64,000 nucleotides of DNA, taken from positions 16,031 through 80,030 of the forward strand of contig JABJKH010000007.1 in the NCBI GenBank assembly GCA_018660465.1. Reading direction: 5' to 3'. Made by a program: the position numbers and the translations under genes. The notes below the pieces were generated by a model. That model made no database searches and had not been told where the DNA came from. It saw only the letters and a list, made by a program, of their open reading frames with translations. Of the stretch, positions 1-64,000 are shown one piece after another. The DNA is from Rhodospirillaceae bacterium (lineage in GTDB: Bacteria; Pseudomonadota; Alphaproteobacteria; Rhodospirillales; JABJKH01). Position 1 is the first letter of the stretch. Every line of letters begins with the position of its first letter.

Positions 1-3
1 CCC

Positions 4-2607
4 ATGGACGTTGTCATTGTAGAATCGCCGGCCAAGGCAAAGACGATAAATAAGTACCTTGGTGACGGCTATAAGGTGCTGGCCAGTTATGGCCACATCC
101 GAGACCTGCCCTCGAAGGACGGCTCAGTTCGTCCGGACGACGATTTTGCCATGGATTGGGAAGTCGATCCAAAATCCAATAAGCATCTCAAGGAAATCAC
201 CGCAGCCCTTAAAGGCGCTGACCACCTATATCTTGCGACTGACCCGGACCGCGAAGGAGAAGCGATTTCCTGGCACATGCAGGAAGTGCTGGAAAAAAAG
301 CGGGTCCTGAAAGGCATCGATATTAAACGGGTGGTGTTCAACGAAATTACCAAGTCAGCCATTCTCGAAGCATTTAAACATCCCCGCGACCTGGACCGTG
401 AACTTGTCGATGCGTACCTTGCGCGCCGTGCGCTGGATTATCTCGTCGGGTTTAATCTATCGCCGGTTTTATGGCGGAAGCTTCCGGGCAGCAGGTCTGC
501 TGGAAGAGTTCAGTCCGTCGCCTTACGCTTGATCTGTGATCGGGAGACAGAGATTGAGCTTTTCCGCCCGCAGGAATACTGGACGGTTACCGCAGACTTT
601 AATAATGCTGCCGACAAAAAATTCACCGCCAATCTGACCCACCTTGATGGAACCAAGCTAGACAAGATGTCGCTGACCGATGAAGCAAAAGCGAAAAACG
701 CTGTTGCCGCCATTGAGGCAGGTGATTTCTCCATCGCTAAGGTCGAGCGCAAGCAATCCCGGCGCAACCCTGCAGCCCCCTTCACCACATCCACTCTACA
801 ACAAGAAGCAGCCCGTAAACTTTACTTTGGTGCCAAGCGCACCATGCAGGTGGCACAGAAGCTTTATGAAGGCATTAATCTTGGTGGCGAGACCGTGGGC
901 CTAATTACTTACATGCGGACCGATGGCGTCACGATTGCCGCGAGTGCGATTGACGATTGCCGCAAGGTGATCGGCCAACAGTATGGCGACAACTACGTGC
1001 CGAAATCGCCCCGTGTCTATAAGACCAAGGCGAAAAATGCTCAAGAAGCTCACGAAGCTGTCCGTCCAACTGACGTGAGCAGGCTGCCTAAGGACATTGC
1101 TTCTTACTTAGATGATGACCAGCGCAAGCTCTACGACCTGATCTGGAAACGGACCGTCGCCAGCCAAATGGAAGCCGCTGTGTTGGATCAAGTCGGCGCG
1201 GACATTAAAGCGAATGGCACAATTTTACGCGCGACAGGTTCTGTCATTGCCTTCGATGGTTTTTATAAGCTTTACCGTGAAGGCATCGACGATAGTGACG
1301 ACAAGGACGGCGAGCGCATTTTGCCTGACCTTAAAGAAGGCGAAAAGGTCGAGCGTTTAAAGGTTGACCCTGAACAACACTTCACCCAACCGCCACCGCG
1401 TTTTTCAGAAGCCAGCCTTGTGAAGCGACTTGAAGAACTGGGCATTGGCCGTCCTTCCACATACGCGTCGATCATATCTGTTCTTCAAGACCGGAACTAT
1501 GTCGTCATCGACAAACGCCGGTTTATTCCTGAAGATAGAGGACGCTTGGTTACAGCTTTTCTTTCCAGTTTCTTCCCGCGCTACGTTGAATTTAATTTCA
1601 CCGCCGAACTGGAAAACCAGCTCGACGATATATCTGGCGGACGAATTGAGTGGAAGTCTGTTCTCAAAGACTTCTGGAAGCTGTTCAGTGCGTCTGTTGA
1701 CGAGACCAAGGAACTCCGCGTTCGGGACGTCCTGAACGCCCTGGACGATCTTCTCGGGCCGCATTTCTTCCCAGAGGTTGAAGGCGGCAAGGACACCCGT
1801 ATCTGTCCGACCTGCAATGAAGGACGACTGAATCTCAAGCTTGGTAAATTCGGTGCCTTCATCGGTTGTGCCAATTATCCCGAATGCAAATTCACCCGAC
1901 CTCTTGTGGTCGATACTGGTGAAGAGGGTGATGCCACTAATGCTGGGCCAGTTCTCTTGGGCAAGCACCCAGAACTCGACCTCGACGTCACACTGCGCAA
2001 AGGCCCTTATGGTCACTATGTACAGTTGGGTGAAGAAGTCGTTGTCGATAAGAAAAAGAAAAAACCGAAGCGGTCCTCGTTAGCGAAAAATATGGACCCT
2101 GCATCGGTCGATCTGGAAAAAGCACTGGCCCTGCTGTCACTTCCCCGCGACGTGGGCTTACACCCTGAGAGCGGCAAAATGATTGCCGCCGCAATTGGAC
2201 CCTTTGGGCCTTATCTGCGTCACGACAGTCTATTTTATTCGATAAAAGGCGACGACGACGACGTCCTGACGGTTGGGCTAAATCGTGCCGTCACTATCAT
2301 CGCAGACGCGCCGAAGAAAGTGCCGCCAAAAACTCTTGGTGAGCATCCCAAAGACAAAAAGCCAGTGACGCAACGCAAGGGGCGTTGGGGGCCTTTTGTC
2401 CAGCACGGCAAAATTCGCGCGAACATTCCGAAGGATGTAGATGCTGATACGATAACGCTGGAAGAGGCGCTTAAGTTAATCGCTGCAAAAACAAAGGGTG
2501 GCAAAAAAGCGCCCGCTAAGAAAGCCGCCGCGAAAAAGAAGACGCCTGCGAAAAAGAAAACTGCGAAAAAGAAACCGGCGAAGTCATCTGCAGCATCTAG
2601 TGATTGA
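4..2607 (+). CDS. topA: DNA topoisomerase I (type IA)
   Basis: The ORF is 867 aa. It has an N-terminal Toprim region (VIVESPAKAKTINKYLG, DPDREGEAISWH) and a catalytic-Tyr region (GLITYMRTDG). It also has C-terminal Cys4 zinc-ribbon motifs (CPTC...C..C) and a Lys-rich tail. Confidence 0.97.
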   Translation: MDVVIVESPAKAKTINKYLGDGYKVLASYGHIRDLPSKDGSVRPDDDFAMDWEVDPKSNKHLKEITAALKGADHLYLATDPDREGEAISWHMQEVLEKKRVLKGIDIKRVVFNEITKSAILEAFKHPRDLDRELVDAYLARRALDYLVGFNLSPVLWRKLPGSRSAGRVQSVALRLICDRETEIELFRPQEYWTVTADFNNAADKKFTANLTHLDGTKLDKMSLTDEAKAKNAVAAIEAGDFSIAKVERKQSRRNPAAPFTTSTLQQEAARKLYFGAKRTMQVAQKLYEGINLGGETVGLITYMRTDGVTIAASAIDDCRKVIGQQYGDNYVPKSPRVYKTKAKNAQEAHEAVRPTDVSRLPKDIASYLDDDQRKLYDLIWKRTVASQMEAAVLDQVGADIKANGTILRATGSVIAFDGFYKLYREGIDDSDDKDGERILPDLKEGEKVERLKVDPEQHFTQPPPRFSEASLVKRLEELGIGRPSTYASIISVLQDRNYVVIDKRRFIPEDRGRLVTAFLSSFFPRYVEFNFTAELENQLDDISGGRIEWKSVLKDFWKLFSASVDETKELRVRDVLNALDDLLGPHFFPEVEGGKDTRICPTCNEGRLNLKLGKFGAFIGCANYPECKFTRPLVVDTGEEGDATNAGPVLLGKHPELDLDVTLRKGPYGHYVQLGEEVVVDKKKKKPKRSSLAKNMDPASVDLEKALALLSLPRDVGLHPESGKMIAAAIGPFGPYLRHDSLFYSIKGDDDDVLTVGLNRAVTIIADAPKKVPPKTLGEHPKDKKPVTQRKGRWGPFVQHGKIRANIPKDVDADTITLEEALKLIAAKTKGGKKAPAKKAAAKKKTPAKKKTAKKKPAKSSAASSD

Positions 2608-2625
2608 TCCGAAGGATTAACCTAG

Positions 2626-4875
2626 GTGCCTTCGCCCCCCAAGCGCCAGCGTTTCCCATCTAAAAAGGAAATTCTTACCTATATCCAAGAGAACCCGAAC
2701 AAAGTCGGCAAGCGCGATATTGCGCGCGCCTTCGGCCTTATTGGATCACAACGGGTAAAGCTAAAAGACATCCTGCGCGAAATGAAAACGGAAGGTCTTA
2801 TTGCCCAAGGACGCGGCAGAAGATTTGCTGAAAAGGGAACCTTGCCGGATGTCACGGTCCTAACCGTCATTGGACCTGACAAAGACGGTGACGTTTTGGC
2901 GAAACCTAAAGACTGGAACGAAGAGGGCGAGCCGCCGCTGATTTATCTGGCCCCCCATCGCCAAGCGCCAGGGCCTGGTGATCTAGTATTGGCGAAACTC
3001 AAAAAGCTTAAAGACGGCACCTACGAAGCCAGCGTCATGCATCGCATTGGCGGGGCCGAGCGCCGCGATAGCGTCTTGGGCGTATTTGAAATGGTGAAGG
3101 GTCAGGGTCGCCTGCGCCCCACCGATCGCCGACAACGATATGAATTTTTTATCGCCTGCGGCGACGATGGCGATGCCAAGCCAGGTGAACTGGTCCGCGC
3201 CGAAGTTATCCCCGGAAAACAGTTGGGACTCCGCCAAGCCCGAGTCCTGGAACGCCTGGGCGACACACAAGGTGCAAAATCGGTCAGCCTGATCGCCCTC
3301 CACGAACGCGACATCCCAATTGATTTTTCCGATGGTGCCTTGGCGCAAGCGGAAAAGGCAAAGGCCGCGCCTCACAAAGGACGGGACGACCTGCGTAAAA
3401 TTCCGCTCGTCACCATTGATGGTGCCGATGCGCGGGATTTCGACGATGCGGTCTGGGCCGAACCTGATGACTCTCAAAACAACCCCGGCGGCTGGCACCT
3501 GATCGTCGCCATTGCCGATGTGGCTTGGTACGTTCGACCGGGGGATGATTTGGACCGGAGTGCATATGAGCGGGGAAATTCGGTTTATTTTCCGGACCGG
3601 GTCGTTCCCATGCTGCCAGAGGTCCTTTCGAACGGTTGGTGTTCACTGCGCCCGAACGAGGACCGTCCCTGTCTGGCGGCTCATATGTGGATTGATGCGA
3701 ACGGACGACTTCTCAAGCACAAGTTTATCCGCGCCACGCTCTGCTCCGCCGCGCGACTGACCTATGAGCAGGTTCAGGCGGCCAGAGACGGTAACCCGGA
3801 CGATGCGACTGGCCCGTTGATGGAGAGCGTCATAAACCCCCTCTACGGCGCTTTTGAGGCCTTGTTAAAAGATCGCTCCAAACGCGGCGTACTCGAACTC
3901 GACCTTCCCGAACGTCAAATTCACGTGGATGATGAAGGCACAGTGACCGGGGTTTCCATTCGGCAGCGTTTCGAGTCCCATAAATTGATCGAAGAATTCA
4001 TGATTGCCGCCAACGTCGCGGCTGCAGAAACGTTGGAAAAACAGAAACAACCCTGCATGTACCGCATCCACAACGAACCCACGTTAGATAAGCTGGAAGC
4101 GTTAAGGCAGTTCTTGGATGGTATTGGCATCAACTTTGCCAAAGGTCAGAAGATCATGCCAGACCACTTCAATGACATTTTGGAAAAAGTCGCGGATACA
4201 CCGAACGCTAACATGGTCAACACGGTGGTCCTACGGAGCCAGTCCCAGGCCGAGTACTCACCCAACAACATCGGGCATTTTGGCTTGGCGCTTCATCGGT
4301 ATTGTCACTTCACCTCCCCCATCCGGCGCTATTCAGACTTGTTGGTTCATCGGGCACTAATCGAAGGGGGCGGGCTTGGCGCTGGAAATATTGGTGATAA
4401 ATTTGGTGACTTCGAAAATATCGGCGAGCACCTGTCTGATACCGAGCGCCGTGCAGCACAGGCTGAACGCGACGCCGTAGACCGTTTTAGTGCTGCATTT
4501 TTAGCAGATCGCGTGGGCGCAGAATTCCCAGCCCGAATTAACGGCGTCACACGGTTCGGATTATTCATCACCCTGGAGGAGACCGGTGCCGACGGTTTGA
4601 TCCCGATCAGGGACTTACCAGACGACTATTATATTCACGACGAAGCCCATCATATGTTGCGCGGACGGCAGAATAAGCGCGAATTTCGGTTGGGCCAAAC
4701 CTTGCGAGTCGTCCTGATGGAAGCGACCCCGCTTACCGGCGGCCTGATTTTTAGGCTCTCAGAGCCAGGGACCGAAAAAATCAGAAAACTGCCCCCCCGT
4801 GGGAAGCCACATAAAAAATCACGTGGAAAATCAAAGGCTTCTCGTCGACGCGGCCGAGCGGATTCTAAAAAATAA
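2626..4875 (+). CDS. rnr: Ribonuclease R (RNB-family 3'-5' exoribonuclease)
   Basis: The ORF is 749 aa with a GTG start. RNB motifs are present (DGADARDFDDAV, HFGLAL..YCHFTSPIRRYSDLLVHR). A C-terminal S1-like region and a basic tail follow. Confidence 0.93.
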   Translation: MPSPPKRQRFPSKKEILTYIQENPNKVGKRDIARAFGLIGSQRVKLKDILREMKTEGLIAQGRGRRFAEKGTLPDVTVLTVIGPDKDGDVLAKPKDWNEEGEPPLIYLAPHRQAPGPGDLVLAKLKKLKDGTYEASVMHRIGGAERRDSVLGVFEMVKGQGRLRPTDRRQRYEFFIACGDDGDAKPGELVRAEVIPGKQLGLRQARVLERLGDTQGAKSVSLIALHERDIPIDFSDGALAQAEKAKAAPHKGRDDLRKIPLVTIDGADARDFDDAVWAEPDDSQNNPGGWHLIVAIADVAWYVRPGDDLDRSAYERGNSVYFPDRVVPMLPEVLSNGWCSLRPNEDRPCLAAHMWIDANGRLLKHKFIRATLCSAARLTYEQVQAARDGNPDDATGPLMESVINPLYGAFEALLKDRSKRGVLELDLPERQIHVDDEGTVTGVSIRQRFESHKLIEEFMIAANVAAAETLEKQKQPCMYRIHNEPTLDKLEALRQFLDGIGINFAKGQKIMPDHFNDILEKVADTPNANMVNTVVLRSQSQAEYSPNNIGHFGLALHRYCHFTSPIRRYSDLLVHRALIEGGGLGAGNIGDKFGDFENIGEHLSDTERRAAQAERDAVDRFSAAFLADRVGAEFPARINGVTRFGLFITLEETGADGLIPIRDLPDDYYIHDEAHHMLRGRQNKREFRLGQTLRVVLMEATPLTGGLIFRLSEPGTEKIRKLPPRGKPHKKSRGKSKASRRRGRADSKK

Positions 4876-4952
4876 TTCAGCCCATGGTGTTGTTTCCGGC
4901 AAAAAAAAATCCGCTAGTGACGAATTCGAAAAAATCGCAGAAAATAGACACC

Positions 4953-6575
4953 ATGAGGGGAAATCATACGAACTGGTCTGGTTTACTGTTGGTACTGACG
5001 GCGGGGGTCCTTGCGGCTTGCGCCCAAATGCAGCAACCACCCGTCGTAGATAAGTCCCCTGTTCCGTACAAACAAGCGACCGAAATGTTCCTAGCCGGAT
5101 ATACCCATATCGCGGAAAAATATATTGAAAAAATCCCGGCGTCTCAAATGGCGATGGAAGGCATACGGGGTCTTGGGTCCATCGACCCAGCACTGACGGT
5201 AAAAAGGGTCGACGATAAAATTTTCTTGCCCACGTCGGATCCAGAGGAAGAGCCAAATTACTTCGATGCGCCGGCCGACAACGACATAAAGGGATGGGCG
5301 GATCTGACCGTAAAAATTTGGTCAGAGGGGCGCAAAGCTTCTCCAGAACTTTTTAATTCCTCACCAGAAAAACTGTACGAAGCGGTTTTCGACGGCGCGC
5401 TGTCAAAACTAGATATCTATTCGCGGTACTCCGGTCTTAAAGAAGCGACTCGCAACCGCGCCCGTCGTGAAGGCTTCGGCGGTATTGGTATTCGTTTTAA
5501 GGTTTCAAGCAAGTCCGTCCGCATCACCCGGATCATCAAAAAGACCCCCGCGGCACGCTCTGGTCTGCTTGTTGGTGACCTAATTCTCCGCGTCGGCTCC
5601 ATCCCCGTTGTTGGGCTTTCATCGCGTGATGTTTCTGACCAACTACGCGGTCGAATTGATAGCAAGGTCAAATTGACCATCTCACGCGGGTCAGAACCCA
5701 CACCGAGAATCTTCCTTCTCGAACGACACTTGATTGTTGCGCCAACGGTCAAAGCCAAAATTAATGACGGCATCGTGTTTATGAAAATCTCGGGCTTTAA
5801 TCAGCAAACATCTCGCGACCTCGCCAAGAAAATGCAACACCTGCGAAATGTTCACGGACATAAAATCAGAGGTGTCGTCTTAGATCTTCGGGGCAACCCC
5901 GGCGGCCTTTTAAATCAGGCGATCAAGATTGCCGATTTATTTCTTGATCACGGCAAAATCGTTAGCACCAGAGGTCGACACCCGGAAAGCATTCAATATT
6001 ACGAAGCCGGCGGGCGCGATATTGCCCGTGGATTACCGCTGATCCTTCTCATGGACGGAAGATCAGCATCTTCGTCAGAGGTCCTGGCTGCTGCGCTGCA
6101 AGATCAGGGACGCGCTGTGATCATCGGCACGACATCTTTTGGCAAAGGCACAGTCCAAACTGTCATTCGAATGCCTAACAATGGCGAAATCACCCTCACG
6201 TGGTCACGCCTTTATTCTCCCGCAGGCTACGTCCTGCATGGCCTGGGCTTGCGACCGAGTTTCTGCACCAGTGGAAGCGGTGAAATGAAGAACAAGGATT
6301 TATTTGCGTCGATCGCTGATGAGAAATTAGTTCGCCAAGCCTTTAAATCTTGGCGAAACACGGGAATTTATAAGCAAGCTCAACGTTCAAAGCTCCGCGC
6401 CAGTTGTCCTGCTGAAAGACGCAAGAAAGCGGTTGAAGTCCGCGCCGCGCGGAACTTGCTCAACAATGTTGAACTCTACGCTCGAGCGCTGGCATTGGCA
6501 GCTTTTGATGCTAAAAAACCCGTGGAAGAAGCGATCAAGGCACCAAAACAAAACATCACCAATGCTCCTCAGTAA
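4953..6575 (+). CDS. S41-family C-terminal processing peptidase with PDZ domain (lipoprotein-like signal)
   Basis: I chose the internal ATG at 4953 because it gives a signal/lipobox-like N-terminus (LLLVLTAGVLAAC). S41 motifs are LDLRGNPGGLL, GRSASSSEVLAAALQD and FGKGTVQ. The full ORF extends upstream to 4884. Confidence 0.85.
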   Translation: MRGNHTNWSGLLLVLTAGVLAACAQMQQPPVVDKSPVPYKQATEMFLAGYTHIAEKYIEKIPASQMAMEGIRGLGSIDPALTVKRVDDKIFLPTSDPEEEPNYFDAPADNDIKGWADLTVKIWSEGRKASPELFNSSPEKLYEAVFDGALSKLDIYSRYSGLKEATRNRARREGFGGIGIRFKVSSKSVRITRIIKKTPAARSGLLVGDLILRVGSIPVVGLSSRDVSDQLRGRIDSKVKLTISRGSEPTPRIFLLERHLIVAPTVKAKINDGIVFMKISGFNQQTSRDLAKKMQHLRNVHGHKIRGVVLDLRGNPGGLLNQAIKIADLFLDHGKIVSTRGRHPESIQYYEAGGRDIARGLPLILLMDGRSASSSEVLAAALQDQGRAVIIGTTSFGKGTVQTVIRMPNNGEITLTWSRLYSPAGYVLHGLGLRPSFCTSGSGEMKNKDLFASIADEKLVRQAFKSWRNTGIYKQAQRSKLRASCPAERRKKAVEVRAARNLLNNVELYARALALAAFDAKKPVEEAIKAPKQNITNAPQ

Positions 6576-6607
6576 AGTCTTGTACCTTGCCAAGAGCATG
6601 ACGACGC

Positions 6608-6635
6608 TTGACAGCAGCGTACGGCGCTGTATTTT
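6608..6635 (+). promoter_or_regulatory. Candidate sigma70-type promoter for rpmG (TTGACA, 16-nt spacer, TATTTT)
   Basis: TTGACA lies at 6608-6613 and TATTTT at 6630-6635, about 55 nt upstream of the rpmG ATG. This is pattern-only evidence. Confidence 0.3.
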
Positions 6636-6691
6636 GCGCGCCAGAACACAGTATCGCGCACAATATACCTTTTGAAACCGGACACCCGATC

Positions 6692-6859
6692 ATGGCGAAA
6701 CCAAGTACCATTCTCATTAAGCTGGTCAGCACTGCGGACACGGGCTTTTATTACGTGACCAAGAAAAATCCTCGGACATCTACTGAAAAAATGGAATTTC
6801 GGAAGTATGATCCGGTGGCACGCAAGCATGTCATGTTCAAGGAAGCGAAGATCAAGTAA
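6692..6859 (+). CDS. rpmG: 50S ribosomal protein L33
   Basis: The 55-aa product [55 protein letters not shown] is a typical L33 sequence. The start is the internal ATG of the tracked ORF 6608..6859. Confidence 0.95.
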
Positions 6860-6902
6860 CGTTGATCATCCTGCGAGCTGCAAAACAATGTAGCTTCAAA
6901 AT

Positions 6903-6937
6903 AAAACCGCCTATGACATACGCCAGGGCGGTTTTTT
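6903..6937 (+). terminator. Rho-independent terminator, probably bidirectional (rpmG / divK convergent pair)
   Basis: The sequence aaaaccgcc...ggcggtttttt forms a hairpin with a T-run on the + strand and an A-run on the 5' side. It sits between the convergent stops at 6859 and 6960. Confidence 0.6.
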
Positions 6938-6959
6938 CTTTCCCGAAATCAGAAGAAAT

Positions 6960-7325
6960 CTAGTTCAGAAATTTGTTAATTGTCTCTAGCAAATTTGGAA
7001 CAGATATGGGCTTGGCAATATAGCCTTCGCATCCACCTTCGCGGATTTTTTCCTCGTCGCCTTTCATTGCGAACGCGGTGACTGCAATAACCGGGATTGC
7101 CTTTAACTCATCATCGGCCTTCAACATTTTTGTGACTTCCAGTCCCGAAATCTCCGGCAATTGGATGTCCATCAAGATAAGATCTGGTTCATGCTCACGC
7201 GCCAAATCTAGTGCCTCACGCCCATCGTGGGTCTGCACCGTTTCATAGCCATGCGCCTGCAATAGATCGTTAAATAGTTTCATGTTGAGTTCGTTATCCT
7301 CAACAATCAATATCTTTTGCGCCAT
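6960..7325 (-). CDS. divK: Single-domain response regulator, DivK orthologue
   Basis: The 121-aa receiver domain matches Caulobacter DivK as I recall it across long stretches: [60 protein letters not shown]. Confidence 0.85.
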
Positions 7326-7564
7326 TCTGTCTCTCTCTTAGCCAACATGCCGTCCCACTCCGGGAACGATCAAAGTTAGCGATTGAACAACTAAGATCAG
7401 TTGCTAATAAATAAACTTGATATCTAATTAATGTAAAACGAACCAAGCATCACGATAAATTCAGCATTCTTCGGGCTGATCATGGATGATTCATTTGCCT
7501 GTGTCAAATTGCTGAAATTTATCAAAAAAAAACGAATCCACTCAGACTAATATCGTTGCCGTCG

Positions 7565-8269
7565 CTACCCCTGAACTTCCTCTACTAAGCCCTCTAATTG
7601 TTCTAAGTCATGAATGATTAGGGAGTTTTTCGTGCGCTCTACAATGCCCTTACGGGCCAAATCATTCATCACCCGGGCCACAGTCTCCCGCGTGGTGCTA
7701 ACCCGGCTCGCGATGTCACCATGCACAGGGATCGGTTTTAAAATAACTTGGTTTTGGATGCCGTCGAACTCGTCACTTGCCTGTGCCAATCGCAATAAAT
7801 CCACATGAACGCGGTTATTGGCACCCAGGGTGCTCAAATCCATAATCCGTTCCGTTGAAAACCGAACAAGGCGGCACAAGTGCTGCATAATAGCCAGAGC
7901 GAGTGCCGGAATTTCTTCCAATAAGGCCAAGAACCTGCTGGAGGGCATAACAACGATCAGGCAATCGGTAAGTGCCATAACACTGGCTGACCGCGGCTCG
8001 CCATCAATCGCCGCCAACTCACCAAACTGTTGGCCATCGGTCACGTCGTCCAGAGTTACTTCGCGCCCGGAAAATGAATAATTCACCACCCGAACCTTCC
8101 CCTTAACCACGAAGAAGATATCCTTGGTCTGGGCGTGACGGTCAAAGATTTGTTCGCCGGCGGCAAATTTTTTGTAGCGGCAATGGGTCTCGACCTCGGC
8201 CAACGCCGCAGGCGGGACGTCTTGCAGCAACTTTATGCCCGTCAGGACCTTCGGCGTATTATCCGGCAC
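7565..8269 (-). CDS. Crp/Fnr-family transcriptional regulator (cNMP-binding domain + C-terminal HTH)
   Basis: The 234-aa protein has a phosphate-binding-cassette-like FGELAAIDGEPRSASVMA and a C-terminal HTH (SRVSTTRETVARVMNDLARKG). It lacks an FNR-type N-terminal Cys cluster. Confidence 0.85.
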   Translation of the reverse strand: MPDNTPKVLTGIKLLQDVPPAALAEVETHCRYKKFAAGEQIFDRHAQTKDIFFVVKGKVRVVNYSFSGREVTLDDVTDGQQFGELAAIDGEPRSASVMALTDCLIVVMPSSRFLALLEEIPALALAIMQHLCRLVRFSTERIMDLSTLGANNRVHVDLLRLAQASDEFDGIQNQVILKPIPVHGDIASRVSTTRETVARVMNDLARKGIVERTKNSLIIHDLEQLEGLVEEVQG

Positions 8270-8405
8270 GTCGCTGATACCCCCACCAAGCGGCCTTAGA
8301 ATTCAATATTACCTGCATCCTACGAATATAGGTATTTCCCAATGGTATAACACCCTGAGTAATATACAAATATTTCAATAGGTGCGCCTTCCTATTTCTA
8401 CCGCG

Positions 8406-9404
8406 CTATAGTCTCGGATGCAAAGGTTCCCGTGGTTCATTTAGGATGTCAAAATTTAAAAACGATAGAAAAAGCTGCATTCCGACAATAATTGGTAAGG
8501 CTGCAATCATGACAGAGCCGGTTGTCGCCGTTACACCCGTTGTCGAAGAAAGCCACCATTGATAGCCCCCGAACACAGCGCCAAACAAGATCAGAAGCGG
8601 CCCCAAGACAACCTCAATAGAAGCAACGGAAAAATTTCTGAGAAAATAACTATAAATAATTCGCTTAAATGTGTTGCTGATATTCCGACACAGGAATTCG
8701 CCGATCACGTTCATAATTTTCAAATTGCTGACTTCATCACCGTACTTGGCTGACATCGGAAAGTCGGAAACGACGGCCCGCATGACATTCAAATGAAATA
8801 GCATGTCGGATTCAAAGAAATAGCGCTTGGCAATTTTTTCCATCGGCAATTGCTCCGCCACCTTGGCGTGAATTGCGGTAAATCCATTCGTCGGGTCGAA
8901 TGAGTTCCAATATCCACTGGAAACCTTGGTCATAAACGATAGCAAGGCGTTGCCGACAAGCCTAATTTTGGGCATTTCACGAAGGTCACTCGGGTTATAA
9001 AAGCGATTACCCTTACAGTAGTCTGCAACGCCTGAGATTATTGGGCCGATTAGTTTGTTAATCAGTGCTGGATTCATCTGCCCGTCACCATCGACTTTAA
9101 CAATTATGTCCGCGCCATCGGCCATGGCTTGGCGGTAACCGGTCATAACGGCCCCACCAACGCCTTGATTTGTCTCGTTATATAAGACTGTAACCCTATC
9201 TGAGTTTATATTTTCAGCAATGAGCTTGCCGCTCTTTTCCGGACACCCATCATCAATCACATAAATCGCGTGACATTCAGGTCCAATCCCGTCCACGACC
9301 CCAATGATATGCCGGCTGACCTTATACGAAGGAATTACAACAGCAACCTTAGGAGGCACCGTTTGGGGATCGGGGCTATTTTTTCCGGACTCAGACAACG
9401 CCAT
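8406..9404 (-). CDS. Family 2 glycosyltransferase with C-terminal TM helices (GtrB/ArnC/DPM1-like polyprenyl-phosphate sugar synthase type)
   Basis: Motifs are VVIPSYKVS, IDDGCPEKSG and VDGDGQMNP (DxD-like), with two C-terminal hydrophobic helices. I prefer the ATG start at 9404. The tracked ORF extends to a TTG at 9503. Confidence 0.8.
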   Translation of the reverse strand: MALSESGKNSPDPQTVPPKVAVVIPSYKVSRHIIGVVDGIGPECHAIYVIDDGCPEKSGKLIAENINSDRVTVLYNETNQGVGGAVMTGYRQAMADGADIIVKVDGDGQMNPALINKLIGPIISGVADYCKGNRFYNPSDLREMPKIRLVGNALLSFMTKVSSGYWNSFDPTNGFTAIHAKVAEQLPMEKIAKRYFFESDMLFHLNVMRAVVSDFPMSAKYGDEVSNLKIMNVIGEFLCRNISNTFKRIIYSYFLRNFSVASIEVVLGPLLILFGAVFGGYQWWLSSTTGVTATTGSVMIAALPIIVGMQLFLSFLNFDILNEPREPLHPRL

Positions 9405-9567
9405 CAACAGATCCGTTTTAATTTCAACACATTGCGCGGCAAAACCAAGTCTATGGCTTCGCCGATTCCCTGACAACCTGTTAGGGCAGTAATTAATCGC
9501 CAATTGTTACGGAAGCTACTGGAGAATTATCGATCCGAGGCCGATTAATCCTCTGGGTGACTAGGAA

Positions 9568-11172
9568 CTAAGAGTCCCGTATAGGTGCAGCTTGTCCATG
9601 GAATCCCCGGTATTGTTGACGAATAAAGCCGAAAATTCCATGGCTTATCATCGACGTGAGACCTTTACCGCCCCGATAAAGCCGATTGACGTCTTCCATC
9701 GAGCGAATTGAACTAAGGTTCGTGTACCACATTCCAGGCGACGTATACATTTCAATATAAGCCCGCTTATACCAATACTTCATGCTCTCTTTATCGAAGT
9801 TTGGATTTACATACACCGGATCGTCGAAATCGATGGCAATAAAGTCGCTCCAACTGGCGGCCCTGCGCAATCCGCCCATTTCCTTGCAGCTCTTATAAAG
9901 AGCCGACCCTGGATAGGGAACCGGCAAATAGAATAGGGCCATATGAGGCCGCAACTTTTTAGCAAACTTAATGGTGTTCCGCACCATCGCTTCATCTTCA
10001 CCGGGCAAGCATAGGATAAAGTTACAGAGGATTCTCATCCCCGCGTCGCGCACCATTTTGACGCCGGCCTCTTGTTGCTCGACGGTGCACCCCTTTTGGA
10101 CGACCTTCAGAGATTCTTCATTTCCAGACTCAATGCCTGTGCTGAGCAGCCGACATCCCGCCGTATACATGGCCTCAAGAAGTTCTGGATCCACCCGGTC
10201 CATACGGGTTCCCGCCGCCCATTTTAAATCCAAATTTTCCTTCACCATCAATTCCATCAGCTTCATGGTATGTTTTTTATTAATGGTAAATGTCGAATCT
10301 TGGAAATAAACACCCTTCGCACCATGCTCATATTTCAGAATTTTTAATTCCTCTATAATTCGCTCGGGCGAGAAGAATCGGCTCTTTTTCCCGAGAATTT
10401 GAGCGGCTTCACAGTAAGAGCAAGAAAACGGGCATCCCCTTTGGGTCATTATGGAAAAAGTCGGGAGTTTAACATATTGAGTCGGGTGGGGCACATAGCG
10501 CGAAATATCTAAATCCGAATTAAAACCGACAGGAATATCATCCAACTCTCCAAGAAAAAGCCGGTTAGGGTTGACCTTCACGGCATCATCTTCACCTCTG
10601 TACACAAGGCCAAGAATTTCAGAAAAATCGTCATCTCCTTCGGCCAATGCATTCAATAGCTCGTCGAACGTATGCTCCGCTTCGTGACGGATGATAAAAT
10701 CAACTTCCGGGCACTGTTCCATGGTGAATTCAGGCAGCGTCGATGCATGAATATTACCAAATACAATTTTAGCGTTTGGCAGGACCCTTCTGACAATTTT
10801 AGCAGAAGAAAACGCATAATCGGCAGTCGGCGTAAATACCGGCAAAGCAACGATACTGTATTGTTCCTCTTCTAGTTTGGCGACCAGGGATTCTTCGGTA
10901 ACATCACCAAACTGGGTATCCAAAAAATCAACCGTATAGCCTCTTGCCTTAAGCCATGAATAAACCGAAATTGTGCCGATCGGCAGGAGATACCCCTGCT
11001 CTGTTTTTGCACTTCCCCAAGCAGCCTCTGCTGGAAAAAGCGGTTCCAAAAGTAAAATTTTCAGAGCCTTAGCTTCTTCGCTTGGCGCATAGTCCAACTT
11101 CTGGTCGTGGCCGACCTTGTTAACCGATGAAGTTAACGGCGAGATATCCAGAATGTTGACTTCTTGATCCAT
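9568..11172 (-). CDS. B12-binding-domain radical SAM enzyme (class B)
   Basis: The 534-aa protein has an N-terminal B12-binding-like region (KILLLEPLFP...). The CxxxCxxC cluster motif is GCPFSCSYCEA. A strong SD (GGGGGA) precedes the ATG. Confidence 0.85.
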   Translation of the reverse strand: MDQEVNILDISPLTSSVNKVGHDQKLDYAPSEEAKALKILLLEPLFPAEAAWGSAKTEQGYLLPIGTISVYSWLKARGYTVDFLDTQFGDVTEESLVAKLEEEQYSIVALPVFTPTADYAFSSAKIVRRVLPNAKIVFGNIHASTLPEFTMEQCPEVDFIIRHEAEHTFDELLNALAEGDDDFSEILGLVYRGEDDAVKVNPNRLFLGELDDIPVGFNSDLDISRYVPHPTQYVKLPTFSIMTQRGCPFSCSYCEAAQILGKKSRFFSPERIIEELKILKYEHGAKGVYFQDSTFTINKKHTMKLMELMVKENLDLKWAAGTRMDRVDPELLEAMYTAGCRLLSTGIESGNEESLKVVQKGCTVEQQEAGVKMVRDAGMRILCNFILCLPGEDEAMVRNTIKFAKKLRPHMALFYLPVPYPGSALYKSCKEMGGLRRAASWSDFIAIDFDDPVYVNPNFDKESMKYWYKRAYIEMYTSPGMWYTNLSSIRSMEDVNRLYRGGKGLTSMISHGIFGFIRQQYRGFHGQAAPIRDS

Positions 11173-11293
11173 ATTAGATCCCCCTTTTCGAATCCTATAT
11201 AAAAACGCCTAAACTATCTTTCAAGTCCAGCAAATTTATTTTAATTCCAATTCGTTGCCACACATTTAACGGAAGCGAAAATGAGGTTTCAAT

Positions 11294-13186
11294 TCAGTCC
11301 TTGATCTCAGTCGGAGACATATACCCTTTGAACGGCCATGATTTCAGCACTTTCCACCCGCCGCCATCGCGCTTCAGTAGGTAGGATGCGCCTTTTTTTA
11401 AGTTAGGATTGATAGCACCCAGAACACCAGGGGTAATACTATGAACCCAAATAAAGTCCGGCTTCTTCCGATCCAGGTTAAGTCGAATGTTTTGAGCTGT
11501 CGCACTGGAATAAGCACTAATTTGTCCCACCATCTTCCGGCCTGCCATGTACATGTGATAGCGCATTTGCGTGCCGTAGGCGCCATCGCTTTCAGGATCA
11601 ACAGCCACTATGGTTGCGTCTTTTGGAAGCAGCTCGACAATTTCAGGCACTATCTCTCGAATATGAATTTTGGTCGCACGCACATCAAAGCGTAGCTTAT
11701 GGATCAAACCGACCTGAAGCCCAATAACGAGAATGATCGCCAGCCACATTACGGGCCGAAGATTCCATCCGCGCCCAAAAATATAGCGCCGATACAAAAT
11801 TCCAAGAACCACTATAAAGGCAACGACAACAATTAAACCCAAGTGCGTATTATAGCGCCAAAATGATGCGACCCGAAGCGCATCGAACCGACCAAAGACT
11901 GCCAAATATGTAATTAACAGGAAGACGTTGTAAGACATGAACGCAAAACCTGCCATTACGAACAAGCGGTCTCGTGCTCCACGCCATCGAAACAACCCGT
12001 ATAGAGCCATACCCGAGAGGATAAATGAGGGAATAAAGTATCCACCCTTTTTCGTAACAACATAAAATGCCCGCATCAAAATATCGTAAGATATCTCCCA
12101 GAACCATTTATCAAACGGTCGGATCGTGTGCTGTGGGCCGACTAAATTGCTCGCGACGTATTGTCTCCAGATTAAAAATATCACAATTGCCGGGATAATT
12201 ATTAAAGGAAGAAGAGACACAAATTCTTTTAATTTTATCTTTGAATCCCGCAGCGCTACAAGGATCACGGCGAACAATAAAACCAAGAAAAGCGCCAAAG
12301 TCGCCTGTTTCAAACTGATCAAAATGAGCAACGCCAAGGCGAGCATCCAGGCCTGCCGTCGTGCCTCTTTCCGATTACCCTCTGCCAACTCCTCAAACAT
12401 ATGCCAGGCAATGATCATCCCGAGGGCCATTGCCAGACCGGATGCCAGCTCACCGTATGCCGTCAGAACCAGTTTTTGCACAAACGTCGGATTAAGAATT
12501 GTTACTGCGAGAATCCCTGTTGCGCACGCCCACCAAGGCGGAGCCTCGTCGGAGAACAACTGCGGCTCCGTCTGCTGCTCAGGCCGACCTTGAGCCACAA
12601 TTATCCGGGCAACCAAATGAGCGAACGACATCAGCATAAGAACGTTCAAAACGGCTGTCGTGTTCTCAATAAATTCACCGGCAATGTTACTCGTTAAATA
12701 AACCGGAAACCCCATGCCATAGGGATAGCCCGCCATAGAGGCTGCGCTACGAGGCAGGTCTGCGTTTGGAAAACTGTCCCACACGAAGAGATAATGCGCC
12801 GCTGGCAGCCAATGGGCGAATTCATCCCACTGTGACGGATGCATTGCCGAAACCACCAATATCATCGGTAATCCCAGCAACGCTGTCCGCCCGATCCCTT
12901 TAGGCAAAAGAGGAATTTGTCGTTTAACCACCACCCAGACCGAAACCAAGAGCGCGGCAAAGAAAATCCAACCCGCAATCTTTAACGGCCAGCCAAATAA
13001 TGCGCCCGTCACTGTGAAGATGATAATTATGAAAGCCCAGCCAAAGATCACATTCATCTCCGGCATACGATGACGACCGGTAATCGCAGCACCAATCACA
13101 GACATCGCAGCGGCGATGGCCACAATAACACCAAGCATCAAAAATTGGTTTAAGCTGGGGATAAATAGATCAATTACGGACATCAA
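11294..13186 (-). CDS. Large polytopic membrane protein, GT-C-like putative glycosyltransferase
   Basis: The 630-aa protein has more than 12 predicted hydrophobic helices. An acidic motif lies in an early loop (QWDEFAHW), as in GT-C enzymes, and there is a C-terminal soluble domain. The function is inferred from architecture and context only. Confidence 0.55.
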   Translation of the reverse strand: MMSVIDLFIPSLNQFLMLGVIVAIAAAMSVIGAAITGRHRMPEMNVIFGWAFIIIIFTVTGALFGWPLKIAGWIFFAALLVSVWVVVKRQIPLLPKGIGRTALLGLPMILVVSAMHPSQWDEFAHWLPAAHYLFVWDSFPNADLPRSAASMAGYPYGMGFPVYLTSNIAGEFIENTTAVLNVLMLMSFAHLVARIIVAQGRPEQQTEPQLFSDEAPPWWACATGILAVTILNPTFVQKLVLTAYGELASGLAMALGMIIAWHMFEELAEGNRKEARRQAWMLALALLILISLKQATLALFLVLLFAVILVALRDSKIKLKEFVSLLPLIIIPAIVIFLIWRQYVASNLVGPQHTIRPFDKWFWEISYDILMRAFYVVTKKGGYFIPSFILSGMALYGLFRWRGARDRLFVMAGFAFMSYNVFLLITYLAVFGRFDALRVASFWRYNTHLGLIVVVAFIVVLGILYRRYIFGRGWNLRPVMWLAIILVIGLQVGLIHKLRFDVRATKIHIREIVPEIVELLPKDATIVAVDPESDGAYGTQMRYHMYMAGRKMVGQISAYSSATAQNIRLNLDRKKPDFIWVHSITPGVLGAINPNLKKGASYLLKRDGGGWKVLKSWPFKGYMSPTEIKD

Positions 13187-13355
13187 TAATTAAACCGCCT
13201 CTTGGGCTCCAAAAGAATGATTGGTACCTTGGATTTTCAGACTAAACATTCAGAAAGTTAGTCTTAGAAAGTTAGCTCGGGAATTTTTTCAATATTAAGC
13301 GGCCTGAACCTACAAGAACCGCCCCTAAACACAACATAATTCTAAAGATATGCAG

Positions 13356-14930
13356 TCACGAGCGCGCGGCCAAATTCCTGCCGATCCGGTCTGCATTGGC
13401 CATGATTGTAAATGTTGGGTTTTTGCCGGCGAGTTGAGGAAAAATGGCACCATCGGCGATATGGAGTCCCGGAAGGCCCACCACCTGTCCTTGGGCATCC
13501 GTCGCCAATCCAGAACCTCCCCCCATGGGAAACGTCCCCGCGTAATGAATATCGCTGCCAGGTTCTGAGATCCGCGCACCGCCGGGCAAGGCATAGGCCC
13601 CAAGATGGCGAAATCCTTTGGTAAGCTTATGGCGAAGGGTCTCCACCCGATCTTTAAAATCCGACGCATACGCGCCCTGAATTTGAAGCTCGCCAGAACT
13701 TCCCAAGGTAACGGCATGGTGGCTGTAGTCCCCTGGCAGAAAACAATTGAGAAAAACCAATGACGGCATTACCCGGCGCAAGAACCCAATGGCAGCTGGG
13801 CGACTAAGGGGCAAGTGGCGAGCGATCTCAGACGTCAGTAATGATCCGCCTGAGAACACCACCCCGTGAGCATAATCGGGATCATCTGGACCGGCCTCCA
13901 CCCTAAACCCCAATTGCCCGAGCGAAAAACCTTTGCTGGCAACTGCACGACCAATTCTCCCCGGCAAACATAACGCCATCGCAAATGCTGGGTTTGAGAC
14001 CAGCTTGATCGGTTGATCACGATGCCCAAGGGATTGCAGCGCAAGCTTCGTTGACCCAATCGTTCCCGCCGCAAGAACCACTGTTTTTGCCCTGACAACG
14101 CCGCCCTCATAGCGCACCACGATCTCGTCCCCCTCGCGCTCAACAGCTTGGACAAAGCATCCTCGGCGATATGTGAAACCGTCGCGTTTACCCAGCGCCT
14201 CAACATCTTGCGCCGCGCTGTAGATTGAGCCCTTCGAGCAGCCCCACAAACACATGTCGTCTTCCGTACACGCCCTTCGATTGCCCAAGGACGCACTCAG
14301 CACAGCATTTCGCGCCCGACCAAGATAAAAGCCTAACGCCTGAGCCTTTTCCCGGCGCGCCTCATACCGTTGCAAAAGGTGCTGCGTGTTTTCATGCAAA
14401 GGGATCGGTGCCTGCAACGGTACATCGCTGCCATAGAATTCACCCATATCGTCGGCCGCCTCACCACTCACGCCGATGCGCGATCCAACGGCTTTGAATG
14501 ACGCTGCCAAATCTGCCCGTGAAATGGGAAACCCCTTCAAGTCCCGATCATCGTAAGCATAGGCCCCAGCCCCCCAGGCATTTGAGAGTCCCCCTGTCGC
14601 AAGAGACCCCACCGCCATGAAGGACTTGGTCTTCAGCCGATAGGCTTCGGAAAATCCTTCGAACGTGTAGGCGCTCGCCGGCACTTTTAATTTCGGCGAT
14701 ACGTTGCCCTGATCCTTAAGACCGTGAAAATCCTCGCCCAGGAATACCCGCCATTGATCCTCATCCTGGCGACGAATATCCAAAAAAGCGCCTTCGGTCT
14801 TCGGCGTATCTTTTGGACCCAGCCCCTGATCGAGCATCAATACCTTCCGGCCCGCCTCTATCAGCGGCCAAGAAACCGAGACCCCAGCGGGACCACTGCC
14901 GATCACAATGACATCCGCGTCAACCGTCAT
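13356..14930 (-). CDS. GMC-family FAD-dependent oxidoreductase
   Basis: The 524-aa protein has an N-terminal FAD fold (VIVIGSGPAGVS). C-terminal GMC-like motifs are HYAGTFPMG and LHIADGAIFP. Confidence 0.8.
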   Translation of the reverse strand: MTVDADVIVIGSGPAGVSVSWPLIEAGRKVLMLDQGLGPKDTPKTEGAFLDIRRQDEDQWRVFLGEDFHGLKDQGNVSPKLKVPASAYTFEGFSEAYRLKTKSFMAVGSLATGGLSNAWGAGAYAYDDRDLKGFPISRADLAASFKAVGSRIGVSGEAADDMGEFYGSDVPLQAPIPLHENTQHLLQRYEARREKAQALGFYLGRARNAVLSASLGNRRACTEDDMCLWGCSKGSIYSAAQDVEALGKRDGFTYRRGCFVQAVEREGDEIVVRYEGGVVRAKTVVLAAGTIGSTKLALQSLGHRDQPIKLVSNPAFAMALCLPGRIGRAVASKGFSLGQLGFRVEAGPDDPDYAHGVVFSGGSLLTSEIARHLPLSRPAAIGFLRRVMPSLVFLNCFLPGDYSHHAVTLGSSGELQIQGAYASDFKDRVETLRHKLTKGFRHLGAYALPGGARISEPGSDIHYAGTFPMGGGSGLATDAQGQVVGLPGLHIADGAIFPQLAGKNPTFTIMANADRIGRNLAARS

Positions 14931-16198
14931 GGGTTCCGCCTGCCCAACAAAATTCTAAGTGGCAAGAAAACAGCCTCAACAGCCAGCAACACACCAAGTT
15001 CAAAAATAGAAATCAGCCAAGACCTCTGGTCCAAGGCGCAGAAGTCTTTGGCACCTTCCGGTGTTGTCTCCGCAATAACCATGGCAATCGCCAAGCGATC
15101 CGCCACCCTCCCTGCTCCGCCGATAGGTTCAAAGATTCTCATTAGTCCAGGCCAGCCATAGACGATGCCCGGCAAATTTAGTGGGATACTCCCGCGCGTC
15201 GCTTCCACTGCTCGTACGTACCGACGAATGAGACTTTCACGGACAGAACGCCCCGTGACATATGTTAGCAAGGCTCGGCCTTCACGCAGTAGCCGCCGAC
15301 GATTTTTTGGGTTTTCCTGGGCGAAGGCTGAAATCGCATCACACGGGGCCATCCCCAGCGCCTCAAACGATGCCGGGCTGTCCATGATTGCGATATCGGT
15401 CAACCCGAGCACCCGCTCACGTGGGATATTGGGAAGACCCGGTATAACCCGCGCAATTGCAATTCCCATCAAGACAAAACTTATGGGTAAAGGCACCAGC
15501 CGAATGCGTCTTCCAAACCGCGTCCAAGCGAGGTCCTTAATCAGACGCCCAAACGAGATAGGAGTCGGATCGCCCAAATAAAACATTTTTTGCTTTGGCT
15601 GCACACTTGGGTCTGCCAATCGCAGGAGGGCCTCACAAAGCTGATCCACATGAACTGGCTGCAATAAAGTAGACGCACACGTCACCGGCACGATGGGGGC
15701 GGTTCGAACCATCTCACAAAGTTTTCCATAGACCCCACCTTCTTCACCGCCACAAACAAGTCCAGGTCGCACAATTAATGCGTCGAACTCAGCCAACATT
15801 GTTTCGACGGCAAATTTTCCTCGTCCGTACGATGTAGGAGCATCTGGGCGCGATGATTGACTGGAGACAAAAACAAACCGCGACACACCTGCTTTATGAG
15901 CAGCCTCCGCCAAAGCCCGGGTGCCGGTTACATCAACCTCTCCGCCCTCACCATCGCTCAAGCCGGCAGAGGCTAGATGAACAACGGCGTCCATGTCGGT
16001 GAGATCAGGGGCTGCCCCACTCAAATCATAGGAGACAAACTGGTAAGCACCTTCTTCAATCCCCTCAGGTCGCTTTCGCCCCAGCACGGTCAGCTCAATC
16101 CCCTGCGCTAACGCCTGCCGACATAACCGTCGACCGATGTACCCACCGCCACCAGTTACAGCGAGGCAAAAAGGGTTTGGGGTTTCTTGATCTTGCAT
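14927..16198 (-). CDS. NAD-dependent epimerase/dehydratase-family SDR with hydrophobic C-terminal extension
   Basis: The Rossmann motif is AVTGGGGYIGRRL and the YxxxK motif is SYGRGKF. About 130 extra C-terminal residues include hydrophobic segments. I prefer the ATG at 16198 over the TTG at 16234. There is a 4-nt overlap with the downstream GMC gene. Confidence 0.75.
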   Translation of the reverse strand: MQDQETPNPFCLAVTGGGGYIGRRLCRQALAQGIELTVLGRKRPEGIEEGAYQFVSYDLSGAAPDLTDMDAVVHLASAGLSDGEGGEVDVTGTRALAEAAHKAGVSRFVFVSSQSSRPDAPTSYGRGKFAVETMLAEFDALIVRPGLVCGGEEGGVYGKLCEMVRTAPIVPVTCASTLLQPVHVDQLCEALLRLADPSVQPKQKMFYLGDPTPISFGRLIKDLAWTRFGRRIRLVPLPISFVLMGIAIARVIPGLPNIPRERVLGLTDIAIMDSPASFEALGMAPCDAISAFAQENPKNRRRLLREGRALLTYVTGRSVRESLIRRYVRAVEATRGSIPLNLPGIVYGWPGLMRIFEPIGGAGRVADRLAIAMVIAETTPEGAKDFCALDQRSWLISIFELGVLLAVEAVFLPLRILLGRRNP

Positions 16199-16295
16199 GC
16201 GCGGAGTATAGGCGGGCAGGTCGGCAAGCGGCAAGAAACTCGCCCGATAGCAGACTTATCTCTAAGATACTTGAAAGCAGGGAGAACATCTGACC

Positions 16296-18116
16296 ATGTC
16301 GACTGAGAAAAGCCGAACCTGGAGTTGGGAATTTGATAGCCCGCCCAAAGTTGTGTGGACCGCACTGGCCAACACTCAACGGTTTAACGAAGCCATCGGC
16401 GCACCGACATACAAAGTCGAAGAGCTACCGCAATCGGACGGCAGCGTTATTTCCATCGCGCGGGCGCGAAAAGGGCCATTTGATTTAGAATGGGAAGAAG
16501 CGGTAGTTGACCGAGTCTTCAATCGTTGGTTTCACCAACGCCGGATATTTCTGAAGGGTCCGCTAAAAACGTTAAACTCTTGGCTTAAGATTACCCAAAC
16601 TGAAAAAGGGTGTCGTGCCGAATTTACCATTGCGGCGACCCCATCTGGGATGATGGGCCGACTTATTTTAGCAACTCGATTTTTTTCTGGCCCTGATCGT
16701 GTACTCAATCAACTGGCCGCTAACATGAAATCATTTGCGGACGGCACGGTGGAAACACCCTACGAGGTACCCCCGCCAACCTTAGCCCTTGGCAGCGAAG
16801 CCCGTATCCGCGACCTTAAGGAAGCTATCGACCAATCGCCCTTTTCTCACGGCTTAACGCAACGACTGGCCGACTTCGCATTCAAACGACAAGACGCCGA
16901 TGTGTCACAGATACGGCCCTTGGCGCTGGCAAGGCTGTGGAATGTTCCCGCACGGCACGCGGTCGAAGTATGCCTTCAGGCGGCGAAACAAGGACTCCTA
17001 GGTCTACGCTGGCATCTGTTATGCCCTCACTGCCAAGGCGGAAAAGGAGAATCTGCCTCCCTCGATCAACTGCCCGTAGGCGAACACTGCAACTCCTGCA
17101 ATATAGATTTTGACCGGGAATACTCGGGCAATGTTGAACTGGCGTTTCATCCTGCTGCAGCAATTAGACCCGTCGAGACCGCTGCCTTTTGTACGGCGGG
17201 ACCAATGGTCACACCCCATGTTGTCGTACAGATTTCTCTCAAACCAGGAGAAACAAGAACGGTCACAGCAGAACTGGCTCACGGAAGCTATCGCCTTCGC
17301 ACCGTAGAGCCAGGTCCAAGCCACATCATTGACTGGCATTCAGGCGGTTTTCCGGAAGTCATTGCCAATGTAGATTCTATGGAAGCGGGTGCCCCAGTTG
17401 ATTCCGGAAAAATTACCTTAACCAACCGTACTGGCCGTCGGCTGGCCTTGGTGATAGAGGAACGAGGTTGGGCGCGTGACGCCCTGACGGCAGATAGAGT
17501 GACAACCTACCAAGCCTTCCGTGATCTCTTCTCCCGTGAGGTGCTGAGGCCTGGTGATACCGGAGATATCGATCATGTCACCCTGATGTTTACAGATCTC
17601 AAGGGATCGACCGCGCTTTACAATCGTGTCGGCGATCCAGAAGCTTACGCTCAAGTCAGAGACCATTTTTCCGTTCTTGGCACTGCTGTTCGCGAAAATA
17701 ACGGTGCCGTGGTTAAAACCATTGGCGACGCGATTATGGCTGCATTCGCCAACCCCCTAGATGGTTTGGCGGCGGCGATCCAAATTCAGAATGATATGAA
17801 GGCTCATAATTCGACCACTGAGGGCGAACCTTTGATCATAAAAATTGGTCTAAATACCGGACGATGTATCGCCGTCACGTTAAATGACCGGTTGGATTAC
17901 TATGGTGCCACGGCCAATCTAACGGCCCGCCTGGAAAGTCAAAGCCAAGGGGGGGACATCATTTTGTCGGAGTCGCTCACTCATGATGCGGCGATCTGTG
18001 ATAGACTAACTAAGATCACATTGGAAAAGGGAATGGCCGAATTAAAGGGGTTCGCGGATAGCATCCCGTATTTTAGAGTATTGGCAGACGACATAAATAA
18101 GCTTGTAGACGATTAA
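16296..18116 (+). CDS. Class III adenylate/guanylate cyclase with N-terminal SRPBCC-like and Cys4 zinc-ribbon-like regions
   Basis: The C-terminal cyclase domain shows VTLMFTDLKGSTALY, GDAIMAAF and RLESQ. The middle region has CPHC...CNSC. The N-terminus has an SRPBCC-like pattern. Confidence 0.85.
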   Translation: MSTEKSRTWSWEFDSPPKVVWTALANTQRFNEAIGAPTYKVEELPQSDGSVISIARARKGPFDLEWEEAVVDRVFNRWFHQRRIFLKGPLKTLNSWLKITQTEKGCRAEFTIAATPSGMMGRLILATRFFSGPDRVLNQLAANMKSFADGTVETPYEVPPPTLALGSEARIRDLKEAIDQSPFSHGLTQRLADFAFKRQDADVSQIRPLALARLWNVPARHAVEVCLQAAKQGLLGLRWHLLCPHCQGGKGESASLDQLPVGEHCNSCNIDFDREYSGNVELAFHPAAAIRPVETAAFCTAGPMVTPHVVVQISLKPGETRTVTAELAHGSYRLRTVEPGPSHIIDWHSGGFPEVIANVDSMEAGAPVDSGKITLTNRTGRRLALVIEERGWARDALTADRVTTYQAFRDLFSREVLRPGDTGDIDHVTLMFTDLKGSTALYNRVGDPEAYAQVRDHFSVLGTAVRENNGAVVKTIGDAIMAAFANPLDGLAAAIQIQNDMKAHNSTTEGEPLIIKIGLNTGRCIAVTLNDRLDYYGATANLTARLESQSQGGDIILSESLTHDAAICDRLTKITLEKGMAELKGFADSIPYFRVLADDINKLVDD

Positions 18117-18143
18117 CCGCTTGGCACCGTAATATATTTGAAT

Positions 18144-19370
18144 ATGACCATACTTCACCGAATTATCCCGCTGTTTGCCCTCATTGTCCTGGCAATGTTT
18201 GCCAGTCATGCAAGTGCTGCGGAATCCTGCGTTAACGTTGGGCAATGGCTACGGCCTGATGACAGGACGACCGTCACCCATAGGGGACTTATGGCGGAAC
18301 TTTCAAAACGTCCAGTGGTTCTGCTGGGCGAAGTCCATACCAATGTGGAACACCACCGCTGGCAACTTCATACGTTGGCTGCCCTTCATGCCTTGAACCC
18401 GAACATGGTCATCGCGTTTGAAGCTTTTCCACGATCGACTCAATCAGTCCTAGATAAATGGGTGCGTGGCGAATTGGGGGTCGATGCGTTCTTGAAGCAA
18501 AGCCGCTGGCACGACGTCTGGCGGTTTGATGCGAACCAATACCTGCCGCTGTTCCATTTCGCGCGTCAGCATAGGATTCCCATGGTGGCGATGAATGTGG
18601 AGCGGGACCTCATTCGCGCTGTGGGGAAGCAGGGGTTTGAGAAAGTCCCCAAAGATGTACGTGAGGGCGTGAGCAAGCCTGCGCCGGCCGCCGAGGCGTA
18701 TCGGAAATCCCTTCGCGACGTCTTCGATGCGCATCAGAAAATAGGAATTGGCAGTCCTCATAAGCCAAAGAAACCTAGTAATAAGACCGCGCCTGCCTCT
18801 AAAGATTCAGTAGAAACCCGATTCGACCGATTTGTCCAAGTCCAAACCACCTGGGACCGTGCAATGGCGGAAGCGATTTATAAGGCCCGACTCGCGAACA
18901 ACTCCCCCCTTGTCGTCGGCATTGTCGGTATGGGGCATCTAGAATTTGGTTATGGCATTTCCCATCAACTTGCAGACCTGGGGCTCAAAAACGCCGCGGT
19001 CTTATTGCCTTGGGGGCCGAAACGCACCTGTGGCGATTTAAAATCCGCGGGCGGAGTCGCGATAGCAGAGGTCGTGTTCGGCACGAAACCCGTTCAAGAA
19101 CCGGCTCAGAATTCGAAACCTAAGCTCGGCGTCATGATTTCCACTGCGAAACAAAAGGTACTGATTAATAGGGTGCTCAAGGACAGCATCGCCGAAGCCG
19201 CAGGCATTAAGGATGGTGACCGTGTTATGGAAGCGGCCGGGGTTGTTATTCACGACACAGCGACCTTAGTCAGCATCATCCAACGTCAAGCTCCGGGAAC
19301 GTGGCTGCCCCTCGTAATTGACCGAAAGGGAACAAAATCGGTCATTATTGCGAAATTCCCGGCAAATTAG
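18144..19370 (+). CDS. ChaN/Tiki-like (haem-binding uptake family) periplasmic protein fused to a C-terminal PDZ domain
   Basis: The signal peptide is LFALIVLAMFASHASA. ChaN-family-like VVLLGEVHTNVEHHRWQ is present. The C-terminal PDZ-like region is GIKDGDRVMEAAGVVI. The ATG is at 18144 and the tracked ORF starts at a TTG at 18138. Confidence 0.65.
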   Translation: MTILHRIIPLFALIVLAMFASHASAAESCVNVGQWLRPDDRTTVTHRGLMAELSKRPVVLLGEVHTNVEHHRWQLHTLAALHALNPNMVIAFEAFPRSTQSVLDKWVRGELGVDAFLKQSRWHDVWRFDANQYLPLFHFARQHRIPMVAMNVERDLIRAVGKQGFEKVPKDVREGVSKPAPAAEAYRKSLRDVFDAHQKIGIGSPHKPKKPSNKTAPASKDSVETRFDRFVQVQTTWDRAMAEAIYKARLANNSPLVVGIVGMGHLEFGYGISHQLADLGLKNAAVLLPWGPKRTCGDLKSAGGVAIAEVVFGTKPVQEPAQNSKPKLGVMISTAKQKVLINRVLKDSIAEAAGIKDGDRVMEAAGVVIHDTATLVSIIQRQAPGTWLPLVIDRKGTKSVIIAKFPAN

Positions 19371-19511
19371 GAAAATTAAAAGTTCCTTAAAGTTAATCAT
19401 TCATTTTGTTAGCAGATTTTAAGTACAACCCCGCCGCCGAAAAAAGAGCTTGTCCAGGGGGCCGATGGCGTGAATACAATGTGCATCCGATATCGCTCCG
19501 AGAGGATAATC

Positions 19512-20111
19512 ATGCGTAATTTTACCATAGTTCTGGGCGTTTTATGCCTTTTCTTCTCAGATGCTGTTTGGGCACAAAGCCAAGGTGACGGCATATTGAA
19601 TGCGGTTTCCTACCGTCCGCTCAAAGCTGGGATCAAAATTGCCGTGGAACCGTATGATAATTCGGCGACCAATATGAAATTAAAAGGCCACTTTGAAAGC
19701 GCGTTGCGGAAAGCTGGCTACGAAATATCCGACACCTCCAACATTATTATGTCATTTGAAACCCGCGATGAAGCGGGCGCTTGGGTGCAACCGGGCAACC
19801 GGACTTATATTGAGCTCCACAACAATCCTGATCGCCGAGGTGTCGAGCCACCAAAAGTTCTTTTAAACCTCTATAACAGTGACCGGGGCGGCGTTTTCAA
19901 TTCGGGCAGAGGCAACCGCGAGGTAACACCTCGAAAGTATCGACTTGAAACCACCATCGACAACAAATCTAATGGTCGACGCATGTGGCATGCCTGGACA
20001 ATTACCAATGTCGGCGCAGCAGACAGTTCCGCCCTTGCTGCATCCATGATCCCGATGATGGTCAAAAACTTAGGCCAGACCGTTCGCGGTCAGGCGTTTG
20101 AAATAAAATAA
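19512..20111 (+). CDS. Hypothetical secreted protein
   Basis: The internal ATG has an SD (GAGAGG) and gives the signal peptide MRNFTIVLGVLCLFFSDAVWA. I recognised no family. Confidence 0.55.
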   Translation: MRNFTIVLGVLCLFFSDAVWAQSQGDGILNAVSYRPLKAGIKIAVEPYDNSATNMKLKGHFESALRKAGYEISDTSNIIMSFETRDEAGAWVQPGNRTYIELHNNPDRRGVEPPKVLLNLYNSDRGGVFNSGRGNREVTPRKYRLETTIDNKSNGRRMWHAWTITNVGAADSSALAASMIPMMVKNLGQTVRGQAFEIK

Positions 20112-20256
20112 CATTGCGCGCCCCCCTATATTTGCAATTGCCGTGAAAGAGAATTCCGGGTACTAAACCCCCCGTTATGCTGCGCTATGACTGAGGCTTG
20201 ATAGGCTTCTTAATCCGCACAATTGGGTTTTCAATTTCCATGTTTGTGACAGAGCT

Positions 20257-21429
20257 ATGAGCGACTTTGCCGATAAGGCCTTACTACCCACCGGAATGGC
20301 TGACGTTTTACCACCTGATGCCGAGTTTGAGGCACACGTGGTTGAGCGCCTGTTGGCGTCGTTTAAGGCCTATGGGTACGACCAGGTAAAGCCGCCACTA
20401 ATTGAGTTTGAGGAAAGCCTGCTGGGAACCAGCGGTGGTGCTGTGGCGAATCAAACATTCCGGCTGATGGACCCGGTTTCTCAACGAATGATGGGGCTTC
20501 GCACCGATATGACGCTGCAAGTCGCGCGGATCGGAACAACGCGCATGAAAAAGGCACCGCGTCCACTTCGCCTCAGCTATGCTGGGCAGGTTCTGCGCGT
20601 TAAAGGAAGCCAGCTTCGCCCTGAACGCCAATTTGGTCAGGTCGGTGTCGAACTGATCGGCTCGGATAGCACTGCTGCGGACGCGGAAGTTATCGTCATG
20701 GCGGTTGAAGCGCTTAATGCCTTAGGCAGTCCCGAGATTTCCGTAGATTTAGGGCTACCATCCCTGGTCAACGCGGTCTGTAGCGACCTTTCAATCGATG
20801 AGGAGGCAAACACTCGCCTGCAAACGGCCCTGGACCGCAAAGACCTAGCAGAAATCAACGCGCTCGCGGATACCTTGGGTCCGAACATTACGGCGACACT
20901 GTCGGCACTCCTAACTGCGGTGGGGCCTGTGGACAGCGCCCTTGAAACTGTGAGAAATATTGAACTGTCAGACGCCGCTGGACAGCAATGGCAAGCCCTG
21001 GTGGATACGGTGGGACACATCAGGCAAGCCAATTCAGATATTAGCCTCACGGTCGATCCTGTTGAGAACCGGGGATTCGAATATCATTCGGGACCAACCT
21101 TCACCTTATTTGCCCGTGGTGTACGCGGTGAATTGGGCAGTGGAGGTCGGTACCGCGCTGGCAACGGCGATACACCCGGCGAACCAGCGACCGGTTTAAC
21201 CCTATTCATGGATACAGTTTTGCGTGCGGTGTCTCCGCTGGAAGACACTCAACGTTTGTATTTACCTCATGGCACGACACCCGCCGTCGCCAAAAATTTC
21301 CGTGACGAAGGGTGGTCGACTCTGCAAGGCTTAAACAAAACAGAAAACCCAGAGACTGAGGCGACGCGGTTGTCCTGCAGCCACGTCCTCATCGATGGCG
21401 ACGCTCAAATTCTAAAGAAGGACGGATAA
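20257..21429 (+). CDS. hisZ: ATP phosphoribosyltransferase regulatory subunit (HisRS paralogue)
   Basis: The 390-aa protein has a class II aaRS-like core without an anticodon-binding domain. Motifs are FRLMDPVSQRMMGLRTDMTLQVARI, LRLSYAGQVLR and RQFGQVGVELIG. Confidence 0.8.
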   Translation: MSDFADKALLPTGMADVLPPDAEFEAHVVERLLASFKAYGYDQVKPPLIEFEESLLGTSGGAVANQTFRLMDPVSQRMMGLRTDMTLQVARIGTTRMKKAPRPLRLSYAGQVLRVKGSQLRPERQFGQVGVELIGSDSTAADAEVIVMAVEALNALGSPEISVDLGLPSLVNAVCSDLSIDEEANTRLQTALDRKDLAEINALADTLGPNITATLSALLTAVGPVDSALETVRNIELSDAAGQQWQALVDTVGHIRQANSDISLTVDPVENRGFEYHSGPTFTLFARGVRGELGSGGRYRAGNGDTPGEPATGLTLFMDTVLRAVSPLEDTQRLYLPHGTTPAVAKNFRDEGWSTLQGLNKTENPETEATRLSCSHVLIDGDAQILKKDG

Positions 21430-21432
21430 AAT

Positions 21433-22725
21433 ATGGCCAACGTGGTTGTAATAGGATCGCAATGGGGCGACGAAGGAAAAGGCAAGATCGTTGACTGGCT
21501 GTCCGAACGCGCCGATGTGGTGGTGCGCTTTCAAGGTGGGCACAACGCTGGGCACACCTTGGTTATCGATGGCGTAACGTACAAGCTAAGTTGCCTACCC
21601 TCCGGCGTGGTGAGAGGCGGCAAGCTTTCAATAATTGGAAACGGCGTGGTCGTTGATCCTTGGGCTTTAGTTGCCGAAATCGACACCGTGCGCGGACAAG
21701 GGGTCGAAATTTCCCCTGATACTGTTCAAATCGCGGAAAATGCATCCTTGATCCTGCCCTTGCACAGTAACCTGGATAACGCCCGCGAAGAAGCCATGGG
21801 CAAAGCCAAAATCGGCACCACTGGCCGAGGCATTGGACCGGCATACGAAGACAAAGTCGCGCGTCGCGCCATTCGGGTGGGTGATCTGGCGGAACCTGAC
21901 GTCCTACCAAACCGAATCGAAAGGCTCCTGTTTCATCATAATGCCTTGCTCAAGGGCATGGGCATGGACCTGATCGATGGCGCTAAGCTGTTGGAGCAAT
22001 TGATAGAAATTGCACCGAAAGTCCTTCCCTTCGCAGGAACTGTTTGGAAACAGCTTGATAACGCTCGTCGATCCGGCAAACGCATTCTGTTCGAAGGTGC
22101 GCAAGGCACCATGCTTGATATCGACCATGGCACCTATCCTTTCGTCACATCCTCTAATACAGTCGCCGGCCAAGCAGCCGCAGGGTCAGGACAAGGACCC
22201 GGCGCGATTGATTTTGTTCTGGGCATTACCAAAGCCTACACTACCCGTGTCGGCAGCGGCCCCTTCCCAACCGAACTTCACGACGAAATTGGTCAGGGCC
22301 TGGGCGAGCGTGGGCATGAATTCGGCACCGTCACCGGGCGATCGCGGCGATGTGGCTGGTTTGATGCAGTGCTTGTTCGACAAGCGGTTAAGGTCAATGG
22401 AATCAATGGGATAGCCCTAACAAAGCTGGATATCTTGGACGGCATGTCTGAATTAAAAGTCTGCACGGGCTACAAAATCGGCGACGAAACTTTCGATTAT
22501 TTTCCAGCGAGTTCGGAGCAACAAAGCAAGGTTGAGCCGGTCTACGAAGTTATGGAAGGCTGGAGCGAAACCACTTATGGGGCGCGGTCATGGGCTGACC
22601 TTCCTGCGACGGCCATTAAATATATCCGCCGAATTGAAGAGCTTATTGAAGCGCCGGTCGCACTTCTATCAACAAGTCCCGAGCGTGACGACACTATTTT
22701 GGTCACCGACCCGTTTACCGATTAG
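21433..22725 (+). CDS. purA: Adenylosuccinate synthetase
   Basis: The P-loop is [22 protein letters not shown] and [12 protein letters not shown] are present. The length of 430 aa is typical. Confidence 0.97.
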
Positions 22726-22829
22726 GGCTCATAATTTATCCTGGTAAAGTGTTATTAAGACGTTTTGTTGTATTGCCTAGAACAGGCGATTAATCTTCTT
22801 CCTGAGCCTGAAGGAATGGAAGTTCAGTA

Positions 22830-24899
22830 ATGGCAGAAGCAGCTCCCGCAGAAGCTGAGGTTCCCGAGGAACCCAAAAAAACAGAGATCCCGGAAACACT
22901 GCCAGGGTCTGGCGGTGGTCCGGCTATTCTGTACGATCGTTTTATCATCAATTCTGACACCACGATTCCAGACTTGGACACCCCGTCGGCGAAGGCGTAC
23001 AGCGTCGAAGACCGGCGCGAGGCGGGCAGCCAACTGTTTGCCCTGATATGTACGCCGGGTCTGCCAATTCGGGATGAGATCATAGATGACCTTAAGGCCG
23101 GTGATATTCCCGGACTGATGAAGCTGGTCGATTGGGGAAAGGTCCATTGGCCGCCTTTGAACCAAACCGCTATGGCGATGATCTATCGCCGCCCGATGGG
23201 TGGAAAGGTCACCAGTACCTACGATGCGGATGGTTTTCGAATTACGGAATATGATATACCGACACAGGTTATAAAACCGCTGGGATCAGCAATCCGAGAA
23301 TTGGGGATCCGAAAGATTACCCATCGGGCCATTCGTCCAAATAATCTATTTTATATGGATGAAGAACGTACCCAAATGGTTTTGGGCGACTGTGCAACGA
23401 CGCCTCCGGGTTTCGACCAGCCCGTAATTTTTGATTCATTGCCAGCAGCCATGGCTTCGCCCGGCGGCCGTGGCCCCGGCGATATAAAAGACGATTTGTT
23501 TTCTCTTGGTATTACCGTCTTGTACTTTTTGCTGGAAGACAATCCAATTGCTGAATTGGAAACAAGCGATCAAGTTATTCAGCGTGCCGAGATTGGGACC
23601 TATCAGGTCCTCCTCAAAAATTATCGCCTTCCGGCTAAAATGACAGAAGTATTGCGGGGATTGCTTTCCGACGAACCTGATGAACGCTGGGGAACCAGTG
23701 AATTAGAAACTTGGATTAACGGCAAACGTCCGGCGGCACTTCCCCGCAAGAGCCTGATCAAGGCAGACGCACCCTTTAAGTTTGAATCGTATGAACTGGT
23801 AGCCCCGCGGGCACTTGCACACGCTCTGGCGAAAAACGTGCCAGAAGCAGCAAAAGCAATCAAAAGCGGCGACCTGGAAATTTGGGCTCGTAGCGATCTG
23901 AAAATAAGTGGCTTGGCAGATTCTATTAAGGAAATTGCCGAAGTCGCGACGATAAACGTAAATAAGGCGGATTCGAAAGACGATTTTGTGGTCACTAAAG
24001 TGAGTCTCATTATGGACCCAACCGGCCCTATTCGTTATCGAGGATTTTCTTTTATGCCTGACGGGTTCGGAGGCGCAATGGCTGTCGAATACCTACGCAC
24101 TCAGGAAAATAAATTCGCTGCTCAAGTTCTATCGCGTAACGTCCTCGGTATTTGGACCGTTGCCCAAGGAGATAACTCGCCAGATACTTTTTCCTATGAT
24201 GCCAACTTTAAGGAGCTACGTAAATTTCAACAAAAAGTCTCTTTAGGCTATGGAATAGAACGGTGCCTCTATGAGGAAAACCGATCCCTTGCTTGCCAAA
24301 GTCCAAATATTGCCCAGGACTACGTAACCGATATTAGAGAAATTCTGACGGCACTAGATCGGGCGGCCAATCGCGCCGATACGACCGGGAAACCTATTGA
24401 CCGGCATGTTGCGGGATTCATCGCCGCCCATTTCGATCAGGAAATTGAACCGCACCTAAATGCACTCGCAAGTCCTGGCGAAGCGTCATCACTCATCGGC
24501 ATGCTCAGCCTGCTAGCGTTAATGCAGTGGAAGCTAGAAGGTGAGCCGGTTTATGGTTTATCGAGTTGGATGGGGGGACTTTTAGGTCCCGCAATCAACA
24601 CCTACTACAATCGGTCTACCCGGCGTGAAATTGAAGGTGAAATTCCCAAGCTGGTGCGCCAAGGCAGCCTGCCCGACCTGTTTGATCTAATCGATAACGC
24701 CGAGCGGCGTAAGGACGATATGAACGGTTTCGAAGAGGCACAAGCCGAATACGCGACCGCAGAGGCCGAAGTTAAGGAACTGACTGAAAACGAAGAAGAG
24801 CGAGCCAACTCGGCAGAATCTTCTGGGCATCATGCGTCAGCTGTTACCTCATTTCTTTTTATGGCATTTATTGTAACTCTTGTTTTTATCTTTGGTTGA
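22830..24899 (+). CDS. Protein-kinase-fold protein lacking the catalytic Asp (putative pseudokinase) with long C-terminal region and TM anchor
   Basis: The catalytic-loop-like sequence is THRAIRPNN, against the canonical HRDxKxxN. LGD stands in place of DFG, and I saw no clear Gly-rich loop. The C-terminal hydrophobic tail is VTSFLFMAFIVTLVFIFG. Confidence 0.6.
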   Translation: MAEAAPAEAEVPEEPKKTEIPETLPGSGGGPAILYDRFIINSDTTIPDLDTPSAKAYSVEDRREAGSQLFALICTPGLPIRDEIIDDLKAGDIPGLMKLVDWGKVHWPPLNQTAMAMIYRRPMGGKVTSTYDADGFRITEYDIPTQVIKPLGSAIRELGIRKITHRAIRPNNLFYMDEERTQMVLGDCATTPPGFDQPVIFDSLPAAMASPGGRGPGDIKDDLFSLGITVLYFLLEDNPIAELETSDQVIQRAEIGTYQVLLKNYRLPAKMTEVLRGLLSDEPDERWGTSELETWINGKRPAALPRKSLIKADAPFKFESYELVAPRALAHALAKNVPEAAKAIKSGDLEIWARSDLKISGLADSIKEIAEVATINVNKADSKDDFVVTKVSLIMDPTGPIRYRGFSFMPDGFGGAMAVEYLRTQENKFAAQVLSRNVLGIWTVAQGDNSPDTFSYDANFKELRKFQQKVSLGYGIERCLYEENRSLACQSPNIAQDYVTDIREILTALDRAANRADTTGKPIDRHVAGFIAAHFDQEIEPHLNALASPGEASSLIGMLSLLALMQWKLEGEPVYGLSSWMGGLLGPAINTYYNRSTRREIEGEIPKLVRQGSLPDLFDLIDNAERRKDDMNGFEEAQAEYATAEAEVKELTENEEERANSAESSGHHASAVTSFLFMAFIVTLVFIFG

Positions 24900-24923
24900 G
24901 TCTCGAGTTCGGAACACGGTGGC

Positions 24924-25493
24924 ATGGGCAGCATTTTAAAATTATATTTTGGCGTTTTTTGTTTGGTGATTCTGCTCATCATGGTCGCCTTGCCGACCGT
25001 GATCATCCTATTCTTTGGCATGCTACCAAGCCTAGTTGCGTTTATCGTTGATCGTTCCGCCCGAAAATCTCAAGCCATTTGCGTCGGTAGCATGAACTTT
25101 ACCGGCGTCTTTCCATCCCTGATGGAACTTTGGGTCGAGACTGACAATTCCTACGAAGCGGCAACGGAAATATTCTCTGACGTGTTTATCATTGCGCTAA
25201 TGTATTCCGCAGCCGCATTTGGGTACCTGATGTACATGGTTATACCGCCGATGGTAACTACATTTTTGAACGTCATGGCGCAGCGCCGCATTGCGTTACT
25301 GCGGGCCGCACAAAAGAAAATTATCGGCGAATGGGGACCCGAAGTCGCTCAGATCGTTGCCGACGCAGACGAAGAGGAGGAGGATGAGAAAGAGGAGAAA
25401 GCTGATCCGCCTGATGAAGACAGCAACTCAGATGTACAGGACCTACCCGATCTAGAAGATGATGGCGGCATCATCATGGAAGATTTGCGATAG
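24924..25493 (+). CDS. Small polytopic membrane protein with highly acidic C-terminal tail
   Basis: The 189-aa protein has 3-4 hydrophobic helices. Its tail is DADEEEEDEKEEKADPPDEDSNSD. It starts 25 nt after the kinase-fold gene. Confidence 0.6.
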   Translation: MGSILKLYFGVFCLVILLIMVALPTVIILFFGMLPSLVAFIVDRSARKSQAICVGSMNFTGVFPSLMELWVETDNSYEAATEIFSDVFIIALMYSAAAFGYLMYMVIPPMVTTFLNVMAQRRIALLRAAQKKIIGEWGPEVAQIVADADEEEEDEKEEKADPPDEDSNSDVQDLPDLEDDGGIIMEDLR

Positions 25494-25505
25494 GCTACGT
25501 GCTCC

Positions 25506-26390
25506 CTAGATCGCCAGATCGGTCCCGCTGGTTTCTTGTTCAATGGAAAGTTTTATCTTTTTAAGGGCGTTGGCCTCGATTTGGCGAACGCGTTCGCGCG
25601 AAATACTGTACACCCGGCTCAACTGCTCAAGCGTAGAAGGCTTATCGCTTAAGCGCCGTTCAGTGATAATGTGGCGCTCCCGATCCGTTAGCAACCCCAT
25701 TGCCCCGGTTAGAAGTTGGCGGCGAATGGTTAATTCCTCTACCTCTGCAACGTAGGTCTCTTGGCTTTCTGAGTCATCAACCAAAAAATCTTGCCATTCA
25801 TCAAAGCCATCTTCGCGCAACGGCACATTCAAAGAATGATCGTGGCTCGACAAACGTCCGTTCATGCTGGAGACCTCTGCCTCCGACACATTCAATCGAT
25901 CCGCAATGATCGTGACGTGCTCTGGCGACAGATCGCCATCGTCGATGGCCTGCAGCTGCGCTTTCAGTTTGCGCAAATTGAAGAATAATTTTTTCTGTGC
26001 TGCCGTTGTTCCCATTTTCACGATCGACCAGGACCGCAAGATATATTCCTGCATTGATGCTCTGATCCACCACATGGCATAGGTTGCCAAACGGAATCCA
26101 CGATCCGGGTCAAATCGTTTAACCGCCTTGATCATTCCAAGGTTTCCTTCGGACAACACCTCCGCCAACGGCAAGCCATACCCGCGGTATCCCATCGCAA
26201 TTCGTGCGACCAAACGAAGGTGACTGGTTATCAGACGGTCTGCCGCCGATTGATCCCCTTGTTCGACCCAACGGCGAGCCAATTCGACTTCTTCCCCCGG
26301 CGTGAGCATGGGGATGTTGTGGACCCGGTTGAGATAGCGGGACAGATTCAATTCAGGACTGGGGCCGTCTTCGGGTATTACGGATGCCAT
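25506..26390 (-). CDS. rpoH: RNA polymerase sigma-32 heat-shock factor
   Basis: The RpoH box is QKKLFFNLRKLK. Region 2 includes LRLVARIAMGYRGYGL and a region 4 HTH is present. I prefer the ATG at 26390 (MASVIPED...) over the one at 26423. Confidence 0.92.
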   Translation of the reverse strand: MASVIPEDGPSPELNLSRYLNRVHNIPMLTPGEEVELARRWVEQGDQSAADRLITSHLRLVARIAMGYRGYGLPLAEVLSEGNLGMIKAVKRFDPDRGFRLATYAMWWIRASMQEYILRSWSIVKMGTTAAQKKLFFNLRKLKAQLQAIDDGDLSPEHVTIIADRLNVSEAEVSSMNGRLSSHDHSLNVPLREDGFDEWQDFLVDDSESQETYVAEVEELTIRRQLLTGAMGLLTDRERHIITERRLSDKPSTLEQLSRVYSISRERVRQIEANALKKIKLSIEQETSGTDLAI

Positions 26391-26503
26391 GAGTAGGTAC
26401 TTTCGCCGAACGTTGAAATACATAAATGCTATTCGCTTCGACGCTTCGCGACGCAGTGAATAACACCATATTACCCGACGAATTTGATAAGGTATATATA
26501 AAT

Positions 26504-27502
26504 TTAGTCTGTATCTAATATTTTAATTATCTTATTGATATAATTAGATTTTTCTGAATACAAGTCGATGTCTTTTTCCGTTATAGGGTGATAAAACCCT
26601 ATGTTTAACGCATGTAATGCCTGATACTCGCATGAATTTAGCTGTTTTTTTTGTTCATCGGAGACCGACCGCAACCGTCGCGCGGCACCACCATCGTAAA
26701 CGGGATCACAGACCAGCGAATGCCCGATGCTGGTCATATGAACACGAATTTGATGGGTGCGGCCGGTCTCCAGTTTACAGGTTACTAAACTGGCCTGAGT
26801 CCCGATAGCGCGCTCTACCTTATAATGGGTAACTGCTGTCTTTCCACCGCGCGCGACAATCGCCATTTTTTTTCTGTTCGATGGGCTTCTCCCGATGTTT
26901 CCTTCAATCGTTCCTTCCCGTGGCGCGGGCATGCCCCAGACGACGGCGCAGTAGGAACGACGAACCGTGTGGGCCGCAAATTGCTCGGAAAGGCCGTGGT
27001 GCGTCGCATCATTTTTAGCCGCGACAAGTAGGCCGCTGGTATCCTTATCTAAACGATGAACGATCCCTGGTCGACTGACCCCGCCAATGCCGGAGAGACT
27101 ACCCCGGCAATGATGCAGGAGCGCATTGACCAAGGTTCCCTCAAAATGACCGGGTGCCGGATGCACGACAAGCCCGGCCGGCTTGTTAATGACAATCAGA
27201 TCATCATCCTCAAACACCACATCCAGCGGGATATCTTGTGGTTGCGGTAGGGCTGGAACGACGGGCGGAACATCCACCTGATAGACCTGTCCGACTTTAA
27301 CTTTCTGAGCAGGTTCAAGTACGGCAGCCGCATCCCCTTCCCTGCTAACCTGTCCGCCTTCAATTAGCGACTTAAAACGTGTCCGTGACATTTCCGGCAA
27401 GGCTTCCGCCAGGAAGCTATCCAGCCGCGTGCCGGCCTTGTGCTCGGGCACCGGGACTGTATAAGACTGTTGGTTCGTCGTACTGGGCATTGTGCTCATC
27501 AT
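26504..27502 (-). CDS. rluD: RluA-family 23S rRNA pseudouridine synthase (RluD-like, S4 domain + catalytic domain)
   Basis: The N-terminal S4-like region is RLDSFLAE...SRTRFKSLI. The catalytic motif is HRLDKDTSGLLV. Confidence 0.8.
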   Translation of the reverse strand: MMSTMPSTTNQQSYTVPVPEHKAGTRLDSFLAEALPEMSRTRFKSLIEGGQVSREGDAAAVLEPAQKVKVGQVYQVDVPPVVPALPQPQDIPLDVVFEDDDLIVINKPAGLVVHPAPGHFEGTLVNALLHHCRGSLSGIGGVSRPGIVHRLDKDTSGLLVAAKNDATHHGLSEQFAAHTVRRSYCAVVWGMPAPREGTIEGNIGRSPSNRKKMAIVARGGKTAVTHYKVERAIGTQASLVTCKLETGRTHQIRVHMTSIGHSLVCDPVYDGGAARRLRSVSDEQKKQLNSCEYQALHALNIGFYHPITEKDIDLYSEKSNYINKIIKILDTD

Positions 27503-27523
27503 AGGAAAGAGTTAAGCAAAACC

Positions 27524-27865
27524 ATGCGTGCACTCAAGGGTATCGTTATTGGCATGGGCGTCCTTATTGTGATCGGGCTGGGCGGTGTTGGCTACGGAAT
27601 ATACAAAAATGCGTCGTCCCTTGGTAAAAAATCCACTGCCGCATCGTCGGAAAGTTCCATCTCAAAGGCAACGGAGTCCTGGTCTCAAGACCTGGCCGTG
27701 TCTCTGCCCCCTGGATGCATCGTTAAAGACGTCAAAACGGGAGACGGTCGAATGTATGTCATCATTGCCGGCACTTCTCAGGAAGGCAAAGCCGTTTGCA
27801 GCAGGGTAATCGTTGTTGACCCGGCGTCGGGTAAACGTTTGGGAACGCTCAAGGTCATCCCTTGA
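27524..27865 (+). CDS. Small membrane-anchored hypothetical protein
   Basis: The internal ATG gives MRALKGIVIGMGVLIVIGLGGVGYGIY (an N-terminal TM helix). There is a 4-nt overlap with the downstream JAMM gene. Confidence 0.55.
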   Translation: MRALKGIVIGMGVLIVIGLGGVGYGIYKNASSLGKKSTAASSESSISKATESWSQDLAVSLPPGCIVKDVKTGDGRMYVIIAGTSQEGKAVCSRVIVVDPASGKRLGTLKVIP

Positions 27866-28332
27866 TATTTATTCCAGGTGCCCTTCTTAAAGTAATCATC
27901 GATGAAGCAGAAACCGCCGCGCCTGAAGAATGCTGCGGGCTTTTGGTGGGGCGCAATTGGACAGAGGGCCAATCTGACAACGACCTTGTCGTGACCCGCG
28001 TCGCCCCCAGTACAAATGTTATCGAAGGTGATCCGTTAAAGTCGTTCGAGGTTGACCCCAAACTAAGGTTCGATTTAATGCGCGAGATCAAAGACACCGA
28101 TAAACGCATTATCGGCGTCTACCACTCTCACCCCGATCAATCCGCACAACCCAGCGCCCGTGACTTAGCCCAAGCATGGGAGCCTGACCTTACATGGCTC
28201 ATTGTTTCGCTGATTAATGGCCAGGCCGTTCACACGACCGCCCACGCGCTCAATGCCGATGCCAACCAATTCGAAGAAGTCGGCCTAAGAACCACTGATT
28301 GGCAGCCCTACCCGCAGCGCGAAAATACATAA
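27862..28332 (+). CDS. Mov34/MPN/JAB1-family metalloprotease-like protein
   Basis: The JAMM motif is HSHPDQSAQPSARD, with an upstream Glu (EECCGLLVG). Confidence 0.8.
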   Translation: MIFIPGALLKVIIDEAETAAPEECCGLLVGRNWTEGQSDNDLVVTRVAPSTNVIEGDPLKSFEVDPKLRFDLMREIKDTDKRIIGVYHSHPDQSAQPSARDLAQAWEPDLTWLIVSLINGQAVHTTAHALNADANQFEEVGLRTTDWQPYPQRENT

Positions 28333-28343
28333 GCCAAACGACT

Positions 28344-28832
28344 CTAATCTTCGATGGCTTCATACTTTGCGGCTGCCCGCATTAGATCCACGAGGCTTTT
28401 GCGAACGCCGGGGTCGATGATTTTATAATAAGCGCGCACCAGTTCGAGAGTTTCACGTTTGATCATGGGATCGGGGTCTTGGAGTTGACCTTTGTTTGCC
28501 GTCGCTTTTCCATCAGTCTTTTGGTCTGCGAAGTTTTGCGCATCTGATGGCATGTCATCAAAGAAAAATGAAACTGGCACGTCTAGAATTTGAGCGAACT
28601 CATAGAGGCGGCTTGAACCAATCCGGTTGGCACCGCGCTCATACTTTTGAATTTGCTGAAATGTCAGATTAACTTCTTCACCCAATTTTTCCTGGCTCAA
28701 GCCCATAAGCGTGCGACGCAACCGAACACGGCTTCCCACATGGACATCGATTGGGTTTGGAGTTCCCAAGGGTAAAATTCTTTCGCGCGCTAACCGAGTC
28801 GGCGCCTTCTTACGAGATTTTGTTTTTTGCAT
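28344..28832 (-). CDS. XRE-family helix-turn-helix transcriptional regulator
   Basis: The HTH_3-like sequence is VGSRVRLRRTLMGLSQEKLGEEVNLTFQQIQKYERGANR. Confidence 0.85.
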   Translation of the reverse strand: MQKTKSRKKAPTRLARERILPLGTPNPIDVHVGSRVRLRRTLMGLSQEKLGEEVNLTFQQIQKYERGANRIGSSRLYEFAQILDVPVSFFFDDMPSDAQNFADQKTDGKATANKGQLQDPDPMIKRETLELVRAYYKIIDPGVRKSLVDLMRAAAKYEAIED

Positions 28833-29002
28833 AAAAAAATGTTCCTGTTACTAAATATCACCTAAAGCCCTAAAGTAAGAGCTTCCCCCTGCATCTTTGA
28901 TACCTTCCCTGGATTAAAAAGTCACGTGAATGGTTACAACAGTATTCAGCTTTTTTTTAGCATTTAACTGCTCTAGTCTGGTGGTATGAATTAGGATTTA
29001 AA

Positions 29003-29845
29003 ATGAATATCCGCATTGAACCTTTATCGGATAAAATTGGCGCTGCTATTTACGGCTTGGATCTCCGCCAAACTTTATCGAGCGATGAAAAAGTCGCTGT
29101 GACCCGAGCCTTTGCAGATCATCTAGCGGTGTGTATTCGGGGCCAGGAGTTAACCCTGGATGAATTTCTGGCGGCGGCAAATCAGTTTGGAAAATCCAAG
29201 CCACACCTGTACAGAAAACTTCGCCACAAAGATCACCCGCATTTATCTGTCGTCTCCAGCGAAGACCGCAAACTATTTGGCGAAAAAACAAAGAACCCAC
29301 GCGCGACGCATTTCCATACAGATGAATCGTATCTGGCCAAACCCAGTAAAGCGACAATGCTATATTCCATGATCAATCCAAAATCTGGGGGCGAGACCAA
29401 ATTCGTAAACATGTATCGCGCCTATGAAACATTGCCGGAATCGACAAAGACTATGCTTGAAGGCCTCAAGGCCGTTCACCGCTTTGGGACGAACCGACCC
29501 GGTGTGGCACTGCTGAAACTCTCCGACGAAGAAAAGGCGGAAACGCCAGACGTTGTCCATCCCATCGTGCGCACCCACCCGGATACAGGCCGAAAAGCGT
29601 TGTTCGTTAATGCAGCCCGCACCGACAGTGTTGTCGGCATGGATGCGGACGAGGGAAAAGCTTTGTTAGAGGACCTATACACACATTCAATAAAACCCGA
29701 ATTTCAATACCATCACGACTGGGCCGTCGGCGATGTCATGATGTGGGACAACCGCTGCACCATGCATGCAGCGACCAACACTTATGGACCTGATGAAAAG
29801 CGGCTGCTTTATCGCGTATTGTTAGAAGGAGACGCGCCCCGTTAG
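29003..29845 (+). CDS. TauD/TfdA-family Fe(II)/2-oxoglutarate dioxygenase
   Basis: The 280-aa protein has an HxD motif (HFHTDESY) and a distal His (CTMHAAT). The family-typical WDNRCTMH is present. Confidence 0.85.
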   Translation: MNIRIEPLSDKIGAAIYGLDLRQTLSSDEKVAVTRAFADHLAVCIRGQELTLDEFLAAANQFGKSKPHLYRKLRHKDHPHLSVVSSEDRKLFGEKTKNPRATHFHTDESYLAKPSKATMLYSMINPKSGGETKFVNMYRAYETLPESTKTMLEGLKAVHRFGTNRPGVALLKLSDEEKAETPDVVHPIVRTHPDTGRKALFVNAARTDSVVGMDADEGKALLEDLYTHSIKPEFQYHHDWAVGDVMMWDNRCTMHAATNTYGPDEKRLLYRVLLEGDAPR

Positions 29846-30390
29846 ACGGATCGTCGCTTCGCAAGCTCTCTATAAAGCGCTTCGGGGCTAACGCCAATTT
29901 GTACGGCTATTTCTTTCCAATGACCCTTTGCTGGCAAATTGTTTCCTTGCCATGCCAACCACCCGTCTACCCGCTCCGCCACTGTTTTCCGCGATAGGAT
30001 TTCAATCTGGCCTCGCGCCGATTGAACTTCCCTGGCCAAATGAGCCGCCCACAAGTTAGCAAAGCCTTTGTCTTTCTCGAGGCGCGCAAAAAATATCCTC
30101 TTTGACCATTCAATTACGACTGAGGGTAAAGTAACCACCGCGTCACAGTGATAGTTCTCAGAATAAATTGAGGCCTCTGCCAAAATCGTTCCCGCTGATG
30201 CGCGCTGGAGAACGATTGAAGCACCATCTCGTTGATGACGGGTCAACTCGATTGAACCCTCGCTAACAACAAAGACTGACCGTACCGGGTCGTCTTGGTG
30301 AAATAGGTAGCTCCCCTGATCCAACTCTCGTTGCTTGTGGGCCGTTCCAATAAGGTGTTCTATAAAACCTTCATACATGATTTGTATCAT
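29842..30390 (-). CDS. Short Crp-like regulator (cNMP-binding-fold + HTH)
   Basis: The 182-aa protein has a beta-barrel-like region (SVFVVSEGSIELTR) and a C-terminal HTH (KEIAVQIGVSPEALYRELAKR). The cassette lacks the conserved Arg. Confidence 0.7.
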   Translation of the reverse strand: MIQIMYEGFIEHLIGTAHKQRELDQGSYLFHQDDPVRSVFVVSEGSIELTRHQRDGASIVLQRASAGTILAEASIYSENYHCDAVVTLPSVVIEWSKRIFFARLEKDKGFANLWAAHLAREVQSARGQIEILSRKTVAERVDGWLAWQGNNLPAKGHWKEIAVQIGVSPEALYRELAKRRSV

Positions 30391-30454
30391 GTATGAATTT
30401 CATGCGATGTGGCAAGTTCCTGGTAGCAGAAATTAATTATTGAAAGAAAATACG

Positions 30455-31045
30455 ATGAAAAAAATTCTATTTGTGATTCCGCTCCTGGCCCTTAGCCTCA
30501 ATGCCCAAGCGAGTGAAAAGTCACATTCCCATACCTCAAAATATGCAGGACAGGAAAAGCGGGTTATTAAAAGCCTCTCGCCCGATGATATTGCCGAATT
30601 AAGACGAGGCGGCGGGTGGGGCTTGGCCAAAGCGGCGGAACTTAATGGCGTTCCTGGCCCCGCACATTTGCTGGAGATGAAGGGCAAAATATCGCTCACG
30701 GAGAAACAGGTTTCTGCTATTTCCGAGCTTTATACACAGATGAAATCCAAGGCAATTAAACAGGGTGAAAAGCTCATCACTCTTGAACAAGAACTAGAAC
30801 GTCTCTTCAAATCCCGGTCCATAACAGATGCGACACTGCGATCTTCCCTAAATAACATCTCGGAAGCGAGGAAAGAATTGAGATACATTCATCTGGCCAC
30901 GCATTTAAAAACGCCCAAAATTTTATCAGCGGCTCAAATCAAGAAATACAACATGCTTCGAGGGTATTCGAACCCCAACCCTTGTGCCAATATGCCCGAA
31001 GGTCACGACCCGGAAATGTGGCGCAAGCACAATGGGTGCAAGTAA
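30455..31045 (+). CDS. Periplasmic LTXXQ-motif (Spy/CpxP-like) protein
   Basis: The signal peptide is MKKILFVIPLLALSLNAQA. An LTEKQ motif and a helical, K/E-rich sequence are present. Confidence 0.6.
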   Translation: MKKILFVIPLLALSLNAQASEKSHSHTSKYAGQEKRVIKSLSPDDIAELRRGGGWGLAKAAELNGVPGPAHLLEMKGKISLTEKQVSAISELYTQMKSKAIKQGEKLITLEQELERLFKSRSITDATLRSSLNNISEARKELRYIHLATHLKTPKILSAAQIKKYNMLRGYSNPNPCANMPEGHDPEMWRKHNGCK

Positions 31046-31056
31046 GTCGCAGACTT

Positions 31057-31473
31057 TTAACTTTCCAAATCATCCATGTCGGACTGCCCTGAGATCCGCC
31101 GTCGCAAGTGCGACCATGACAATCCGACCGCCATGACCAAGGAAATTAGAATGAGAAGCAAATAGGTCATCACAGTGGGTTTGGCAGTATCAATCAGGCC
31201 AAAATCTATTAGGGCCCAGATAATGCCACCAAATAATGCCGCCGCGAGAACCAAGCCAATGGGACCAATCGAACGCCACGTTGCGCGCAAATAAACAATA
31301 TAGACGATTGCGATTACAATCCCGGCCACGAACTTGAGCGGCATGCTACCACCCTCGGCCAATGCCCAGTGATAGAATGAATGCCCTGTCGGGTTAAATG
31401 TTCCGAACACCAGCACGAGCGCCACGACCAAGCGCACGATAAATCCTGAAAATCCAAATTGTTCTTGAGCCAT
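31057..31473 (-). CDS. Small 4-TM integral membrane protein (last gene of sugar-modification operon)
   Basis: The 138-aa protein has four hydrophobic segments. It lies 22 nt downstream of the GT-C-like gene. Confidence 0.6.
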   Translation of the reverse strand: MAQEQFGFSGFIVRLVVALVLVFGTFNPTGHSFYHWALAEGGSMPLKFVAGIVIAIVYIVYLRATWRSIGPIGLVLAAALFGGIIWALIDFGLIDTAKPTVMTYLLLILISLVMAVGLSWSHLRRRISGQSDMDDLES

Positions 31474-31495
31474 TTTCTTTTCCTTCTCAGCCGTT

Positions 31496-33097
31496 TTATT
31501 TTTTTACCAATTTTCCTGCGCAATCAATGCCAGACAGGAGAACTTTTTCATATCTATTTGGGCACGTGGCGGTCACTTTAAAACCTGGAGCCGCCTTCTT
31601 CAAATGCTTGCTCAAGTGGACCCAATGAGTTCCTCGAATATAGACGCAGGGGTAACTCGCGATAATCTTAGCCGCATCCCGCGACCCCTTCCAGTCCCTG
31701 AAATCCATGGTGTTTTGTTCAAACCAAAAATCATTAGCAGGCTTGGTTTGAGCTAGCTTTTCTCCAAATCGGCTACCAGTCCACCAATCACCAAGTGCCA
31801 GGGCAAAGGACTGTGTGCTCGCGGGAAAGACATAGAGTCTTGCACATTGCGAAAAGCGGTTATCGTCAATACGAAGTGCTTCCGCATGTTTAAACTGCTG
31901 TTCTTTATCTAAGCGTTTAACGCTAAAGGGTTGCGCTAAAATCAAGATACAAAGAAGCCCCCGAATAACCAGCCCCGCGCGGGCGCGAAAGACATCACCA
32001 CCAAATTTAAAGCCTGCTACCAAACGCACCAACATGACAATGGTGAGAGCGTTCATCATATACGCTGGAATCATGAAGTTGGCGGTCGGTTGCTTTGCAA
32101 CCAAAAGGACTTGTGCCAATACTGCCAGACAAAGCCCCGCAACGGCCTTCGCATCATTATTCCAGTGCCGTTTCCAAGCTGCCACGGCCAACGCGGTCAG
32201 TCCCAAAACGAAGGGGGCATGCAGGAGCGGCCGACCAAATATTTCGCGGACCGCCTTGGTGTATGCGTCAGGGTCTACAAACCCCACGGCACCACTACCG
32301 TAGGCCCCCGTGCCCGTCGAAATCTTCAGCATCCAATTAAAAAATATGTCCCAGGACCCAAATGCCGGTAACGTGAAAACAACCAGCGCCAGGAACGAGA
32401 TTCCTGCGTAAACCGTGAGTGCCCTAAACGACCCCAACAAAAAGAGTGGTAATAGATAAATTGGCGCGGAGATAACCTTCACCGCGACACCGAACCCGGC
32501 GACGATCCCAAATGCCACCGCATAACGCAGGCGCATCGATTGCAGGGCACCGGAGCGTTGCGCCGACACCATTACCATCATCAGCATCAGCATCGTGATA
32601 ATCACGAACGATTCAGGCCGAACCTGATAGGAATTTTTCAACGTGACCATGGATAGGAATGGCGCCGCCTGAAGGACGAGCGCGAAGACCTTACTCTCAA
32701 ACACCCGATAGGCAACGGCACCTACCAGGACCAAACCAATCGCCGTCACGCAAACCGTCGCCGTGCTGATCAACCGCAAATGTCCTTCTGGATCGGCGAG
32801 CACGATATCTGCAATCGCCTCGCCCCCAGTTAACGGATAGACCGCCTTGAGGACCAAGGCGCCGAAGACCTGGACCGGCGTGCCTGGGTGATACGGGTGC
32901 CCGGGCCAATTCAGATTTACGAGATTCACCGCGTCGTAAAGATAAAAATAAGACGGGTCTAGCAAATACCAAAGCCAGAACGGCCCACCGCCGTGCCGCA
33001 ACCAAAAGACGGACACCAAGAAACAAAGTGGCAGAACCAGCAACATCCCCCACAAGGGGAGGTATTGGCGCTCCAGTGGCGGCAGGTGATTTCTCAT
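31496..33097 (-). CDS. Polytopic membrane protein, ArnT/PMT (GT-C)-like putative glycosyltransferase
   Basis: The protein is about 533 aa with many TM helices and a soluble C-terminal domain. The ATG at 33097 overlaps the TGA of the upstream gene (TGATGA). The function is inferred from architecture and context. Confidence 0.55.
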   Translation of the reverse strand: MRNHLPPLERQYLPLWGMLLVLPLCFLVSVFWLRHGGGPFWLWYLLDPSYFYLYDAVNLVNLNWPGHPYHPGTPVQVFGALVLKAVYPLTGGEAIADIVLADPEGHLRLISTATVCVTAIGLVLVGAVAYRVFESKVFALVLQAAPFLSMVTLKNSYQVRPESFVIITMLMLMMVMVSAQRSGALQSMRLRYAVAFGIVAGFGVAVKVISAPIYLLPLFLLGSFRALTVYAGISFLALVVFTLPAFGSWDIFFNWMLKISTGTGAYGSGAVGFVDPDAYTKAVREIFGRPLLHAPFVLGLTALAVAAWKRHWNNDAKAVAGLCLAVLAQVLLVAKQPTANFMIPAYMMNALTIVMLVRLVAGFKFGGDVFRARAGLVIRGLLCILILAQPFSVKRLDKEQQFKHAEALRIDDNRFSQCARLYVFPASTQSFALALGDWWTGSRFGEKLAQTKPANDFWFEQNTMDFRDWKGSRDAAKIIASYPCVYIRGTHWVHLSKHLKKAAPGFKVTATCPNRYEKVLLSGIDCAGKLVKK

Positions 33098-34077
33098 CAC
33101 CCCATCCGCTCTTGGCATTGCGCCAAGATCCGCGTGACCTCAACACCCTGATCAAGGCTTGCCGTTGAGGTATCACCATTTGAGATGGCGTTGGCAAATT
33201 CCCGAACTGCAACGGTGACCGGCATTTCATTACTAATAGGGATCGCGCGACCTTCACCCTTGGGTTCAGCTACATCAAGTTGGGCGGGGTATTCCATCAG
33301 TTGCCCCGGAACCGCATCATCGTAAGCCAATACTGTATCGTCAAAGAAGACGGCAAAGCGGCGGTGGCGGTCGGTTAAGTTTCCGAAAGTGATATCGGCG
33401 ACAGCGCTTTCTGAGAAAGTCAGGCGGAGATGATGGTTTTCGCCGATGCCGCCCTCTACTTCGCGGCGTTCCAGAACACGTGCCGCGACCGATACCGGCG
33501 TTCTCTCCAGCACCCCCAAGGCAAGCGCCACTTCGTGCGAGCCCCAATCCCACAGCACGGGAGTATGTCTCCGGTATGGCCCATGGTCGCCGACACTTGA
33601 CCACACACCACGCGCCGGTCCCGAGGTTGCAATTCGGTCCTTAATTTCTCGGTACGCAGGCCGGAAAAGATGAGTATGTTCGACAAGCACCAAACCATTG
33701 TTGGCAATGGCGCATTCGCGAATTTCGTCTGCCTCATTAACATCGAGCGTCATCGGCTTTTCAACCAGAACAGCCTTGCCCGCATCAAGTGCCGCACAGG
33801 CTATCTCAGCATGGTGTTGAGGAGGCGTTGCGATGATAACGCCAGAAATTATTTTATCGGCGATCAATTCGCGCCAATCTGTTGAGATTTTACAGTCGGA
33901 ATCAACCAGCGACTTACTGTCTGAATTTCCACTGGCCAAATGAGCCAGTTGCACGCCCTCTAAACCGGCAATTGTTTTGATATAAATCTTGCCCCACGGC
34001 CCCGCACCAATCAGACCTAAGTTGATGGGGCTGCCAGCCACGGTTATTGCTCGCCGATATAGATTCCATCCGCCCAC
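33097..34077 (-). CDS. Gfo/Idh/MocA-family NAD(P)-dependent oxidoreductase
   Basis: The N-terminal Rossmann motif is INLGLIGAGPWG, followed by a family-typical EKP motif (VLVEKPM). An alternative GTG start lies at 34041. Confidence 0.8.
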   Translation of the reverse strand: MGGWNLYRRAITVAGSPINLGLIGAGPWGKIYIKTIAGLEGVQLAHLASGNSDSKSLVDSDCKISTDWRELIADKIISGVIIATPPQHHAEIACAALDAGKAVLVEKPMTLDVNEADEIRECAIANNGLVLVEHTHLFRPAYREIKDRIATSGPARGVWSSVGDHGPYRRHTPVLWDWGSHEVALALGVLERTPVSVAARVLERREVEGGIGENHHLRLTFSESAVADITFGNLTDRHRRFAVFFDDTVLAYDDAVPGQLMEYPAQLDVAEPKGEGRAIPISNEMPVTVAVREFANAISNGDTSTASLDQGVEVTRILAQCQERMG

Positions 34078-35105
34078 GTCAGGAATCGTTTTAGGCCGTC
34101 TTCAATCCCCACACTCGGTTCAAATTCGATTTGAACATTGGCTTTGCGGATATCCGGGCAACGTCGGTTGGGCTCGTCAGCGGGATAGCTATCAGGGTAT
34201 TCAATAATGTCGTAATCGACTTTTTGATCGAGAGCATTTTCGATGTGCTTCACAAGATCGACCATCGAAATTTCTGGCTTGGGGTTGCCAATATTATAGG
34301 TCTCACCCGGCACACCCTTGAGAACCGTCAGCATAAAACCCGTCATGGCATCGGAGATATAGCAGAACGTCCGAGTTTGATTTCCAGAACCATAGACGTG
34401 CAACGGTTTGCCGCCCTTAATCCGGCTCGCGAAGTTCGGTAGTACCCGATAGTCCGCTTCCATCATACCAGGGCCATAGACATTAAAAGGTCTAATAACA
34501 TTTGCCGACGTGCCGAACTTGTCATGGTAGATGTGGCAGAGCGTTTCACCGACCCGCTTTGACTCGTCATAGCATGCGCGCGGCCCTTGGCTCGCAACAT
34601 TGCCGCGATAGCTTTCGGGTGTGGGGACGTGCTTGGGGTCTGGATCGCCATAAATTTCTGAGGAACTGAAGAACACAAATCTGGCCTGATGCTTATTCGC
34701 CAGTTCCAACATGTTGCGGGTACCGTTAACCGATACCATCAAAGTCTCAATCGGATAGGCACGGTAATAATATGGGCTGGCGATACCTGCGGCATGAATG
34801 ACGTAATCAAGTGGCCGGTCCCATTCAAACGGCTGGATCACGTCGTGCTCAATAAACTCAACGTTTGGCAGGTCGGGAATTACATTCCCCGCCTTGCCCG
34901 CCGTAATCAGGTTGTCCATAGACACAAGCTTGCAAGGTTCCTTGAGGACATGTTCGTTCAGATAGGCGAACACCTCCGTAAAGTAGCGACCAAGGAAGCC
35001 ACGACCCCCGGTTAGCAAGATCGTTTTGCCGCTAAAATCTTGCGCGGCTTCCCCTAAATTAAGGGCGATTTCAGCGACGTCGGAGGGTAACGAAAACTCG
35101 GTCAT
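34044..35105 (-). CDS. Extended SDR, UDP-glucuronate decarboxylase / NDP-sugar 4,6-dehydratase-like
   Basis: Motifs are LLTGGRGFLGRYF, SSSEIYG and YDESKR (YxxxK). The length is 353 aa. Confidence 0.85.
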   Translation of the reverse strand: MTEFSLPSDVAEIALNLGEAAQDFSGKTILLTGGRGFLGRYFTEVFAYLNEHVLKEPCKLVSMDNLITAGKAGNVIPDLPNVEFIEHDVIQPFEWDRPLDYVIHAAGIASPYYYRAYPIETLMVSVNGTRNMLELANKHQARFVFFSSSEIYGDPDPKHVPTPESYRGNVASQGPRACYDESKRVGETLCHIYHDKFGTSANVIRPFNVYGPGMMEADYRVLPNFASRIKGGKPLHVYGSGNQTRTFCYISDAMTGFMLTVLKGVPGETYNIGNPKPEISMVDLVKHIENALDQKVDYDIIEYPDSYPADEPNRRCPDIRKANVQIEFEPSVGIEDGLKRFLTWADGIYIGEQ

Positions 35106-35108
35106 GAA

Positions 35109-36353
35109 CTAAAATATCTCCACTTTCGGTAAGGGAACTATAAATTGCCCCCCTGACCGACGAAAGGCCTCATGTTTTTCCATAATTGGTTTGGCGAAAT
35201 TCCACGCGAGGATCACCAGCACGTCGGGCTTTTTATCGGCGATTGCCTCGCTTCCTACAACAGGAATGTGCATCCCTGGGGTAAAGAGCCCCTGCTTTAA
35301 TGGACTATCATCAACAATAAAATCAATGAGGTCCGGGCCAATGTCGAAATGATACATCAGTGTCGTCGCTTTGGCCGGTGCGCCGAAGCCCGCGATAGAC
35401 TTCCCTTCCTCCTTCAAGCGCCGCAAAATGTCGCCTAATTCGCTCTTTATGCCATCAATTTTCCGGGCCAGTCCTCGCAAGGTCTCAGCTTTGTCCAAAC
35501 CAAGTTCTTCTTCCTGAGCAACCGCCGTTCCAACAGACGCGCCCACAGGGTGCGCACCACCCTTCAACTGCGCAACGCCGCGAAGTGATCCACCGTGGCT
35601 GCTGACCCGAAGGGCTTCGATCAGTTCCATTCCGTTGGCTTCAAAAAACCGGGTTAATGGTTTGACCGAATGATAGGCCAGATGCTCGTGGTACATCATA
35701 TCGAATAGGGTGTCTTCGTAGACATCGACCAAGTATGAAACCTCAAAAACGAACACTCCTTCTGGGCTCAATAAATCCCGCACACCTTCGGTTACGCCTG
35801 TCAGATCATCAATATGAGCGAAGACATTGTTGGCGGTGATGACAGCAGCAGCCCCCCGGTCAGATCGAATGGTGTGGGCCAAGTCCCGCGTAAAGAACCC
35901 GGTGAGCGTCTCAATTCCAGCGTCGGTCGCGCGCTTTGCAATATCTTTTGCTGGATCAATTCCTAATACCGGGTGGCCGGCCTTCTTAAAGAAACTAAGC
36001 AGGGTCCCGTCATTCGACCCAATATCGACCACAAGGCCTTCCTTGGAGGGGCTAAAGCGCGCCATAACATCATCTGCATAATTTTCGAAATGCTTTACAA
36101 AAACAGGCGATGTGCCAGAAACATAGACATAGTTTTCAAACAAGACCCGAGGGTCGACAACGTCTAAAAGCTGAACGTGGGCGCAGTCTTCACAAAAGAA
36201 AACATCAAGTGGAAAGCGCTCCTGCTCGGCCCCTTTTTGATCCGCTGGGATAAAGGCATTGGCAGGTGGCGTCGGTTCCAGAGCGAAAACCATCGAAAGG
36301 TCCTCTCCTCCGCAGAGACGACACGTTGTTCGCCGGACGCAGGACACCGTCAT
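35109..36353 (-). CDS. NDP-hexose C-methyltransferase-like class I SAM methyltransferase (TylCIII-like architecture)
   Basis: The N-terminal zinc ribbon is CRLCGG...CEDCAH. The SAM motif is VVDIGSNDGTLL. A long C-terminal domain is typical of sugar C-methyltransferases. Confidence 0.78.
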   Translation of the reverse strand: MTVSCVRRTTCRLCGGEDLSMVFALEPTPPANAFIPADQKGAEQERFPLDVFFCEDCAHVQLLDVVDPRVLFENYVYVSGTSPVFVKHFENYADDVMARFSPSKEGLVVDIGSNDGTLLSFFKKAGHPVLGIDPAKDIAKRATDAGIETLTGFFTRDLAHTIRSDRGAAAVITANNVFAHIDDLTGVTEGVRDLLSPEGVFVFEVSYLVDVYEDTLFDMMYHEHLAYHSVKPLTRFFEANGMELIEALRVSSHGGSLRGVAQLKGGAHPVGASVGTAVAQEEELGLDKAETLRGLARKIDGIKSELGDILRRLKEEGKSIAGFGAPAKATTLMYHFDIGPDLIDFIVDDSPLKQGLFTPGMHIPVVGSEAIADKKPDVLVILAWNFAKPIMEKHEAFRRSGGQFIVPLPKVEIF

Positions 36354-36358
36354 CAGAT

Positions 36359-36784
36359 TTATACTTTAACCATTTCGATCCGTTCGACGTCGGCCTCATA
36401 GACCTCCTGCTCCCGGGAATTTCGCCCCAGGGTGACAAACGTCGAATCTTGAGTAAAGACCATGGCGTGGTCAACCATCGGCGGCGTGAAGAACAACTGA
36501 CCTTTTTTGACCGTCACTTTTTCCGGTATTGCATCGCTGCCATGGGGGCGGTGGAAATAGTCGATTTCACCTTCCGTCACATAACAGTAATGCCAATCTG
36601 TTTTATGATAGTGGTTGGCGCGGACCGTCCCTTTCTTCGATGTAATAAATACGCAGCTTTCCATCGTGGTGTCGACCAACGGTTGGATTTCTCCGCGCTC
36701 GTCAGCAAAAGTATCCTTCAACGGCACGATGACTTCTTTCGGCCAACTTTGCTTTTCTTCCTCGGTAACAGGTTTGATTTTCAT
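36359..36784 (-). CDS. Cupin-fold NDP-sugar epimerase/ketoisomerase-like protein
   Basis: The product is about 141 aa from the ATG at 36784. The cupin core is RANHYHKTDWHYCYVTEGEI. The tracked ORF extends to 36877, but that extension would overlap the upstream gene. Confidence 0.62.
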   Translation of the reverse strand: MKIKPVTEEEKQSWPKEVIVPLKDTFADERGEIQPLVDTTMESCVFITSKKGTVRANHYHKTDWHYCYVTEGEIDYFHRPHGSDAIPEKVTVKKGQLFFTPPMVDHAMVFTQDSTFVTLGRNSREQEVYEADVERIEMVKV

Positions 36785-36797
36785 GATGTCTTTCTTT

Positions 36798-36845
36798 CGT
36801 AAGAATTGGCTCTCGTAAGAATTGGCTCTCGTAAAAATTGGACTT
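36798..36845. repeat. 16-bp tandem repeat (cgtaagaattggctct x2 plus a degenerate third copy) in the GT2-cupin intergenic gap
   Basis: Read directly from the sequence: cgtaagaattggctct cgtaagaattggctct cgtaaaaattggactt. Confidence 0.7.
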
Positions 36846-37539
36846 AACGGATGATACGCTTCAGAAAAATCATCCAAATAACGGCCACGGTGTGGTGCGC
36901 TCGAATTTTCTTTCCTTCCTCATAGCTACGGCCAAAGTAGCTGATTGGAACCTCGTAAAGCTGCTTTCCACGTGCCACGGCGAGCGACAAAATTTCCGCT
37001 TGCTGCGCCCATCCGTTTGATCCCAATTCCTTCGGGTCCACCAGCGAGCGCCGGAACAACAGATAGCAACTGTAAATGTCAGTAAACGTCGTGTTGTTCA
37101 ACAAATTAAACATAAAGGAAATGACGTTGTTGCCGATTTTATGCCAGAAATTAAAGACCCGCGTAAATTCCGGTGCAACGAACCTGCTTCCGAGAACGAC
37201 GTCCGCCTCAAATCGTAGGACAGGGCCGAGCAACTTTTTGTAATCAGCGGGGTCGTATTCTAAATCCGCGTCCTGAAATAAGACGTATTCCCCGCTTGCT
37301 TCTGCCAAGCCAGCCTTTACAGCAGCCCCCTTCCCTTGATTGGCGGGACGCTTGATCAAGCGGTCAAATAATTCAGGGCGGGCCTCTAAAAGCTCAACTG
37401 TCCCGTCCTTGGAGCCATCGTCGATTACGATTCGCTCAAACTCGACACCATCAATAGATTGCTCTGCCACGCGCTCCAGGATTTGGATAACGGTACGCTC
37501 TTCGTTAAAGACGGGAATAATAACGCTGACGCGAACCAT
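36844..37539 (-). CDS. Family 2 glycosyltransferase, DPM1-like polyprenyl-phosphate glycosyltransferase
   Basis: Motifs are VIIPVFNEE, DDGSKDGT, QGKGAA and QDADLEYDP. The length is 231 aa. Confidence 0.85.
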   Translation of the reverse strand: MVRVSVIIPVFNEERTVIQILERVAEQSIDGVEFERIVIDDGSKDGTVELLEARPELFDRLIKRPANQGKGAAVKAGLAEASGEYVLFQDADLEYDPADYKKLLGPVLRFEADVVLGSRFVAPEFTRVFNFWHKIGNNVISFMFNLLNNTTFTDIYSCYLLFRRSLVDPKELGSNGWAQQAEILSLAVARGKQLYEVPISYFGRSYEEGKKIRAHHTVAVIWMIFLKRIIR

Positions 37540-37607
37540 GAAGCACCCTATTTTAAGCCGCGTTCCTTCTATCGCTGACAGTGTCAGATTGCAAGGAAAT
37601 TGGCCGT

Positions 37608-38300
37608 TTAGAGAGGTAGGACGTTCACGCCCAAAACAGTGTTATGACCATATAGAAGCCCGATATACAGCAAGACTGTCAGTAATGTTTGCCAAAGGGG
37701 AATCTCTCGGTTCTCGATACGCGTCCTCCCCTTAAGGATTGCACCTAAGGGAAAAAATGAGGTCTCGGCTTCATAGGCCCGCCAAGCATCGCCTAAGTTT
37801 TGCCTTCGGCGAAGGTCAATGTGATACGCACCAGCAAGGGCCAAGACCGTCATCGTCCCAAACAAAATAAGCTTAGCAACTTCTCCATGCGCCAGAAGAT
37901 GAGCGATTCCCCAAAACGCGATGCCCCACATCACCGGATGGCGGGTGATTTTCAGGACCCCTTTTGGCGAAGGTACGACCGCCTTATCCTCCGTATTAAT
38001 CGCACCTGGATTTTGTGTGGTGTAGCCGCCGACAATAAAAAAACATGCGAATAACATCAATGTCAGCGAGGCATGCTTAAATCCGGTCATTGGAATCCAA
38101 AGCACAACATCTGGCGCATCCTGATAGGCCCACAACATCCATGCAAAAGACATCAGTGAGAAAATAGAATAGCCAATCATGAATGGTGCACGCCCCATTG
38201 CCGAAACGAGTCGGGGTCTGATAGAGCCCGACGACATCACGAAGTGACTGCCAACAAAGAGTATGCTCGCGAGAGCAAGGTGCCAAAGTGATCCGGTCAT
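37608..38300 (-). CDS. NnrU-family membrane protein
   Basis: The 230-aa membrane protein has ITRHPVMWGIAFWGIAHLL, which is typical of NnrU. Confidence 0.72.
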   Translation of the reverse strand: MTGSLWHLALASILFVGSHFVMSSGSIRPRLVSAMGRAPFMIGYSIFSLMSFAWMLWAYQDAPDVVLWIPMTGFKHASLTLMLFACFFIVGGYTTQNPGAINTEDKAVVPSPKGVLKITRHPVMWGIAFWGIAHLLAHGEVAKLILFGTMTVLALAGAYHIDLRRRQNLGDAWRAYEAETSFFPLGAILKGRTRIENREIPLWQTLLTVLLYIGLLYGHNTVLGVNVLPL

Positions 38301-38316
38301 TGGGTTACACTAACCG

Positions 38317-39198
38317 TTATGCGGTCTCTTGCTCAACCGCCTTCACGCGGCCTTCTCGAACAGCGATGTAAATTCCACTGCTGCAAATGACCGCAATTCC
38401 AATCCAAGTCCAAGCATCCGGCATTTCACCGAATACAAAATATCCAAACGCCGTTGCCGACACGATCCCGAAGTACTGAAATGGTGCTATCGTTGATGCA
38501 GGTGCATAGACAAAGGACGCCATCAGCAACCCCTGGCCCAAGATTGCAAAAAATACAAAGTAAAGAATGTTCATGATATCCGGTGCCCTTGGGTCAACCC
38601 AGACGACAGGCACAGCGAACGACAGTAAAACTGCGCCAATCACGACCGAATGGGCAAGCGCAACAACCGGCGGCGAGTCGCCAGCAAGTTTTCGGTTCAA
38701 AAGATAAAAAATACCAATACTGAACCCTCCAACCAGTGCGATTCCATACCCAGCGTTAAACCCATCGATATCGGGCCGCAGAATAATAGATACGCCAAGG
38801 AAGCCGACGATCACTGCCGTCCAGCGCCGAAATCCCACTTTTTCCTGAAGCACGGCCGGCGATAATGCGGTCACAACAAACGGAGCCAAAAAGTAAACAG
38901 CGGTTGTATTCGCCAAGGGTATATATAGCACTGCCCAATAAAAAAGCCCAATTCCAACAACCGCGGAAACGCCCCTAAGAACCTGAATTCCGAACGGCCT
39001 CGGCCACAACATGGCGAACCCGTAGCGCCAAACGATAAACGGCACCAACACCAGATACATTAGGAAAAATTGGGCCCAGATGATTTCCAGTGGCGAATAA
39101 TAGGCCCCAAGAATTTTTGCGAATCCGTCCTTGGTGGGCAAAAACACCATAGACAAGATCATCAACAAAACACCCTGAAAGGGGCGCGAGGAGTTCAT
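38317..39198 (-). CDS. DMT-superfamily (EamA-like) transporter
   Basis: The 293-aa protein has about 10 TM helices in two EamA-like halves. Confidence 0.82.
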   Translation of the reverse strand: MNSSRPFQGVLLMILSMVFLPTKDGFAKILGAYYSPLEIIWAQFFLMYLVLVPFIVWRYGFAMLWPRPFGIQVLRGVSAVVGIGLFYWAVLYIPLANTTAVYFLAPFVVTALSPAVLQEKVGFRRWTAVIVGFLGVSIILRPDIDGFNAGYGIALVGGFSIGIFYLLNRKLAGDSPPVVALAHSVVIGAVLLSFAVPVVWVDPRAPDIMNILYFVFFAILGQGLLMASFVYAPASTIAPFQYFGIVSATAFGYFVFGEMPDAWTWIGIAVICSSGIYIAVREGRVKAVEQETA

Positions 39199-39361
39199 CT
39201 CAGCAATATCCTAATAGAGAAGCGTGATCACTCCTCAAATGAAAGCCATCATAAATTTGAATTTAATTGGGCGATTGGTATAGGGGGAAAGGACGGCGAT
39301 GTCTATGAGAGTTCTAGAAGCGGGAAGACCCAACAGGGCAGGGCGGGAAGCGCGTTCCCGC

Positions 39362-39736
39362 CTAAGCACCTGCCTTTTTCTTCTTCTTTTTGGTCTCGAC
39401 AACTGGCTCTTTCTCAGAAATGGAGCGTACTTCTGTGCGTAACTCCGTCGTCGATTTGCTCAGGTAATCGACTTCGCCATCAAGGGTATCGAGTTTACGA
39501 GTTTGCGAAGACTGGATGACCTTTGAACTTTTGGCTGAATTTGCCAGACGATCCTTCAGAGTTTGAATTTCTGAATCTTGGTTCGCCAAGGCCGTCGCGA
39601 GTTCAAGCTGTAAGCTCTCCACCGTTTCTGTCATCGTCCGCCGGACCTTTTTTACAGATTCGGACGCTGTGATCATCACGAAGATAGAAACCCCTAATGC
39701 CAGCAATGCAATCAAACTTGATAATCCGCTATCCAT
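39362..39736 (-). CDS. Hypothetical N-terminally anchored coiled-coil protein with poly-Lys tail
   Basis: The 124-aa protein has a TM helix (LIALLALGVSIFVMI), a heptad-like helical region and a C-terminal KKKKKK. Confidence 0.5.
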   Translation of the reverse strand: MDSGLSSLIALLALGVSIFVMITASESVKKVRRTMTETVESLQLELATALANQDSEIQTLKDRLANSAKSSKVIQSSQTRKLDTLDGEVDYLSKSTTELRTEVRSISEKEPVVETKKKKKKAGA

Positions 39737-39806
39737 AATTCCCTCCTCTTCATTTCGCTATCGTATCGAATATACAGTCTAAAATACATTTTTTTTCAAT
39801 TCCCAC

Positions 39807-39822
39807 AGTGACGCAGATCACA
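39807..39822. promoter_or_regulatory. CRP-type palindrome AGTGA-N6-TCACA in divergent intergenic region
   Basis: The sequence agtgacgcagatcaca matches the TGTGA-N6-TCACA consensus at 9 of 10 core positions. It lies about 70 bp upstream of the 39736 start and about 275 bp upstream of the 40097 start. Confidence 0.3.
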
Positions 39823-40096
39823 AGAGGATTTTAATATTAACCATACAGGTGAAAAATGAAAGTTTGTCTGCGTCGTCTCCTTCTCCTATCCCGTCAGGTA
39901 ATTAGAATGGGCTCACAAAGATCGCGCGCTCATCACGCGAATTTGAAGCTAGATGATTAGCAGTAAAACAAATTCTCCTCCATCATTTCCAACATGCATT
40001 TGGGGTCACTAGCGAATCTTTTAGGTGTCACGCATACGGAGCAGCCCCAAGATTTTGCAATCGTTTTTAAACCAGACAACGTCGGGAGGCGAACTC

Positions 40097-41401
40097 GTGA
40101 AGTCATTCAAACTAAATCTCATGTCAACAACGCTTGTGCCAGCCATAGTCGGAGCGGGCCTGGCAGTTGGTGGAAGCATGGCCCTTTCCGGCGCCAGCCA
40201 AGCCGCTGGCAATGGTGAACTGCTGCCGGTGGCGAAAGCCCGGACGGGTGCTGTGCAACTTGCTGCTTGTGGCCCGTGTGGCGGAAAGCGGCGTGGCTGT
40301 GGCGGATGCAATCCTTGCGGCGCAAAAAAGCGCGGTTGCGGTGCGTGTAACCCGTGTAGAGCCAAAAAACGAGGATGTGGTGCCTGCAATCCATGCGGTG
40401 CTAAGGCTCGGTGCGGTGGATGCAACCCGTGCGCGGCGAAAAAGCGTGCCTGCAACCCTTGCAACCCCTGTGCGGCAAAAAACCCCTGCGGTGGCTGCAA
40501 TCCGTGTAACCCCTGTGCAGGTGGTGGCGGTGGATCCGTCTCGACTAAATGTTTCATTCCACGTTTGGTGAAAGCGGCTGCGTGTAATCCGTACGCGGCT
40601 AAAAAGCGTGGCTGTGGCGCGTGCAACCCGTGCGGCGCAAAAAAGCGCGGCTGTAATCCGTGCAATCCCTGTGCAGCCACGAAAAAAGGCTGCGGCGCAT
40701 GTAACCCTTGCGCGGCGAAAAAGCGTGGCTGCGGTGCGTGCAATCCATGTGCGGCCAAGAAGCGCGCTTGCAATCCTTGCAACCCGTGCGCAGCGAAGAA
40801 CCCGTGTGCGGCGAAAAACCCGTGTGCGGCGAAAAATCCGTGTGGCGGAGCCAACCCTTGTAATCCCTGTGGTGGCAACCCCTGTGGCGGCAATACCCCG
40901 TTTGTTGAAATTAAGGACAGCGAAGCTACGGCAGCCTACAACTGTCTGAAAGGTGAGATGGCCGCCGTCTATGCCAAGGCCGGCGTAAAAACCGTAAAAG
41001 GCTATCAAAATTGGCCCCTGTTCAATAAGGCGCCTTATATTGCTGATACCCATGGCGGGCGTTTGGTCAATAACTACTCCAATAAAGTCGGCGCGAAAGC
41101 GTATGGCCGATACGAGAAAATTGGCAAAGCACCTGTCGGGACGGTTTTGATGAAAGACAGCTTCGTGGCCAAGCCAGACGGAAAACTGGCGATTGGTCCC
41201 GGCTTCATCATGGAGAAGATGAAGGCGAGCTTCAGCAAGGCCACAATGAACTGGAAGTATTCCATGATCATGCCGAACGGGAGCGTCTTTGGTGTTACCG
41301 GCGGCAAGAACTCTAAAGGCATGACGTTCTGTCACGAATGTCATGGTGCCGCAGAAGACGAAGACGCTCTTCGGTTCTTACCAGAGGAGTATAGAAAGTA
41401 A
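40097..41401 (+). CDS. Exported Cys-rich CNPC-repeat protein fused to a cytochrome P460-family haem domain
   Basis: GGGAGG sits 7 nt upstream of the GTG at 40097, and an alternative ATG lies at 40121. The signal peptide ends ALSGASQA. About 210 residues follow of C-G-A-C-N-P-C-x-A-K-K-R-G type repeats. The C-terminal domain shows HGGRLVNNY, GTVLMKDSF and NWKYSM. A single CHECH haem c site lies at 41330..41344. Confidence 0.8.
   Translation: MKSFKLNLMSTTLVPAIVGAGLAVGGSMALSGASQAAGNGELLPVAKARTGAVQLAACGPCGGKRRGCGGCNPCGAKKRGCGACNPCRAKKRGCGACNPCGAKARCGGCNPCAAKKRACNPCNPCAAKNPCGGCNPCNPCAGGGGGSVSTKCFIPRLVKAAACNPYAAKKRGCGACNPCGAKKRGCNPCNPCAATKKGCGACNPCAAKKRGCGACNPCAAKKRACNPCNPCAAKNPCAAKNPCAAKNPCGGANPCNPCGGNPCGGNTPFVEIKDSEATAAYNCLKGEMAAVYAKAGVKTVKGYQNWPLFNKAPYIADTHGGRLVNNYSNKVGAKAYGRYEKIGKAPVGTVLMKDSFVAKPDGKLAIGPGFIMEKMKASFSKATMNWKYSMIMPNGSVFGVTGGKNSKGMTFCHECHGAAEDEDALRFLPEEYRK
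40262..40893 (+). repeat. In-frame coding tandem-repeat array (about 39-bp units encoding CGACNPCxAKKRG, plus 15-18-bp AAKNPC / CNPCNPC variants) in two super-blocks
   Basis: Read directly from the sequence. The repeated protein units are encoded by differing synonymous codons, for example tgcaatccttgc, tgtaacccgtgt, tgcaatccatgc and tgcaacccgtgc. Confidence 0.9.
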
Positions 41402-41418
41402 ACTTGCACTTTTCGTAG

Positions 41419-41491
41419 GTGACCCGGGGAAGGGAAATAATAGCTCCCCCTGCTATTAGGCCTATTAGGCAAAATGCTCTTCCCCGGTCAC
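41419..41491 (+). other. Nested imperfect inverted repeat between the P460-fusion gene and the cupredoxin gene
   Basis: The outer arms are gtgacccggggaag and cttccccggtcac. An inner hairpin is aatagc...gctatt, and there is a tandem ctattaggc x2. No T-run follows, so this is not a canonical terminator. Confidence 0.35.
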
Positions 41492-41532
41492 AAACGTGAA
41501 ATCCACGCTGATAGGAAAAAGGATTACTAAAC

Positions 41533-41856
41533 ATGAAAAATTTTGGAGCGAGTTTCGTCATACTTGGGGCGGCACTCGTCCTCAGTTCAGGTGCCATGGC
41601 CAAAGAAATCACCATTTCTCAAAAGGGTAAAAAATTTTCCCAACGAAATATTACCATCAGTAGCGGCGACGTTCTTGATCTCGGAAACGACGACCGAGTC
41701 TCCCACAATGTTCTCATTCGAGGCCCGGGCACACGTCTTAATAGCGGCATTCAAAAACCCGGCAAGCCATACAAATATACCTTCGACAAAAACGGTCTTT
41801 TCAAGGTTCGCTGCGGCATTCATCCAAAAATGAAATTAGATGTCACCGTAAAATAG
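41533..41856 (+). CDS. Small periplasmic cupredoxin (amicyanin/pseudoazurin-like type 1 copper protein)
   Basis: The signal peptide is ILGAALVLSSGAMA. The candidate T1Cu ligand set is His in VSHNV plus C-x2-H-x2-M in RCGIHPKM, the same spacing as amicyanin CTPHPFM. Confidence 0.72.
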   Translation: MKNFGASFVILGAALVLSSGAMAKEITISQKGKKFSQRNITISSGDVLDLGNDDRVSHNVLIRGPGTRLNSGIQKPGKPYKYTFDKNGLFKVRCGIHPKMKLDVTVK

Positions 41857-41894
41857 CGTGTCTTATTGCGTTAACCCTTCGATGAGGGCCCCAC

Positions 41895-43550
41895 ATGTCA
41901 ATTAGAATAAAATTATTGATCGGATTCTTGCTCTGCACCGCTGTGACGGCTGCTCTTGGCGGGTACGCTGTCGTGACAATTTCGTCCCTCGGCAATCTAA
42001 CGATGGAAGTCTATGACAAGCCGCTTATGGCAATAAATTATGCCCGGGCTGCTGAGACTAATTTTGCATCCTTAGATAGCCTGCTCATTCGCTTCTCCTC
42101 GGGTGATCAGGGTGAGAAGCTTACGGACGGCATTAAAGAGCAAACAGAAAATTTATCCGAGAATTTAGAAGTTGCTTCTGAGCGGGCGATGAATGAAGAA
42201 AGCGAAATCCTCATCAATGATATTCAAAACCTCGTCACCCAATGGCAAGCATCCGTAGGGGACATTATGGCGGGCAAGAAACCTTCAGCCTCCATAGATC
42301 TTTCTAAGGTTTCATCTACAATTTTAGGGAAGCTGGGGGAACTTGTTGAGATCACCGCGGCTGCAGGATTTGAATTCCGCTTAAAGGCTGAAGAAGAAGT
42401 TGCCAAACGGGGAAGGATCACACTAATCGTTGTCGCTGCGGGTATTGCATTGGGTATCTTGATCGCCCTTTATTTAGCCTTCGTTATCACAGGCCCCTTA
42501 AAACGTGCTGTAAAAACAGCCGAAGCGATCGCCGATGGAAAGCTCGATAATGAGTTCTTGAAAGTCGGCAGGGACGAGACAGGGAAATTACTACGTTCCC
42601 TCGACTCCATGCAGCAGGCTATCTCTATCCGAATTGAAAAGGAAAATGAATTACAAGAACGCGACCGACGCCGCCAAGAGGAACAACAAGAAGTTCTGCA
42701 AAAACAGATTGGCACGCTAGAACAAAAACTTGAAACCGTCATCGAAGGGTCGGTCTCATCCGTTGTCGATAACTCGACCACTTTAAAGGAATTATCAGAT
42801 CAAATGTTGAATGCGGCATCCAGATTGCAGGAACGCGCCGGCATGGCGACCCAAGCGTCTGAAGATACGTCTTCAAACGTCGCCATGGTTACTAACGGAA
42901 CTGAACGGTTAAACGTTTCGTTTGTCGATGTTTCATCGAAGGTTAGAACCTCTACCGAGATTGCCGAGAGCGCGGCCCAGCAATCGAGCGATGCGAATAA
43001 AACAATGGACCGACTCGCTGAGACTGCTGACCAAATCGGTAGCGTCGCACAGTTGATCAAAGGGATCGCCGAACAAACCAACTTGCTGGCCCTGAACGCA
43101 ACGATTGAGGCAGCCCGCGCCGGGGATGCCGGAAAAGGATTTGCCGTCGTTGCGACGGAAGTTAAGAACTTGGCGATTGAAACGGCCAAGGCCACAGAAG
43201 AAATAGAAACCCAGGTTCAGGCCATGCAGTCGGTGACCGCCTCTGCCGTCACCGAGATGCAAAATGTCACAAATACAATTAAACAAATTCGTGATATTGC
43301 CAGTGGTGTTGCGGATTCAGTTGCCGAGCAAACAGCAGAAACAGAACTGATGGTGGAGAATGCAAACAAAGCGGAAGAAGCGAGTAACAAGCTGTCATTA
43401 TCGGTTTCGGATGTTACCACCGATGTGTCCTCTTCAGAAGGAATGGCGACCCGAGTAAATCAAGTTTCTCACTCTGTACTTGAAGAAATATCATCCCTGC
43501 AGCATCGCCTTTCAGAAACTCTGAATGAGGCAAAATCGCAGGTCAACTAA
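41895..43550 (+). CDS. Methyl-accepting chemotaxis protein (4-helix-bundle-type periplasmic sensor, HAMP, signalling domain)
   Basis: The conserved hairpin tip is [31 protein letters not shown]. Two TM helices flank a periplasmic region of about 160 aa. Confidence 0.92.
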
Positions 43551-43553
43551 GAC

Positions 43554-44240
43554 TTACACGTGTAAGGGCTCTGGGCCACCATCACCTAAGAGCTTTCGCG
43601 TCAGATCCATGCTGAAAATATGTTTCATCGCAATATCCATGGTCGGGTTGCGCTTTAAAAGGCTGCGGAGTTCTTCCTTTGGCCAAACAACACACCGGCA
43701 CGGTTGGGCTGCCTGAACTGTTGCGGTCGCGTTACCACCTTGCAGAAATGATATTTCGCCGATCATTGCGCCGTCCCGGGCACGCGCGACTTCCTTGCCA
43801 TCAATTACAATTTTTACTTCGCCGTTATAAAGCAATTTCAAAGATTCAAATTCCTCCCCTTCTTTCGCGATGAAGTTATCTTCGGGGATTTCCTTCCAAC
43901 TGGCGAGCCGCATGAGTTTCATGAATTCAACAGGGGAAAATTCTTGGAAGGTGGTTTCGTAAAGTTCCTTTTCGTCTTCGTTGAAAGAAACACCGCGTTG
44001 TTCCGAATAAAGCTGAACAATCCGTCCGCCATTAATAAACATGAACAACGACACCCAGACAATCGCCAGCCAGAGAGGCCCACCGGGTAAATAATAATTG
44101 TAAAATAATCCTATAAACCCTGAGGCAACCGAAATCGCCCGAAGCATGATCATATCCTTTACGGCATAGGAAACTGCGATCAGGGCAAACGACAGATGAC
44201 CGAAGACATCAACAAGTGTAAAAGTTAGCATTGCGGACAT
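43554..44240 (-). CDS. 3-TM membrane protein with C-terminal cyclic-nucleotide-binding-fold domain
   Basis: The N-terminal ~85 aa are hydrophobic (three helices). A CAP-type barrel follows with IGEISFLQGGNATATVQA, where the cassette Arg is replaced by Asn. Confidence 0.7.
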   Translation of the reverse strand: MSAMLTFTLVDVFGHLSFALIAVSYAVKDMIMLRAISVASGFIGLFYNYYLPGGPLWLAIVWVSLFMFINGGRIVQLYSEQRGVSFNEDEKELYETTFQEFSPVEFMKLMRLASWKEIPEDNFIAKEGEEFESLKLLYNGEVKIVIDGKEVARARDGAMIGEISFLQGGNATATVQAAQPCRCVVWPKEELRSLLKRNPTMDIAMKHIFSMDLTRKLLGDGGPEPLHV

Positions 44241-44368
44241 TCTCCAGGTGTTAAATTATAGTCACCTAAGTTATGGTGATCCTTGGTATTATCTGGCTTC
44301 TAAACATACACGTAAATCATTGTAACTGTAACGGCAATTGGGATGCCTGTTGGCATTTAGAGGGACAA

Positions 44369-45289
44369 ATGGACGTCACACGAAAAGAATTTCTCGGATT
44401 AACCGCAGCCTCTGGGGCCGCACTGATATTGGGCGCTCAGGTAATGGCAGCACCCGCCCCAGTCGCGCAGCGCAAAATTCCTAAAAGCGGTGAAATGCTT
44501 CCCGTAATCGGACTTGGAACAGCTCGAACCTTCGACGTCGAGGGAACGCCCGAAGAACTCGCCCCCCGTAAGGAAGTTTTACGCCGACTTTTTGAGGGAG
44601 GCGGCAGCGTCGTCGATTCGGCCCCCTCTTATGGCGAAGCAGAAAGGATCGTCGGCGAACTTCTGTCTTCGTTAGGCGCGCGGGACAAAGCCTTCATTGC
44701 CACCAAGATCACCACCCGTGGTGACCGTGATGAAGGTATTCAGTCGATGAAGGATTCAGCCACACGGCTAAAAACCGATCACTTCGAACTCATGCAGGTT
44801 CACAACCTTAAAAATTTAAAGACCCATCTGAAGTCGATTCGTGAATTACGAGATTCTGAAAAGACCAAATACGTCGGCGTGACACATTTCAGACCTGGTG
44901 CCTATGACCGCCTGGAAAAGGTTCTAAAATCTGAACCTCTTGATTTCGTTCAGTTGAAATATTCCTTGAGCACCCGTGAGGCGGAGGACCGCCTGCTGCC
45001 GTTGGCCCGGGACAAGGGCCTGGCTGTTTTAATAAACCGGCCCTATGACCTCGGTCGGCTATTTCGAGCCGTTAAAGGAAAATCGCTCCCGCCTTGGGCC
45101 GCTGAATTTGGTGCAGAAAGCTGGGGGCAGTTCTTTCTAAAGTTTATCCTCGGACATGATGCTGTAACCTGCGTTATCCCGGGCACCCGCAAGCCAAAGC
45201 ACATGACTGATAATCTAGGTGCCGGACGTGGTCCATTGCCAAATTCAAAGCAACGCCAACAAATGATTCGTTTTTTAGAAGGGTTGTAA
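44369..45289 (+). CDS. Aldo/keto reductase with Tat-like signal peptide
   Basis: The N-terminus is MDVTRKEFLGLTAASGAALILGAQVMAAPA. The AKR motifs are GLGTARTF and VDSAPSYGEAERIVG. The ATG is at 44369 and the tracked ORF begins at 44273. Confidence 0.83.
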   Translation: MDVTRKEFLGLTAASGAALILGAQVMAAPAPVAQRKIPKSGEMLPVIGLGTARTFDVEGTPEELAPRKEVLRRLFEGGGSVVDSAPSYGEAERIVGELLSSLGARDKAFIATKITTRGDRDEGIQSMKDSATRLKTDHFELMQVHNLKNLKTHLKSIRELRDSEKTKYVGVTHFRPGAYDRLEKVLKSEPLDFVQLKYSLSTREAEDRLLPLARDKGLAVLINRPYDLGRLFRAVKGKSLPPWAAEFGAESWGQFFLKFILGHDAVTCVIPGTRKPKHMTDNLGAGRGPLPNSKQRQQMIRFLEGL

Positions 45290-45373
45290 AAAATAATTCC
45301 AATATTTCTGCCATAGGCGGTCGAACCCGTTCCTCAAAAAATGCTAGTGTCATAAACATTAAAGGAGGCGACC

Positions 45374-46012
45374 ATGTTTGAGTCTGGCATTTTTCATTGG
45401 ATCAACATCATTGGATACATCGCGGGGGTGGTCAGTATCTGGGCCATGTACCGCAAGACTATGATCCCCCTCCGGCTAGGGGCTATTTGCAGTAATATTG
45501 GACTGCTCATTTTTGGGCTGTTATCGGAAAGCTACCCAACGGTATTTCTACACGCCATCTTGCTACCGTTGAATACAGTACGTTTGTTTCAGATGATCCA
45601 ACTGATCGACGACATGAAAAAAGCGTCCGGCACGACCCGAAATGCCATGGCGCCGTTACTTCCCTTTATGACCCTTGAAAAAATGAAAGCGGGCACCGTC
45701 TTATTTGCGAAAGGCGACATTTCAGACAAAATGTATTTTATTCATTCGGGCACCGTCAGCCTGGAAGAATTCGAAGTGGAACAAAGCACGGGCGCAGTCT
45801 TTGGTGAAATTGCCGTTTTCACATCTGATAACAGCCGCACCTGCACCGCCATCTGCATGAACGACTGTGAATTCTACACGTTGGATACCGACACCATGCT
45901 GCAGCTCTATTACCAGAATCCAGACTTCGGTATGTATCTGGTCCGCCTGATGGTTGATCGCCTGATGCAAAATTGGAAAGAAGCGGATAGCCGCGCCAAT
46001 GCGCTAACTTAA
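45374..46012 (+). CDS. 3-TM membrane protein with C-terminal cyclic-nucleotide-binding domain (paralogue of 43554..44240)
   Basis: It has the same architecture. The cassette is FGEIAVFTSDNSRTCTAI, with the Arg retained. Confidence 0.7.
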   Translation: MFESGIFHWINIIGYIAGVVSIWAMYRKTMIPLRLGAICSNIGLLIFGLLSESYPTVFLHAILLPLNTVRLFQMIQLIDDMKKASGTTRNAMAPLLPFMTLEKMKAGTVLFAKGDISDKMYFIHSGTVSLEEFEVEQSTGAVFGEIAVFTSDNSRTCTAICMNDCEFYTLDTDTMLQLYYQNPDFGMYLVRLMVDRLMQNWKEADSRANALT

Positions 46013-46020
46013 TCGCCTCT

Positions 46021-47139
46021 TTATGTCCCGCATATCCCCTTAACCTTGGCCCATTCAGCCCGCGTGAGAATTTTTGTAATATGCCTGCCCGGCGGACGTT
46101 GGCGCGCTTTCTCTTGTGCCGTAGCTACGCGTTCCTTCAAGGGTGGATGACTAGAAAGAAACGACATAATCCCGTCTTGATCACCTGCCTTTTCTTGAAG
46201 TCGTTTAAAAAAGCGCGCGGAATCTTCTATATCTAAACCGCTCCGCCGCATAAGCTCTAATTCAACCGCGTCCGCTTCTCGCTCTGCATCCCGACTGTAG
46301 GCCGATTGCAATGTCGCCGTGCTCAGTCCGGTAAGTGCCAACCCGCCTGCGACATCCCCAATCAGCAGGGTCATCAGCACCCCAAGGGTCGCGCCTTGAA
46401 CAACATTTTTTGTCGGGTGACGCAATTGGACGTGGCCAAACTCATGAGCCAGAACGCTTGCCAATTCGCCCTCATTCTTAACGAATTCAAGCATGCCTCT
46501 GAACAGAATAATTCGACCACCGGGCAAGGCCGCTGCATTTATAATCTTGCTGTTGATAACTGAGATTTTCACGGCTGCTTTGTCTTCAGCTCCCGCCACT
46601 AGCTTGCCGATCAGGCGATTTATCAGCGCGAGCCCTGCTTTATCGTTGCACAGCATCTCTTGCGCCGGGCGCTTTTCCATATAGGCGAGCCCCTTAATGA
46701 TTTCGTCGTGAACGCGATCCCCGACCCGGGCGACCGTGCTTACCGGAAGGGCGCGAGCGACTTGTTCGGCAAATAGGGGAATGCCTACTTTGACGATCAC
46801 CGTCACAGAAATGATTGCCGCAAGACCAACAACTAAAATCGTCCGCCAGCGACTCCTAAACTCTTGTGGGCCTTGATAAAGGCGAGAACAAACGGCCTCG
46901 ATCTTCGTCAGATCATCGCGCCGGGATAGCACCAACCGCTCCTGGCCCGCATCACCAAATTTCAACCTGACGGCTTGGCGCGCACCACCCTTGTCAACGA
47001 CACGAACATCTTCCGCCGGACAGTCGGCAATTTGGTTCCCGTCCGTATCTAAAACGACAACGCCACCCTCCCCAAAGACAACCTTAACAACATGGGTTTT
47101 CGCGGTTTTCCCGTCATTAAATTTGGCGTGCACTTCCAT
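46021..47139 (-). CDS. M48-family zinc metalloprotease with N-terminal domain and TM segment
   Basis: The HExxH motif is HEFGHVQLRH, with a downstream EREAD. There is one TM helix (ILVVGLAAIISVTVIV). Confidence 0.85.
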   Translation of the reverse strand: MEVHAKFNDGKTAKTHVVKVVFGEGGVVVLDTDGNQIADCPAEDVRVVDKGGARQAVRLKFGDAGQERLVLSRRDDLTKIEAVCSRLYQGPQEFRSRWRTILVVGLAAIISVTVIVKVGIPLFAEQVARALPVSTVARVGDRVHDEIIKGLAYMEKRPAQEMLCNDKAGLALINRLIGKLVAGAEDKAAVKISVINSKIINAAALPGGRIILFRGMLEFVKNEGELASVLAHEFGHVQLRHPTKNVVQGATLGVLMTLLIGDVAGGLALTGLSTATLQSAYSRDAEREADAVELELMRRSGLDIEDSARFFKRLQEKAGDQDGIMSFLSSHPPLKERVATAQEKARQRPPGRHITKILTRAEWAKVKGICGT

Positions 47140-47142
47140 CGC

Positions 47143-48426
47143 TTAGATGGCTCCCACATCAAATGCATCCGCCATGCCTTCGCCGTACGATGGGTCTTTC
47201 TGGGTCGATTGAATTATCTGCTCGAAGATGCCCTGATCAGGAACTTTCAAGGTTTCACAAACATGGCGAACCGCGTGAAAGCGAAACATCAAATGGACCA
47301 GAATCGGAAATACGAAAAGAAAGAGTAGCCCAATAACAATGACGAATAGAATCCACAACGGCAATATGACTTGAGCCATCGTCTCCGGTGTCAAATCAGC
47401 TAAAGTTCCAATTTCAAACCACACACTTGTAATCGCAAAAAGTACTACAGGGCTTCCCGCAAATACAATTGCGCAAACAACGAGCGTCAGAAATATCCGC
47501 CAAAGGACAAATGACGGGCGCAATTGGCTGTGAAAATCAAAATTCTTGAGTTTAATACCATTGATCGTGAACTGAAGTTCACGGGTCCGGTACCATACCA
47601 AAAAAATTGGGAACGACAAAAACAGAATAAAGAAACTTAGATAGCCTAAATAACCTCCCGGCTTTAAATCAACTTTCGTAGCCGTGCCCATTGCCACGTT
47701 CCAAATAGATTCGAGGTCGCTCCAATAGAAAAAAGCGAGTGAGAATACCGCCCCAGAAAATACCAGATAAGTCCCCAACCACGGAATAAACAAACCCCAC
47801 AAATCCTGCATCGGCATGTGAAAAGTCAGGGTCGTATTGCCGAACCGAGAATGATTCATACGGTATTCGATCAGCTTCGCCCGCATCCAGGGAAAGGCGA
47901 GGCCTAAACTCAGCACCGTCACAACGCCCCATACAATCGCCATTCCCAGATACGCCCAAGCAGAACCATCCAAACCGAATCGTACTCCCCGCCACGTCGT
48001 TCGGCTCAGCCTGAACCGCCACAAGCGATAGAATGCGACCTGGATCAACATATAGAGCGCGAAGTAATAGGCGACGTTTAGGGCTCGCTGAAAGATCGGC
48101 GCAGCCCCTTCCGCCATAAACTCAAGGCTGCTGAATATCCCACCCATCGGCAGCAATATGGCCAAGATGATCAAGAACCCAACCAACAACTCGATAGGAC
48201 GGCCGGTGTATTCCAGCGGATCACCAAAAACCCGGACGTTGCTCCAATAATACTGCCGCACCCAGGTCTTCGCCCAGAACCGATAAATCCCCAAGGTCAT
48301 GATCGTGAACAGGGCGTTCTTTAAAAGCAGCCAGAATAACGGCTTTCGCGTTCCCGTGAATTCGGCATCAGGGAATTGGTCTTCTGATTCCAGAAGGTCT
48401 TCAGACGTCATTCCCTGATTGGTCAT
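47143..48426 (-). CDS. YjgN/DUF898-family polytopic membrane protein
   Basis: The family-typical sequence is LFTIMTLGIYRFWAKT, repeated in a second half. The length is 427 aa. The gene ends 3 nt before the M48 gene. Confidence 0.72.
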   Translation of the reverse strand: MTNQGMTSEDLLESEDQFPDAEFTGTRKPLFWLLLKNALFTIMTLGIYRFWAKTWVRQYYWSNVRVFGDPLEYTGRPIELLVGFLIILAILLPMGGIFSSLEFMAEGAAPIFQRALNVAYYFALYMLIQVAFYRLWRFRLSRTTWRGVRFGLDGSAWAYLGMAIVWGVVTVLSLGLAFPWMRAKLIEYRMNHSRFGNTTLTFHMPMQDLWGLFIPWLGTYLVFSGAVFSLAFFYWSDLESIWNVAMGTATKVDLKPGGYLGYLSFFILFLSFPIFLVWYRTRELQFTINGIKLKNFDFHSQLRPSFVLWRIFLTLVVCAIVFAGSPVVLFAITSVWFEIGTLADLTPETMAQVILPLWILFVIVIGLLFLFVFPILVHLMFRFHAVRHVCETLKVPDQGIFEQIIQSTQKDPSYGEGMADAFDVGAI

Positions 48427-48473
48427 TGAGACTTTTTCATAGTTAACATCGGAGGTCCTAACTCTCTAATGAT

Positions 48474-48621
48474 GTGCCGCTGAGCACCCTTCGAGACGGC
48501 TTCTCCAAAGCCTCCTCAGGATGAGGATGTTAGTGGAGAGATTTAAATTAACAACAATATAATAACAACCTCATCCTGAGGAGCGCGAGCATCGCGCGTC
48601 TCGAAGGGTGCTAAGCGGCAC
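48474..48621. repeat. 148-bp REP/MITE-like composite palindromic element
   Basis: The outer arms gtgccgctgagcacccttcgagac and gtctcgaagggtgctaagcggcac have one mismatch. The inner arms are ctcctcaggatgagg and cctcatcctgaggag. The centre is AT-rich and there is an internal gcgcga-gca-tcgcgc hairpin. Confidence 0.75.
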
Positions 48622-48642
48622 AGACTAATCCCGATATCGAGC

Positions 48643-49656
48643 TTAGTCCTCCAGCGCTAGTATTTCCGCCACATCTACTTCGCGGCGTTCTTTTACCGAC
48701 GTGATGCCGGCCTTGATCACGGCCAAGCTTTCGGTGGCACCCTCGCCGCCGACCTCTGGTGTGCCGTTGCCGCGAATGGCTTCGGCCCATTCAATGAGTT
48801 CACCGACCAAATCATCAACTCTATCGACCTCAACCTTAAACTGTTTGTCTTCGCCTTGCTTTACCGCGCGCAGACCGTCGTGCAGATTAAAATAGGCATT
48901 CATCTTTTTGCCGTAGATGTTCATCACATAATTTTCAGTCGCCGATGCGTAGCACGTGTTCAGGGTCGAAATTGCCCCATTCTCATGCTTCATCATCAAC
49001 GTACCAACATCTGGATTGTCGCCTGGCAAGACAAGCTGCGACGCCATGCCGGAGACTGATTTTACCGGCCCCATGAGCATCATCAAAACATCCACGTAGT
49101 GGAGGCCAATTTGCAGCATCACGCCGCCCGGCATGCCTTCTGCTGTGTAACGCCAGTGACCCGGCTCAAACTGCCCCAAGCGGTCCCGACTGATGTTGGC
49201 TTCCGCATTGACCAATTTGCCAAAGTTTCCCGCTGCGATTTGTTCTTGAATCCAACGGAAGTGACCCTGGCGGCGGCGCTGATAGCCGACACCTAAGACG
49301 ACATTATTATCCTTACAGACCTGCGTGATCGCCTTGGCATCGGCAATCGTGTTTGCGATTGGCTTATCCAAGAACACATGCTTGCCCGCCTTGGCCGCCT
49401 CGGCTGTAGTTTCCAGATGGACGTGGTTCGGTGTCGTGTTAATGACGCCATCAATACTGTCGTCACCCAGAACTTCTTCAATACTGCTGGCCGCAGCACA
49501 GCTGTATTTTTCCGCGAAAATTTTTCGCTTTTCTTCAGACCGCGTAAAGCATGTCGCGATCTGAACCTGTCCATCGGTTCGGAGCGCGGCATCCGCCAAA
49601 ACATCCGACCACCACCCTAGCCCAACTGACGCAATGCGAATTGGTTCTGAACTCAT
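48643..49656 (-). CDS. Gfo/Idh/MocA-family oxidoreductase
   Basis: The Rossmann motif is IRIASVGLGWWS and the family motif is VFLDKPI. The length is 337 aa. Confidence 0.85.
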   Translation of the reverse strand: MSSEPIRIASVGLGWWSDVLADAALRTDGQVQIATCFTRSEEKRKIFAEKYSCAAASSIEEVLGDDSIDGVINTTPNHVHLETTAEAAKAGKHVFLDKPIANTIADAKAITQVCKDNNVVLGVGYQRRRQGHFRWIQEQIAAGNFGKLVNAEANISRDRLGQFEPGHWRYTAEGMPGGVMLQIGLHYVDVLMMLMGPVKSVSGMASQLVLPGDNPDVGTLMMKHENGAISTLNTCYASATENYVMNIYGKKMNAYFNLHDGLRAVKQGEDKQFKVEVDRVDDLVGELIEWAEAIRGNGTPEVGGEGATESLAVIKAGITSVKERREVDVAEILALED

Positions 49657-49677
49657 ACTTAGAATCTCCTATTTAAG

Positions 49678-51171
49678 TTAACTGGGAGCAGGCTGTTTGT
49701 TCCGCTCCGAATAAAATGACCACGCCACTGATGCTACCGACAAACATAAAAATGATAGGCTGATGGGTGAAGTGAAGAATATTGTGATGTCTCCCTTAGA
49801 CGATGTCAGCCCGACCCGTAGATATTCTTCCAACTGGCGTCCCAGCACTAAGGCCAAAAGCAAAGGCACCACGGGCACATCCAGCCACTTCATGGCGAGG
49901 CCCAAAAATCCAAAAGCCAACATCACGTAAACATCGAAGAAACTGTTGCGAAGGGCGTAACTGCCGACCACACACAAGATCGCGATGGTGGGCATGAGCA
50001 ATGCCTTGGGCGTTGCCAGCACCTTGACTAAAATCCGCAACCCCAAAAGAGCAATGATGAAATTAAATATGTTAGCCCAGAAAAACGAAAAAATAATTCC
50101 ATAGGCAAAGTCGGCCCGTTCCATGAACAGCAACGGGCCTGGGGCCAGACCATGGATCATCAACGCACCGATCAAGATCGCGGTTACGGGGTCGCCCGGA
50201 ATGCCCAATGTCATCATCGGAATTAGTGCACCGCCTGTTACCGCATTGTTGGCAGACTCCGGTGCCGCGACGCCTTCGACGGAGCCGTTGCCGAACACCT
50301 CCGGTTCCTTGCTGGCTTTTTTACTATAGTCGTAGCTGATGAAGGCGGCGATGGGCCCTCCTGCGCCCGGCAAAATTCCTAAAAATGCACCCGTTAGAGA
50401 GCCGATGGCGACAGGAACCCGCATCTTTTTCAAGTCCGCCGCCTTGGGCAGGATTGACCCGAGCTTGGCCTGGGTTCGCTCCGCCTTCTTGGCGTCCTTC
50501 ATCTCGATCAGGTTTTCCACCAACTGAGGTATGGCAAACAAACCAATCATGGCCGTTAGAAAATGAATGCCTGCCATCATATTGACGTCGCCGAATGTGA
50601 ACCGTGCCGTCCCCATCACCGGGTCTTGGCCAATGGTCACGATCAACAATCCGATGGCGCCGGACAACAAACCTTTAACCAATGATTTAGCAGCGAAACT
50701 ACAAATGATGGTCATGCCGAAAAACAACAGGCTGAACATATCTTGCGTGCGGAATTCCAGCGCGACCTCCGCCAGCAAGGGTGCAATTAGATACAGGCAA
50801 AAGAAACTAAACAGACCGCCGATAAAACTTGCGGTAATGGCGATGCCCAAGGCCCTGCCCGCTTCGCCTCTGGATGCCATGGGAAATCCGTCCATGGCCG
50901 TGGCTGAAGCAGATGGCGTGCCGGGTATATTCAATAGAACAGCGGAAAAACTTCCCCCTGTCATGCCGCCAACGTAAAGTCCCAATAACAATGCAATTGA
51001 AATATCGGCAGGAAGCACGAATGTCAGAGGGAGCAGAACAATAATACCCGTGCTGATCGTCATGCCGGGGATCATGCCAACAACGAGCCCGAACAAGACG
51101 CCAATCGATGTCGCAACAAGGCTGGTCGGCAAACTAGCCTGAGTCATACCTGCAAGAATATCGGGGCTCAT
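49678..51171 (-). CDS. tctA: Tripartite tricarboxylate transporter large permease
   Basis: The TctA-type polytopic protein has GTPASA- and GIPGDP-type motifs. The ATG at 51171 forms an ATGA overlap with the tctB stop. Confidence 0.9.
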   Translation of the reverse strand: MSPDILAGMTQASLPTSLVATSIGVLFGLVVGMIPGMTISTGIIVLLPLTFVLPADISIALLLGLYVGGMTGGSFSAVLLNIPGTPSASATAMDGFPMASRGEAGRALGIAITASFIGGLFSFFCLYLIAPLLAEVALEFRTQDMFSLLFFGMTIICSFAAKSLVKGLLSGAIGLLIVTIGQDPVMGTARFTFGDVNMMAGIHFLTAMIGLFAIPQLVENLIEMKDAKKAERTQAKLGSILPKAADLKKMRVPVAIGSLTGAFLGILPGAGGPIAAFISYDYSKKASKEPEVFGNGSVEGVAAPESANNAVTGGALIPMMTLGIPGDPVTAILIGALMIHGLAPGPLLFMERADFAYGIIFSFFWANIFNFIIALLGLRILVKVLATPKALLMPTIAILCVVGSYALRNSFFDVYVMLAFGFLGLAMKWLDVPVVPLLLALVLGRQLEEYLRVGLTSSKGDITIFFTSPISLSFLCLSVASVAWSFYSERNKQPAPS

Positions 51172-51629
51172 GGCACCAACCCGTCCATCACTCCGAGTGG
51201 CAATAACACCCCAAAGCCATAACGGAAAACCGAGAACAGTACGACTGTTACGGCAATAGACGACGATGCCACCCAAATCGGGCGGCGTTCTTCAAATAGC
51301 ACCATCATCGCGGCGAAGAAGGGAATGCTGGCAACGACGAAACCTAAGGGTGGTAGAATCAATAAATAACCAAAAAACAGCGCCAGCGAAGTGATAACCA
51401 ACCGTCGGGCGACAGGGTCAATTTTGCTTTCGCCTTCCTCAGTAAAAAACAATCCCTGAACCAACAGAGACACGCTTAATAGCAGTAAAATAATCGTATT
51501 GATCCATGGGAAAAAAGACGGGTCCGGGGTATTCGGCAAGGTCCGTACAGGCAATTCAGAAGTGAGGTAGCCGTACCAAAGGCTGATAAAAATCAACACC
51601 ACTCCGGCAATGATATTTTTCCGTCTCAT
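51168..51629 (-). CDS. tctB: Tripartite tricarboxylate transporter small subunit
   Basis: The 153-aa 4-TM protein lies between tctC and tctA. Confidence 0.75.
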   Translation of the reverse strand: MRRKNIIAGVVLIFISLWYGYLTSELPVRTLPNTPDPSFFPWINTIILLLLSVSLLVQGLFFTEEGESKIDPVARRLVITSLALFFGYLLILPPLGFVVASIPFFAAMMVLFEERRPIWVASSSIAVTVVLFSVFRYGFGVLLPLGVMDGLVP

Positions 51630-51718
51630 GTAACGGGTCGGCTTCCTACTTGGTCTAAAAATCGAAGGCGGCCCACCCCATTTTCGGGCGGGCCGCCAGT
51701 TTGGATTGCGAAGTTAAC

Positions 51719-52696
51719 TTATTTCTTAGGCTTCTTCGACTTGTACAGCCCGGCTGTCCTCAAGATCAATTTGACCTTTTTGTCTTCGGACGCGAGGTAC
51801 TTGGCGAATTCCTCATGACCCATCGGGGAAACGGTGAACCCCTTCTTCTTGGCAAGGCCCATGAAGGCTTTGGACTTCGCCCCCTTCATCATGGCATCAG
51901 CCAGCTTTGCCTTAATCGCATTCGGCGTTCCAGGTGCTACCGAAAGACCACGGAAGAAATCAATTTCAGCGTTATACCCGAGTTCCTTGGCCGTCGGCAC
52001 GTTGGGGAATAGTGAATTCCGTTTTGCCGATGGGAATGCCAGAATTCTCATTTTACCGGCTTTGGTTAAACGCTGCGCACCGGTCAGAGGCGCGATCATC
52101 GCGTCTGCCTCGCCGTTCAGAACCGACTTGTTCCGACCCTTGATGCCCTTTGGCAGGTGAATGGCCTTACAATCGATGGCATCCATCAAGGCCAGTGCGC
52201 CAAGATGGGTCGCACTGCCAATGCTGGCAATCGCAACCTTCAAGGTATTTGGCTTGGCCTTACAGGCTTTAATAAAATCGCCGAGTGTCTTCCATGGCTT
52301 GGTCGCCTTGATCGCGAAGGGCAGAGGCTGCACTTCAACCCGACCGACATGATCAAGCGCATTATAATCAAAGCTTGTGTTGCCCAAGTTGGTCGTGGTC
52401 AGCACGGAGGTGGAATTCCACGCGATCGTCTGTCCATTCGGCTTTGAATTTTTGACATAGGTGTAGGTGATTGCGCCACCAGCACCCGGCTTATTAACCG
52501 GCGTCACCGGCACACCCAGGACCTTGCTCATTTCCTTGGCCAGCAGACGTCCTTCGATGTCAGCACCACCGCCCGCGCCAAACGGAATTACGAATTCGAT
52601 TGGGCCTTTTGGAAAATCAGCCGCATAGGCTGAACCGGCAAATGCTACTGCTGCAACTGCCGCGATAAAGCCGGTCGTCATTTTACGTGAAATCAT
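51719..52696 (-). CDS. tctC: Bug-family / TctC periplasmic substrate-binding protein
   Basis: A signal peptide is followed by the family-typical IEFVIPFGAGGGADIEGR and NKPGAGGAI. Confidence 0.9.
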   Translation of the reverse strand: MISRKMTTGFIAAVAAVAFAGSAYAADFPKGPIEFVIPFGAGGGADIEGRLLAKEMSKVLGVPVTPVNKPGAGGAITYTYVKNSKPNGQTIAWNSTSVLTTTNLGNTSFDYNALDHVGRVEVQPLPFAIKATKPWKTLGDFIKACKAKPNTLKVAIASIGSATHLGALALMDAIDCKAIHLPKGIKGRNKSVLNGEADAMIAPLTGAQRLTKAGKMRILAFPSAKRNSLFPNVPTAKELGYNAEIDFFRGLSVAPGTPNAIKAKLADAMMKGAKSKAFMGLAKKKGFTVSPMGHEEFAKYLASEDKKVKLILRTAGLYKSKKPKK

Positions 52697-52908
52697 TTTT
52701 TGGTTCTCCCTGTTTGAGTGTCTTAAAATTTACCCGTAAGGCCCCTGTTGCCTCATAAGTGCTCACGGTTTAGTTACCCTGAACCTACCCGAGAATGTGC
52801 CCCTTCCGCAAGGCCTGTGAAATATCAGAAAACACATTTATTTTGTGGCAAACCAGTGGAAATTCTCTAACATGTGACATCGTTTATAAAATTGTGGAGT
52901 GCCAGAAT

Positions 52909-53763
52909 ATGTTAGAGAAAACAGAGGTCGCGACGGAAATTCCTTTCGATGTGGATATCTCGACCGTTCGCGCGATGGCAAATGTATTACCGGGCTCCCT
53001 TCCGGTGGCTCTTAACGCGATCAGCGTTGCGTCCTCTATCCGCCCCAGAAAGCTTGTCGTTGCCGGCGGTGATGACACGCCAACACCAATGCCGCGCACG
53101 GCCTATCAGCTCGTCTATGGCGATGGCACTTTTGTTTTAGATTCAGGGCTCGATCTCCAAACTCATGAATCATTCGGAAAAGGGGCAGCAGAGCCCTACT
53201 ATCCGGAAGAATACGCCAAGCTTCAAAAGGCGTTGGATCAGGCCAAAGGAATTTTCCTGAGCCACTATCACGGTGACCACGCAGGTGGCGTCATCATGTC
53301 GCCCAACTTTCCGGACCTCGCGAGAAAAACCATTATCTCCGCCGAAACGGCCCGGCTGTTGGTCGAAGAACCCCATCGCCCGCATTTGGCGATAACCGAA
53401 GACGACGTCAAAAACTTCATCGTCATCGACTACCCCGTGCATTATCCAATCGCCCCGGGTGTCGTCGTCCTAAAATCACCCGGCCACAGCCCAGATTCAC
53501 AGATGGTCTACATCCGCATGGCAAGCGGTCAGGAATTCCTGCACGCTTTCGACGTCGCTTGGAACATGGACAACATCAACTTGATCAAAGGCAAAGCCGC
53601 CCCGTGGATCATCGAAGACGAACCGCCGATCATCGGACAACTCCGCTGGCTCAATGGCCTCCAGACAAGTCACCCCGAAATCAAACTCCTCGTCGCGCAC
53701 GATGACCATTTGTTTGGTGAGTTTGAGGAGACAGGGGCGGTGGGGCTGAGTCTGCAAATCTAG
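52909..53763 (+). CDS. Metallo-beta-lactamase-fold hydrolase
   Basis: The HxHxDH motif is HYHGDHAGG. I chose the ATG at 52909, which is preceded by GTGGAG. Confidence 0.8.
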   Translation: MLEKTEVATEIPFDVDISTVRAMANVLPGSLPVALNAISVASSIRPRKLVVAGGDDTPTPMPRTAYQLVYGDGTFVLDSGLDLQTHESFGKGAAEPYYPEEYAKLQKALDQAKGIFLSHYHGDHAGGVIMSPNFPDLARKTIISAETARLLVEEPHRPHLAITEDDVKNFIVIDYPVHYPIAPGVVVLKSPGHSPDSQMVYIRMASGQEFLHAFDVAWNMDNINLIKGKAAPWIIEDEPPIIGQLRWLNGLQTSHPEIKLLVAHDDHLFGEFEETGAVGLSLQI

Positions 53764-53771
53764 GGGACGTT

Positions 53772-54980
53772 ATGAATTACGCCGTGCTTAAAAACACCGA
53801 TGCATTTCCACAAGATAAATTGGCTAAGAGAGAGTTTCTGCTCAAAGCGGTAGAAGATATAAAAGATACGCTTAGAGCTTCTGCTGAGAAAAGTGAAGAA
53901 CTGTCCACCCTAGCACCCGAAGCGGTTAAAGCACTGAGGGAATCGGGCTTATTTCGGCTTAAAATGCCGACGGTACTTGGCGGTGCTGAAGCTGATCCTG
54001 TTACGGAAATGTTGGTCCTTGAAGAACTCGCATACCATGACTTCACCAGTGGTTGGTGCACCATGGTGGGAGCGACATCTGTCGCGTCACTCGGTGCATT
54101 TTTACCGCAATCTGGTGTCGATAAGGTCTTTAAAGACGGGCACATACCAACGGCATCAATATCCTTTTTCCCGGCCGGTGTGGCAGAAAAGACCGAAGGT
54201 GGATTTAATCTCAATGGCCGCTGGCGTTTTAACAGTGGGATTGGCCACGCGGAATGGTCTGTAGGCGCGGCAGTCATCGATGGCACGCAAAATAAAGAGG
54301 GACCGCCCCAAGTCATATTTTGCGCACTCCCCAAAGCTGACGTTACCTTGCATCATAATTGGGACGATGTTGTTGGTCTCAAGGGGACGGGTAGCATTGA
54401 TTTTTCTGTCGAAAATTATTTTGTCCCCGATGATCTAACTTTTGTTTGGGATATGGAAGATCCGCAACCTGCTCGCGGCGGTGAGGCCTTCCACCTGCCG
54501 CCAATTTGTTATGCCGCGAAAGAACATGGCAGCGTCGCTATTGGCGTCGGGAGGCGCGTATTAGACGAACTGATCCATATCGCGACATCGACACGCGGGA
54601 CCTTTCGGATGTCAAAGCTGGAGGAACGTCACGTCGTTCAGCGCATCATTGGTGAGGCCGATCTGAAACTTCGTTCGGCCCGGGCATTGCTTCATCAAAG
54701 CTATATGGAAATAGAAGCCAAGACATTGGAGGGTTGGCGCCCAGATGCCGCGGCTATTACCGAAGGGCGATCCATCGCTGTTTTATGCACTGACATCGCC
54801 ATCGATATTGCGTCCAAGGCTTATCATTTTGCTGGTAATACAGCCTTACACCAGCCGCATATTATTGAACGCCTTTTTCGCGATATTCATACCGCTGGGC
54901 TTCATCAGGTCGTCAGTGACACGGCCTACGAAAACCAAGGCAAGATATTGCTTGGTTTACCGACCAATCCAATGGCCTAG
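53772..54980 (+). CDS. Acyl-CoA dehydrogenase-fold flavoprotein (dehydrogenase or group D flavin monooxygenase)
   Basis: The 402-aa protein has ACAD N, middle and C-terminal patterns (GLFRLKMPTVLGG, WRFNSGIGHAEW). Confidence 0.75.
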   Translation: MNYAVLKNTDAFPQDKLAKREFLLKAVEDIKDTLRASAEKSEELSTLAPEAVKALRESGLFRLKMPTVLGGAEADPVTEMLVLEELAYHDFTSGWCTMVGATSVASLGAFLPQSGVDKVFKDGHIPTASISFFPAGVAEKTEGGFNLNGRWRFNSGIGHAEWSVGAAVIDGTQNKEGPPQVIFCALPKADVTLHHNWDDVVGLKGTGSIDFSVENYFVPDDLTFVWDMEDPQPARGGEAFHLPPICYAAKEHGSVAIGVGRRVLDELIHIATSTRGTFRMSKLEERHVVQRIIGEADLKLRSARALLHQSYMEIEAKTLEGWRPDAAAITEGRSIAVLCTDIAIDIASKAYHFAGNTALHQPHIIERLFRDIHTAGLHQVVSDTAYENQGKILLGLPTNPMA

Positions 54981-55041
54981 GTTCCTGGATCACCGAAGAC
55001 GGACGCGGTGGGGCTGAGATTATAAAATTAGCCAGTTTCAG

Positions 55042-56403
55042 CTAATCTGAATTCTGATCGCCTGTTCCGACTTGGCCGACATAGCTCGAGTCATGCACAT
55101 AAAGGTTGCTCATTGCGTCGGCGACAAAGGCTTCGGTAATGATCGGGGCTATGCCCTCGTACTTACAAGCGGCGATAACCTGATCGACGATGAATTTGGG
55201 TTGATAGCAGGCGAGTGGCTTTTTCACCGTTTCTTGTAGCTCGCGTACCACATAGTCGAAAATTTCGTCGGTCAGTTGTAGACCTTGTTTGGCGGCGACG
55301 GCTGTAAATATTTGGCGAAAGGCGTCCTTGGATGGCTCATAGGTTTCCAACTTGTAGGGGATGCGGCGCAAGAACGCCGGGTCCATAAGATCTTCAGGCG
55401 CCAAATTGGTGGAAAAGATCAAAAGCTCATCAAAGGGAATGGTAAATGCTTTTCCCGAATGTAGGGTTAGGTTATCGATACGCGTTTGCAGCGGCACAAT
55501 CCAGCGATTAAGAATTTCCTCGGGGCTAACTCTTTGGCGACCGAAATCATCGATGATAAACGTGCCATTGAGCGCCTTCATATGCAGGGGTGCCTCATAG
55601 AATTTGGCAAATTCATTGAATTTTAGGTCCAACATTTCCATCGTTAACTCGCCGCCTGTAACAACGACTGGGCGCTGACAGGCGACCCAGCGTTGGTCGC
55701 TTCTCTCGCGCCGCAACGATGGTCGTGAAGATTCCACTTTTTCAGCCTGTCCCACGGCCTTATGAACCGCAGGATCAAACACTTTGATAATATTGCCTTC
55801 GATCTCAATACAATGCGGGATGTAGACGACGCTCTCGAAGATAGCAGCAACCTTCTCCGCCACCGTCGTCTTGCCATTACCGGCGGGTCCGTAAATAAGA
55901 ATGCTGTGGCCGGAGTTGATCGCAGGCCCCAAACGTTTGACGAAATTTTCAGGCACAATGATATCTGCGAACGCTTCTGCAATGTTCTCTTTGGATACCC
56001 ATTCGCCGGCAATTTTTTGTGCAAGAACACGGGCCTGAAAATCTTCTAACGTGACAGGCGCTGGGCCAAAATACTGATTTTGATTACAAGCATCCAGAGC
56101 GACTTGCTGACCCTCTCGAGTCAATTGATAGCGGATAGAAGAGAGGGCACCAACACCCGTTGATCCAGCGGCATGGATCAATTTGCGATCAAGCATCTCT
56201 TGGGTTACGCCGTTGACGATGTTGGTCGACAACTTAATTGCCTGGGTAATTTGGCTGGCTTCCTCAAGATTCTCCAAGTACATGCCCTTGGCGATTAAAT
56301 TAATGATGAATGCTAAATCGAGGCCTGTAGCATTAATGTCCGCAGGGCGGGGAGGGGCTTCAACGGCATTTTTAGGTGCTGTATTTTGAGGTGCTTGTTC
56401 CAT
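55042..56403 (-). CDS. AAA+-type ATPase with N-terminal helical/wHTH-like region
   Basis: Walker A is GPAGNGKT and Walker B-like is FIIDDFGRQ. The arginine-finger-like region is DPAFLRRIPY. Confidence 0.7.
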   Translation of the reverse strand: MEQAPQNTAPKNAVEAPPRPADINATGLDLAFIINLIAKGMYLENLEEASQITQAIKLSTNIVNGVTQEMLDRKLIHAAGSTGVGALSSIRYQLTREGQQVALDACNQNQYFGPAPVTLEDFQARVLAQKIAGEWVSKENIAEAFADIIVPENFVKRLGPAINSGHSILIYGPAGNGKTTVAEKVAAIFESVVYIPHCIEIEGNIIKVFDPAVHKAVGQAEKVESSRPSLRRERSDQRWVACQRPVVVTGGELTMEMLDLKFNEFAKFYEAPLHMKALNGTFIIDDFGRQRVSPEEILNRWIVPLQTRIDNLTLHSGKAFTIPFDELLIFSTNLAPEDLMDPAFLRRIPYKLETYEPSKDAFRQIFTAVAAKQGLQLTDEIFDYVVRELQETVKKPLACYQPKFIVDQVIAACKYEGIAPIITEAFVADAMSNLYVHDSSYVGQVGTGDQNSD

Positions 56404-56509
56404 CGAATGTTCCTCCCAAATAATTTAGTAAAAATTATTCTTATGCATCTTGGTGCCAGGATTAAGAATATCCGAACGTCTCAGGTTAGAGAACTAATAA
56501 TTTTGCCCC

Positions 56510-56947
56510 CTACATCTCCAGCCCGACAGCCTCACCAGCCGCCTTTGCCATATCGACATCCTGTTCCCAGTCGCCACCGGAAACGCCGATGCCGCCGATG
56601 CATTCGCCGTCTACCATGATCGGGAAGCCGCCTTCCATGGCGGTCCAGCGGTCTGTCCCGGCGGCTAGGGAGAGGCCAATGGCATGAAGCGTGTCGAGGT
56701 CTTGGCCGACGGCCCCTTGGGTGGTTGTCATGCGCTTGTTCGACGACGCGCAGACGGCTTTGGTTGTTGAGGAATGAATGGTGTGGAATTTGCCGCCATC
56801 CATGCGTTCCAGGCAAATCATGTGCCCGCCCGCATCGACGATGGCGACGGTGGCCTTGATGCCAATTTCCTCGGCCTTGGCGATGGCAGCGGCGAGCATT
56901 TTTTTGGCACCTGCGGTGGTCAGGCGTTTGGTGTCTGCGAAGGGCAT
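56510..56947 (-). CDS. GlcG/HbpS-like (DUF336) haem-binding-fold protein
   Basis: The ATG is at 56947 (MPFADTKRLT...). The C-terminal family motif is GGFPIMVDGECIGGIGVSGG. Confidence 0.8.
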   Translation of the reverse strand: MPFADTKRLTTAGAKKMLAAAIAKAEEIGIKATVAIVDAGGHMICLERMDGGKFHTIHSSTTKAVCASSNKRMTTTQGAVGQDLDTLHAIGLSLAAGTDRWTAMEGGFPIMVDGECIGGIGVSGGDWEQDVDMAKAAGEAVGLEM

Positions 56948-57100
56948 GGGAATTCCTCTGTAAAATTCGACTGAAATTGAGTTGGCGCAATCTAACGCCG
57001 GACACTCTCTCGTTCCAGGCAAAATTTCCAGTGCCAAACCGGCAATCATCCGTTAAGAATTGCCCAGCATTTTCAATCTCAACAACAAGTGGAAGCAACC

Positions 57101-58075
57101 ATGACTAAAGCCATTCGTATTCATGAGCACGGCGGACCTGAGGTTTGCAGCTATGACGACATCGACGTCGGAGCCCCCGGAGAAGGCCAAGTCCGGCTGA
57201 AGCATACAGCCATCGGCGTGAACTACCTGGATATCTATCACCGTTCCGGTGCGCATAAGATCGATAACCTGCCGGTTCCTATTGGCATGGAAGGCGCTGG
57301 CGTTGTGACTGAAGTCGGCCCTGGCGTTGATGACCTGAAGGTCGGCGACCGGGTTTGCTATCACGCCCTCATGGGATCATACACGGAAGAACGCTTGGCC
57401 CCTGCGGCGCGCTTGATCCCGATCCCAGACGGCATTGACGATAAAATCGCCGCTTCCATGATGATGAAGGGCATGACGGCAGAATACCTAATCATGCGCT
57501 GCTATCCTGTAAAGTCAGGCGATACGGTTCTGGTCCATGCGGCAGCTGGTGGCGTTGGCACGATTATTTGTCAGTGGCTGAAGCACATTGGCGCGACGGT
57601 AATCGGTACTGTTAGTACTGATGCCAAAGTCAATCTGGCAAAGTCCCAAGGTTGCGACCATGTTATTGTCAGTTCAAAAGAAACCGTTTCTGAGCGGGTT
57701 AAAGAAATCACCGATGGTAAAGGTGTGCCGGTTGTCTATGACGGTATCGGCAAAGACACCTTCGATGACAGCTTGGACTGCCTGAGCCCGCGCGGCTACA
57801 TGGTCAGCTTCGGCAATTCATCGGGGACTGTTGAGCCTGTGCGGTTGGCGAAACTTGTTTCTCATGGCTCGGCCTATCTGACCCGTCCGACCATCGCAAC
57901 GTACTGCGCGTCTCGTGAAGATCTGTTGATGAGCGCCAATGCGTTATTCGATGTGGTTAAGGCAGGGCATGTGAAAATTCCAGCTCCGGTGGAATACGCG
58001 CTTTCTGATTGCGCCCAGTCACATACGGACTTGGAGTCACGGAAGACAACGGGATCGCTTATTCTGATCCCTTAA
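57101..58075 (+). CDS. NADPH:quinone oxidoreductase (MDR/zeta-crystallin family)
   Basis: Motifs are GVNYLDIYHRSG and the cofactor motif HAAAGGVGT. The length is about 324 aa. Confidence 0.87.
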   Translation: MTKAIRIHEHGGPEVCSYDDIDVGAPGEGQVRLKHTAIGVNYLDIYHRSGAHKIDNLPVPIGMEGAGVVTEVGPGVDDLKVGDRVCYHALMGSYTEERLAPAARLIPIPDGIDDKIAASMMMKGMTAEYLIMRCYPVKSGDTVLVHAAAGGVGTIICQWLKHIGATVIGTVSTDAKVNLAKSQGCDHVIVSSKETVSERVKEITDGKGVPVVYDGIGKDTFDDSLDCLSPRGYMVSFGNSSGTVEPVRLAKLVSHGSAYLTRPTIATYCASREDLLMSANALFDVVKAGHVKIPAPVEYALSDCAQSHTDLESRKTTGSLILIP

Positions 58076-59127
58076 AGCGGGCTTATATCAAGGTCTTGGG
58101 CGAGAGCGCTCAAGGCCTTGGCAAGTTCCGGATGCACGGGGATACCGTTGGTCGAAAAATCATCATGCTTACCCTGACTGCTTTCACCTGGCAGCCGCAC
58201 CTGATCAAACCCCGGCAATGTAGGTGAAGCTCTTAGAGACCGCGCAAGGTCATCGACTTGGCCCTTAAACTCATCCACATCTCCAAACGCCTTCAACGAG
58301 ATCATGCAGATAAATTGCCCCGTATTGGTCAGGGATTCATCATCCGCGTTGAAATCAATAACGTCGTGGCCCATCGCGGCACCGTTTAAAGTCCCTGCTA
58401 AAAGTCCCAACACCAGCGCCATGCCATAGCCCTTATATTCACCAACAGGAATCAAGAAACCTTCGTTGGAGCGCTTGGGATCGGTCAGCGGCTGGCCTTG
58501 ATTATCGACCATCCAACCCACGGGCATTTCCTCACCCCGTTGGGCCGCCGTTTTAACTTTGCCGTAGGCCGCAACAGTCGTCGCCATATCCAGCACGACG
58601 GGAGGTTCGGCCATCGCGGGTACAGCAATCGCAATCGGGTTCGTGCTTAGCAACATCTCCAGCCCGCCCCAAGGTGGTAGGTGGTTGGCGCTGCCGACGG
58701 CGGAATAAATCCCGATCATGTCGTGGGGCAACGCCATCCGCGCATAGACTGACGCCGTGCCTGCATGATTGCCCATCTTAACGCCAGCCCAGGCGACACC
58801 CATTTTCTCGGCTTTTTCAATTGCAACATCCGTCGCCCGCTTAACCGCCAGATGGCCAATGCAGTTATCGCCGTTCACCACTGCCGTGGAATTGGTTTCG
58901 TGCTCCAGCTGAATGTCAGGCGTGACGTTCATGCCCCCCGCCTTAATCCGGCGGATGTATTGTGGCAGACGAAAAACGCCGTGACCGCTTCCGCCTAAAA
59001 GGTCAATCTCAGTCATAATCTTAGCGACAGTTTTAGCATCGCTCCCTGAAACGCCGACGCTCTCAAACGCCCGCGCGATGAACGTGCTCAGTTGGTCGGC
59101 CGTAACTCGGGTCTGGGAGTCCGACAT
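58072..59127 (-). CDS. Ldh_2-family (malate/L-lactate/ureidoglycolate dehydrogenase type 2) oxidoreductase
   Basis: Motifs are GSGHGVFRLPQYIRRIKAG, GNHAGTASVY and TNPIAIAVP. Confidence 0.85.
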   Translation of the reverse strand: MSDSQTRVTADQLSTFIARAFESVGVSGSDAKTVAKIMTEIDLLGGSGHGVFRLPQYIRRIKAGGMNVTPDIQLEHETNSTAVVNGDNCIGHLAVKRATDVAIEKAEKMGVAWAGVKMGNHAGTASVYARMALPHDMIGIYSAVGSANHLPPWGGLEMLLSTNPIAIAVPAMAEPPVVLDMATTVAAYGKVKTAAQRGEEMPVGWMVDNQGQPLTDPKRSNEGFLIPVGEYKGYGMALVLGLLAGTLNGAAMGHDVIDFNADDESLTNTGQFICMISLKAFGDVDEFKGQVDDLARSLRASPTLPGFDQVRLPGESSQGKHDDFSTNGIPVHPELAKALSALAQDLDISPL

Positions 59128-59130
59128 TGG

Positions 59131-60183
59131 CTAAAGCCCTTCGACCTTCAGGTCATCTGCCATGCCGTTTAGGACGGCTTTCAACTTGTCATGAATGGGA
59201 ATCCCATTCGCAATCCGATCAAGATTACGCATGTGACTTTGCTCGCCCGGCAGCCGGATCGCTTCGAACCTCGGCATCAAGGGAGATGCTTTAATGGATC
59301 GGATCACGTCATCGACTTGGCGCTTGAAGCCTTCGACATCACCAAACGCTTCAATCGAAATAGCCGCAATGAATTGTCCCGTGTTGGGCGCGTTCTTGCC
59401 GGGATCTGTGAAGGCATCAACATTTTTACCGAATGCTGCCCCGTTCAGGGTCCCCGCAAGCAAGCCAATCATTAATGCCAAGCCATACCCTTTAGGTCCA
59501 CCGATGGGCAGAACTGAGCCTTCTTTCATACGACTGGAATCGGTCAACGGTTTGCCGTCATTGCCAATCATCCATCCCTCTGGCATGGATTCACCGCGCT
59601 GAGCCTTCACCTGAATTTTCCCGGCTGATGATACAGTCGTTGCCATGTCCAAGACGATTGCCGGTTCTTCCAACCCTGGAACTGCAAAGGCAATGGGGTT
59701 GGTGCCGAGCAGCAAATCGGTTCCACCCCAAGGTGCCACGTGGTTGACCCCGGCGACGGCTGAGTAGATGCCGATCATGTCGTGTTCAAGCAACATTTTG
59801 GCCCATAACGACGCCGGTCCCGCATGGTTGCCGTGGTTGATACCAATCCAGCTCATGCCATTTTCTTTGGCTTTTTTAATCGCCAGCTTGGTCGCAAAGT
59901 TCATCGCCAAATGGCCGAGCCCATCATCGCCATGAACAACGGCTGTATTGCCGGATTCACGTTCGATGTGAATGTTGGGAGTCTTTGATGTCTTGCCGGC
60001 AAGAACCGCGCCGACATACATCTTCAAGCGAAAGATACCATGCGTATCAGAGCCTTCGAGATCAGATCGCGTCATCAGGTCCGCAACCAAATTAGCGTCG
60101 TCCCGAGGGATACCGGCCGCCACAAAGACACGCGATATAAAAGCCCTTAAAACATCCGGATCAAAGCGAGTGCCTTCGGTCAT
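59131..60183 (-). CDS. Ldh_2-family oxidoreductase (tandem paralogue)
   Basis: Motifs are THGIFRLKMYVGAVLAG, GNHAGPASLW and TNPIAFAVP. It is collinear with the neighbouring paralogue. Confidence 0.85.
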   Translation of the reverse strand: MTEGTRFDPDVLRAFISRVFVAAGIPRDDANLVADLMTRSDLEGSDTHGIFRLKMYVGAVLAGKTSKTPNIHIERESGNTAVVHGDDGLGHLAMNFATKLAIKKAKENGMSWIGINHGNHAGPASLWAKMLLEHDMIGIYSAVAGVNHVAPWGGTDLLLGTNPIAFAVPGLEEPAIVLDMATTVSSAGKIQVKAQRGESMPEGWMIGNDGKPLTDSSRMKEGSVLPIGGPKGYGLALMIGLLAGTLNGAAFGKNVDAFTDPGKNAPNTGQFIAAISIEAFGDVEGFKRQVDDVIRSIKASPLMPRFEAIRLPGEQSHMRNLDRIANGIPIHDKLKAVLNGMADDLKVEGL

Positions 60184-60207
60184 TAAGTTGTCTCCCTAAA
60201 ATAACGC

Positions 60208-61332
60208 CTAGTTAAACAAGTCGATTAGGTTTTCAGGGAGCTTAATGACTTCGCCGGTCTTCGCAGACAGATCCATGGCCATGGTGAGCAATAGATTGCG
60301 GTTGCCGTCTGCTGCGGTCGCGTGAGGTGATTCGACACCCATGGAAATACGCGTGAACCAGTTGTTGGTTTCTTCGCGCATGGGGCCCCACAAGTTATTA
60401 GCGCTGCTCATATCACCTGCTGGATAGCTGGTCATAAATTCAACATGGCGGTCGGCTTCTGGTTTAAACCCGTCAGGCATATACCCACCCGGTTGTGGAA
60501 CAGACGTTGCCATCACCATATCGCGGTGAGTGTCTTCAACATCGATCACACCCTTTTCACCAACGATACCGACCTGCAAGCCGTACACGGCACCCGGCCA
60601 CACTGTCGGAAGCGCCCAACTGATGTTCATGCTAAAGATCGTTCCGTCATCCATGGTGAAGACGCTCAAGGTTGAATCCTTAGTGCCCCACTGGCTCAAG
60701 ACTTTATCGACGGACTGCGCGTAAACCGATACAGGTTTCTTGCCTTCCATCAGCCACAGCGACATGTCCAAAGAGTGCGTACCGGAAACCACCATCGGAG
60801 TCAGGTTATGACGCTCGTTGGTCCGACGGATGGTCGCAATCGGCACCATGCGGTTCATAAAGGCACGGGTACAGACGGTCGTGACGTCACCGATTTGCCC
60901 CGTTACCAGCTTACCTTTAACCGCTTGGAAGCGACGGCGAAAACGGTTGGTATAGCCGATCACCGCATCGATATTATTTTCTTTGATCGCGTCATAGATT
61001 TTTTGAGATTCGTCCGGGTTTGTCGCCAAGGGTTTCTCGATGAACAAATCAGATCCCGTCGCTATTGACGCCATGACCGGGTCGACGTGCTTGTTCTCAT
61101 CGGTGGCGATAATGATCGCGTTGACCTCGGGTCGATTGACCAGTTCGTTGAAATCAGCGGTAAAGAAGTCGGCTTCGGATTCTTCTGCGACACTTTTGCC
61201 AAGTTTCTCGTCAATATCGCAGACACCCAGCCATTTGATTGCGGGATAATCGCGGGCGAAGCGGGCCCGAATGCGACCGATGGTTCCACAGCCAATAATT
61301 GCCAATCCAATTTCTTTACCGGTATTGCTCAT
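60208..61332 (-). CDS. Gfo/Idh/MocA-family oxidoreductase
   Basis: The Rossmann motif is IGLAIIGCGTIG and the family motif is LFIEKPL. The length is 374 aa. Confidence 0.85.
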   Translation of the reverse strand: MSNTGKEIGLAIIGCGTIGRIRARFARDYPAIKWLGVCDIDEKLGKSVAEESEADFFTADFNELVNRPEVNAIIIATDENKHVDPVMASIATGSDLFIEKPLATNPDESQKIYDAIKENNIDAVIGYTNRFRRRFQAVKGKLVTGQIGDVTTVCTRAFMNRMVPIATIRRTNERHNLTPMVVSGTHSLDMSLWLMEGKKPVSVYAQSVDKVLSQWGTKDSTLSVFTMDDGTIFSMNISWALPTVWPGAVYGLQVGIVGEKGVIDVEDTHRDMVMATSVPQPGGYMPDGFKPEADRHVEFMTSYPAGDMSSANNLWGPMREETNNWFTRISMGVESPHATAADGNRNLLLTMAMDLSAKTGEVIKLPENLIDLFN

Positions 61333-61543
61333 CTTGTATCCTTTGGTTTTAAACTAAAATTCCAGATGCCCTATCCCGCAACGGGGCCTTGGCGGCGGTA
61401 GTCATAATCGAAAACCACCAGTTTTAAAACCCATACCATGGCGAAATCCGATTCTCACGAATTGTTTAAGAGGGATTGGTTGAAAAACTGGAAATTGCTT
61501 GGTAAATTCTCGGCAATCAAATTAATACACGAGGAATAGCGCC

Positions 61544-62308
61544 ATGGCTGAGCAACAGGCACCACTGCCTTATAACAATCCACGTTTCAAAGTGAAGCAG
61601 TATGACTTTGAAATTTTCCTAGGGCCTGCGGCGGGTGAAAAGGTTCAAGATTTCACTCTCACGGACCTAAATACGGGTGACGACGTCAAATTGTCTGATT
61701 TCGCCGGCAAATGGCTGGTGATTGAAACCGCGTCTTCGACCTGTTCGATGTACACCAAGAACATCGAAATTATGGAAGGGGTCGCCAAAGAATTCCCAGA
61801 TGTGGAGTTTGTGTGTGTTTACGTTCGCGAAGCGCACCCTGGCGAACGCTTAGGGCCGCACAAGTCCATGGACGAGAAGAAAGCGGCAGCGAATTTACTG
61901 GCACCGCGTTATGGCGAATTCCGTCGCATTCTGGTTGATAATTTGGACGGTGATTTTCACAAAGCTTATGGTTCCATGCCAAATGTCTGCTACGTCATTC
62001 GGCCTGACGGCACAGTCCATTACCGCTGCAACTGGACGGCCCCGCATTTGTTGGCGGAAACTCTGAAGGATCGGGAGAACCTGCACACGGTCGAGAATGC
62101 GCCGATGTTGGAACTTCGCGCCAGCCGCAAGAAATACAACATGATCAGAACCATGTGGACCGGTGGTTTTGTTGCGTGGTGGGATTTCCTAAAAGGTGCG
62201 CCGCACGTTGTTGCCAAACACCATGCTGTGGATACCTATTATAATAAACACGGCAGATTTCAGAACACGCCGAGAAAAGAAGGCGATACTCCGGCGAGCG
62301 CTACTTAA
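61544..62308 (+). CDS. Thioredoxin-fold protein resembling iodothyronine deiodinase family (Cys-type)
   Basis: The sequence WLVIETASSTCSMY...VYVREAHPGERL resembles the deiodinase active-site and EAHP signature, with Cys where eukaryotic enzymes have Sec. The match is from memory only. Confidence 0.5.
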   Translation: MAEQQAPLPYNNPRFKVKQYDFEIFLGPAAGEKVQDFTLTDLNTGDDVKLSDFAGKWLVIETASSTCSMYTKNIEIMEGVAKEFPDVEFVCVYVREAHPGERLGPHKSMDEKKAAANLLAPRYGEFRRILVDNLDGDFHKAYGSMPNVCYVIRPDGTVHYRCNWTAPHLLAETLKDRENLHTVENAPMLELRASRKKYNMIRTMWTGGFVAWWDFLKGAPHVVAKHHAVDTYYNKHGRFQNTPRKEGDTPASAT

Positions 62309-62334
62309 GCTTACGAGATATCAATTCTAAAATT

Positions 62335-62368
62335 AAAGGGCTCGGTCTTTTTGACCGAGCCCTTTTTT
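62335..62368. terminator. Bidirectional rho-independent terminator
   Basis: The stem gggctcggtc / gaccgagccc has a ttttt loop, a T6 run on the + strand and AAA on the 5' side. It sits between convergent genes. Confidence 0.8.
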
Positions 62369-62372
62369 AATT

Positions 62373-63866
62373 CTAGGCCTCAGCCTCTTTGCCTCGCTTA
62401 AATATCCCATCGTAGAAGGTATAGACCACAACGACGATCAAGATCACACCGATCCAGTGTTCCGCCACGACAGAGGTCCAGTCCTTGGTTTCGAATTTGC
62501 TGACGAATATCCGCAGCGAACGCCGGAAGTTTTCGTCGGCTAGTGGTCCTAGGATTAACGCCAGCACCATCGGGGCCAAAGGAAACCCAAACCGGTGCAA
62601 GACGTAGCCAATGATCCCGGCGACGAATGCCAAATAAACATGGAAATCATCTAACCCCACAGCAAACGCCGCGACAATACAGAGCGGAATGATCAGCGGC
62701 ATCAAGAGTGTTCGGGGTAGGCTGAACAATTTGACGCACGGCTTCACCAGCGCAATCGCCATGCCGTACATCAGGAAGTTAGCAATGATTAGCCCGATAT
62801 AGATGAAATAGATCAATCCTGGATTTTCTGTTTGAATGGTCGGGCCAACAACGACGTTTTTCATTTCCAAGGCGGCAAGAATGGCAGCAGCCGCCGCATT
62901 GCCGGGAATGCCCAGAGTCAGGGTTGGCAGCAAGGACCCGCCGACGTTGGCATTGTTCGCCACCTCAGCACACACGATGGCTTCGTAACTGCCCTTACCC
63001 CACTTGGCGCGTTCTTCGGGTGAGGCTTGGCGCTTGCCGATGTCGTAGGCCAAAAATGATGCAACGTTGGCACCTGCTCCCGGAATCGCCCCAATGATTG
63101 TGCCGACTAAACCCGATCTCACAGACGACCACGCATACTTCCGAAGCACATGGAATGGGGGAACAATCCGCCCGACATCCGACGGTATTGTATAGGGCGA
63201 TGTTTGCGGTAGAACACATAAGACTTCAGCCAATCCGAACAACCCAATCAGGACCGGAATATAACTAATTCCGTCTTCTAGAATTTCAGTGCCGAAAGTA
63301 TAACGCGGCACACCATCCAGACCTTCCAATCCAATGAACGCGAACAGAAGACCAAGCCAACCCGTGATCCAGCCCTTCATCGGCAATTCCCCCGCCGACA
63401 TGGAACCGCAGACCGCGATCCCCCACATCGATAGCAGGAACATTTCCCAGGACTTGAACTGCAACGCGAGTGCCAGAAGAAGGGGAATGAAGGAGATCAG
63501 GAGTAGAATTCCAACCCAGTTACCCATGAAAGACGCAGCGATCGCGGTCCCCAGGGCAAGCCCGCCCTCGCCCTTCTTGGCCAAAGAATGTCCCTCAATC
63601 ATGGTGGGGACGGCATCGGGTGTGCCGGGTATGTTAATAAGAACGGCGGAAATCGCACCGCCAAAGACGCTGCCTGTATACACCCCGATCATGAACATGA
63701 TCGACGTATCTTGATCCATACCGGCGGCAAGGCCGATCAACAGAGCCATCGCCATCGTCGTCGATAGCCCCGGCATCGCGCCCCAAATAATGCCGAGGGT
63801 CACGCCTGCGAGGCAAATGAATAGCAAATACGGGCTCAGGGCATGAAGTATCATTTGTGTGGTCAT
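62373..63866 (-). CDS. tctA: Tripartite tricarboxylate transporter large permease (second copy)
   Basis: The 497-aa TctA-type protein shows GTPDAVPT and LGIPGNAAAA. Confidence 0.9.
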   Translation of the reverse strand: MTTQMILHALSPYLLFICLAGVTLGIIWGAMPGLSTTMAMALLIGLAAGMDQDTSIMFMIGVYTGSVFGGAISAVLINIPGTPDAVPTMIEGHSLAKKGEGGLALGTAIAASFMGNWVGILLLISFIPLLLALALQFKSWEMFLLSMWGIAVCGSMSAGELPMKGWITGWLGLLFAFIGLEGLDGVPRYTFGTEILEDGISYIPVLIGLFGLAEVLCVLPQTSPYTIPSDVGRIVPPFHVLRKYAWSSVRSGLVGTIIGAIPGAGANVASFLAYDIGKRQASPEERAKWGKGSYEAIVCAEVANNANVGGSLLPTLTLGIPGNAAAAAILAALEMKNVVVGPTIQTENPGLIYFIYIGLIIANFLMYGMAIALVKPCVKLFSLPRTLLMPLIIPLCIVAAFAVGLDDFHVYLAFVAGIIGYVLHRFGFPLAPMVLALILGPLADENFRRSLRIFVSKFETKDWTSVVAEHWIGVILIVVVVYTFYDGIFKRGKEAEA

Positions 63867-63875
63867 CGTAAATTC

Positions 63876-64000
63876 CTACAACATGCCTGGCATGGGAATA
63901 GAAAACCCATGCACAAATATTGCCGTCAAAGCAAAGGTCCAACCGACGGCAACCAGAAGGCAATTCTTGAGGGATGATTTCCAAAAATACTTCAAAATTC
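63876..64000 (-). CDS. TctB-like small subunit, C-terminal fragment (truncated by window edge)
   Basis: Manual translation of the minus strand gives ...ILKYFWKSSLKNCLLVAVGWTFALTAIFVHGFSIPMPGML, with the stop at 63876..63878. That is 9 nt upstream of the tctA start. Confidence 0.5.
   Translation of the reverse strand, partial: ILKYFWKSSLKNCLLVAVGWTFALTAIFVHGFSIPMPGML

What the first reader, a model, noticed from the sequence alone, without database searches (positions are those of the whole stretch)
8406..16198. Uncharacterised envelope-modification cluster pairing a B12-radical SAM enzyme with polyprenyl-P-sugar machinery
Five consecutive minus-strand genes make up the cluster. They encode an SDR with a hydrophobic C-terminal extension, a GMC flavoenzyme (4-nt overlap with the SDR gene), a 630-aa GT-C-like membrane protein, a class B (B12-binding) radical SAM enzyme with a CPFSCSYC cluster, and a GtrB/ArnC-like GT2 with C-terminal TM helices. 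A GT2 plus a GT-C enzyme is the classic logic for building a sugar on a polyprenyl phosphate and transferring it on the periplasmic face, as in Arn, Gtr and Rgt systems. A class B radical SAM enzyme, usually a methylase of unactivated carbons, is not part of any such described pathway that I know of. No sugar-nucleotide synthesis genes are present.
Basis: partly seen in the sequence, partly recalled or inferred. Interest (0 to 1): 0.6.

Follow-up and report, generated by a model that had tools for sequence, protein, structure and literature searches.

The report
Lipid-linked sugar tailoring cluster with B12 enzyme
Five neighbouring genes most likely build a sugar on a membrane lipid carrier, remodel it there with a flavoenzyme, a reductase and a vitamin-B12 radical enzyme, and attach it to the cell envelope outside the cytoplasm; the core gene set is widespread and I found no paper describing it, and the B12 enzyme is a rare add-on that replaces ordinary methyltransferases.

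Summary
The 630-aa protein has no Pfam, NCBIfam or PDB sequence match. Its confident model (pLDDT 94) matches only GT-C glycosyltransferases. It founds an unmodelled family of at least 510 cluster representatives.

The GT2 is a polyprenyl-phosphate-sugar synthase with two C-terminal membrane helices. The SDR and GMC genes are a fixed pair. In 79 loci from many phyla they sit beside GtrB-like GT2s, GtrA, class-I methyltransferases and GT-C enzymes. This scan has already reported that cassette on other DNA. I found no paper on it.

New here are the orphan GT-C family and the B12-radical SAM enzyme. In the orthologous locus of close relatives (75-94% identical proteins, same flanks) the radical SAM gene is absent and two class-I methyltransferase genes are present. 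Across the 79 loci, the two main methyltransferase families and the radical SAM never co-occur (36, 6, 0). An unrelated B12-radical SAM lineage (25% identity) fills the same slot in Paramagnetospirillum kuznetsovii and other loci. One CPR protein fuses an ArnC-like GT2 to this radical SAM.

The enzyme is below cut-off for HpnJ and BchE. The genome has no HpnI or HpnK above cut-off. The sugar, the acceptor and the chemistry are unknown. This is a new variant of periplasmic three-component glycosylation.

The parts
14927..16234 (-). Membrane-anchored extended SDR (435 aa from TTG; 423 aa from ATG 16198). Proposed ketoreductase acting on the lipid-linked sugar.
   Evidence: PF01370 matches residues 25-209. 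TGxxGYIG, Ser, and Tyr-x3-Lys are invariant in 30 homologues. The AF2 model has pLDDT 92. Its best PDB folds are complex-I subunit NDUFA9, then GalE-type epimerases. The C-terminal 120 residues or so are helical with a terminal long helix. An SDR lies directly upstream of the GMC on the same strand in 49 of 79 loci; median length 427 aa.
13356..14930 (-). GMC-fold FAD dehydrogenase (524 aa) with a C-x5-C-x3-C motif (Cys 221, 227, 231). Proposed oxidase of a sugar hydroxyl.
   Evidence: PF05199 scores 44 bits (cut-off 24.6) and there is an N-terminal FAD fold. PDB sequence hits are sugar oxidases and dehydrogenases: pyranose oxidase, cellobiose dehydrogenase, paromomycin oxidase, and B. cepacia FAD-GDH alpha. 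The Cys motif aligns with the Cys-rich 3Fe-4S region of FAD-GDH alpha. It is present in 78 of 79 homologues. His462 and Asn512 are invariant.
11294..13186 (-). Orphan-family GT-C-fold membrane protein (630 aa, about 11 TM helices plus a C-terminal alpha/beta domain of about 110 aa). Proposed periplasmic transferase.
   Evidence: No Pfam, NCBIfam or PDB sequence hit. AF2 gives pLDDT 94 and pTM 0.92. The top Foldseek PDB hits are almost all GT-C enzymes: a chain of a secretory-translocon complex that I take to be STT3, PglB, Pmt4, EmbA/B, DPY19 and ALG3. Probability is 1.0 for the first five, and TM-scores are 0.24-0.42. Asp121 is invariant in a conserved SQWDEF motif. The profile finds 510 cluster representatives at E<=1e-30.
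9568..11172 (-). Class B (B12-binding) radical SAM enzyme (534 aa). Proposed tailoring enzyme for the lipid-linked sugar.
   Evidence: PF02310 and PF04055 match, and CPFSCSYC is present. It is below cut-off for every NCBIfam family; the best are HpnJ at 214 of 578 bits and BchE at 199 of 481. Homologues at 40-64% identity lie in glycan loci from many phyla. It is absent from the orthologous locus L117/L118, where class-I methyltransferases stand instead.
8406..9503 (-). GtrB/DPMS-like GT2 polyprenyl-phosphate-sugar synthase (365 aa from TTG; 332 aa from ATG 9404) with two C-terminal TM helices.
   Evidence: PF00535 matches. The best NCBIfam hits are AglJ, PpgS and ArnC, all below cut-off. The only PDB sequence hit is Pyrococcus dolichol-P-mannose synthase 5mlz. 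It is 52-60% identical to the GT2 of the SDR/GMC cassette in 34 of 80 loci from other classes.
13187..13355 (-). 169-nt intergenic gap between the GMC and GT-C genes. In close relatives this slot holds a 248-aa methyltransferase-like gene.
   Evidence: Comparison with L117/L118.

Best explanation
The cluster is a variant of a widespread periplasmic glycosylation cassette that tailors a sugar while it is bound to a lipid carrier. I found no paper describing the cassette.

Inferred steps:
1. The GT2 transfers a hexose or HexNAc from a common nucleotide sugar to undecaprenyl phosphate at the cytoplasmic face.
2. The GMC flavo-dehydrogenase, probably carrying a 3Fe-4S relay, oxidises a sugar hydroxyl to a ketone.
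3. The B12-radical SAM enzyme modifies the lipid-linked sugar. C-methylation is most likely.
4. The membrane-anchored SDR reduces the ketone. The net result is an epimerised and/or branched sugar.
5. An unidentified flippase moves the lipid-linked sugar across the membrane.
6. The 630-aa GT-C-fold protein transfers it to an unknown envelope acceptor.

What is shown: the folds and families of all five proteins, the conserved gene linkage, and the swap between methyltransferases and the radical SAM.

What is inferred: every chemical step, the sugar and the acceptor.
For: - GT2 family and topology.
- GT-C fold of the 630-aa protein.
- Cassette composition in 79 GMC loci, counted within 7 kb: SDR 60, GtrB-like GT2 46, class-I methyltransferase 36, PMT-type GT-C 26, GtrA 19, UDP-GlcNAc 2-epimerase 19. 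The canonical order is GT-C > GT2 > MT > GtrA > SDR > GMC.
- Orthologous locus L117/L118: same flanks, SDR 82%, GMC 87%, GT-C 75%, GT2 88% and CRP 94% identical. It has two class-I methyltransferase genes and no radical SAM.
- The two main methyltransferase families and the radical SAM are mutually exclusive across the 79 loci: 36 methyltransferase only, 6 radical SAM only, 0 both.
- The order SDR > GMC > (polytopic protein) > rSAM > GT2 recurs in Paramagnetospirillum kuznetsovii LBB-42 and in L034, L035 and L074. Their radical SAM lineage is only about 25% identical to the window's.
- L006 has SDR, a 139-aa gene, GMC, then a 62%-identical radical SAM.
- P0107 fuses an ArnC-like GT2 with two TM helices to a 40%-identical radical SAM.
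- The GMC relates to sugar-oxidising GMC enzymes and keeps the 3Fe-4S cysteines.
- PMC11127046 shows that three-component systems with auxiliary epimerases acting on Und-P-sugars exist.
Against: - No enzyme of the SDR/GMC cassette has been assayed, and the sugar and acceptor are unknown.
- No GtrA-type flippase lies in the cluster, and a tblastn with one Pseudomonas GtrA found none in the genome (low sensitivity).
- The two closest named radical SAM families (HpnJ, BchE) are not methylases.
- L006 and L034 carry both a radical SAM and a 344/345-aa methyltransferase of another family. The exclusivity therefore holds only for the two commonest methyltransferase clusters.
- The GT2-rSAM fusion is a single sequence on a single contig.
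- Foldseek TM-scores for the GT-C match are modest (0.24-0.42).
- Most same-order genomes carry the GT-C homologue without the other four genes.
Confidence: 0.55

Rival explanations
1. The pathway is the same, but the B12-radical SAM is not a methylase. It performs an HpnJ-like radical rearrangement of the lipid-linked sugar, such as ring contraction to a carbocycle or cyclitol, or another non-methylating reaction.
For: HpnJ (214 bits) and BchE (199 bits) are the best-scoring characterised families, and both are non-methylases. HpnJ acts on a lipid-linked hexosamine (PMC9204698). The second radical SAM lineage in the same slot also scores best against HpnJ and BchE.
Against: Scores are far below both cut-offs. 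In the published similarity network HpnJ co-clusters with the methylases MoeK5 and Fom3 (PMC9204698), so similarity to HpnJ does not separate the two chemistries. The gene occupies a slot held by class-I methyltransferases in orthologous loci.
Confidence: 0.15
2. The GMC and SDR are not an oxidise-then-reduce epimerase pair. The GMC makes the final product (a keto-sugar, or a uronic acid by C6 oxidation), and the SDR acts elsewhere, for example on the nucleotide sugar.
For: AsnB-like amidotransferases, which amidate uronic acids in other glycan pathways (background knowledge), accompany the cassette in 6 of 79 loci and all five other window-type radical SAM neighbourhoods examined. GMC enzymes can oxidise primary alcohols.
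Against: The two genes overlap by 4 nt. An SDR lies directly upstream on the same strand in 49 of 79 loci, many of the rest being truncated contigs. The SDR carries its own membrane-associated extension and resembles the membrane-peripheral NDUFA9. This window has no AsnB in the cluster.
Confidence: 0.15
3. The radical SAM gene is merely a neighbour. It arrived with low-GC DNA and acts on an unrelated substrate such as a cytoplasmic glycan intermediate or a lipid. It is not part of the GT2/GMC/SDR/GT-C pathway.
For: It is absent from the orthologous locus of close relatives. Most of its 40-64% homologues sit in Wzy- or GT4-type O-antigen loci without SDR and GMC. The genome holds at least five further B12-radical SAM paralogues, three of them in a glycan locus on contig C103.
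Against: It shares the strand and has short gaps (121 and 64-163 nt) with its neighbours. The same slot is filled by an independent radical SAM lineage in four other SDR/GMC loci. A GT2-rSAM fusion exists. GtrB-like GT2s with two TM helices lie in 4 of 6 window-type neighbourhoods examined.
Confidence: 0.1
4. The cluster decorates hopanoids or another membrane lipid head group, a non-canonical analogue of HpnI/HpnJ/HpnK, and does not use a polyprenyl-phosphate carrier.
For: The genome has a squalene-hopene cyclase (762 bits) and HpnB but no HpnI, HpnJ or HpnK above cut-off. The window's radical SAM is the best HpnJ-like protein in the genome. The GT-C family co-occurs with the cyclase in 19 of 20 same-order genomes, against 10 of 21 genomes without it.
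Against: The GT2 is 52-60% identical to the GT2 of cassettes that carry GtrA and PMT-type GT-C. Those occur in fluorescens-group Pseudomonas, which I believe lack hopanoids (my recollection; not checked). The GT2 does not match HpnI. The GT-C gene is never adjacent to hopanoid genes. The co-occurrence is confounded by phylogeny, and one complete genome (G021) has the GT-C without the cyclase.
Confidence: 0.06

Closest known systems
Three-component periplasmic glycosylation systems with auxiliary epimerases (Citrobacter youngae O1/O2 ORF15/ORF13/ORF12; Kelly et al. 2024, PMC11127046)
   Same: A sugar is built on undecaprenyl phosphate, optionally epimerised on the lipid by a cytoplasmic SDR, flipped, and transferred by a GT-C enzyme to a finished glycan.
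   Different: Those systems start from PRPP with a UbiA-type phosphoribosyltransferase and add pentofuranoses. This cluster has a GtrB/DPMS-like GT2, a GMC flavoenzyme, a B12-radical SAM and a GT-C of an unmodelled family.
DprE1/DprE2 decaprenylphosphoryl-ribose 2'-epimerase of mycobacteria
   Same: A flavoenzyme oxidises a lipid-linked sugar to a keto intermediate and an SDR reduces it. The product is used by GT-C transferases.
   Different: As far as I know (not tested here), DprE1 has a VAO-type fold, not a GMC fold. The substrate there is a polyprenyl-P-ribose. There is no Fe-S motif, no fused SDR anchor domain and no radical SAM.
Gtr (GtrA/GtrB/GtrC) and Arn (ArnC/ArnT) systems
   Same: A GT2 with a C-terminal TM hairpin makes the Und-P-sugar, and a GT-C enzyme transfers it in the periplasm.
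   Different: No GtrA or ArnE/F-type flippase lies in this cluster. In those systems the sugar is not redox-tailored on the lipid, although ArnD deformylates on the lipid.
HpnI/HpnK/HpnJ hopanoid head-group pathway and MoeK5 of moenomycin biosynthesis
   Same: A class B radical SAM enzyme acts on a sugar already attached to a lipid. HpnJ is the best-scoring characterised family for the window's enzyme. HpnJ, MoeK5 and Fom3 co-cluster in the published similarity network (PMC9204698).
   Different: The window's enzyme scores 214 bits against the HpnJ cut-off of 578. No HpnI or HpnK partner was found in the genome. No MoeK5 sequence was available for comparison. The lipid here is presumed to be a polyprenyl phosphate.
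FAD-dependent sugar dehydrogenase complexes (Burkholderia cepacia FAD-GDH alpha, PDB 6a2u/8hdd)
   Same: GMC fold, and a Cys-rich region that aligns with the region I recall as holding the 3Fe-4S cluster.
   Different: No cytochrome c or Tat hitch-hiker subunit gene lies nearby. The partner here is a membrane-anchored SDR. Overall similarity is weak (E = 3e-5).

Membership tests
Gtr-type three-component periplasmic glycosylation | GT2 polyprenyl-phosphate-sugar synthase with a C-terminal TM hairpin | tested here: met
   PF00535 matches. AglJ, PpgS and ArnC are the best NCBIfam hits. DPMS 5mlz is the only PDB sequence hit. Two TM helices lie at 293-311 and 331-349.
Gtr-type three-component periplasmic glycosylation | GT-C fold transferase encoded alongside | tested here: met
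   AF2 pLDDT 94. The top Foldseek hits are almost all GT-C enzymes (PglB, Pmt4, EmbA/B and others). There is no sequence-family match.
Gtr-type three-component periplasmic glycosylation | GtrA-family (or small SMR/EamA-type) flippase in the cluster | tested here: not met
   No such ORF lies between 8406 and 16234. A tblastn with a Pseudomonas GtrA found nothing in the genome. GtrA is present in 19 of 79 related cassettes.
Gtr-type three-component periplasmic glycosylation | Transfer of the sugar to a periplasmic glycan acceptor | not testable with these tools
   The acceptor is unknown.
DprE1/DprE2 lipid-linked sugar epimerase | VAO-type FAD oxidase (DprE1 fold) | tested here: not met
   The flavoenzyme has a GMC fold (PF05199; PDB hits to pyranose oxidase, cellobiose dehydrogenase and FAD-GDH).
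DprE1/DprE2 lipid-linked sugar epimerase | SDR ketoreductase partner | tested here: met
   It is an extended SDR with invariant Gly-rich loop, Ser, and Tyr-x3-Lys. It overlaps the flavoenzyme gene by 4 nt.
DprE1/DprE2 lipid-linked sugar epimerase | Polyprenyl-P-ribose substrate made by a UbiA-type phosphoribosyltransferase | tested here: not met
   The cluster's synthase is a GT2, and no UbiA-type gene lies in it.
HpnJ (TIGR03471) | Score above the curated cut-off of 577.6 bits | tested here: not met
   213.9 bits.
HpnJ (TIGR03471) | HpnI and HpnK partners in the genome | tested here: not met
   The best HpnI hit is 49 bits against a cut-off of 310. HpnK gave no hit. The assembly is 98% complete.
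BchE (TIGR02026) | Score above the curated cut-off of 481 bits | tested here: not met
   198.6 bits.
Class B (cobalamin-binding) radical SAM enzymes | N-terminal B12-binding domain plus a radical SAM core with CxxxCxxC | tested here: met
   PF02310 61 bits, PF04055 96 bits, CPFSCSYC.
MoeK5/GenK-type sugar C-methyltransferases | Sequence grouping with characterised sugar C-methylating class B enzymes | not testable with these tools
   No MoeK5 or GenK model or sequence is held. Only the published statement that MoeK5, Fom3 and HpnJ co-cluster is available (PMC9204698).
GMC oxidoreductases of the 3Fe-4S FAD-dehydrogenase type | Three cysteines of the Cys-rich cluster region | tested here: met
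   Cys221, Cys227 and Cys231 align with the Cys-rich region of 8hdd/6a2u. The motif is in 78 of 79 homologues.
GMC oxidoreductases of the 3Fe-4S FAD-dehydrogenase type | Small hitch-hiker subunit and cytochrome c subunit | tested here: not met
   Neither is encoded in or beside the cluster.

The most novel reading that the evidence does not exclude
B12-dependent radical SAM chemistry operates directly on an undecaprenyl-phosphate-linked keto-sugar. It would make a C-methyl-branched or carbocyclic sugar that a previously unrecognised GT-C family then installs on the envelope. This would be the first radical SAM step in polyprenyl-phosphate-sugar tailoring. At least two radical SAM lineages would have been recruited to it independently.
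Probability: 0.35. Interest if true: 0.8.

Novelty: new variant of a known kind. Interest (0 to 1): 0.6.

Why it matters
Periplasmic glycosylation from lipid-linked donors drives surface antigen diversity. Known systems transfer the sugar as made, or after a simple epimerisation.

This locus and its relatives point to a much richer tailoring stage on the lipid carrier: oxidation, methylation or radical chemistry, then reduction. The enzymes involved have never been assayed.

The cassette occurs in culturable, genetically tractable bacteria, namely fluorescens-group Pseudomonas and Paramagnetospirillum kuznetsovii. The hypothesis can therefore be tested directly.

The work also defines a sizeable GT-C family that has no database model. 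It gives a substrate hypothesis for a large, phylogenetically broad clade of uncharacterised class B radical SAM enzymes found in glycan loci.

Tried and rejected
- **Profile comparison of the GT-C family.** hhalign of the 630-aa family against the polytopic proteins in the equivalent slot of L006, L034 and L090, and against the window's own 540-aa protein, found no relation. I do not claim homology among them.
- **Promoter and terminator scans.** Counts equalled those of shuffled sequence and say nothing about operon structure.
- **Hopanoid reading of the GT-C neighbours.** The 382-aa radical SAM next to the GT-C homologue in relatives is an AmmeMemoRadiSam enzyme, not HpnH. The lead was dropped.
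- **Search for more GT2-rSAM fusions.** Only the singleton P0107 appeared.
- **Literature.** Eight searches and two class B radical SAM reviews found no description of the SDR/GMC cassette, and no B12-radical SAM in an envelope glycan or polyprenyl-P-sugar pathway.
- **MoeK5 comparison.** No sequence is held, so the comparison could not be made.
- **AsnB link.** It holds for the radical SAM's homologues elsewhere but not for this cluster. The genome's AsnB copies are on other contigs.

Full report
**Observation**

- SDR: 14927-16234.
- GMC flavoenzyme: 13356-14930, overlapping the SDR by 4 nt.
- 630-aa polytopic membrane protein: 11294-13186.
- B12-binding radical SAM: 9568-11172, with the motif CPFSCSYC.
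- GT2: 8406-9503, with two C-terminal hydrophobic helices.

Pfam and NCBIfam confirm the four soluble-domain assignments. They give nothing for the 630-aa protein. The flanks are housekeeping or regulatory genes: a CRP-family regulator at 7565-8269 and a class III cyclase at 16296-18116. SDR and GMC are GC-rich (0.55-0.565). The other three genes are GC-poor (0.46-0.485) against a genome mean of 0.514.

**The 630-aa protein**

It has no sequence match to any solved structure, even at E <= 10. A model built from 39 homologues is confident (pLDDT 94, pTM 0.92). Its best PDB fold matches are almost all GT-C glycosyltransferases:
- a chain of a secretory-translocon complex that I take to be STT3 (E = 2.4e-5);
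- PglB, Pmt4, EmbA/EmbB, DPY19, ALG3 and Pmt1/2.

TM-scores are modest (0.24-0.42), so this is a divergent member of the fold. Asp121 is invariant in a conserved SQWDEF motif. By the positive-inside rule this motif lies in a periplasmic loop after the fourth helix, which makes Asp121 a candidate catalytic residue. This placement is inferred, not superposed.

A profile search of 1.84 billion representatives finds 510 proteins at E <= 1e-30 and 900 at E <= 1e-10. The few named sources are Alphaproteobacteria or Rhodospirillales, and one comes from the Tara ocean survey.

**The conserved core**

A scan of one genome per species with a GMC profile returned 141 relatives. I examined 80 loci. The window's GMC is 51-53% identical to Rhodospirillales MAG proteins. 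It is 37-45% identical to proteins from cultured fluorescens-group Pseudomonas, Hoeflea marina, Achromobacter spanius, Luteibacter, Candidatus Nitrotoga and Paramagnetospirillum kuznetsovii, and from MAGs of Gallionella, Legionellaceae, Coxiella and several other phyla.

Gene clustering over 79 loci, within 7 kb of the GMC, gave these counts:

| Neighbour | Loci |
|---|---|
| SDR | 60 |
| GtrB-like GT2 | 46 |
| Class-I methyltransferase | 36 |
| PMT-type GT-C | 26 |
| GtrA | 19 |
| UDP-GlcNAc 2-epimerase | 19 |
| Unknown 375-aa protein | 18 |
| DegT aminotransferase | 10 |
| B12-radical SAM | 6 |
| AsnB-like | 6 |
| The window's GT-C family | 3 |

- The canonical order is GT4-GT2 > PMT-GT-C > GT2 > MT > GtrA > SDR > GMC > WecB.
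- The window's GT2 is 52-60% identical to the cassette GT2 in 34 of 80 loci.
- An SDR lies directly upstream of the GMC on the same strand in 49 loci. Its median length is 427 aa, so the C-terminal extension is a family trait.
- This scan had already reported the SDR/GMC cassette on other DNA. My counts agree with those notes.

**Details of GMC and SDR**

PDB sequence hits for the GMC are sugar-oxidising enzymes. Its Cys221-x5-Cys227-x3-Cys231 motif aligns with the Cys-rich region of Burkholderia cepacia FAD-glucose dehydrogenase alpha. From my own knowledge of that enzyme, this region binds a 3Fe-4S cluster. The motif is present in 78 of 79 homologues. I infer a dehydrogenase that passes electrons to a membrane acceptor, not an oxygen-using oxidase.

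The SDR model (pLDDT 92) best matches NDUFA9, which from my own knowledge is the membrane-peripheral SDR subunit of complex I. GalE-type epimerases follow. Its C-terminal 120 residues or so form a helical domain ending in a long hydrophobic helix. In L006 a separate 139-aa gene sits between the SDR and the GMC and weakly matches this extension.

**The radical SAM enzyme**

It is a class B enzyme below every curated cut-off. HpnJ scores 214 of 578 bits and BchE 199 of 481.

The genome has a squalene-hopene cyclase and HpnB. It has no HpnI, HpnJ or HpnK above cut-off.

Homologues at 40-64% identity occur in Magnetospirillum, Elusimicrobiota, Omnitrophota, Thermodesulfobacteriota, Rokubacteria and CPR bacteria. 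All five other neighbourhoods I read are glycan loci with AsnB-like amidotransferases and class-I methyltransferases.

Four observations tie the enzyme to the lipid-linked sugar route:
1. **Orthologous locus.** L117 and L118 have the same flanks. Their SDR, GMC, GT-C, GT2 and CRP are 82, 87, 75, 88 and 94% identical to the window's. They lack the radical SAM. Instead they carry a 248-aa methyltransferase-like gene between GMC and GT-C, and a 217-aa Methyltransf_23 gene between GT-C and GT2.
2. **Exclusivity.** Across the 79 loci the two commonest methyltransferase clusters and the radical SAM never co-occur: 36 loci have methyltransferase only, 6 have the radical SAM only, and none have both. 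L006 and L034 do carry a third methyltransferase type alongside a radical SAM.
3. **Independent recruitment.** A different B12-radical SAM lineage, about 25% identical but also HpnJ/BchE-like, fills the same slot in G034, G135, a Rhodospirillales MAG (L074) and P. kuznetsovii LBB-42. In the last the order is SDR > GMC > 591-aa polytopic protein > rSAM > GT2 > WecB, which mirrors the window.
4. **Fusion.** P0107, from a CPR-like contig, fuses an ArnC-like GT2 (221 bits, two TM helices) to a 40%-identical radical SAM. It is a singleton.

The review PMC9204698 states that HpnJ, MoeK5 and Fom3 co-cluster at a stringent network threshold. Similarity to HpnJ therefore does not decide between methylation and rearrangement.

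**Synteny verdict**

- Four of the five genes are syntenic in close relatives.
- SDR-GMC-GT-C is kept in two Rhodospirillales MAGs (L037, L038).
- The GT-C alone is present in 20 of 41 same-order genomes, the window's own included. It usually lacks the other four genes.
- The GMC is in only 3 of 150 other same-order genomes.
- In L120 the GMC is reduced to frame-broken remnants upstream of the GT-C gene.
- The locus is a plastic tailoring site, not a fixed five-gene operon.

**Mechanism**

The model I favour has six steps.
1. The GT2 makes an Und-P-hexose or Und-P-HexNAc.
2. The GMC oxidises a hydroxyl.
3. The radical SAM modifies the sugar, most likely by C-methylation given the methyltransferase swap.
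4. The SDR reduces the ketone.
5. An unidentified flippase exports the product.
6. The GT-C transfers it to an unknown acceptor.

Only the protein families, folds and gene linkage are shown. Every chemical step is inferred.

**Comparison with known systems**

The closest published systems are the three-component pentofuranose systems with auxiliary epimerases (PMC11127046), DprE1/DprE2, and Gtr/Arn. The window's cluster works like these but is a member of none, for three reasons:
- the flavoenzyme has a GMC fold, whereas DprE1 is, as far as I know, VAO-type;
- the synthase is a GT2, not a UbiA-type enzyme;
- no GtrA is present.

Two reviews of class B radical SAM enzymes (2022 and 2026) list none in envelope glycan or polyprenyl-P-sugar pathways. 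My literature searches found no description of the cassette.

**Verdict**

This is a real, coherent cluster. It is a new variant of a known strategy. It has two points of real novelty: a B12-radical SAM in the tailoring slot, and an unmodelled GT-C family. The core cassette has been seen repeatedly by this scan.

Noticed in passing
window 31496-37539 (minus strand): A second lipid-carrier-style glycan cluster. It holds a 231-aa GT2, a cupin, a TylC3-type NDP-hexose C-methyltransferase (PF08421 and PF08484), a 4,6-dehydratase-like SDR, a GFO/IDH/MocA oxidoreductase and a 540-aa protein with 9 TM helices and no Pfam hit. The organism may therefore make C-methyl-branched sugars by the classical nucleotide-sugar route as well.
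   Followed up: partly
own genome, contig C103 (about 4-12 kb, 28-46 kb and 69 kb): A large glycan locus with three B12-radical SAM paralogues of an Sden_1168-like subfamily, two AsnB-like genes and GT2s. In four same-order relatives (G017, G019, G021, G028) a radical SAM of this same subfamily lies directly beside the homologue of the 630-aa GT-C.
   Followed up: partly
same-order genomes G000-G040: The 630-aa GT-C family co-occurs with squalene-hopene cyclase in 19 of 20 genomes that have it, against 10 of 21 that lack it. The two genes are never adjacent. Shared ancestry probably confounds the pattern, and G021 (100% complete) has the GT-C without the cyclase.
   Followed up: partly
L120:3769-5061: In a relative whose GT-C is 66% identical, the GMC gene upstream survives only as frame-broken fragments and the SDR is gone. 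This is decay of the redox pair with the GT-C kept.
   Followed up: no
L004:10001-12511 (protein P0107): A single ORF fuses an ArnC-like polyprenyl-P-sugar GT2 (two TM helices) to a B12-radical SAM of the window's family. PMT_2-type GT-C genes, an AsnB and methyltransferases lie nearby. Only one sequence on one contig is known.
   Followed up: yes
L006:8372-9952: This is the only one of 79 GMC homologues that lacks the C-x5-C-x3-C motif. It is also the locus where the SDR's C-terminal domain is a separate 139-aa gene.
   Followed up: no
L055:12684-13811 and 17 other cassette loci: An unknown protein of about 375 aa with no Pfam hit and a weak TuaH-like NCBIfam hit. It follows UDP-GlcNAc 2-epimerase in the Pseudomonas-type cassette and is conserved in 18 of 79 loci.
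   Followed up: no

Follow-up and report, generated by a model that had tools for sequence, protein, structure and literature searches.

Analysis of a 64,000-nucleotide stretch of DNA, hereafter the window, revealed three neighbouring genes for a Cys-repeat/P460 haem protein, a small cupredoxin and a chemoreceptor (MCP), which, judged from their sequences, are a rare, P460-headed variant of a widespread haem enzyme-cupredoxin-transducer cassette. Through this cassette, swimming is probably coupled to a redox reaction that takes place outside the cell membrane. For the window itself, we hold the chances to be evenly balanced that the three genes make up one functional cassette, with the cupredoxin as the redox partner of P460 and the MCP reading the couple and driving taxis.

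The genes appear in the ORF listing as three same-strand ORFs (40025..41401, 41533..41856 and 41895..43550; features in Table 1), and this listing together with Pfam bore out all the gene calls of the preliminary description, whose gaps of 131 and 38 bp correspond to 41402-41532 and 41857-41894. The 360-bp upstream intergenic region given there is exact when the P460 gene starts at GTG 40097, which is the likely start, because a putative RBS (GGGAGG, 40085-40090) lies 7 nt upstream and a signal peptide results. This region is bordered by a divergent 124-aa ORF at 39362-39736; searching it for an FNR/NnrR-type box found none, and an Rfam search of it was without match. In the two spacers, promoter and terminator prediction yielded no sigma-70-like promoter and no intrinsic terminator. 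However stable the fold of the 131-bp spacer (-42.8 kcal/mol, z -3.6, equalled by 0 of 200 shuffles), its long hairpin is followed by no U-tract and was not scored as an intrinsic terminator; it has no second copy within the window, is kept in the relatives L083 and L173, and could mark a divide between P460 and cupredoxin-MCP transcription.

Table 1. Features of the P460-cupredoxin-MCP locus (window coordinates)
Feature	Position	Strand	Basis or remark
Intergenic/presumed promoter region	39737..40096	.	360 bp, divergent, upstream of P460 gene
Cys-repeat/P460 haem protein, 434 aa	40097..41401	+	Pfam PF16694, structure model, Foldseek
Signal peptide of P460 gene	40097-40204	+	36 aa, ends ASQA
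CNPC-type Cys-rich repeats of P460 gene	about 40268-40906	+	N-terminal to P460 domain
P460 domain	40907-41398	+	PF16694
Lys353 of P460 protein	41153-41155	+	aligns with haem cross-link position
CHECH (CxxCH) of P460 protein	41330-41344	+	haem c attachment motif, residues 412-416
Imperfect long hairpin	41419..41491	+	in 131-bp P460-cupredoxin spacer; RNA fold
Predicted periplasmic type-1 copper cupredoxin, 107 aa	41533..41856	+	PF00127, invariant ligands, structure model
Predicted cupredoxin ligands	His58 (41704), Cys94 (41812), His97 (41821), Met100 (41830)	+	alignments
MCP, 551 aa	41895..43550	+	TM1, periplasmic four-helix-bundle sensor of ~150 aa, TM2, HAMP, signalling domain

The first protein belongs to the P460 family both by its Pfam score, which exceeds the gathering cut-off (PF16694 Cytochrome_P460, 33.5 bits against 27, residues 325-448 of the 40025 ORF), and by the P460/c'-beta beta-sheet fold of its AlphaFold-modelled domain (pLDDT 87), for which all 11 significant PDB matches in Foldseek (E <= 1e-3) were cytochromes P460 or c'-beta. 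The fold is shared with the cytochromes P460 of N. europaea (2je2/2je3) and M. capsulatus (6hiu) and with the c'-beta cytochromes 6hih, 7s5o and 7ead (E 6e-7 to 1e-4, query-normalised TM 0.46-0.58), whereas the sequence is very distant from theirs (profile search E 0.17, single-sequence search without match), and, unlike known cytochromes P460, the window protein carries a Cys-rich repeat of ~210 aa before the domain (CNPC repeats, TRF periods 18, 39, 78 and 117). Its hosts are heterotrophic marine Alphaproteobacteria, as against nitrifiers and methanotrophs for known P460; to our knowledge, no role has been assigned to the P460 family in the former. The C-terminal CxxCH is common to both, and its C412, C415 and H416 are invariant across 20 aligned sequences. 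Likewise invariant is Lys353 (in LMKDSF) at the cross-link position, where it stands opposite seqres Met59 of 7s5o and a Phe in 7ead in a weak alignment (E 0.17); we equated this Met59 with Met79 by an assumed signal-peptide offset of 20 residues. According to a review, the cross-link-equivalent residues are Met79 in 7s5o and Phe61 in 7ead, the cross-link lysine is Lys70 in NeP460 and Lys78 in McP460, the distal carboxylate for hydroxylamine oxidation is Glu96 in NeP460 and Asp102 in McP460, and measured P460 haem potentials are tabulated at about -290 to -430 mV (PMC11928373). At the level of position, therefore, the lysine that separates cytochrome P460 sensu stricto from c'-beta appears to be present, but no Glu or Asp is seen at the aligned distal position, where Ser378 (Gly in the family consensus) faces Ala109 of 7s5o in the same weak alignment (E 0.17). 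Glu373 (in MEKM), invariant and five residues before Ser378, could reach the pocket.

The 107-aa protein is predicted to be a secreted type-1 (blue) copper cupredoxin that binds copper. A signal peptide is visible to about Ala23, PF00127 scores 24.8 bits against a cut-off of 21.2, and the motifs HNV and CGIHPKM (C-x2-H-x2-M) supply H58, C94, H97 and M100, which are invariant in two cupredoxin alignments (A4 and A6), the C..H..M pattern being kept in all 86 relatives. An all-beta model, with a pLDDT of 88 overall and about 97 in the core, best matches the Nitrosopumilus cupredoxin 5fc9 and amicyanins (TM 0.71, rmsd 1.6-1.8 A). The earlier label 'amicyanin-like' thus holds for ligand-loop spacing and fold but not for identity, since amicyanin assignment was rejected by TIGR02657 (21.9 bits against a cut-off of 110, precisely 110.2); genes for methylamine dehydrogenase were likewise absent from the window ORFs compared with Pfam. 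The third protein is, as initially described, an MCP with a periplasmic four-helix-bundle sensor: 4HB_MCP_1 (28.8 bits, cut-off 27) lies between two hydrophobic segments at residues about 7-29 and 175-197, and HAMP (33.8 bits) and MCPsignal (106.2 bits) are also found. Its sensor (residues 1-190) is homologous to those of MCPs adjoining related cupredoxins (E 1e-9 to 5e-33), a family with conserved Y40, D41, M45, R97, W117, E152, G158 and R162; neither a haem nor a flavin motif occurs in the window MCP, and the sensor alignment shows no Cys or His that is conserved.

Following the cupredoxin rather than P460 across genomes brought the cassette into view. Among 93 sampled cupredoxins (67 clusters at 90% identity, 31 at 70%), many from metagenome assemblies, a MauG/CCP-like di-haem gene lies directly 5' in 54 of the 58 loci whose upstream flank reaches 900 bp or more, and a transducer lies directly 3' in 48 of the 54 whose downstream flank does so. 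These 48 comprise 21 MCPs without b561, 18 cytochrome b561-MCP fusions and 9 b561 proteins, one histidine kinase included; an MCP is therefore the very next gene in 39/54, and a b561 domain, with which many soil versions begin, sits on the transducer in 27/54. We define the cassette by same-strand genes for a secreted haem protein, a cupredoxin with C[GA][IL]HP[KR]M[KR] and a transducer of the shared sensor family. The window conforms in order, motif and sensor homology, with P460 in place of the MauG/CCP-like enzyme. That enzyme fills the haem slot in most cases (359-371 bits to TIGR03791, below the cut-off of 444), while repeat-P460 does so in the window and three other lineages, and a ~480-aa monohaem protein without family match in a few. 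One annotated example, on Skermanella plasmid pTT6-4, consists of genes for cytochrome c peroxidase, a protein of the plastocyanin/azurin family and an MCP, and cultured bacteria that carry the CCP-type cassette include Skermanella sp. TT6 and Denitrobaculum tricleocarpae; in one plasmid locus NapGH quinol dehydrogenase follows the haem enzyme-cupredoxin pair. In searchable full-text literature we found no description of the cassette, in agreement with the initial view that the system was undescribed.

The repeat-P460 fusion, by contrast, belongs to a large alphaproteobacterial family with at least 590 genomic relatives, bearing 6-57 NPC motifs each, that seldom has such company. In 80 species-level loci of about 16 kb each, the fusion is kept in 77, an FGE-sulfatase-like gene is a neighbour in 45 and a class I cytochrome c fills the slot downstream of P460 in 17, as would suit a small electron carrier placed there. 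The cupredoxin is present in only 1/80, and most repeat-P460 proteins therefore work without one. MCP genes occur just three times across these loci, as against the MCP next to the cupredoxin in 39/54, so that the latter association is above chance; the window sensor matches L039 only among the 80. L039 and L180-182 carry the P460-cupredoxin-MCP trio amid flanking genes that differ from those of the window, and L176-179 the P460-cupredoxin pair without MCP. Because the window cupredoxin clusters with CCP-linked ones (54% to L087) whereas those of L039, L180 and L176 make up a clade of their own (31-47% to that of the window), their sequences suggest two independent recruitments. The proposal of a P460-cupredoxin-MCP module is thereby partly upheld: the order recurs, cupredoxin-MCP adjacency is strongly conserved, and the non-conservation named beforehand as a ground for refutation did not appear. 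Yet the module is not P460-specific, its usual first gene being MauG/CCP-like and its P460 link amounting to 1/80.

Close relatives with about 84% nucleotide identity and syntenic flanks provide a further view of the three genes. In L083, a deletion covering window 39467-40729 removes the 360-bp region together with the 5' portions of the two genes that border it; its P460 gene thus lacks its 5' end and has in addition a GAG-to-TAA stop, only the last ~25 cupredoxin codons remain and the MCP is absent. In L173/L174 the P460 gene seems to have a frameshift, a deletion has taken the cupredoxin and the MCP is left as two fragments, while L175 retains the intact arrangement. All three genes were thus damaged or lost together in two close relatives with flanking genes intact, which speaks for one cassette, although regional decay rather than shared function can also cause contiguous gene loss.

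We propose that the cupredoxin would exchange electrons with the haem protein and, in the window, would take them up when NO or hydroxylamine reacts at the P460 haem with its low potential. The periplasmic four-helix bundle of the MCP would read the couple, in the simplest case through unequal binding of the oxidised and the reduced cupredoxin, and would signal to CheA/CheY, so that the cell would swim up or down a gradient of the haem protein's substrate; this scheme assigns no role to the CNPC repeats. Gene order cannot by itself establish contact between cupredoxin and MCP. As for the cue, put forward initially as N-oxide, metal or redox, Cu/Cd sensing gained no specific support and N-oxide is not necessarily the general signal.

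A rather unlikely alternative holds that two units lie side by side: a stand-alone periplasmic repeat-P460 protein, expressed from its own promoter, that binds or detoxifies NO or hydroxylamine, and a cupredoxin-MCP sensory pair, normally MauG/CCP-linked, that merely landed beside it. The single cupredoxin among 80 P460 loci, the family's own neighbours (FGE-sulfatase-like in 45/80, cytochrome c in 17/80), a P460-cupredoxin spacer of 131 bp with a stable hairpin as against 38 bp before the MCP, and the CCP-linked nearest kin of the window cupredoxin all speak for it. However, P460-cupredoxin adjacency occurs in at least four lineages and two cupredoxin clades, P460 takes the exact slot, strand and order of the haem enzyme elsewhere, L083 and L173 show damage to all three genes with intact flanks, and the window ORFs that were scanned against Pfam include no MauG/CCP-like gene.

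Two further readings keep the genes together but change what the receptor senses. In Tar/Tsr-type receptors, four-helix-bundle sensors commonly bind small ligands directly, and the window MCP, with its conserved polar sensor residues Y40, D41, R97, E152 and R162, might itself bind NO, hydroxylamine, peroxide or a product, leaving haem enzyme and cupredoxin merely to remove it in a co-regulated defence-and-escape set without protein-protein signalling. Gene clustering alone does not distinguish this from redox reading of the cupredoxin, but we consider it unlikely: one sensor family accompanies MauG/CCP-like, P460 and ~480-aa monohaem enzymes of differing substrates, which makes a common ligand less likely than a common cupredoxin, and the b561 domain that the transducer carries in 27/54 loci suggests that the signal is electron flow and not a bound ligand. 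Handling of copper or soft metals is improbable as the function. Here the CNPC repeats, metallothionein-like in the periplasm, would hold Cu(I) or Cd, cupredoxin loading would report copper and the MCP would follow metal gradients, in keeping with the dense paired cysteines of the mature N-terminal region and the 6-57 NPC motifs of its relatives, with the cupredoxin being a copper protein, and with the commonest family neighbour being FGE-sulfatase-like, a copper-dependent enzyme family. Yet the enzymes with which the cassette is mostly kept, the MauG/CCP-like ones, have no Cys repeats, the copper site is an invariant, complete type-1 electron-transfer site and not a trafficking site, and the window ORFs for which Pfam matches were sought include no cop, cus or cue genes.

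Redox reading of the cupredoxin has partial counterparts in known systems. With mau clusters of amicyanin and MauG the window shares a small cupredoxin, its C-x2-H-x2-M loop and an amicyanin-like fold, and in the general cassette a MauG-like enzyme precedes the cupredoxin; the window, however, has P460 there, no MADH subunit genes nearby and an MCP after the cupredoxin. In Paracoccus, pseudoazurin is the cupredoxin electron donor to the bacterial di-haem cytochrome c peroxidase, likewise a periplasmic haem enzyme with a type-1 copper one-electron partner, but in the window P460 stands in for CCP, and we know of no described CCP system with a signalling protein as part. Tar docks maltose-binding protein, and Trg docks ribose- and galactose-binding proteins; the indirect sensing through a periplasmic partner on a four-helix-bundle sensor proposed here is alike, except that the docking protein would here be a redox protein distinguished by oxidation state, whose gene adjoins that of the receptor. 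Little is understood of chemotaxis to reactive oxygen and nitrogen species, and the redox-taxis receptors known to us carry their own cofactor, as does the redox/energy-taxis receptor Aer with its FAD. The Geobacter MCPs GSU0582 and GSU0935 are reported to have haem-c PAS sensors (PMC3460858). In all of these, chemoreceptor output is apparently tied to a redox cofactor, as proposed here, but the window cofactors are on separate secreted proteins and its MCP sensor lacks a haem or flavin motif; the soil b561-MCP fusions stand closer to cofactor-carrying receptors.

These results define a large Cys-repeat/P460 fusion family and cytochrome b561-MCP fusions, neither of which we found described in the searchable literature. 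More generally, we advance as a tentative and still doubtful idea that an unrecognised transducer class, chemoreceptors included, reads the oxidation state of a blue copper protein of its own, to which one or another haem enzyme of the periplasm or outer membrane (MauG/CCP-like, P460 or ~480-aa monohaem) is coupled. This would give substrate-specific redox taxis with NO or hydroxylamine as the window's cue, peroxide as the soil cue and b561-MCP fusions as electron-conducting receptors. Occurring in hundreds of soil and marine loci, the cassette offers a concrete way, open to testing, in which a redox reaction in the periplasm could act on motility. If the proposal is true, its P460-headed version would tie this route in heterotrophic marine Alphaproteobacteria to NO or hydroxylamine, cues released, for example, by marine ammonia oxidisers.

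The preliminary description had placed a P460 haem protein with Cys repeats, a 107-aa cupredoxin and a chemoreceptor (MCP) side by side on one strand, and ORF calls together with Pfam confirmed every detail of gene position and domain content. As the start of the first gene we favour the GTG at 40097, which is preceded 7 nt upstream by GGGAGG and from which a typical signal peptide would be encoded (MKSFKLNLMSTTLVPAIVGAGLAVGGSMALSGASQA). Counted from this GTG, the upstream region has the same length of 360 bp that had been reported for it, and the spacers of 131 bp between the P460 and cupredoxin genes and of 38 bp between the cupredoxin and MCP genes also proved exact. In Pfam, the C-terminal 125 residues of the first product matched Cytochrome_P460 (33.5 bits, cut-off 27), the second product matched Copper-bind (24.8 bits, cut-off 21.2), and the third, a two-TM receptor of standard type with a four-helix-bundle sensor, matched MCPsignal, HAMP and 4HB_MCP_1; NCBIfam models gave no match to the first gene. 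A promoter and terminator scan predicted none in either spacer, its totals being at shuffle level, and from 39200 to 44400 Rfam returned a single chance snoRNA match (E 0.95), the spacers containing neither a riboswitch nor a known sRNA. The FNR/NnrR-type box TTGAT-N4-ATCAA was absent upstream of all three genes, and thus there is no sign of NO-responsive regulation. Over the whole window, boxes with up to two mismatches numbered 53 against 36 expected, a count that none of 100 shuffles reached.

Positions of the features in the window and in the related loci (L numbers)
Feature	Location	Strand	Remarks
P460 ORF	40025..41401	+	ORF call
Cupredoxin ORF	41533..41856	+	ORF call
MCP ORF	41895..43550	+	ORF call
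124-aa ORF	39362-39736	-	N-terminal TM helix, coiled coil, C-terminal KKKKKKAGA tail; divergent to P460
Aldo/keto reductase	44273-45289		Tat-like signal MDVTRKEFLGLTAASGAALILGAQVMA from internal ATG
cNMP signalling genes	43554-44240, 45374-46012, 7565-8269, 16296-18116	-, +, -, +	
ORFs of 453-689 aa	11294-13186, 22830-24899, 31496-33118, 55042-56403	-, +, -, -	
FGE-sulfatase-like gene (example)	L023 5819-6784		Divergent to P460; PF03781, 144 bits; not present in window
Repeat-less P460 paralogue	L020 8499-9224, L021 6625-7350		Also L026, L042, L059, L067, L078
~160-195-aa secreted protein	L042 4554-5141	-	Plus 15 other P460 loci
b561 (PF01292) transducers after cupredoxin	L093 5296-7608, L092 319-3009		25 others among L091-L170; soil metagenome
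~480-aa monohaem protein	L125 235-1680, L139 2-1339, L140 3484-4908		

Residues 58-270 of the first product are made up of CNPC-type cysteine repeats, the coding DNA of which consists of imperfect tandem repeats. Searching the PDB with the P460 domain as a single sequence gave chance matches only; the domain is too divergent for such a match, so that profile and fold searches were needed. An AlphaFold model of the domain built with 15 homologues (pLDDT 87) found significant structure matches exclusively among cytochromes P460 and c'-beta. In a weak profile alignment, the family-invariant Lys353 (LMKDSF) stood opposite seqres Met59 of 7s5o, the Nitrosomonas c'-beta-Met, and opposite a Phe of the Thermus protein 7ead. 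Assuming a 20-residue signal-peptide offset, we took seqres Met59 as Met79, and it is at Met79 and Phe61 that the cross-linking Lys is replaced (2025 review, PMC11928373). Since Lys353 aligns to these positions, the first gene is predicted to encode a true Lys-cross-linked P460. At the position of the catalytic distal carboxylate, Ser378 is found here and Gly in the family consensus; on that evidence the domain would resemble the non-catalytic P460 of Nitrosomonas sp. AL212, but the alignment is weak and there is an invariant Glu373 close by. Scanning one genome per species revealed at least 590 relatives of the domain, of which the best 80 all belong to Alphaproteobacteria, including Sneathiella, Aestuariispira and many marine MAGs, and 484 clusters were found at E <= 1e-3 among 1.84 billion representative proteins. 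Because 6-57 NPC motifs precede the P460 domain in the same ORF in 77 of 80 loci, the Cys-repeat/P460 fusion is a conserved family and not a local oddity; a full-text literature search found no description of such proteins.

The cupredoxin carries a signal peptide and the type-1 copper ligands His58, Cys94, His97 and Met100, invariant across its relatives, and the copper site of the cassette is intact and of the electron-transfer type. Its model matched best the Nitrosopumilus cupredoxin 5fc9 and amicyanin; identification as an amicyanin was rejected, the score with the equivalog model being 21.9 against a cut-off of 110. When metagenomes were scanned with the cupredoxin alignment, at least 552 relatives were obtained, and the best 80 of these plus six context loci gave a sample of 86 loci. 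The cupredoxins sampled are diverse: clustering 93 of them at 90% identity left 67 clusters, and at 70% identity 31. Neighbours were counted only where at least 900 bp of flank was present, namely in 58 loci upstream and 54 downstream. Directly upstream of the cupredoxin lies a MauG/CCP-like (CCP_MauG) di-haem enzyme in 54 of the 58, and directly downstream an MCP in 39 of the 54, of which 21 are of the window type and 18 have an N-terminal cytochrome b561 domain fused to them, while a further nine of the 54 have a b561 protein there, one being a histidine kinase. No description of b561-chemoreceptor fusions was found in a full-text literature search. The di-haem enzymes are MauG-like, scoring 359-371 bits, below the NCBIfam cut-off of 444, and the MCP sensors of the cupredoxin loci are homologous to that of the window (E 1e-9 to 5e-33), with a small group of conserved residues in common, among them Y40, D41, R97, W117, E152 and R162. 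The order di-haem enzyme, cupredoxin homologue (45-54% identity) and MCP occurs in Denitrobaculum tricleocarpae and on several marine contigs with unrelated flanks; an annotated instance lies on the Skermanella plasmid pTT6-4, and on an Indioceanicola plasmid NapGH quinol dehydrogenase genes follow the enzyme-cupredoxin pair. In three loci the place of the di-haem enzyme before cupredoxin and MCP is taken by a monohaem protein of ~480 aa, which has a single CxxCH at its N-terminal end and which neither Pfam nor NCBIfam models matched; it recalls the Cyc2-type fused cytochrome-porins and may be such a fusion. In summary, haem protein, cupredoxin and transducer form a conserved ordered cassette with an exchangeable first member and a sensor family of its own, whose transducer is often fused to a quinol-linked cytochrome b561.

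The surroundings of the P460 genes bear on the proposal that P460, cupredoxin and MCP form a module. The cupredoxin-MCP order is conserved and the trio recurs, but P460 genes are seldom paired with the cupredoxin: phmmer, in agreement with an HMM of 86 cupredoxins, found it in only one of the 80 P460 loci (L039), and an MCP lay within 8 kb in only three. This one locus contains repeat-P460, cupredoxin and MCP between flanking genes that differ from those of the window. Through homologues of its cupredoxin we found P460, cupredoxin and MCP in L180-182 and repeat-P460 and cupredoxin without an MCP in L176-179, the protein of the latter being carried on 23 contigs. In a neighbour-joining tree (~85 columns, no bootstrap), the window cupredoxin falls among CCP-linked sequences and the remaining three P460-linked ones make up a separate clade; nor is the window P460 domain any nearer to the P460s of those three than to P460s without a cupredoxin. 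These results suggest that the linkage of P460 to cupredoxin had more than one origin.

The commonest neighbour of the P460 genes is a divergent FGE-sulfatase-like gene, present in 45 of the 80 loci. Formylglycine-generating enzymes have the target motif C-x-P-x-R, which the C-N-P-C repeat recalls, and this neighbour may modify or load the Cys repeats. A class I cytochrome c, mostly directly downstream, is found in 17 of the loci, which fits a small electron carrier in the slot after the P460 gene. A YeeE-type sulfur transporter occurs in 13, and a repeat-less P460 paralogue of ~240 aa in seven, directly adjoining the repeat-P460 gene in most of them. Upstream of P460 in 16 loci there is a secreted protein with no Pfam match, ending in ...GDYLYSCPLNPTPDYRLIVTGQ, which has a cupredoxin-like look without the copper ligand set.

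Four close relatives of the window (L081-L084; ~84% nucleotide identity) are syntenic with it, having glycosyltransferase/NnrU/EamA on one side and cNMP-binding/M48/DUF898 on the other. In these assemblies window 39467-40729 is deleted, so that the promoter region and the signal peptide are lost together with most of the repeats; a GAG has become TAA in the P460 reading frame, only the last ~25 codons of the cupredoxin remain, and the MCP is missing, a TPR gene lying there on the opposite strand. In two others (L173/L174) the P460 gene is apparently frameshifted, unless this is an assembly error in the repeats, the cupredoxin is deleted and the MCP is reduced to two fragments. In L175 the cupredoxin is intact, as are the 3' end of P460 and the 5' end of the MCP gene. 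Thus several separate lesions affect all three genes, with the adjoining genes intact. Such joint decay is what would be expected if selection on a single functional unit had been relaxed; alternatively, it reflects regional decay. NnrU (37608-38300) was rejected as a module member, since it is undamaged in L083 despite the decay of the module there, and so was the 124-aa ORF divergent to P460, no homologue being present in any related locus; in L083 its 5' part is deleted along with the P460 5' end.

Weak points of the cassette reading of the window genes are the rarity of the pairing among P460 genes, the lack of a recognisable distal carboxylate in the P460 domain, and a long hairpin in the 131-bp spacer. 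The hairpin (41419-41491; -42.8 kcal/mol, z -3.6 by RNA folding) has a 13-bp outer stem and internal sub-hairpins, with no U-tract 3' of it, and is kept in relatives, including those in which the cupredoxin is deleted. It is possibly a processing site, a stabiliser or an attenuator; as a single copy in the window, it was rejected as a REP or MITE.

Elsewhere in the window, the aldo/keto reductase is probably periplasmic, given its Tat-like signal; its gene is missing from L083, where window 44395-45283 has no counterpart. The three-gene locus is flanked by two small membrane proteins, one POPDC-like and one YgjV-like, that carry cyclic-nucleotide-binding domains. With a regulator of the CRP family and a nucleotide cyclase of class III encoded elsewhere, the window is unusually rich in cNMP signalling genes. 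Four ORFs of 453-689 aa had no Pfam match at E <= 1e-5.

Taken as a whole, the sensory-redox module reading is partly supported. A contact between cupredoxin and MCP is a proposal of ours, and the CNPC repeats are left unexplained by the cassette model. Each of the three proteins belongs to a known superfamily; of the cassette itself, a full-text literature search found no account. Its logic is similar to that of energy-taxis receptors and of binding-protein-dependent chemoreceptors, but its redox cofactors are placed on separate secreted proteins. In such a cassette the cupredoxin would carry electrons either to the haem protein or away from it, and the transducer would report the state of the haem protein-cupredoxin couple. 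In the window, the cue would then be a reactant of the P460 haem, which, because of family precedent, may be NO or hydroxylamine (PMC11928373).

Follow-up and report, generated by a model that had tools for sequence, protein, structure and literature searches.

Identification of the gene and its product

An open reading frame that a preliminary description of this DNA had reported was recovered in the window, i.e. the whole 64-kb stretch that was analysed, at 40097..41401 on the forward strand (434 codons and a stop codon; Table 1). Assignment of the GTG at 40097 as its start codon was supported by the Shine-Dalgarno sequence GGGAGG located 6 nt upstream, by the shared form M.SFK..LLSTT of the N-termini of homologues, and by the identical 434-amino-acid product called on 14 independent metagenome contigs, on which the neighbouring genes were unchanged. 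Translation of the repeat region in the same frame, with no frameshift, was found in all of approximately 200 homologues examined. Two antisense reading frames of 290 and 406 amino acids (40021..40893 and 40124..41344, reverse strand) were rejected as artefacts of repeat composition, and Rfam and tRNA scans of the 64-kb window yielded no matches.

Table 1. Positions in the window of the P460-type gene, the segments and key residues of its product, and the downstream cupredoxin gene.
Feature	Position	Strand	Basis or remark
Shine-Dalgarno sequence GGGAGG	40085..40090	+	6 nt 5' of GTG start; direct sequence read
CDS, 434 aa	40097..41401	+	exact product called on 14 metagenome contigs
Signal-peptide-like N-terminus, residues 1-36, MKSFK...ASQA-A	40097..40204	+	inspection; conserved in homologues
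Cap before first Cys, residues 37-57, LLP.AK.R....QLAA-C	40205..40267	+	conserved in homologues
Repeat block 1, residues 58-141, 21 Cys	40268..40519	+	AF2 pLDDT <50
Folded element SVSTKCFIPRLVKAAACNPYAAKK, residues 142-172	40520..40612	+	pLDDT 71-96, full-length AF2 model
Repeat block 2, residues 173-265, 21 Cys	40613..40891	+	AF2 pLDDT mostly <50
Cytochrome P460-family domain, residues 266-434	40892..41398	+	PF16694, AF2 model, Foldseek
Cys283 (AYNC)	40943..40945	+	invariant in repeat-bearing family (A1 and A2)
Lys353 (GTVLMKDSF), invariant	41153..41155	+	hhalign to Lys70, N. europaea P460
CHECH, sole haem c attachment motif (Cys412, Cys415, His416)	41330..41344	+	aligned with CAACH, N. europaea P460
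Cupredoxin, 107 aa, secreted, H...C..H..M	41533..41856	+	PF00127, 24.8 bits vs cut-off of 21.2

By inspection, the N-terminus resembled a Sec-type signal peptide, with a basic n-region, a hydrophobic core, an SQA-A site and no twin-arginine motif, which suggested that the protein is exported. The conserved cap between this sequence and the first Cys was also found in small stand-alone repeat proteins. A lipoprotein reading of the conserved QLAAC motif was rejected because this motif lies 20-30 hydrophilic residues past the hydrophobic core, after the A-x-A cleavage site. Together with the analyses below, these features describe a predicted exported, putatively haem-carrying protein of the cytochrome P460 type with two Cys-rich stretches that together contain 42 Cys.

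P460-type haem domain

The C-terminal domain, for which membership of the cytochrome P460 family had previously been proposed, matched PF16694 over profile positions 2-122 of 125 (33.7 bits vs a cut-off of 27; E 5.3e-8). Its AF2 model (pLDDT 91.2) showed a mostly beta-sheet fold, and all 14 Foldseek matches in the PDB with E ≤ 1e-3 were P460 or c'-beta proteins (probability 1.0). A single-sequence search of the PDB with this domain retrieved no P460 or other solved relative; these were found by profile and fold searches, with cytochromes c'-beta as the only profile match. The best structural matches, with TM-scores of 0.55-0.73 normalised to the target, were cytochromes c'-beta of Methylococcus capsulatus (6hih), Nitrosomonas europaea (c'-beta-Met, 7s5o) and Thermus (7ead). 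The CHECH motif was confirmed at the exact position given in the preliminary description, and a single C-terminal CXXCH was kept in 120 of the 120 best matches, the motif being invariant in the family. The proposed fusion of a predicted exported Cys-repeat region to a P460-family haem domain was thus supported jointly by Pfam, predicted fold, CXXCH and cross-link Lys.

P460 proper shows a ferrous Soret band at 460 nm and oxidises NH2OH to N2O/NO, for which N. europaea P460 requires a second-sphere carboxylate (Glu). The loop that carries this catalytic Glu corresponded to a 9-residue gap in the alignment, flanked by a nearly invariant Glu (MEKM) in the window family. At the level of sequence alignment, Lys353 was matched to Lys70, the residue through which N. 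europaea P460 is cross-linked to its haem, whereas the same column was occupied by Met in c'-beta 7s5o. The reference sequence of the N. europaea enzyme was checked against PDB entry 2je2. The haem-Lys cross-link defines P460 (PMC11928373). In this alignment, the window protein appears to keep the defining position of P460 proper, unlike cytochromes c'-beta, which are without the cross-link Lys and none of which carries Cys-rich arms.

The protein therefore resembles cytochrome P460 (CytL) of N. europaea and M. capsulatus (2je2/2je3, 6hiu) in Pfam family, predicted fold, single C-terminal CXXCH, Lys at the cross-link position and predicted secretion signal. It differs from CytL in its low sequence identity (about 16-24%), in the catalytic-Glu loop, which is deleted in the alignment, and in its hosts, marine Alphaproteobacteria instead of nitrifiers or methanotrophs, as well as in the addition of approximately 230 residues with 44 Cys and a probably docked strand-helix element.

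Cysteine-repeat arms and the folded joint between them

The translated protein contained 47 Cys, close to the approximately 44 counted by hand in the preliminary description: 21 in each repeat block, two in the joint, one in the YNC motif and two in CHECH. Block 1 consisted of units of the forms CG[GA]CNPCxAKKRG and CNPCNPCAAK, while the previously noted 13-residue unit was evident in the DNA of block 2 as a 39-nt tandem repeat with super-periods of 78 and 117 nt. CNPC occurred 16 times and C-x-x-C 26 times in the 434-amino-acid protein. Cys made up 20% of the arms, in which 37 Lys and Arg residues were found against 2 Asp and Glu residues, and aromatic residues were scarce (1 Tyr and 2 Phe in 217 residues). 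In structure predictions, the arms, with a Cys at every third residue, appeared intrinsically disordered and the joint ordered.

Cys spacing took discrete values, with the next Cys at i+3 in 64% and at i+6 in 24% of cases. Totals of 18 to 92 Cys per protein were counted, and odd and even totals were equally frequent (n = 201). This wide range and unconstrained parity argued for a capacity-type array and against a fixed disulfide scaffold. Cys positions and the period of three were strongly conserved in approximately 200 sequences from several bacterial classes; in L029, the N-P between cysteines was replaced by G-A with unchanged spacing. Readings of the repeat as a collagen-like or haem-regulatory (Cys-Pro) motif were rejected because a Gly period was absent (except in L029) and because the order was Pro-Cys, not Cys-Pro. 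An Fe-S character of the arms, one of the options raised in the preliminary description, is unlikely: the predicted signal is of the Sec type and not the Tat type, no Fer4 match was obtained, and a fourth Cys-Pro at the spacing of the ferredoxin motif C-x2-C-x2-C-x3-C-P was absent.

The segment between the two blocks (GGGGGSVSTKCFIPRLVKAAA), previously noted as joining them, is not a passive linker but a conserved element of strand and helix that was modelled with high confidence (pLDDT up to 96). This joint comprised a strand (residues 148-153) and two helices (155-162 and 165-170) and contained Cys152; its motif C.[VI]P[RS][LV], or a close variant, was kept in nearly all homologues. The element is probably docked on the P460 domain. 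The three sequences without Cys283 were likewise without the docking element, and a disulfide between Cys152 and Cys283, a pairing suggested by this co-occurrence, is a candidate staple that probably holds the joint to the P460 domain. With the joint folded back in this way, block 2 would form a loop of approximately 90 residues beside the haem domain.

Gene neighbourhood

The cupredoxin gene started 131 nt past the stop codon of the P460-type gene, with no terminator-like site in between, and its product is a candidate electron partner. A role of this cupredoxin as a conserved partner was rejected: apart from the window, only L023, one of the 80 related loci, had a cupredoxin gene downstream, and it is therefore regarded as a lineage-specific neighbour rather than as part of a core. 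A gene for NnrU, a family linked to NO metabolism, was located 1.8 kb upstream in the window and was also present in L084. Profile searches of the six-frame translation of the window revealed no gene for DUF6969, an FGE-like protein, the approximately 160-amino-acid protein p160 or a stand-alone repeat protein, all of which were likewise absent from 30 of the 80 related P460-type loci. Nor did the window contain a redoxin gene or sox genes adjoining the P460-type gene, and no conserved FNR/CRP or NnrR/Dnr box was detected upstream of 79 homologues.

In relatives, the repeat module and DUF6969 are genetically linked, and a periplasmic FGE-like protein and p160 often share in this association. 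DUF6969 was present in 44 of the 80 P460-type loci. Conversely, of the 23 metagenome loci centred on DUF6969 whose flanks were long enough, 21 had a repeat gene, which was usually located directly upstream of DUF6969 on the same strand. In the operons of L084-L086, genes overlapped by 4 bp. The previously undescribed 'CNPC-repeat' gene cluster is defined here by a secreted period-3 Cys repeat protein and an adjacent DUF6969 gene, with the FGE-like gene, p160 and a small stand-alone repeat protein as optional members; the window contains the repeat protein and lacks DUF6969. DUF6969 was represented by more than 7800 protein clusters; it was His-rich and appeared cytoplasmic, with no signal peptide. 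Sequence and profile searches with DUF6969 found no relative in the PDB, and no domain fusions occurred among its best 120 relatives.

The FGE-fold partner was also adjacent in 44 of the 80 related loci but was facultative, as it occurred in 7 of the 23 metagenome loci and was decayed in L083. Although it matched the FGE-sulfatase domain with 146.8 bits, its nearer relatives were ToxD and CalU17 rather than true FGE, and it showed an invariant C-G-[VI]-C, i.e. a C-x-x-C rather than a C-x4-C spacing. Both DUF6969 and the FGE-like gene were retained in L029. For p160, a weak cupredoxin-like match was obtained (E 0.04). A cytochrome c2-like gene adjoined the P460-type gene in 18 of the 80 loci, and in two other architectures the gene immediately upstream coded for a TlpA-like redoxin, in one of them together with DsbD_N. 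No NCBIfam family was found for the window protein, its repeat, p160 or DUF6969.

Family distribution and mobility of the repeat module

The preliminary description had named no characterised protein with this architecture. The architecture is neither rare nor unique but common: it was represented by about 1000 protein clusters, and relatives of the P460 domain were encoded in at least 458 species genomes. The 80 best relatives were all from Alphaproteobacteria, with repeats on nearly all complete copies; cultured hosts included Aestuariispira insulae, Sneathiella spp. and Magnetospira sp. QH-2. Database labels for family members were 'hypothetical' or 'cytochrome P460 family protein', and the homologue P0052 carried a precomputed PF27959 annotation. 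That no characterised protein has this architecture held for family libraries and literature: searches for P460 Cys-rich or repeat fusions and for DUF6969 returned nothing relevant, and such fusions are unmentioned in a 2025 review of P460 and c'-beta. Work on cytochromes P460 has been confined almost entirely to nitrifiers and methanotrophs, where these proteins are of interest for the formation of N2O and NO from hydroxylamine. The present finding points to a large, unstudied P460 clade in marine Alphaproteobacteria that has kept the cross-link Lys and carries dozens of predicted periplasmic Cys.

The repeat module is mobile. In addition to the P460 domain, it flanked a SoxA/TsdA-like cytochrome c domain (PF21342, 40.8 bits), in which a conserved Cys occurred approximately 38 residues past the CXXCH, and domains without haem (P0196, P0201, P0177 and P0202). 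At least four domains unrelated to one another bore the module, and it also occurred alone, in small secreted proteins encoded in the same operons. The earlier notion of repeats wired to a P460 haem consequently holds for the fusion itself and not for its specificity. The folded joint, the commonness of the architecture and the mobility of the module all go beyond the preliminary description. The window protein is a member of a widespread, unstudied marine bacterial family, and no function has been described for the period-3 Cys-repeat module of this family.

Possible roles of the cysteine-rich arms

We tentatively favour, as a possible rather than a probable role, that the arms form a tethered, high-capacity dithiol/disulfide pool that acts together with an open-site haem. 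The gene product would then be a periplasmic c-type haem enzyme of the P460 class, threaded with two disordered poly-cysteine arrays, whose vicinal C-x-x-C thiols, if reduced, would intercept an electrophilic haem-bound intermediate. In P460, this intermediate would be {FeNO}6 formed from NH2OH or NO; a mechanism in which {FeNO}6 reacts with a nucleophile has been described (PMC11928373). Its interception would yield an S-nitrosothiol and subsequently a disulfide and HNO/N2O. Alternatively or additionally, C-x-x-C disulfides might take low-potential electrons from the haem. The arms would be reset by general or dedicated periplasmic thiol-disulfide machinery, and remaining electrons might exit via the downstream cupredoxin or, in many relatives, via cytochrome c2. 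If the arms do join the haem chemistry, thiol redox in the ocean would be coupled in a new manner to the turnover of N-oxides or hydroxylamine.

Consistent with such a thiol pool, the arms were unstructured, with quantised Cys spacing and variable Cys number and parity, stand-alone secreted repeat proteins were encoded in the same operons, and TlpA-like/DsbD_N, electron-carrier, NnrU and FGE-fold genes occurred as neighbours. Several characterised FGE-fold enzymes, among them FGE, EgtB, OvoA and SenA, use thiols or selenols as substrates and react at their sulfur or selenium. The module also occurred on a second open or reactive haem domain, that of the SoxA/TsdA-like cytochrome c. SoxAX and characterised SoxA/TsdA relatives make S-S bonds to a carrier-protein cysteine, and the fusion would resemble the SoxAX-SoxYZ system of thiosulfate oxidation, in which a periplasmic haem protein acts on a carrier Cys thiol. 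Unlike SoxY, a folded protein with one Cys, the arms would offer dozens of Cys on disordered chains of the same polypeptide, and the domain in the window protein is P460 and not SoxA. The active sites of the periplasmic thiol-disulfide reductases ResA (CEPC) and TlpA (CVPC) have the form C-x-P-C. The arms share this four-residue motif with Pro in third position, but in a disordered repeat without a thioredoxin fold.

Several observations weigh against the thiol pool. In a periplasm that is oxidising, C-x-x-C pairs may sit as inert disulfides, and transfer from a one-electron haem to a two-electron disulfide would be chemically awkward. Because the module also flanks non-haem domains, a haem-specific role of the arms cannot be general. 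The most constant partner, DUF6969, is left unexplained, the window is without DUF6969, FGE-like, p160 and redoxin genes, the link to TlpA/DsbD_N concerned two loci only, and no FNR/NnrR-type box was conserved upstream.

Nearly as likely as the dithiol pool is a metallothionein-like role, in which reduced C-x-x-C arrays would bind soft metals, most likely Cu(I) but also Hg, Cd, Zn or As(III), and fold only around the metal. Such a periplasmic sponge would serve as a buffer or store of metal, or would shield the attached and neighbouring proteins or provide them with metal. The data are compatible with both the metal-thiolate and the redox-buffer domain suggested in the preliminary description and decide for neither. 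Composition would fit metal binding, as the high Cys content, near-absence of aromatic residues and lack of a predicted fold without ligand are metallothionein-like, and variable copy number, unconstrained Cys parity and the small stand-alone versions fit as well. CopZ, Atx1 and MerP bind Cu(I) or Hg(II) through C-x-x-C, the classic motif for these ions. Met or His was added to the spacers in homologues P0045 and P0175, copper proteins were encoded nearby (the downstream cupredoxin and, by its weak match, p160), and the FGE family, whose member in related loci has the invariant C-G-[VI]-C, is Cu(I)-dependent. However, Pfam and NCBIfam searches gave no match to metallothionein, copper- or mercury-resistance families, neither cop, cus, mer or czc nor genes for metal regulators recurred in the neighbourhoods, and the cupredoxin and cytochrome c2 neighbours are more simply explained as electron carriers. 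Free thiols are, moreover, hard to maintain in the periplasm, and a metal sponge gives no reason for fusion to P460 or SoxA-like haem domains.

The arms resemble metallothioneins and copper-storage proteins (SmtA, MymT, Csp1) in their very high Cys content, C-x-x-C motifs and absence of a ligand-free fold, but share no homology with them and differ by the Sec-type export signal and the fusion to a haem domain. Their strict period of three contrasts with the mixed C-x-C/C-C clusters of metallothioneins, and Csp1 is a folded helical bundle. If the arms do bind metal, the protein would be an exported metallothionein-like protein, which to our knowledge has not been described. Either way, the repeat module, closely linked as it is to DUF6969, offers a concrete starting point for work on the function of this widespread domain.

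It is unlikely that the arms serve as a modification scaffold, whose Cys would be converted by DUF6969 before export and by the FGE-like enzyme after export to formylglycine aldehyde, sulfinate, persulfide or a cross-link, with the modified arms as the functional entity. The two-way genetic coupling to DUF6969, the 4-bp gene overlaps and the FGE-sulfatase match of the adjacent partner are in line with this proposal. Canonical FGE acts on the Cys of C-x-P-x-R in sulfatases, and C-x-P occurred 18 times in the arms. However, Arg was present at +4 in just 1 of these 18, so that the complete FGE motif occurred only once, and L029 has C-G-A-C repeats without Pro while both partner genes are present. 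The FGE-like gene was facultative, nearer to ToxD and CalU17 and different from FGE in Cys spacing, DUF6969 was without signal peptide, solved relative or known activity, and neither partner gene was present in this window.

Rather unlikely, too, is an undescribed periplasmic system, marked by the period-3 Cys repeat, in which the cysteines would be enzymatically converted or loaded. It would consist of repeat proteins and the cytoplasmic, His-rich DUF6969, with the FGE-fold enzyme, the cupredoxin-like 160-amino-acid protein and the small stand-alone repeat proteins as optional parts. In one version, Cys would be converted to formylglycine aldehydes, which would bind hydroxylamine as oximes, or sulfite as hydroxysulfonates, and keep them for the attached P460 or SoxA-like haem. 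Arms of this kind would act as an array, carried on the protein itself, that collects small reactive nucleophiles, a function for which we know of no precedent.

Least probable is a passive role of the repeats as a disulfide-stiffened spacer, tether or aggregation-prone tail without chemistry of its own, with only the P460 domain of importance, in detoxification of NH2OH/NO as in nitrifiers and methanotrophs: lack of predicted structure, widely drifting repeat number and evolution by tandem duplication, repeat-less paralogues within the P460 clade (L040, L016, L017 and L077) and the generic low-complexity behaviour seen in spurious cornifin and zf-CXXC matches to repeat regions of homologues would all suit it, but conservation of Cys positions and period across bacterial classes, recurrence of the module on unrelated domains and in secreted proteins of its own, dedicated gene partners and a parity less constrained than a pure disulfide scaffold needs argue against it, and cleavage of the signal peptide would leave nothing N-terminal for a tether to hold.

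The repeat gene and its product

The open reading frame at 40097..41401 (+) comprised 434 codons and a stop codon. Its GTG start at 40097 was supported by a GGGAGG Shine-Dalgarno sequence 6 nt upstream, by homologue N-termini that fitted M.SFK..LLSTT, and by gene calls of the exact 434-aa product, with identical neighbours, on 14 independent metagenome contigs. By inspection, the N-terminus was Sec-like (basic n-region, hydrophobic core, SQA/A, no twin-arginine), which suggests that the protein is exported via a Sec-type signal. The many cysteines reported in the preliminary description, estimated by hand at about 44, were found to number 47, and its position for the CHECH motif was confirmed by the sequence (see table). 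All homologues held the plus-strand frame through the repeat and into a P460 domain.

The repeat DNA had a G+C content of 59-64%, versus 45-50% in its flanks, and block 2 showed tandem periodicities of 39, 78, and 117 nt. Two antisense open reading frames across the repeat, 40021..40893 (-) and 40124..41344 (-), of 290 and 406 aa, were rejected as genes; these composition artefacts arise because the repeat is G+C-rich and stop-poor.

Segments of the Cys-repeat P460 protein and its neighbouring genes
Feature	Position (nt)	Strand	Residues	Cys	Location
NnrU family membrane protein (157 bits)	37608..38300	-			upstream, 1.8 kb from P460 gene
EamA transporter	38317..39198	-			upstream
124-aa coiled-coil protein	39362..39736	-			upstream
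Repeat block 1			58-141	21
Joint			142-172	2
Repeat block 2			173-265	21
'AYNC'			283	1
CHECH	41330..41344		412-416	2
107-aa secreted plastocyanin/azurin-family cupredoxin (H/C/H/M, complete type-1 copper ligand set)	41533..41856	+			downstream
Methyl-accepting chemotaxis protein (MCP)	41895..43550	+			downstream

The haem domain

A Pfam search matched the C-terminal domain to Cytochrome_P460 (PF16694) with 33.7 bits (cut-off 27), over residues 293-416 of a 426-aa form starting at the ATG at 40121 (301-424 in 434-aa numbering). Together with the open reading frame, the Cys count, and the CHECH motif, this match confirmed the exported-looking Cys-repeat protein with a P460 domain that had previously been recognized from the sequence; the interpretation attached to it was supported in part, namely for the P460 identity. 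A single-sequence search of the PDB with the C-terminal domain gave no match, and a profile of 29 family members retrieved Nitrosomonas europaea cytochrome c'-beta (7s5o, E 0.0015). When the predicted model of the domain (pLDDT 91.2) was compared with the PDB by Foldseek, all 14 matches with E<=1e-3 were cytochromes P460 or c'-beta (probability 1.0, TM up to 0.73).

Cytochromes P460 are told from c'-beta by a haem-Lys cross-link (2025 review, PMC11928373). In an alignment of the family profile with N. europaea P460, using a reference sequence identical to PDB 2je2, the family-invariant Lys353 ('GTVLMKDSF') coincided with the cross-link residue Lys70 ('GTVTVKELV'), whereas 7s5o has a Met in this column. 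Since Lys353 occupies the cross-link position, the domain is, at the sequence level, P460 rather than c'-beta. The CXXCH motifs also aligned, whereas the loop carrying the catalytic Glu of N. europaea P460 fell in a gap. The P460 part of the protein is solid, and with its haem domain the known family gains a new, distantly related member.

Arms and joint

In a full-length model based on a 51-sequence alignment, pLDDT was below 50 in both repeat blocks (the arms), and residues 151-160 ('KCFIPRLVKA') of the joint between them reached a mean of 96. The joint was modelled as a strand (148-153) followed by two helices (155-162 and 165-170), and nearly all homologues contained its motif C.[VI]P[RS][LV], exactly or in closely similar form. 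Cys283, in 'AY.C' at the start of the P460 domain, was invariant except in three sequences, which also lacked the joint. The joint probably docks on the P460 domain, to which a Cys152-Cys283 disulfide may staple it; block 2 would then form a loop of approximately 90 residues.

Cys made up 20% of the arms, followed by Gly and Ala (16% each), Pro (12%), Lys (11.5%), and Asn (11%); 37 residues were basic and 2 acidic. Across 201 homologues, successive cysteines were spaced i+3 in 64% and i+6 in 24% of cases, odd and even Cys counts were equally frequent in each block, and Cys number per protein ranged from 18 to 92. In the homologue at locus L029 (3206..4504), still flanked by an FGE-like gene and DUF6969, the arms read (C-G-A)n, as in CGACGAC; Asn-Pro was wholly absent (44 Cys, 0 NPC) and the period was kept. 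The arms at locus L003 contained no Lys. As judged from these comparisons, the conserved feature is a Cys at every third residue, and not Pro, charge, or fixed disulfide pairs. The extreme member, with 92 Cys (locus L032, 2765..4513), additionally contained an internal segment, 'SGDSGMIQLA(SASALIQLA)QC', in three copies. The 'QLA.C' cap, normally found before the first Cys, recurs in this segment.

Distribution of the family and of the repeat module

At least 922 protein clusters were retrieved with the full-length query and at least 1017 with the repeats only. When a single genome was scanned for each species, at least 458 genomes carried this clade's P460 domain; the 80 best were all Alphaproteobacteria (Sneathiella, Aestuariispira insulae, and Rhodospirillales, Kiloniellales, and Hyphomicrobiales MAGs). 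An open reading frame was called in 78 of these 80 loci, and nearly all complete copies carried repeats, the few repeat-free calls being contig-end truncations or a tandem paralogue. Relatives are named 'hypothetical protein' or 'cytochrome P460 family protein' in databases, for example in Magnetospira sp. QH-2. Repeat-less paralogues of the P460 clade (approximately 230 aa) stood in tandem with a repeat-bearing gene at L016 and L017 (4517..5227), L040 (2687..3385), and L077 (2402..3181); the L040 paralogue lacked the 'Y.C' cysteine.

The repeat-only query also retrieved other architectures. Among the new matches, 41, including one in Motiliproteus coralliicola, combined a signal peptide, repeats, a SoxA/TsdA-type monohaem cytochrome c, and further repeats, with a conserved Cys approximately 38 residues past CXXCH; one homologue, P0165, matched PF21342 (40.8 bits, cut-off 27), with SoxA TIGR04484 below threshold. 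Two haem-less architectures had repeats on both sides of a beta domain of approximately 75 residues (P0196, P0201) or repeats followed by a 'DTRCY...GCATACAKMGIPVA' domain (P0177, P0202), and small secreted proteins of 90-140 aa consisted of repeats only. The Cys-repeat is thus a mobile module. The Cys-repeat/P460 fusion, the period-3 Cys module, and the gene cluster were undescribed in the Pfam and NCBIfam copies searched and in the searchable literature, and there is a genuine possibility that the entire repeat system is novel.

Gene neighbourhoods

Within 4-kb flanks of the best 80 P460-type loci, a periplasmic FGE-sulfatase-fold protein (PF03781, 146.8 bits) and DUF6969 (PF22308, 274 bits) were each encoded in 44 loci. 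DUF6969 lacked a signal peptide and had His-rich motifs that were invariant. Further neighbours were p160, a secreted protein of approximately 160 aa (15/80; Cupredoxin_1 match with E 0.04, well short of the family cut-off), cytochrome c2-like (18/80) and SNase-like (13/80) proteins, a YeeE/YedE transporter (8/80) and, in many loci, small stand-alone repeat proteins. Of the 80 loci, 50 encoded one or more of the four core partners (FGE-like protein, DUF6969, p160, stand-alone repeat protein) and 30 encoded none.

Three probably gammaproteobacterial contigs (L084 6001..9925, L085 6001..9623, L086 859..4318) carried an operon of five genes overlapping by 4 bp, in the order repeat-flanked SoxA-like cytochrome c, FGE-like protein, DUF6969, p160, and stand-alone repeat protein; DUF302 was found nearby. 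In the reverse direction, a metagenome search with DUF6969 retrieved at least 570 loci; among the best 80, 23 had flanks of 2.5 kb or more on either side. A repeat gene was present in 21 of these 23, mostly immediately upstream and in the same orientation, versus an FGE-like gene in only 7. This indicates that the partner that stays constant is DUF6969, with the FGE-like gene being facultative. At L083 (6826..7134), a remnant of approximately 300 nt between a repeat-cytochrome gene and DUF6969 still encoded '...GGCRPAARHSRP' and looks like a decayed FGE-like gene. DUF6969, a very large single-domain family (at least 7866 clusters), has no solved relative. The FGE-like protein was nearest to ToxD (E 8e-38) and CalU17 (2e-28), with true FGE at approximately 3e-18, and had an invariant C-G-[VI]-C close to its C-terminus. 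In two other architectures (L081 5249..8214, L087 4860..5920) a TlpA/AhpC-type periplasmic redoxin gene lay directly upstream of the repeat gene, at L087 together with a DsbD_N gene; in Motiliproteus, a multihaem c554/MtrC-like cytochrome was encoded directly downstream.

A profile search of all six frames found the core partner genes absent from the 64-kb window. No terminator-like site was found in the 131 nt between the P460 stop codon and the cupredoxin gene. The P460-cupredoxin-MCP synteny recurred only at L023 among the 80 P460-type loci, and NnrU, a family linked to NO and denitrification regulons, also lay approximately 2 kb upstream of the repeat-cytochrome gene at L084. Just upstream of NnrU, a cluster for sugar modification at 34044..37539 (-) encoded an NAD-dependent epimerase/dehydratase, a C-methyltransferase, a cupin, and a family-2 glycosyltransferase. 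The region 43554..46012 encoded an aldo/keto reductase between a POPDC-like and an Imp-YgjV-like membrane protein, both with cyclic-nucleotide-binding domains.

Possible roles of the arms

As a tentatively favoured reading, the arms would provide the haem with a tethered dithiol/disulfide pool. This reading is suggested by the repeated joining of the module to open-site or reactive haem domains (P460, SoxA type), by the electron carriers adjoining P460-type genes, and by the thiol reductase genes beside two other architectures. SoxA-type cytochromes act on carrier-protein cysteines, and several characterized FGE-fold enzymes, which also favour this reading, handle thiol sulfur or selenol selenium. 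In addition, the {FeNO}6 intermediate of P460 is electrophilic and requires a nucleophile (PMC11928373).

Almost as likely is a metallothionein-like soft-metal binder, with which the composition, disorder, and variable capacity of the arms and the stand-alone repeat proteins agree; metal genes in the neighbourhood lent it no support. That the arms are a substrate scaffold for modification by DUF6969 or the FGE-like protein is suggested by the operons but appears unlikely, as only one of the 18 C-x-P in the arms extended to the sulfatase motif C-x-P-x-R, the L029 repeats lack Pro, and only some loci have the FGE-like gene. A passive spacer is less probable still, being hard to square with a Cys period conserved across classes, reuse of the module, and dedicated gene partners.
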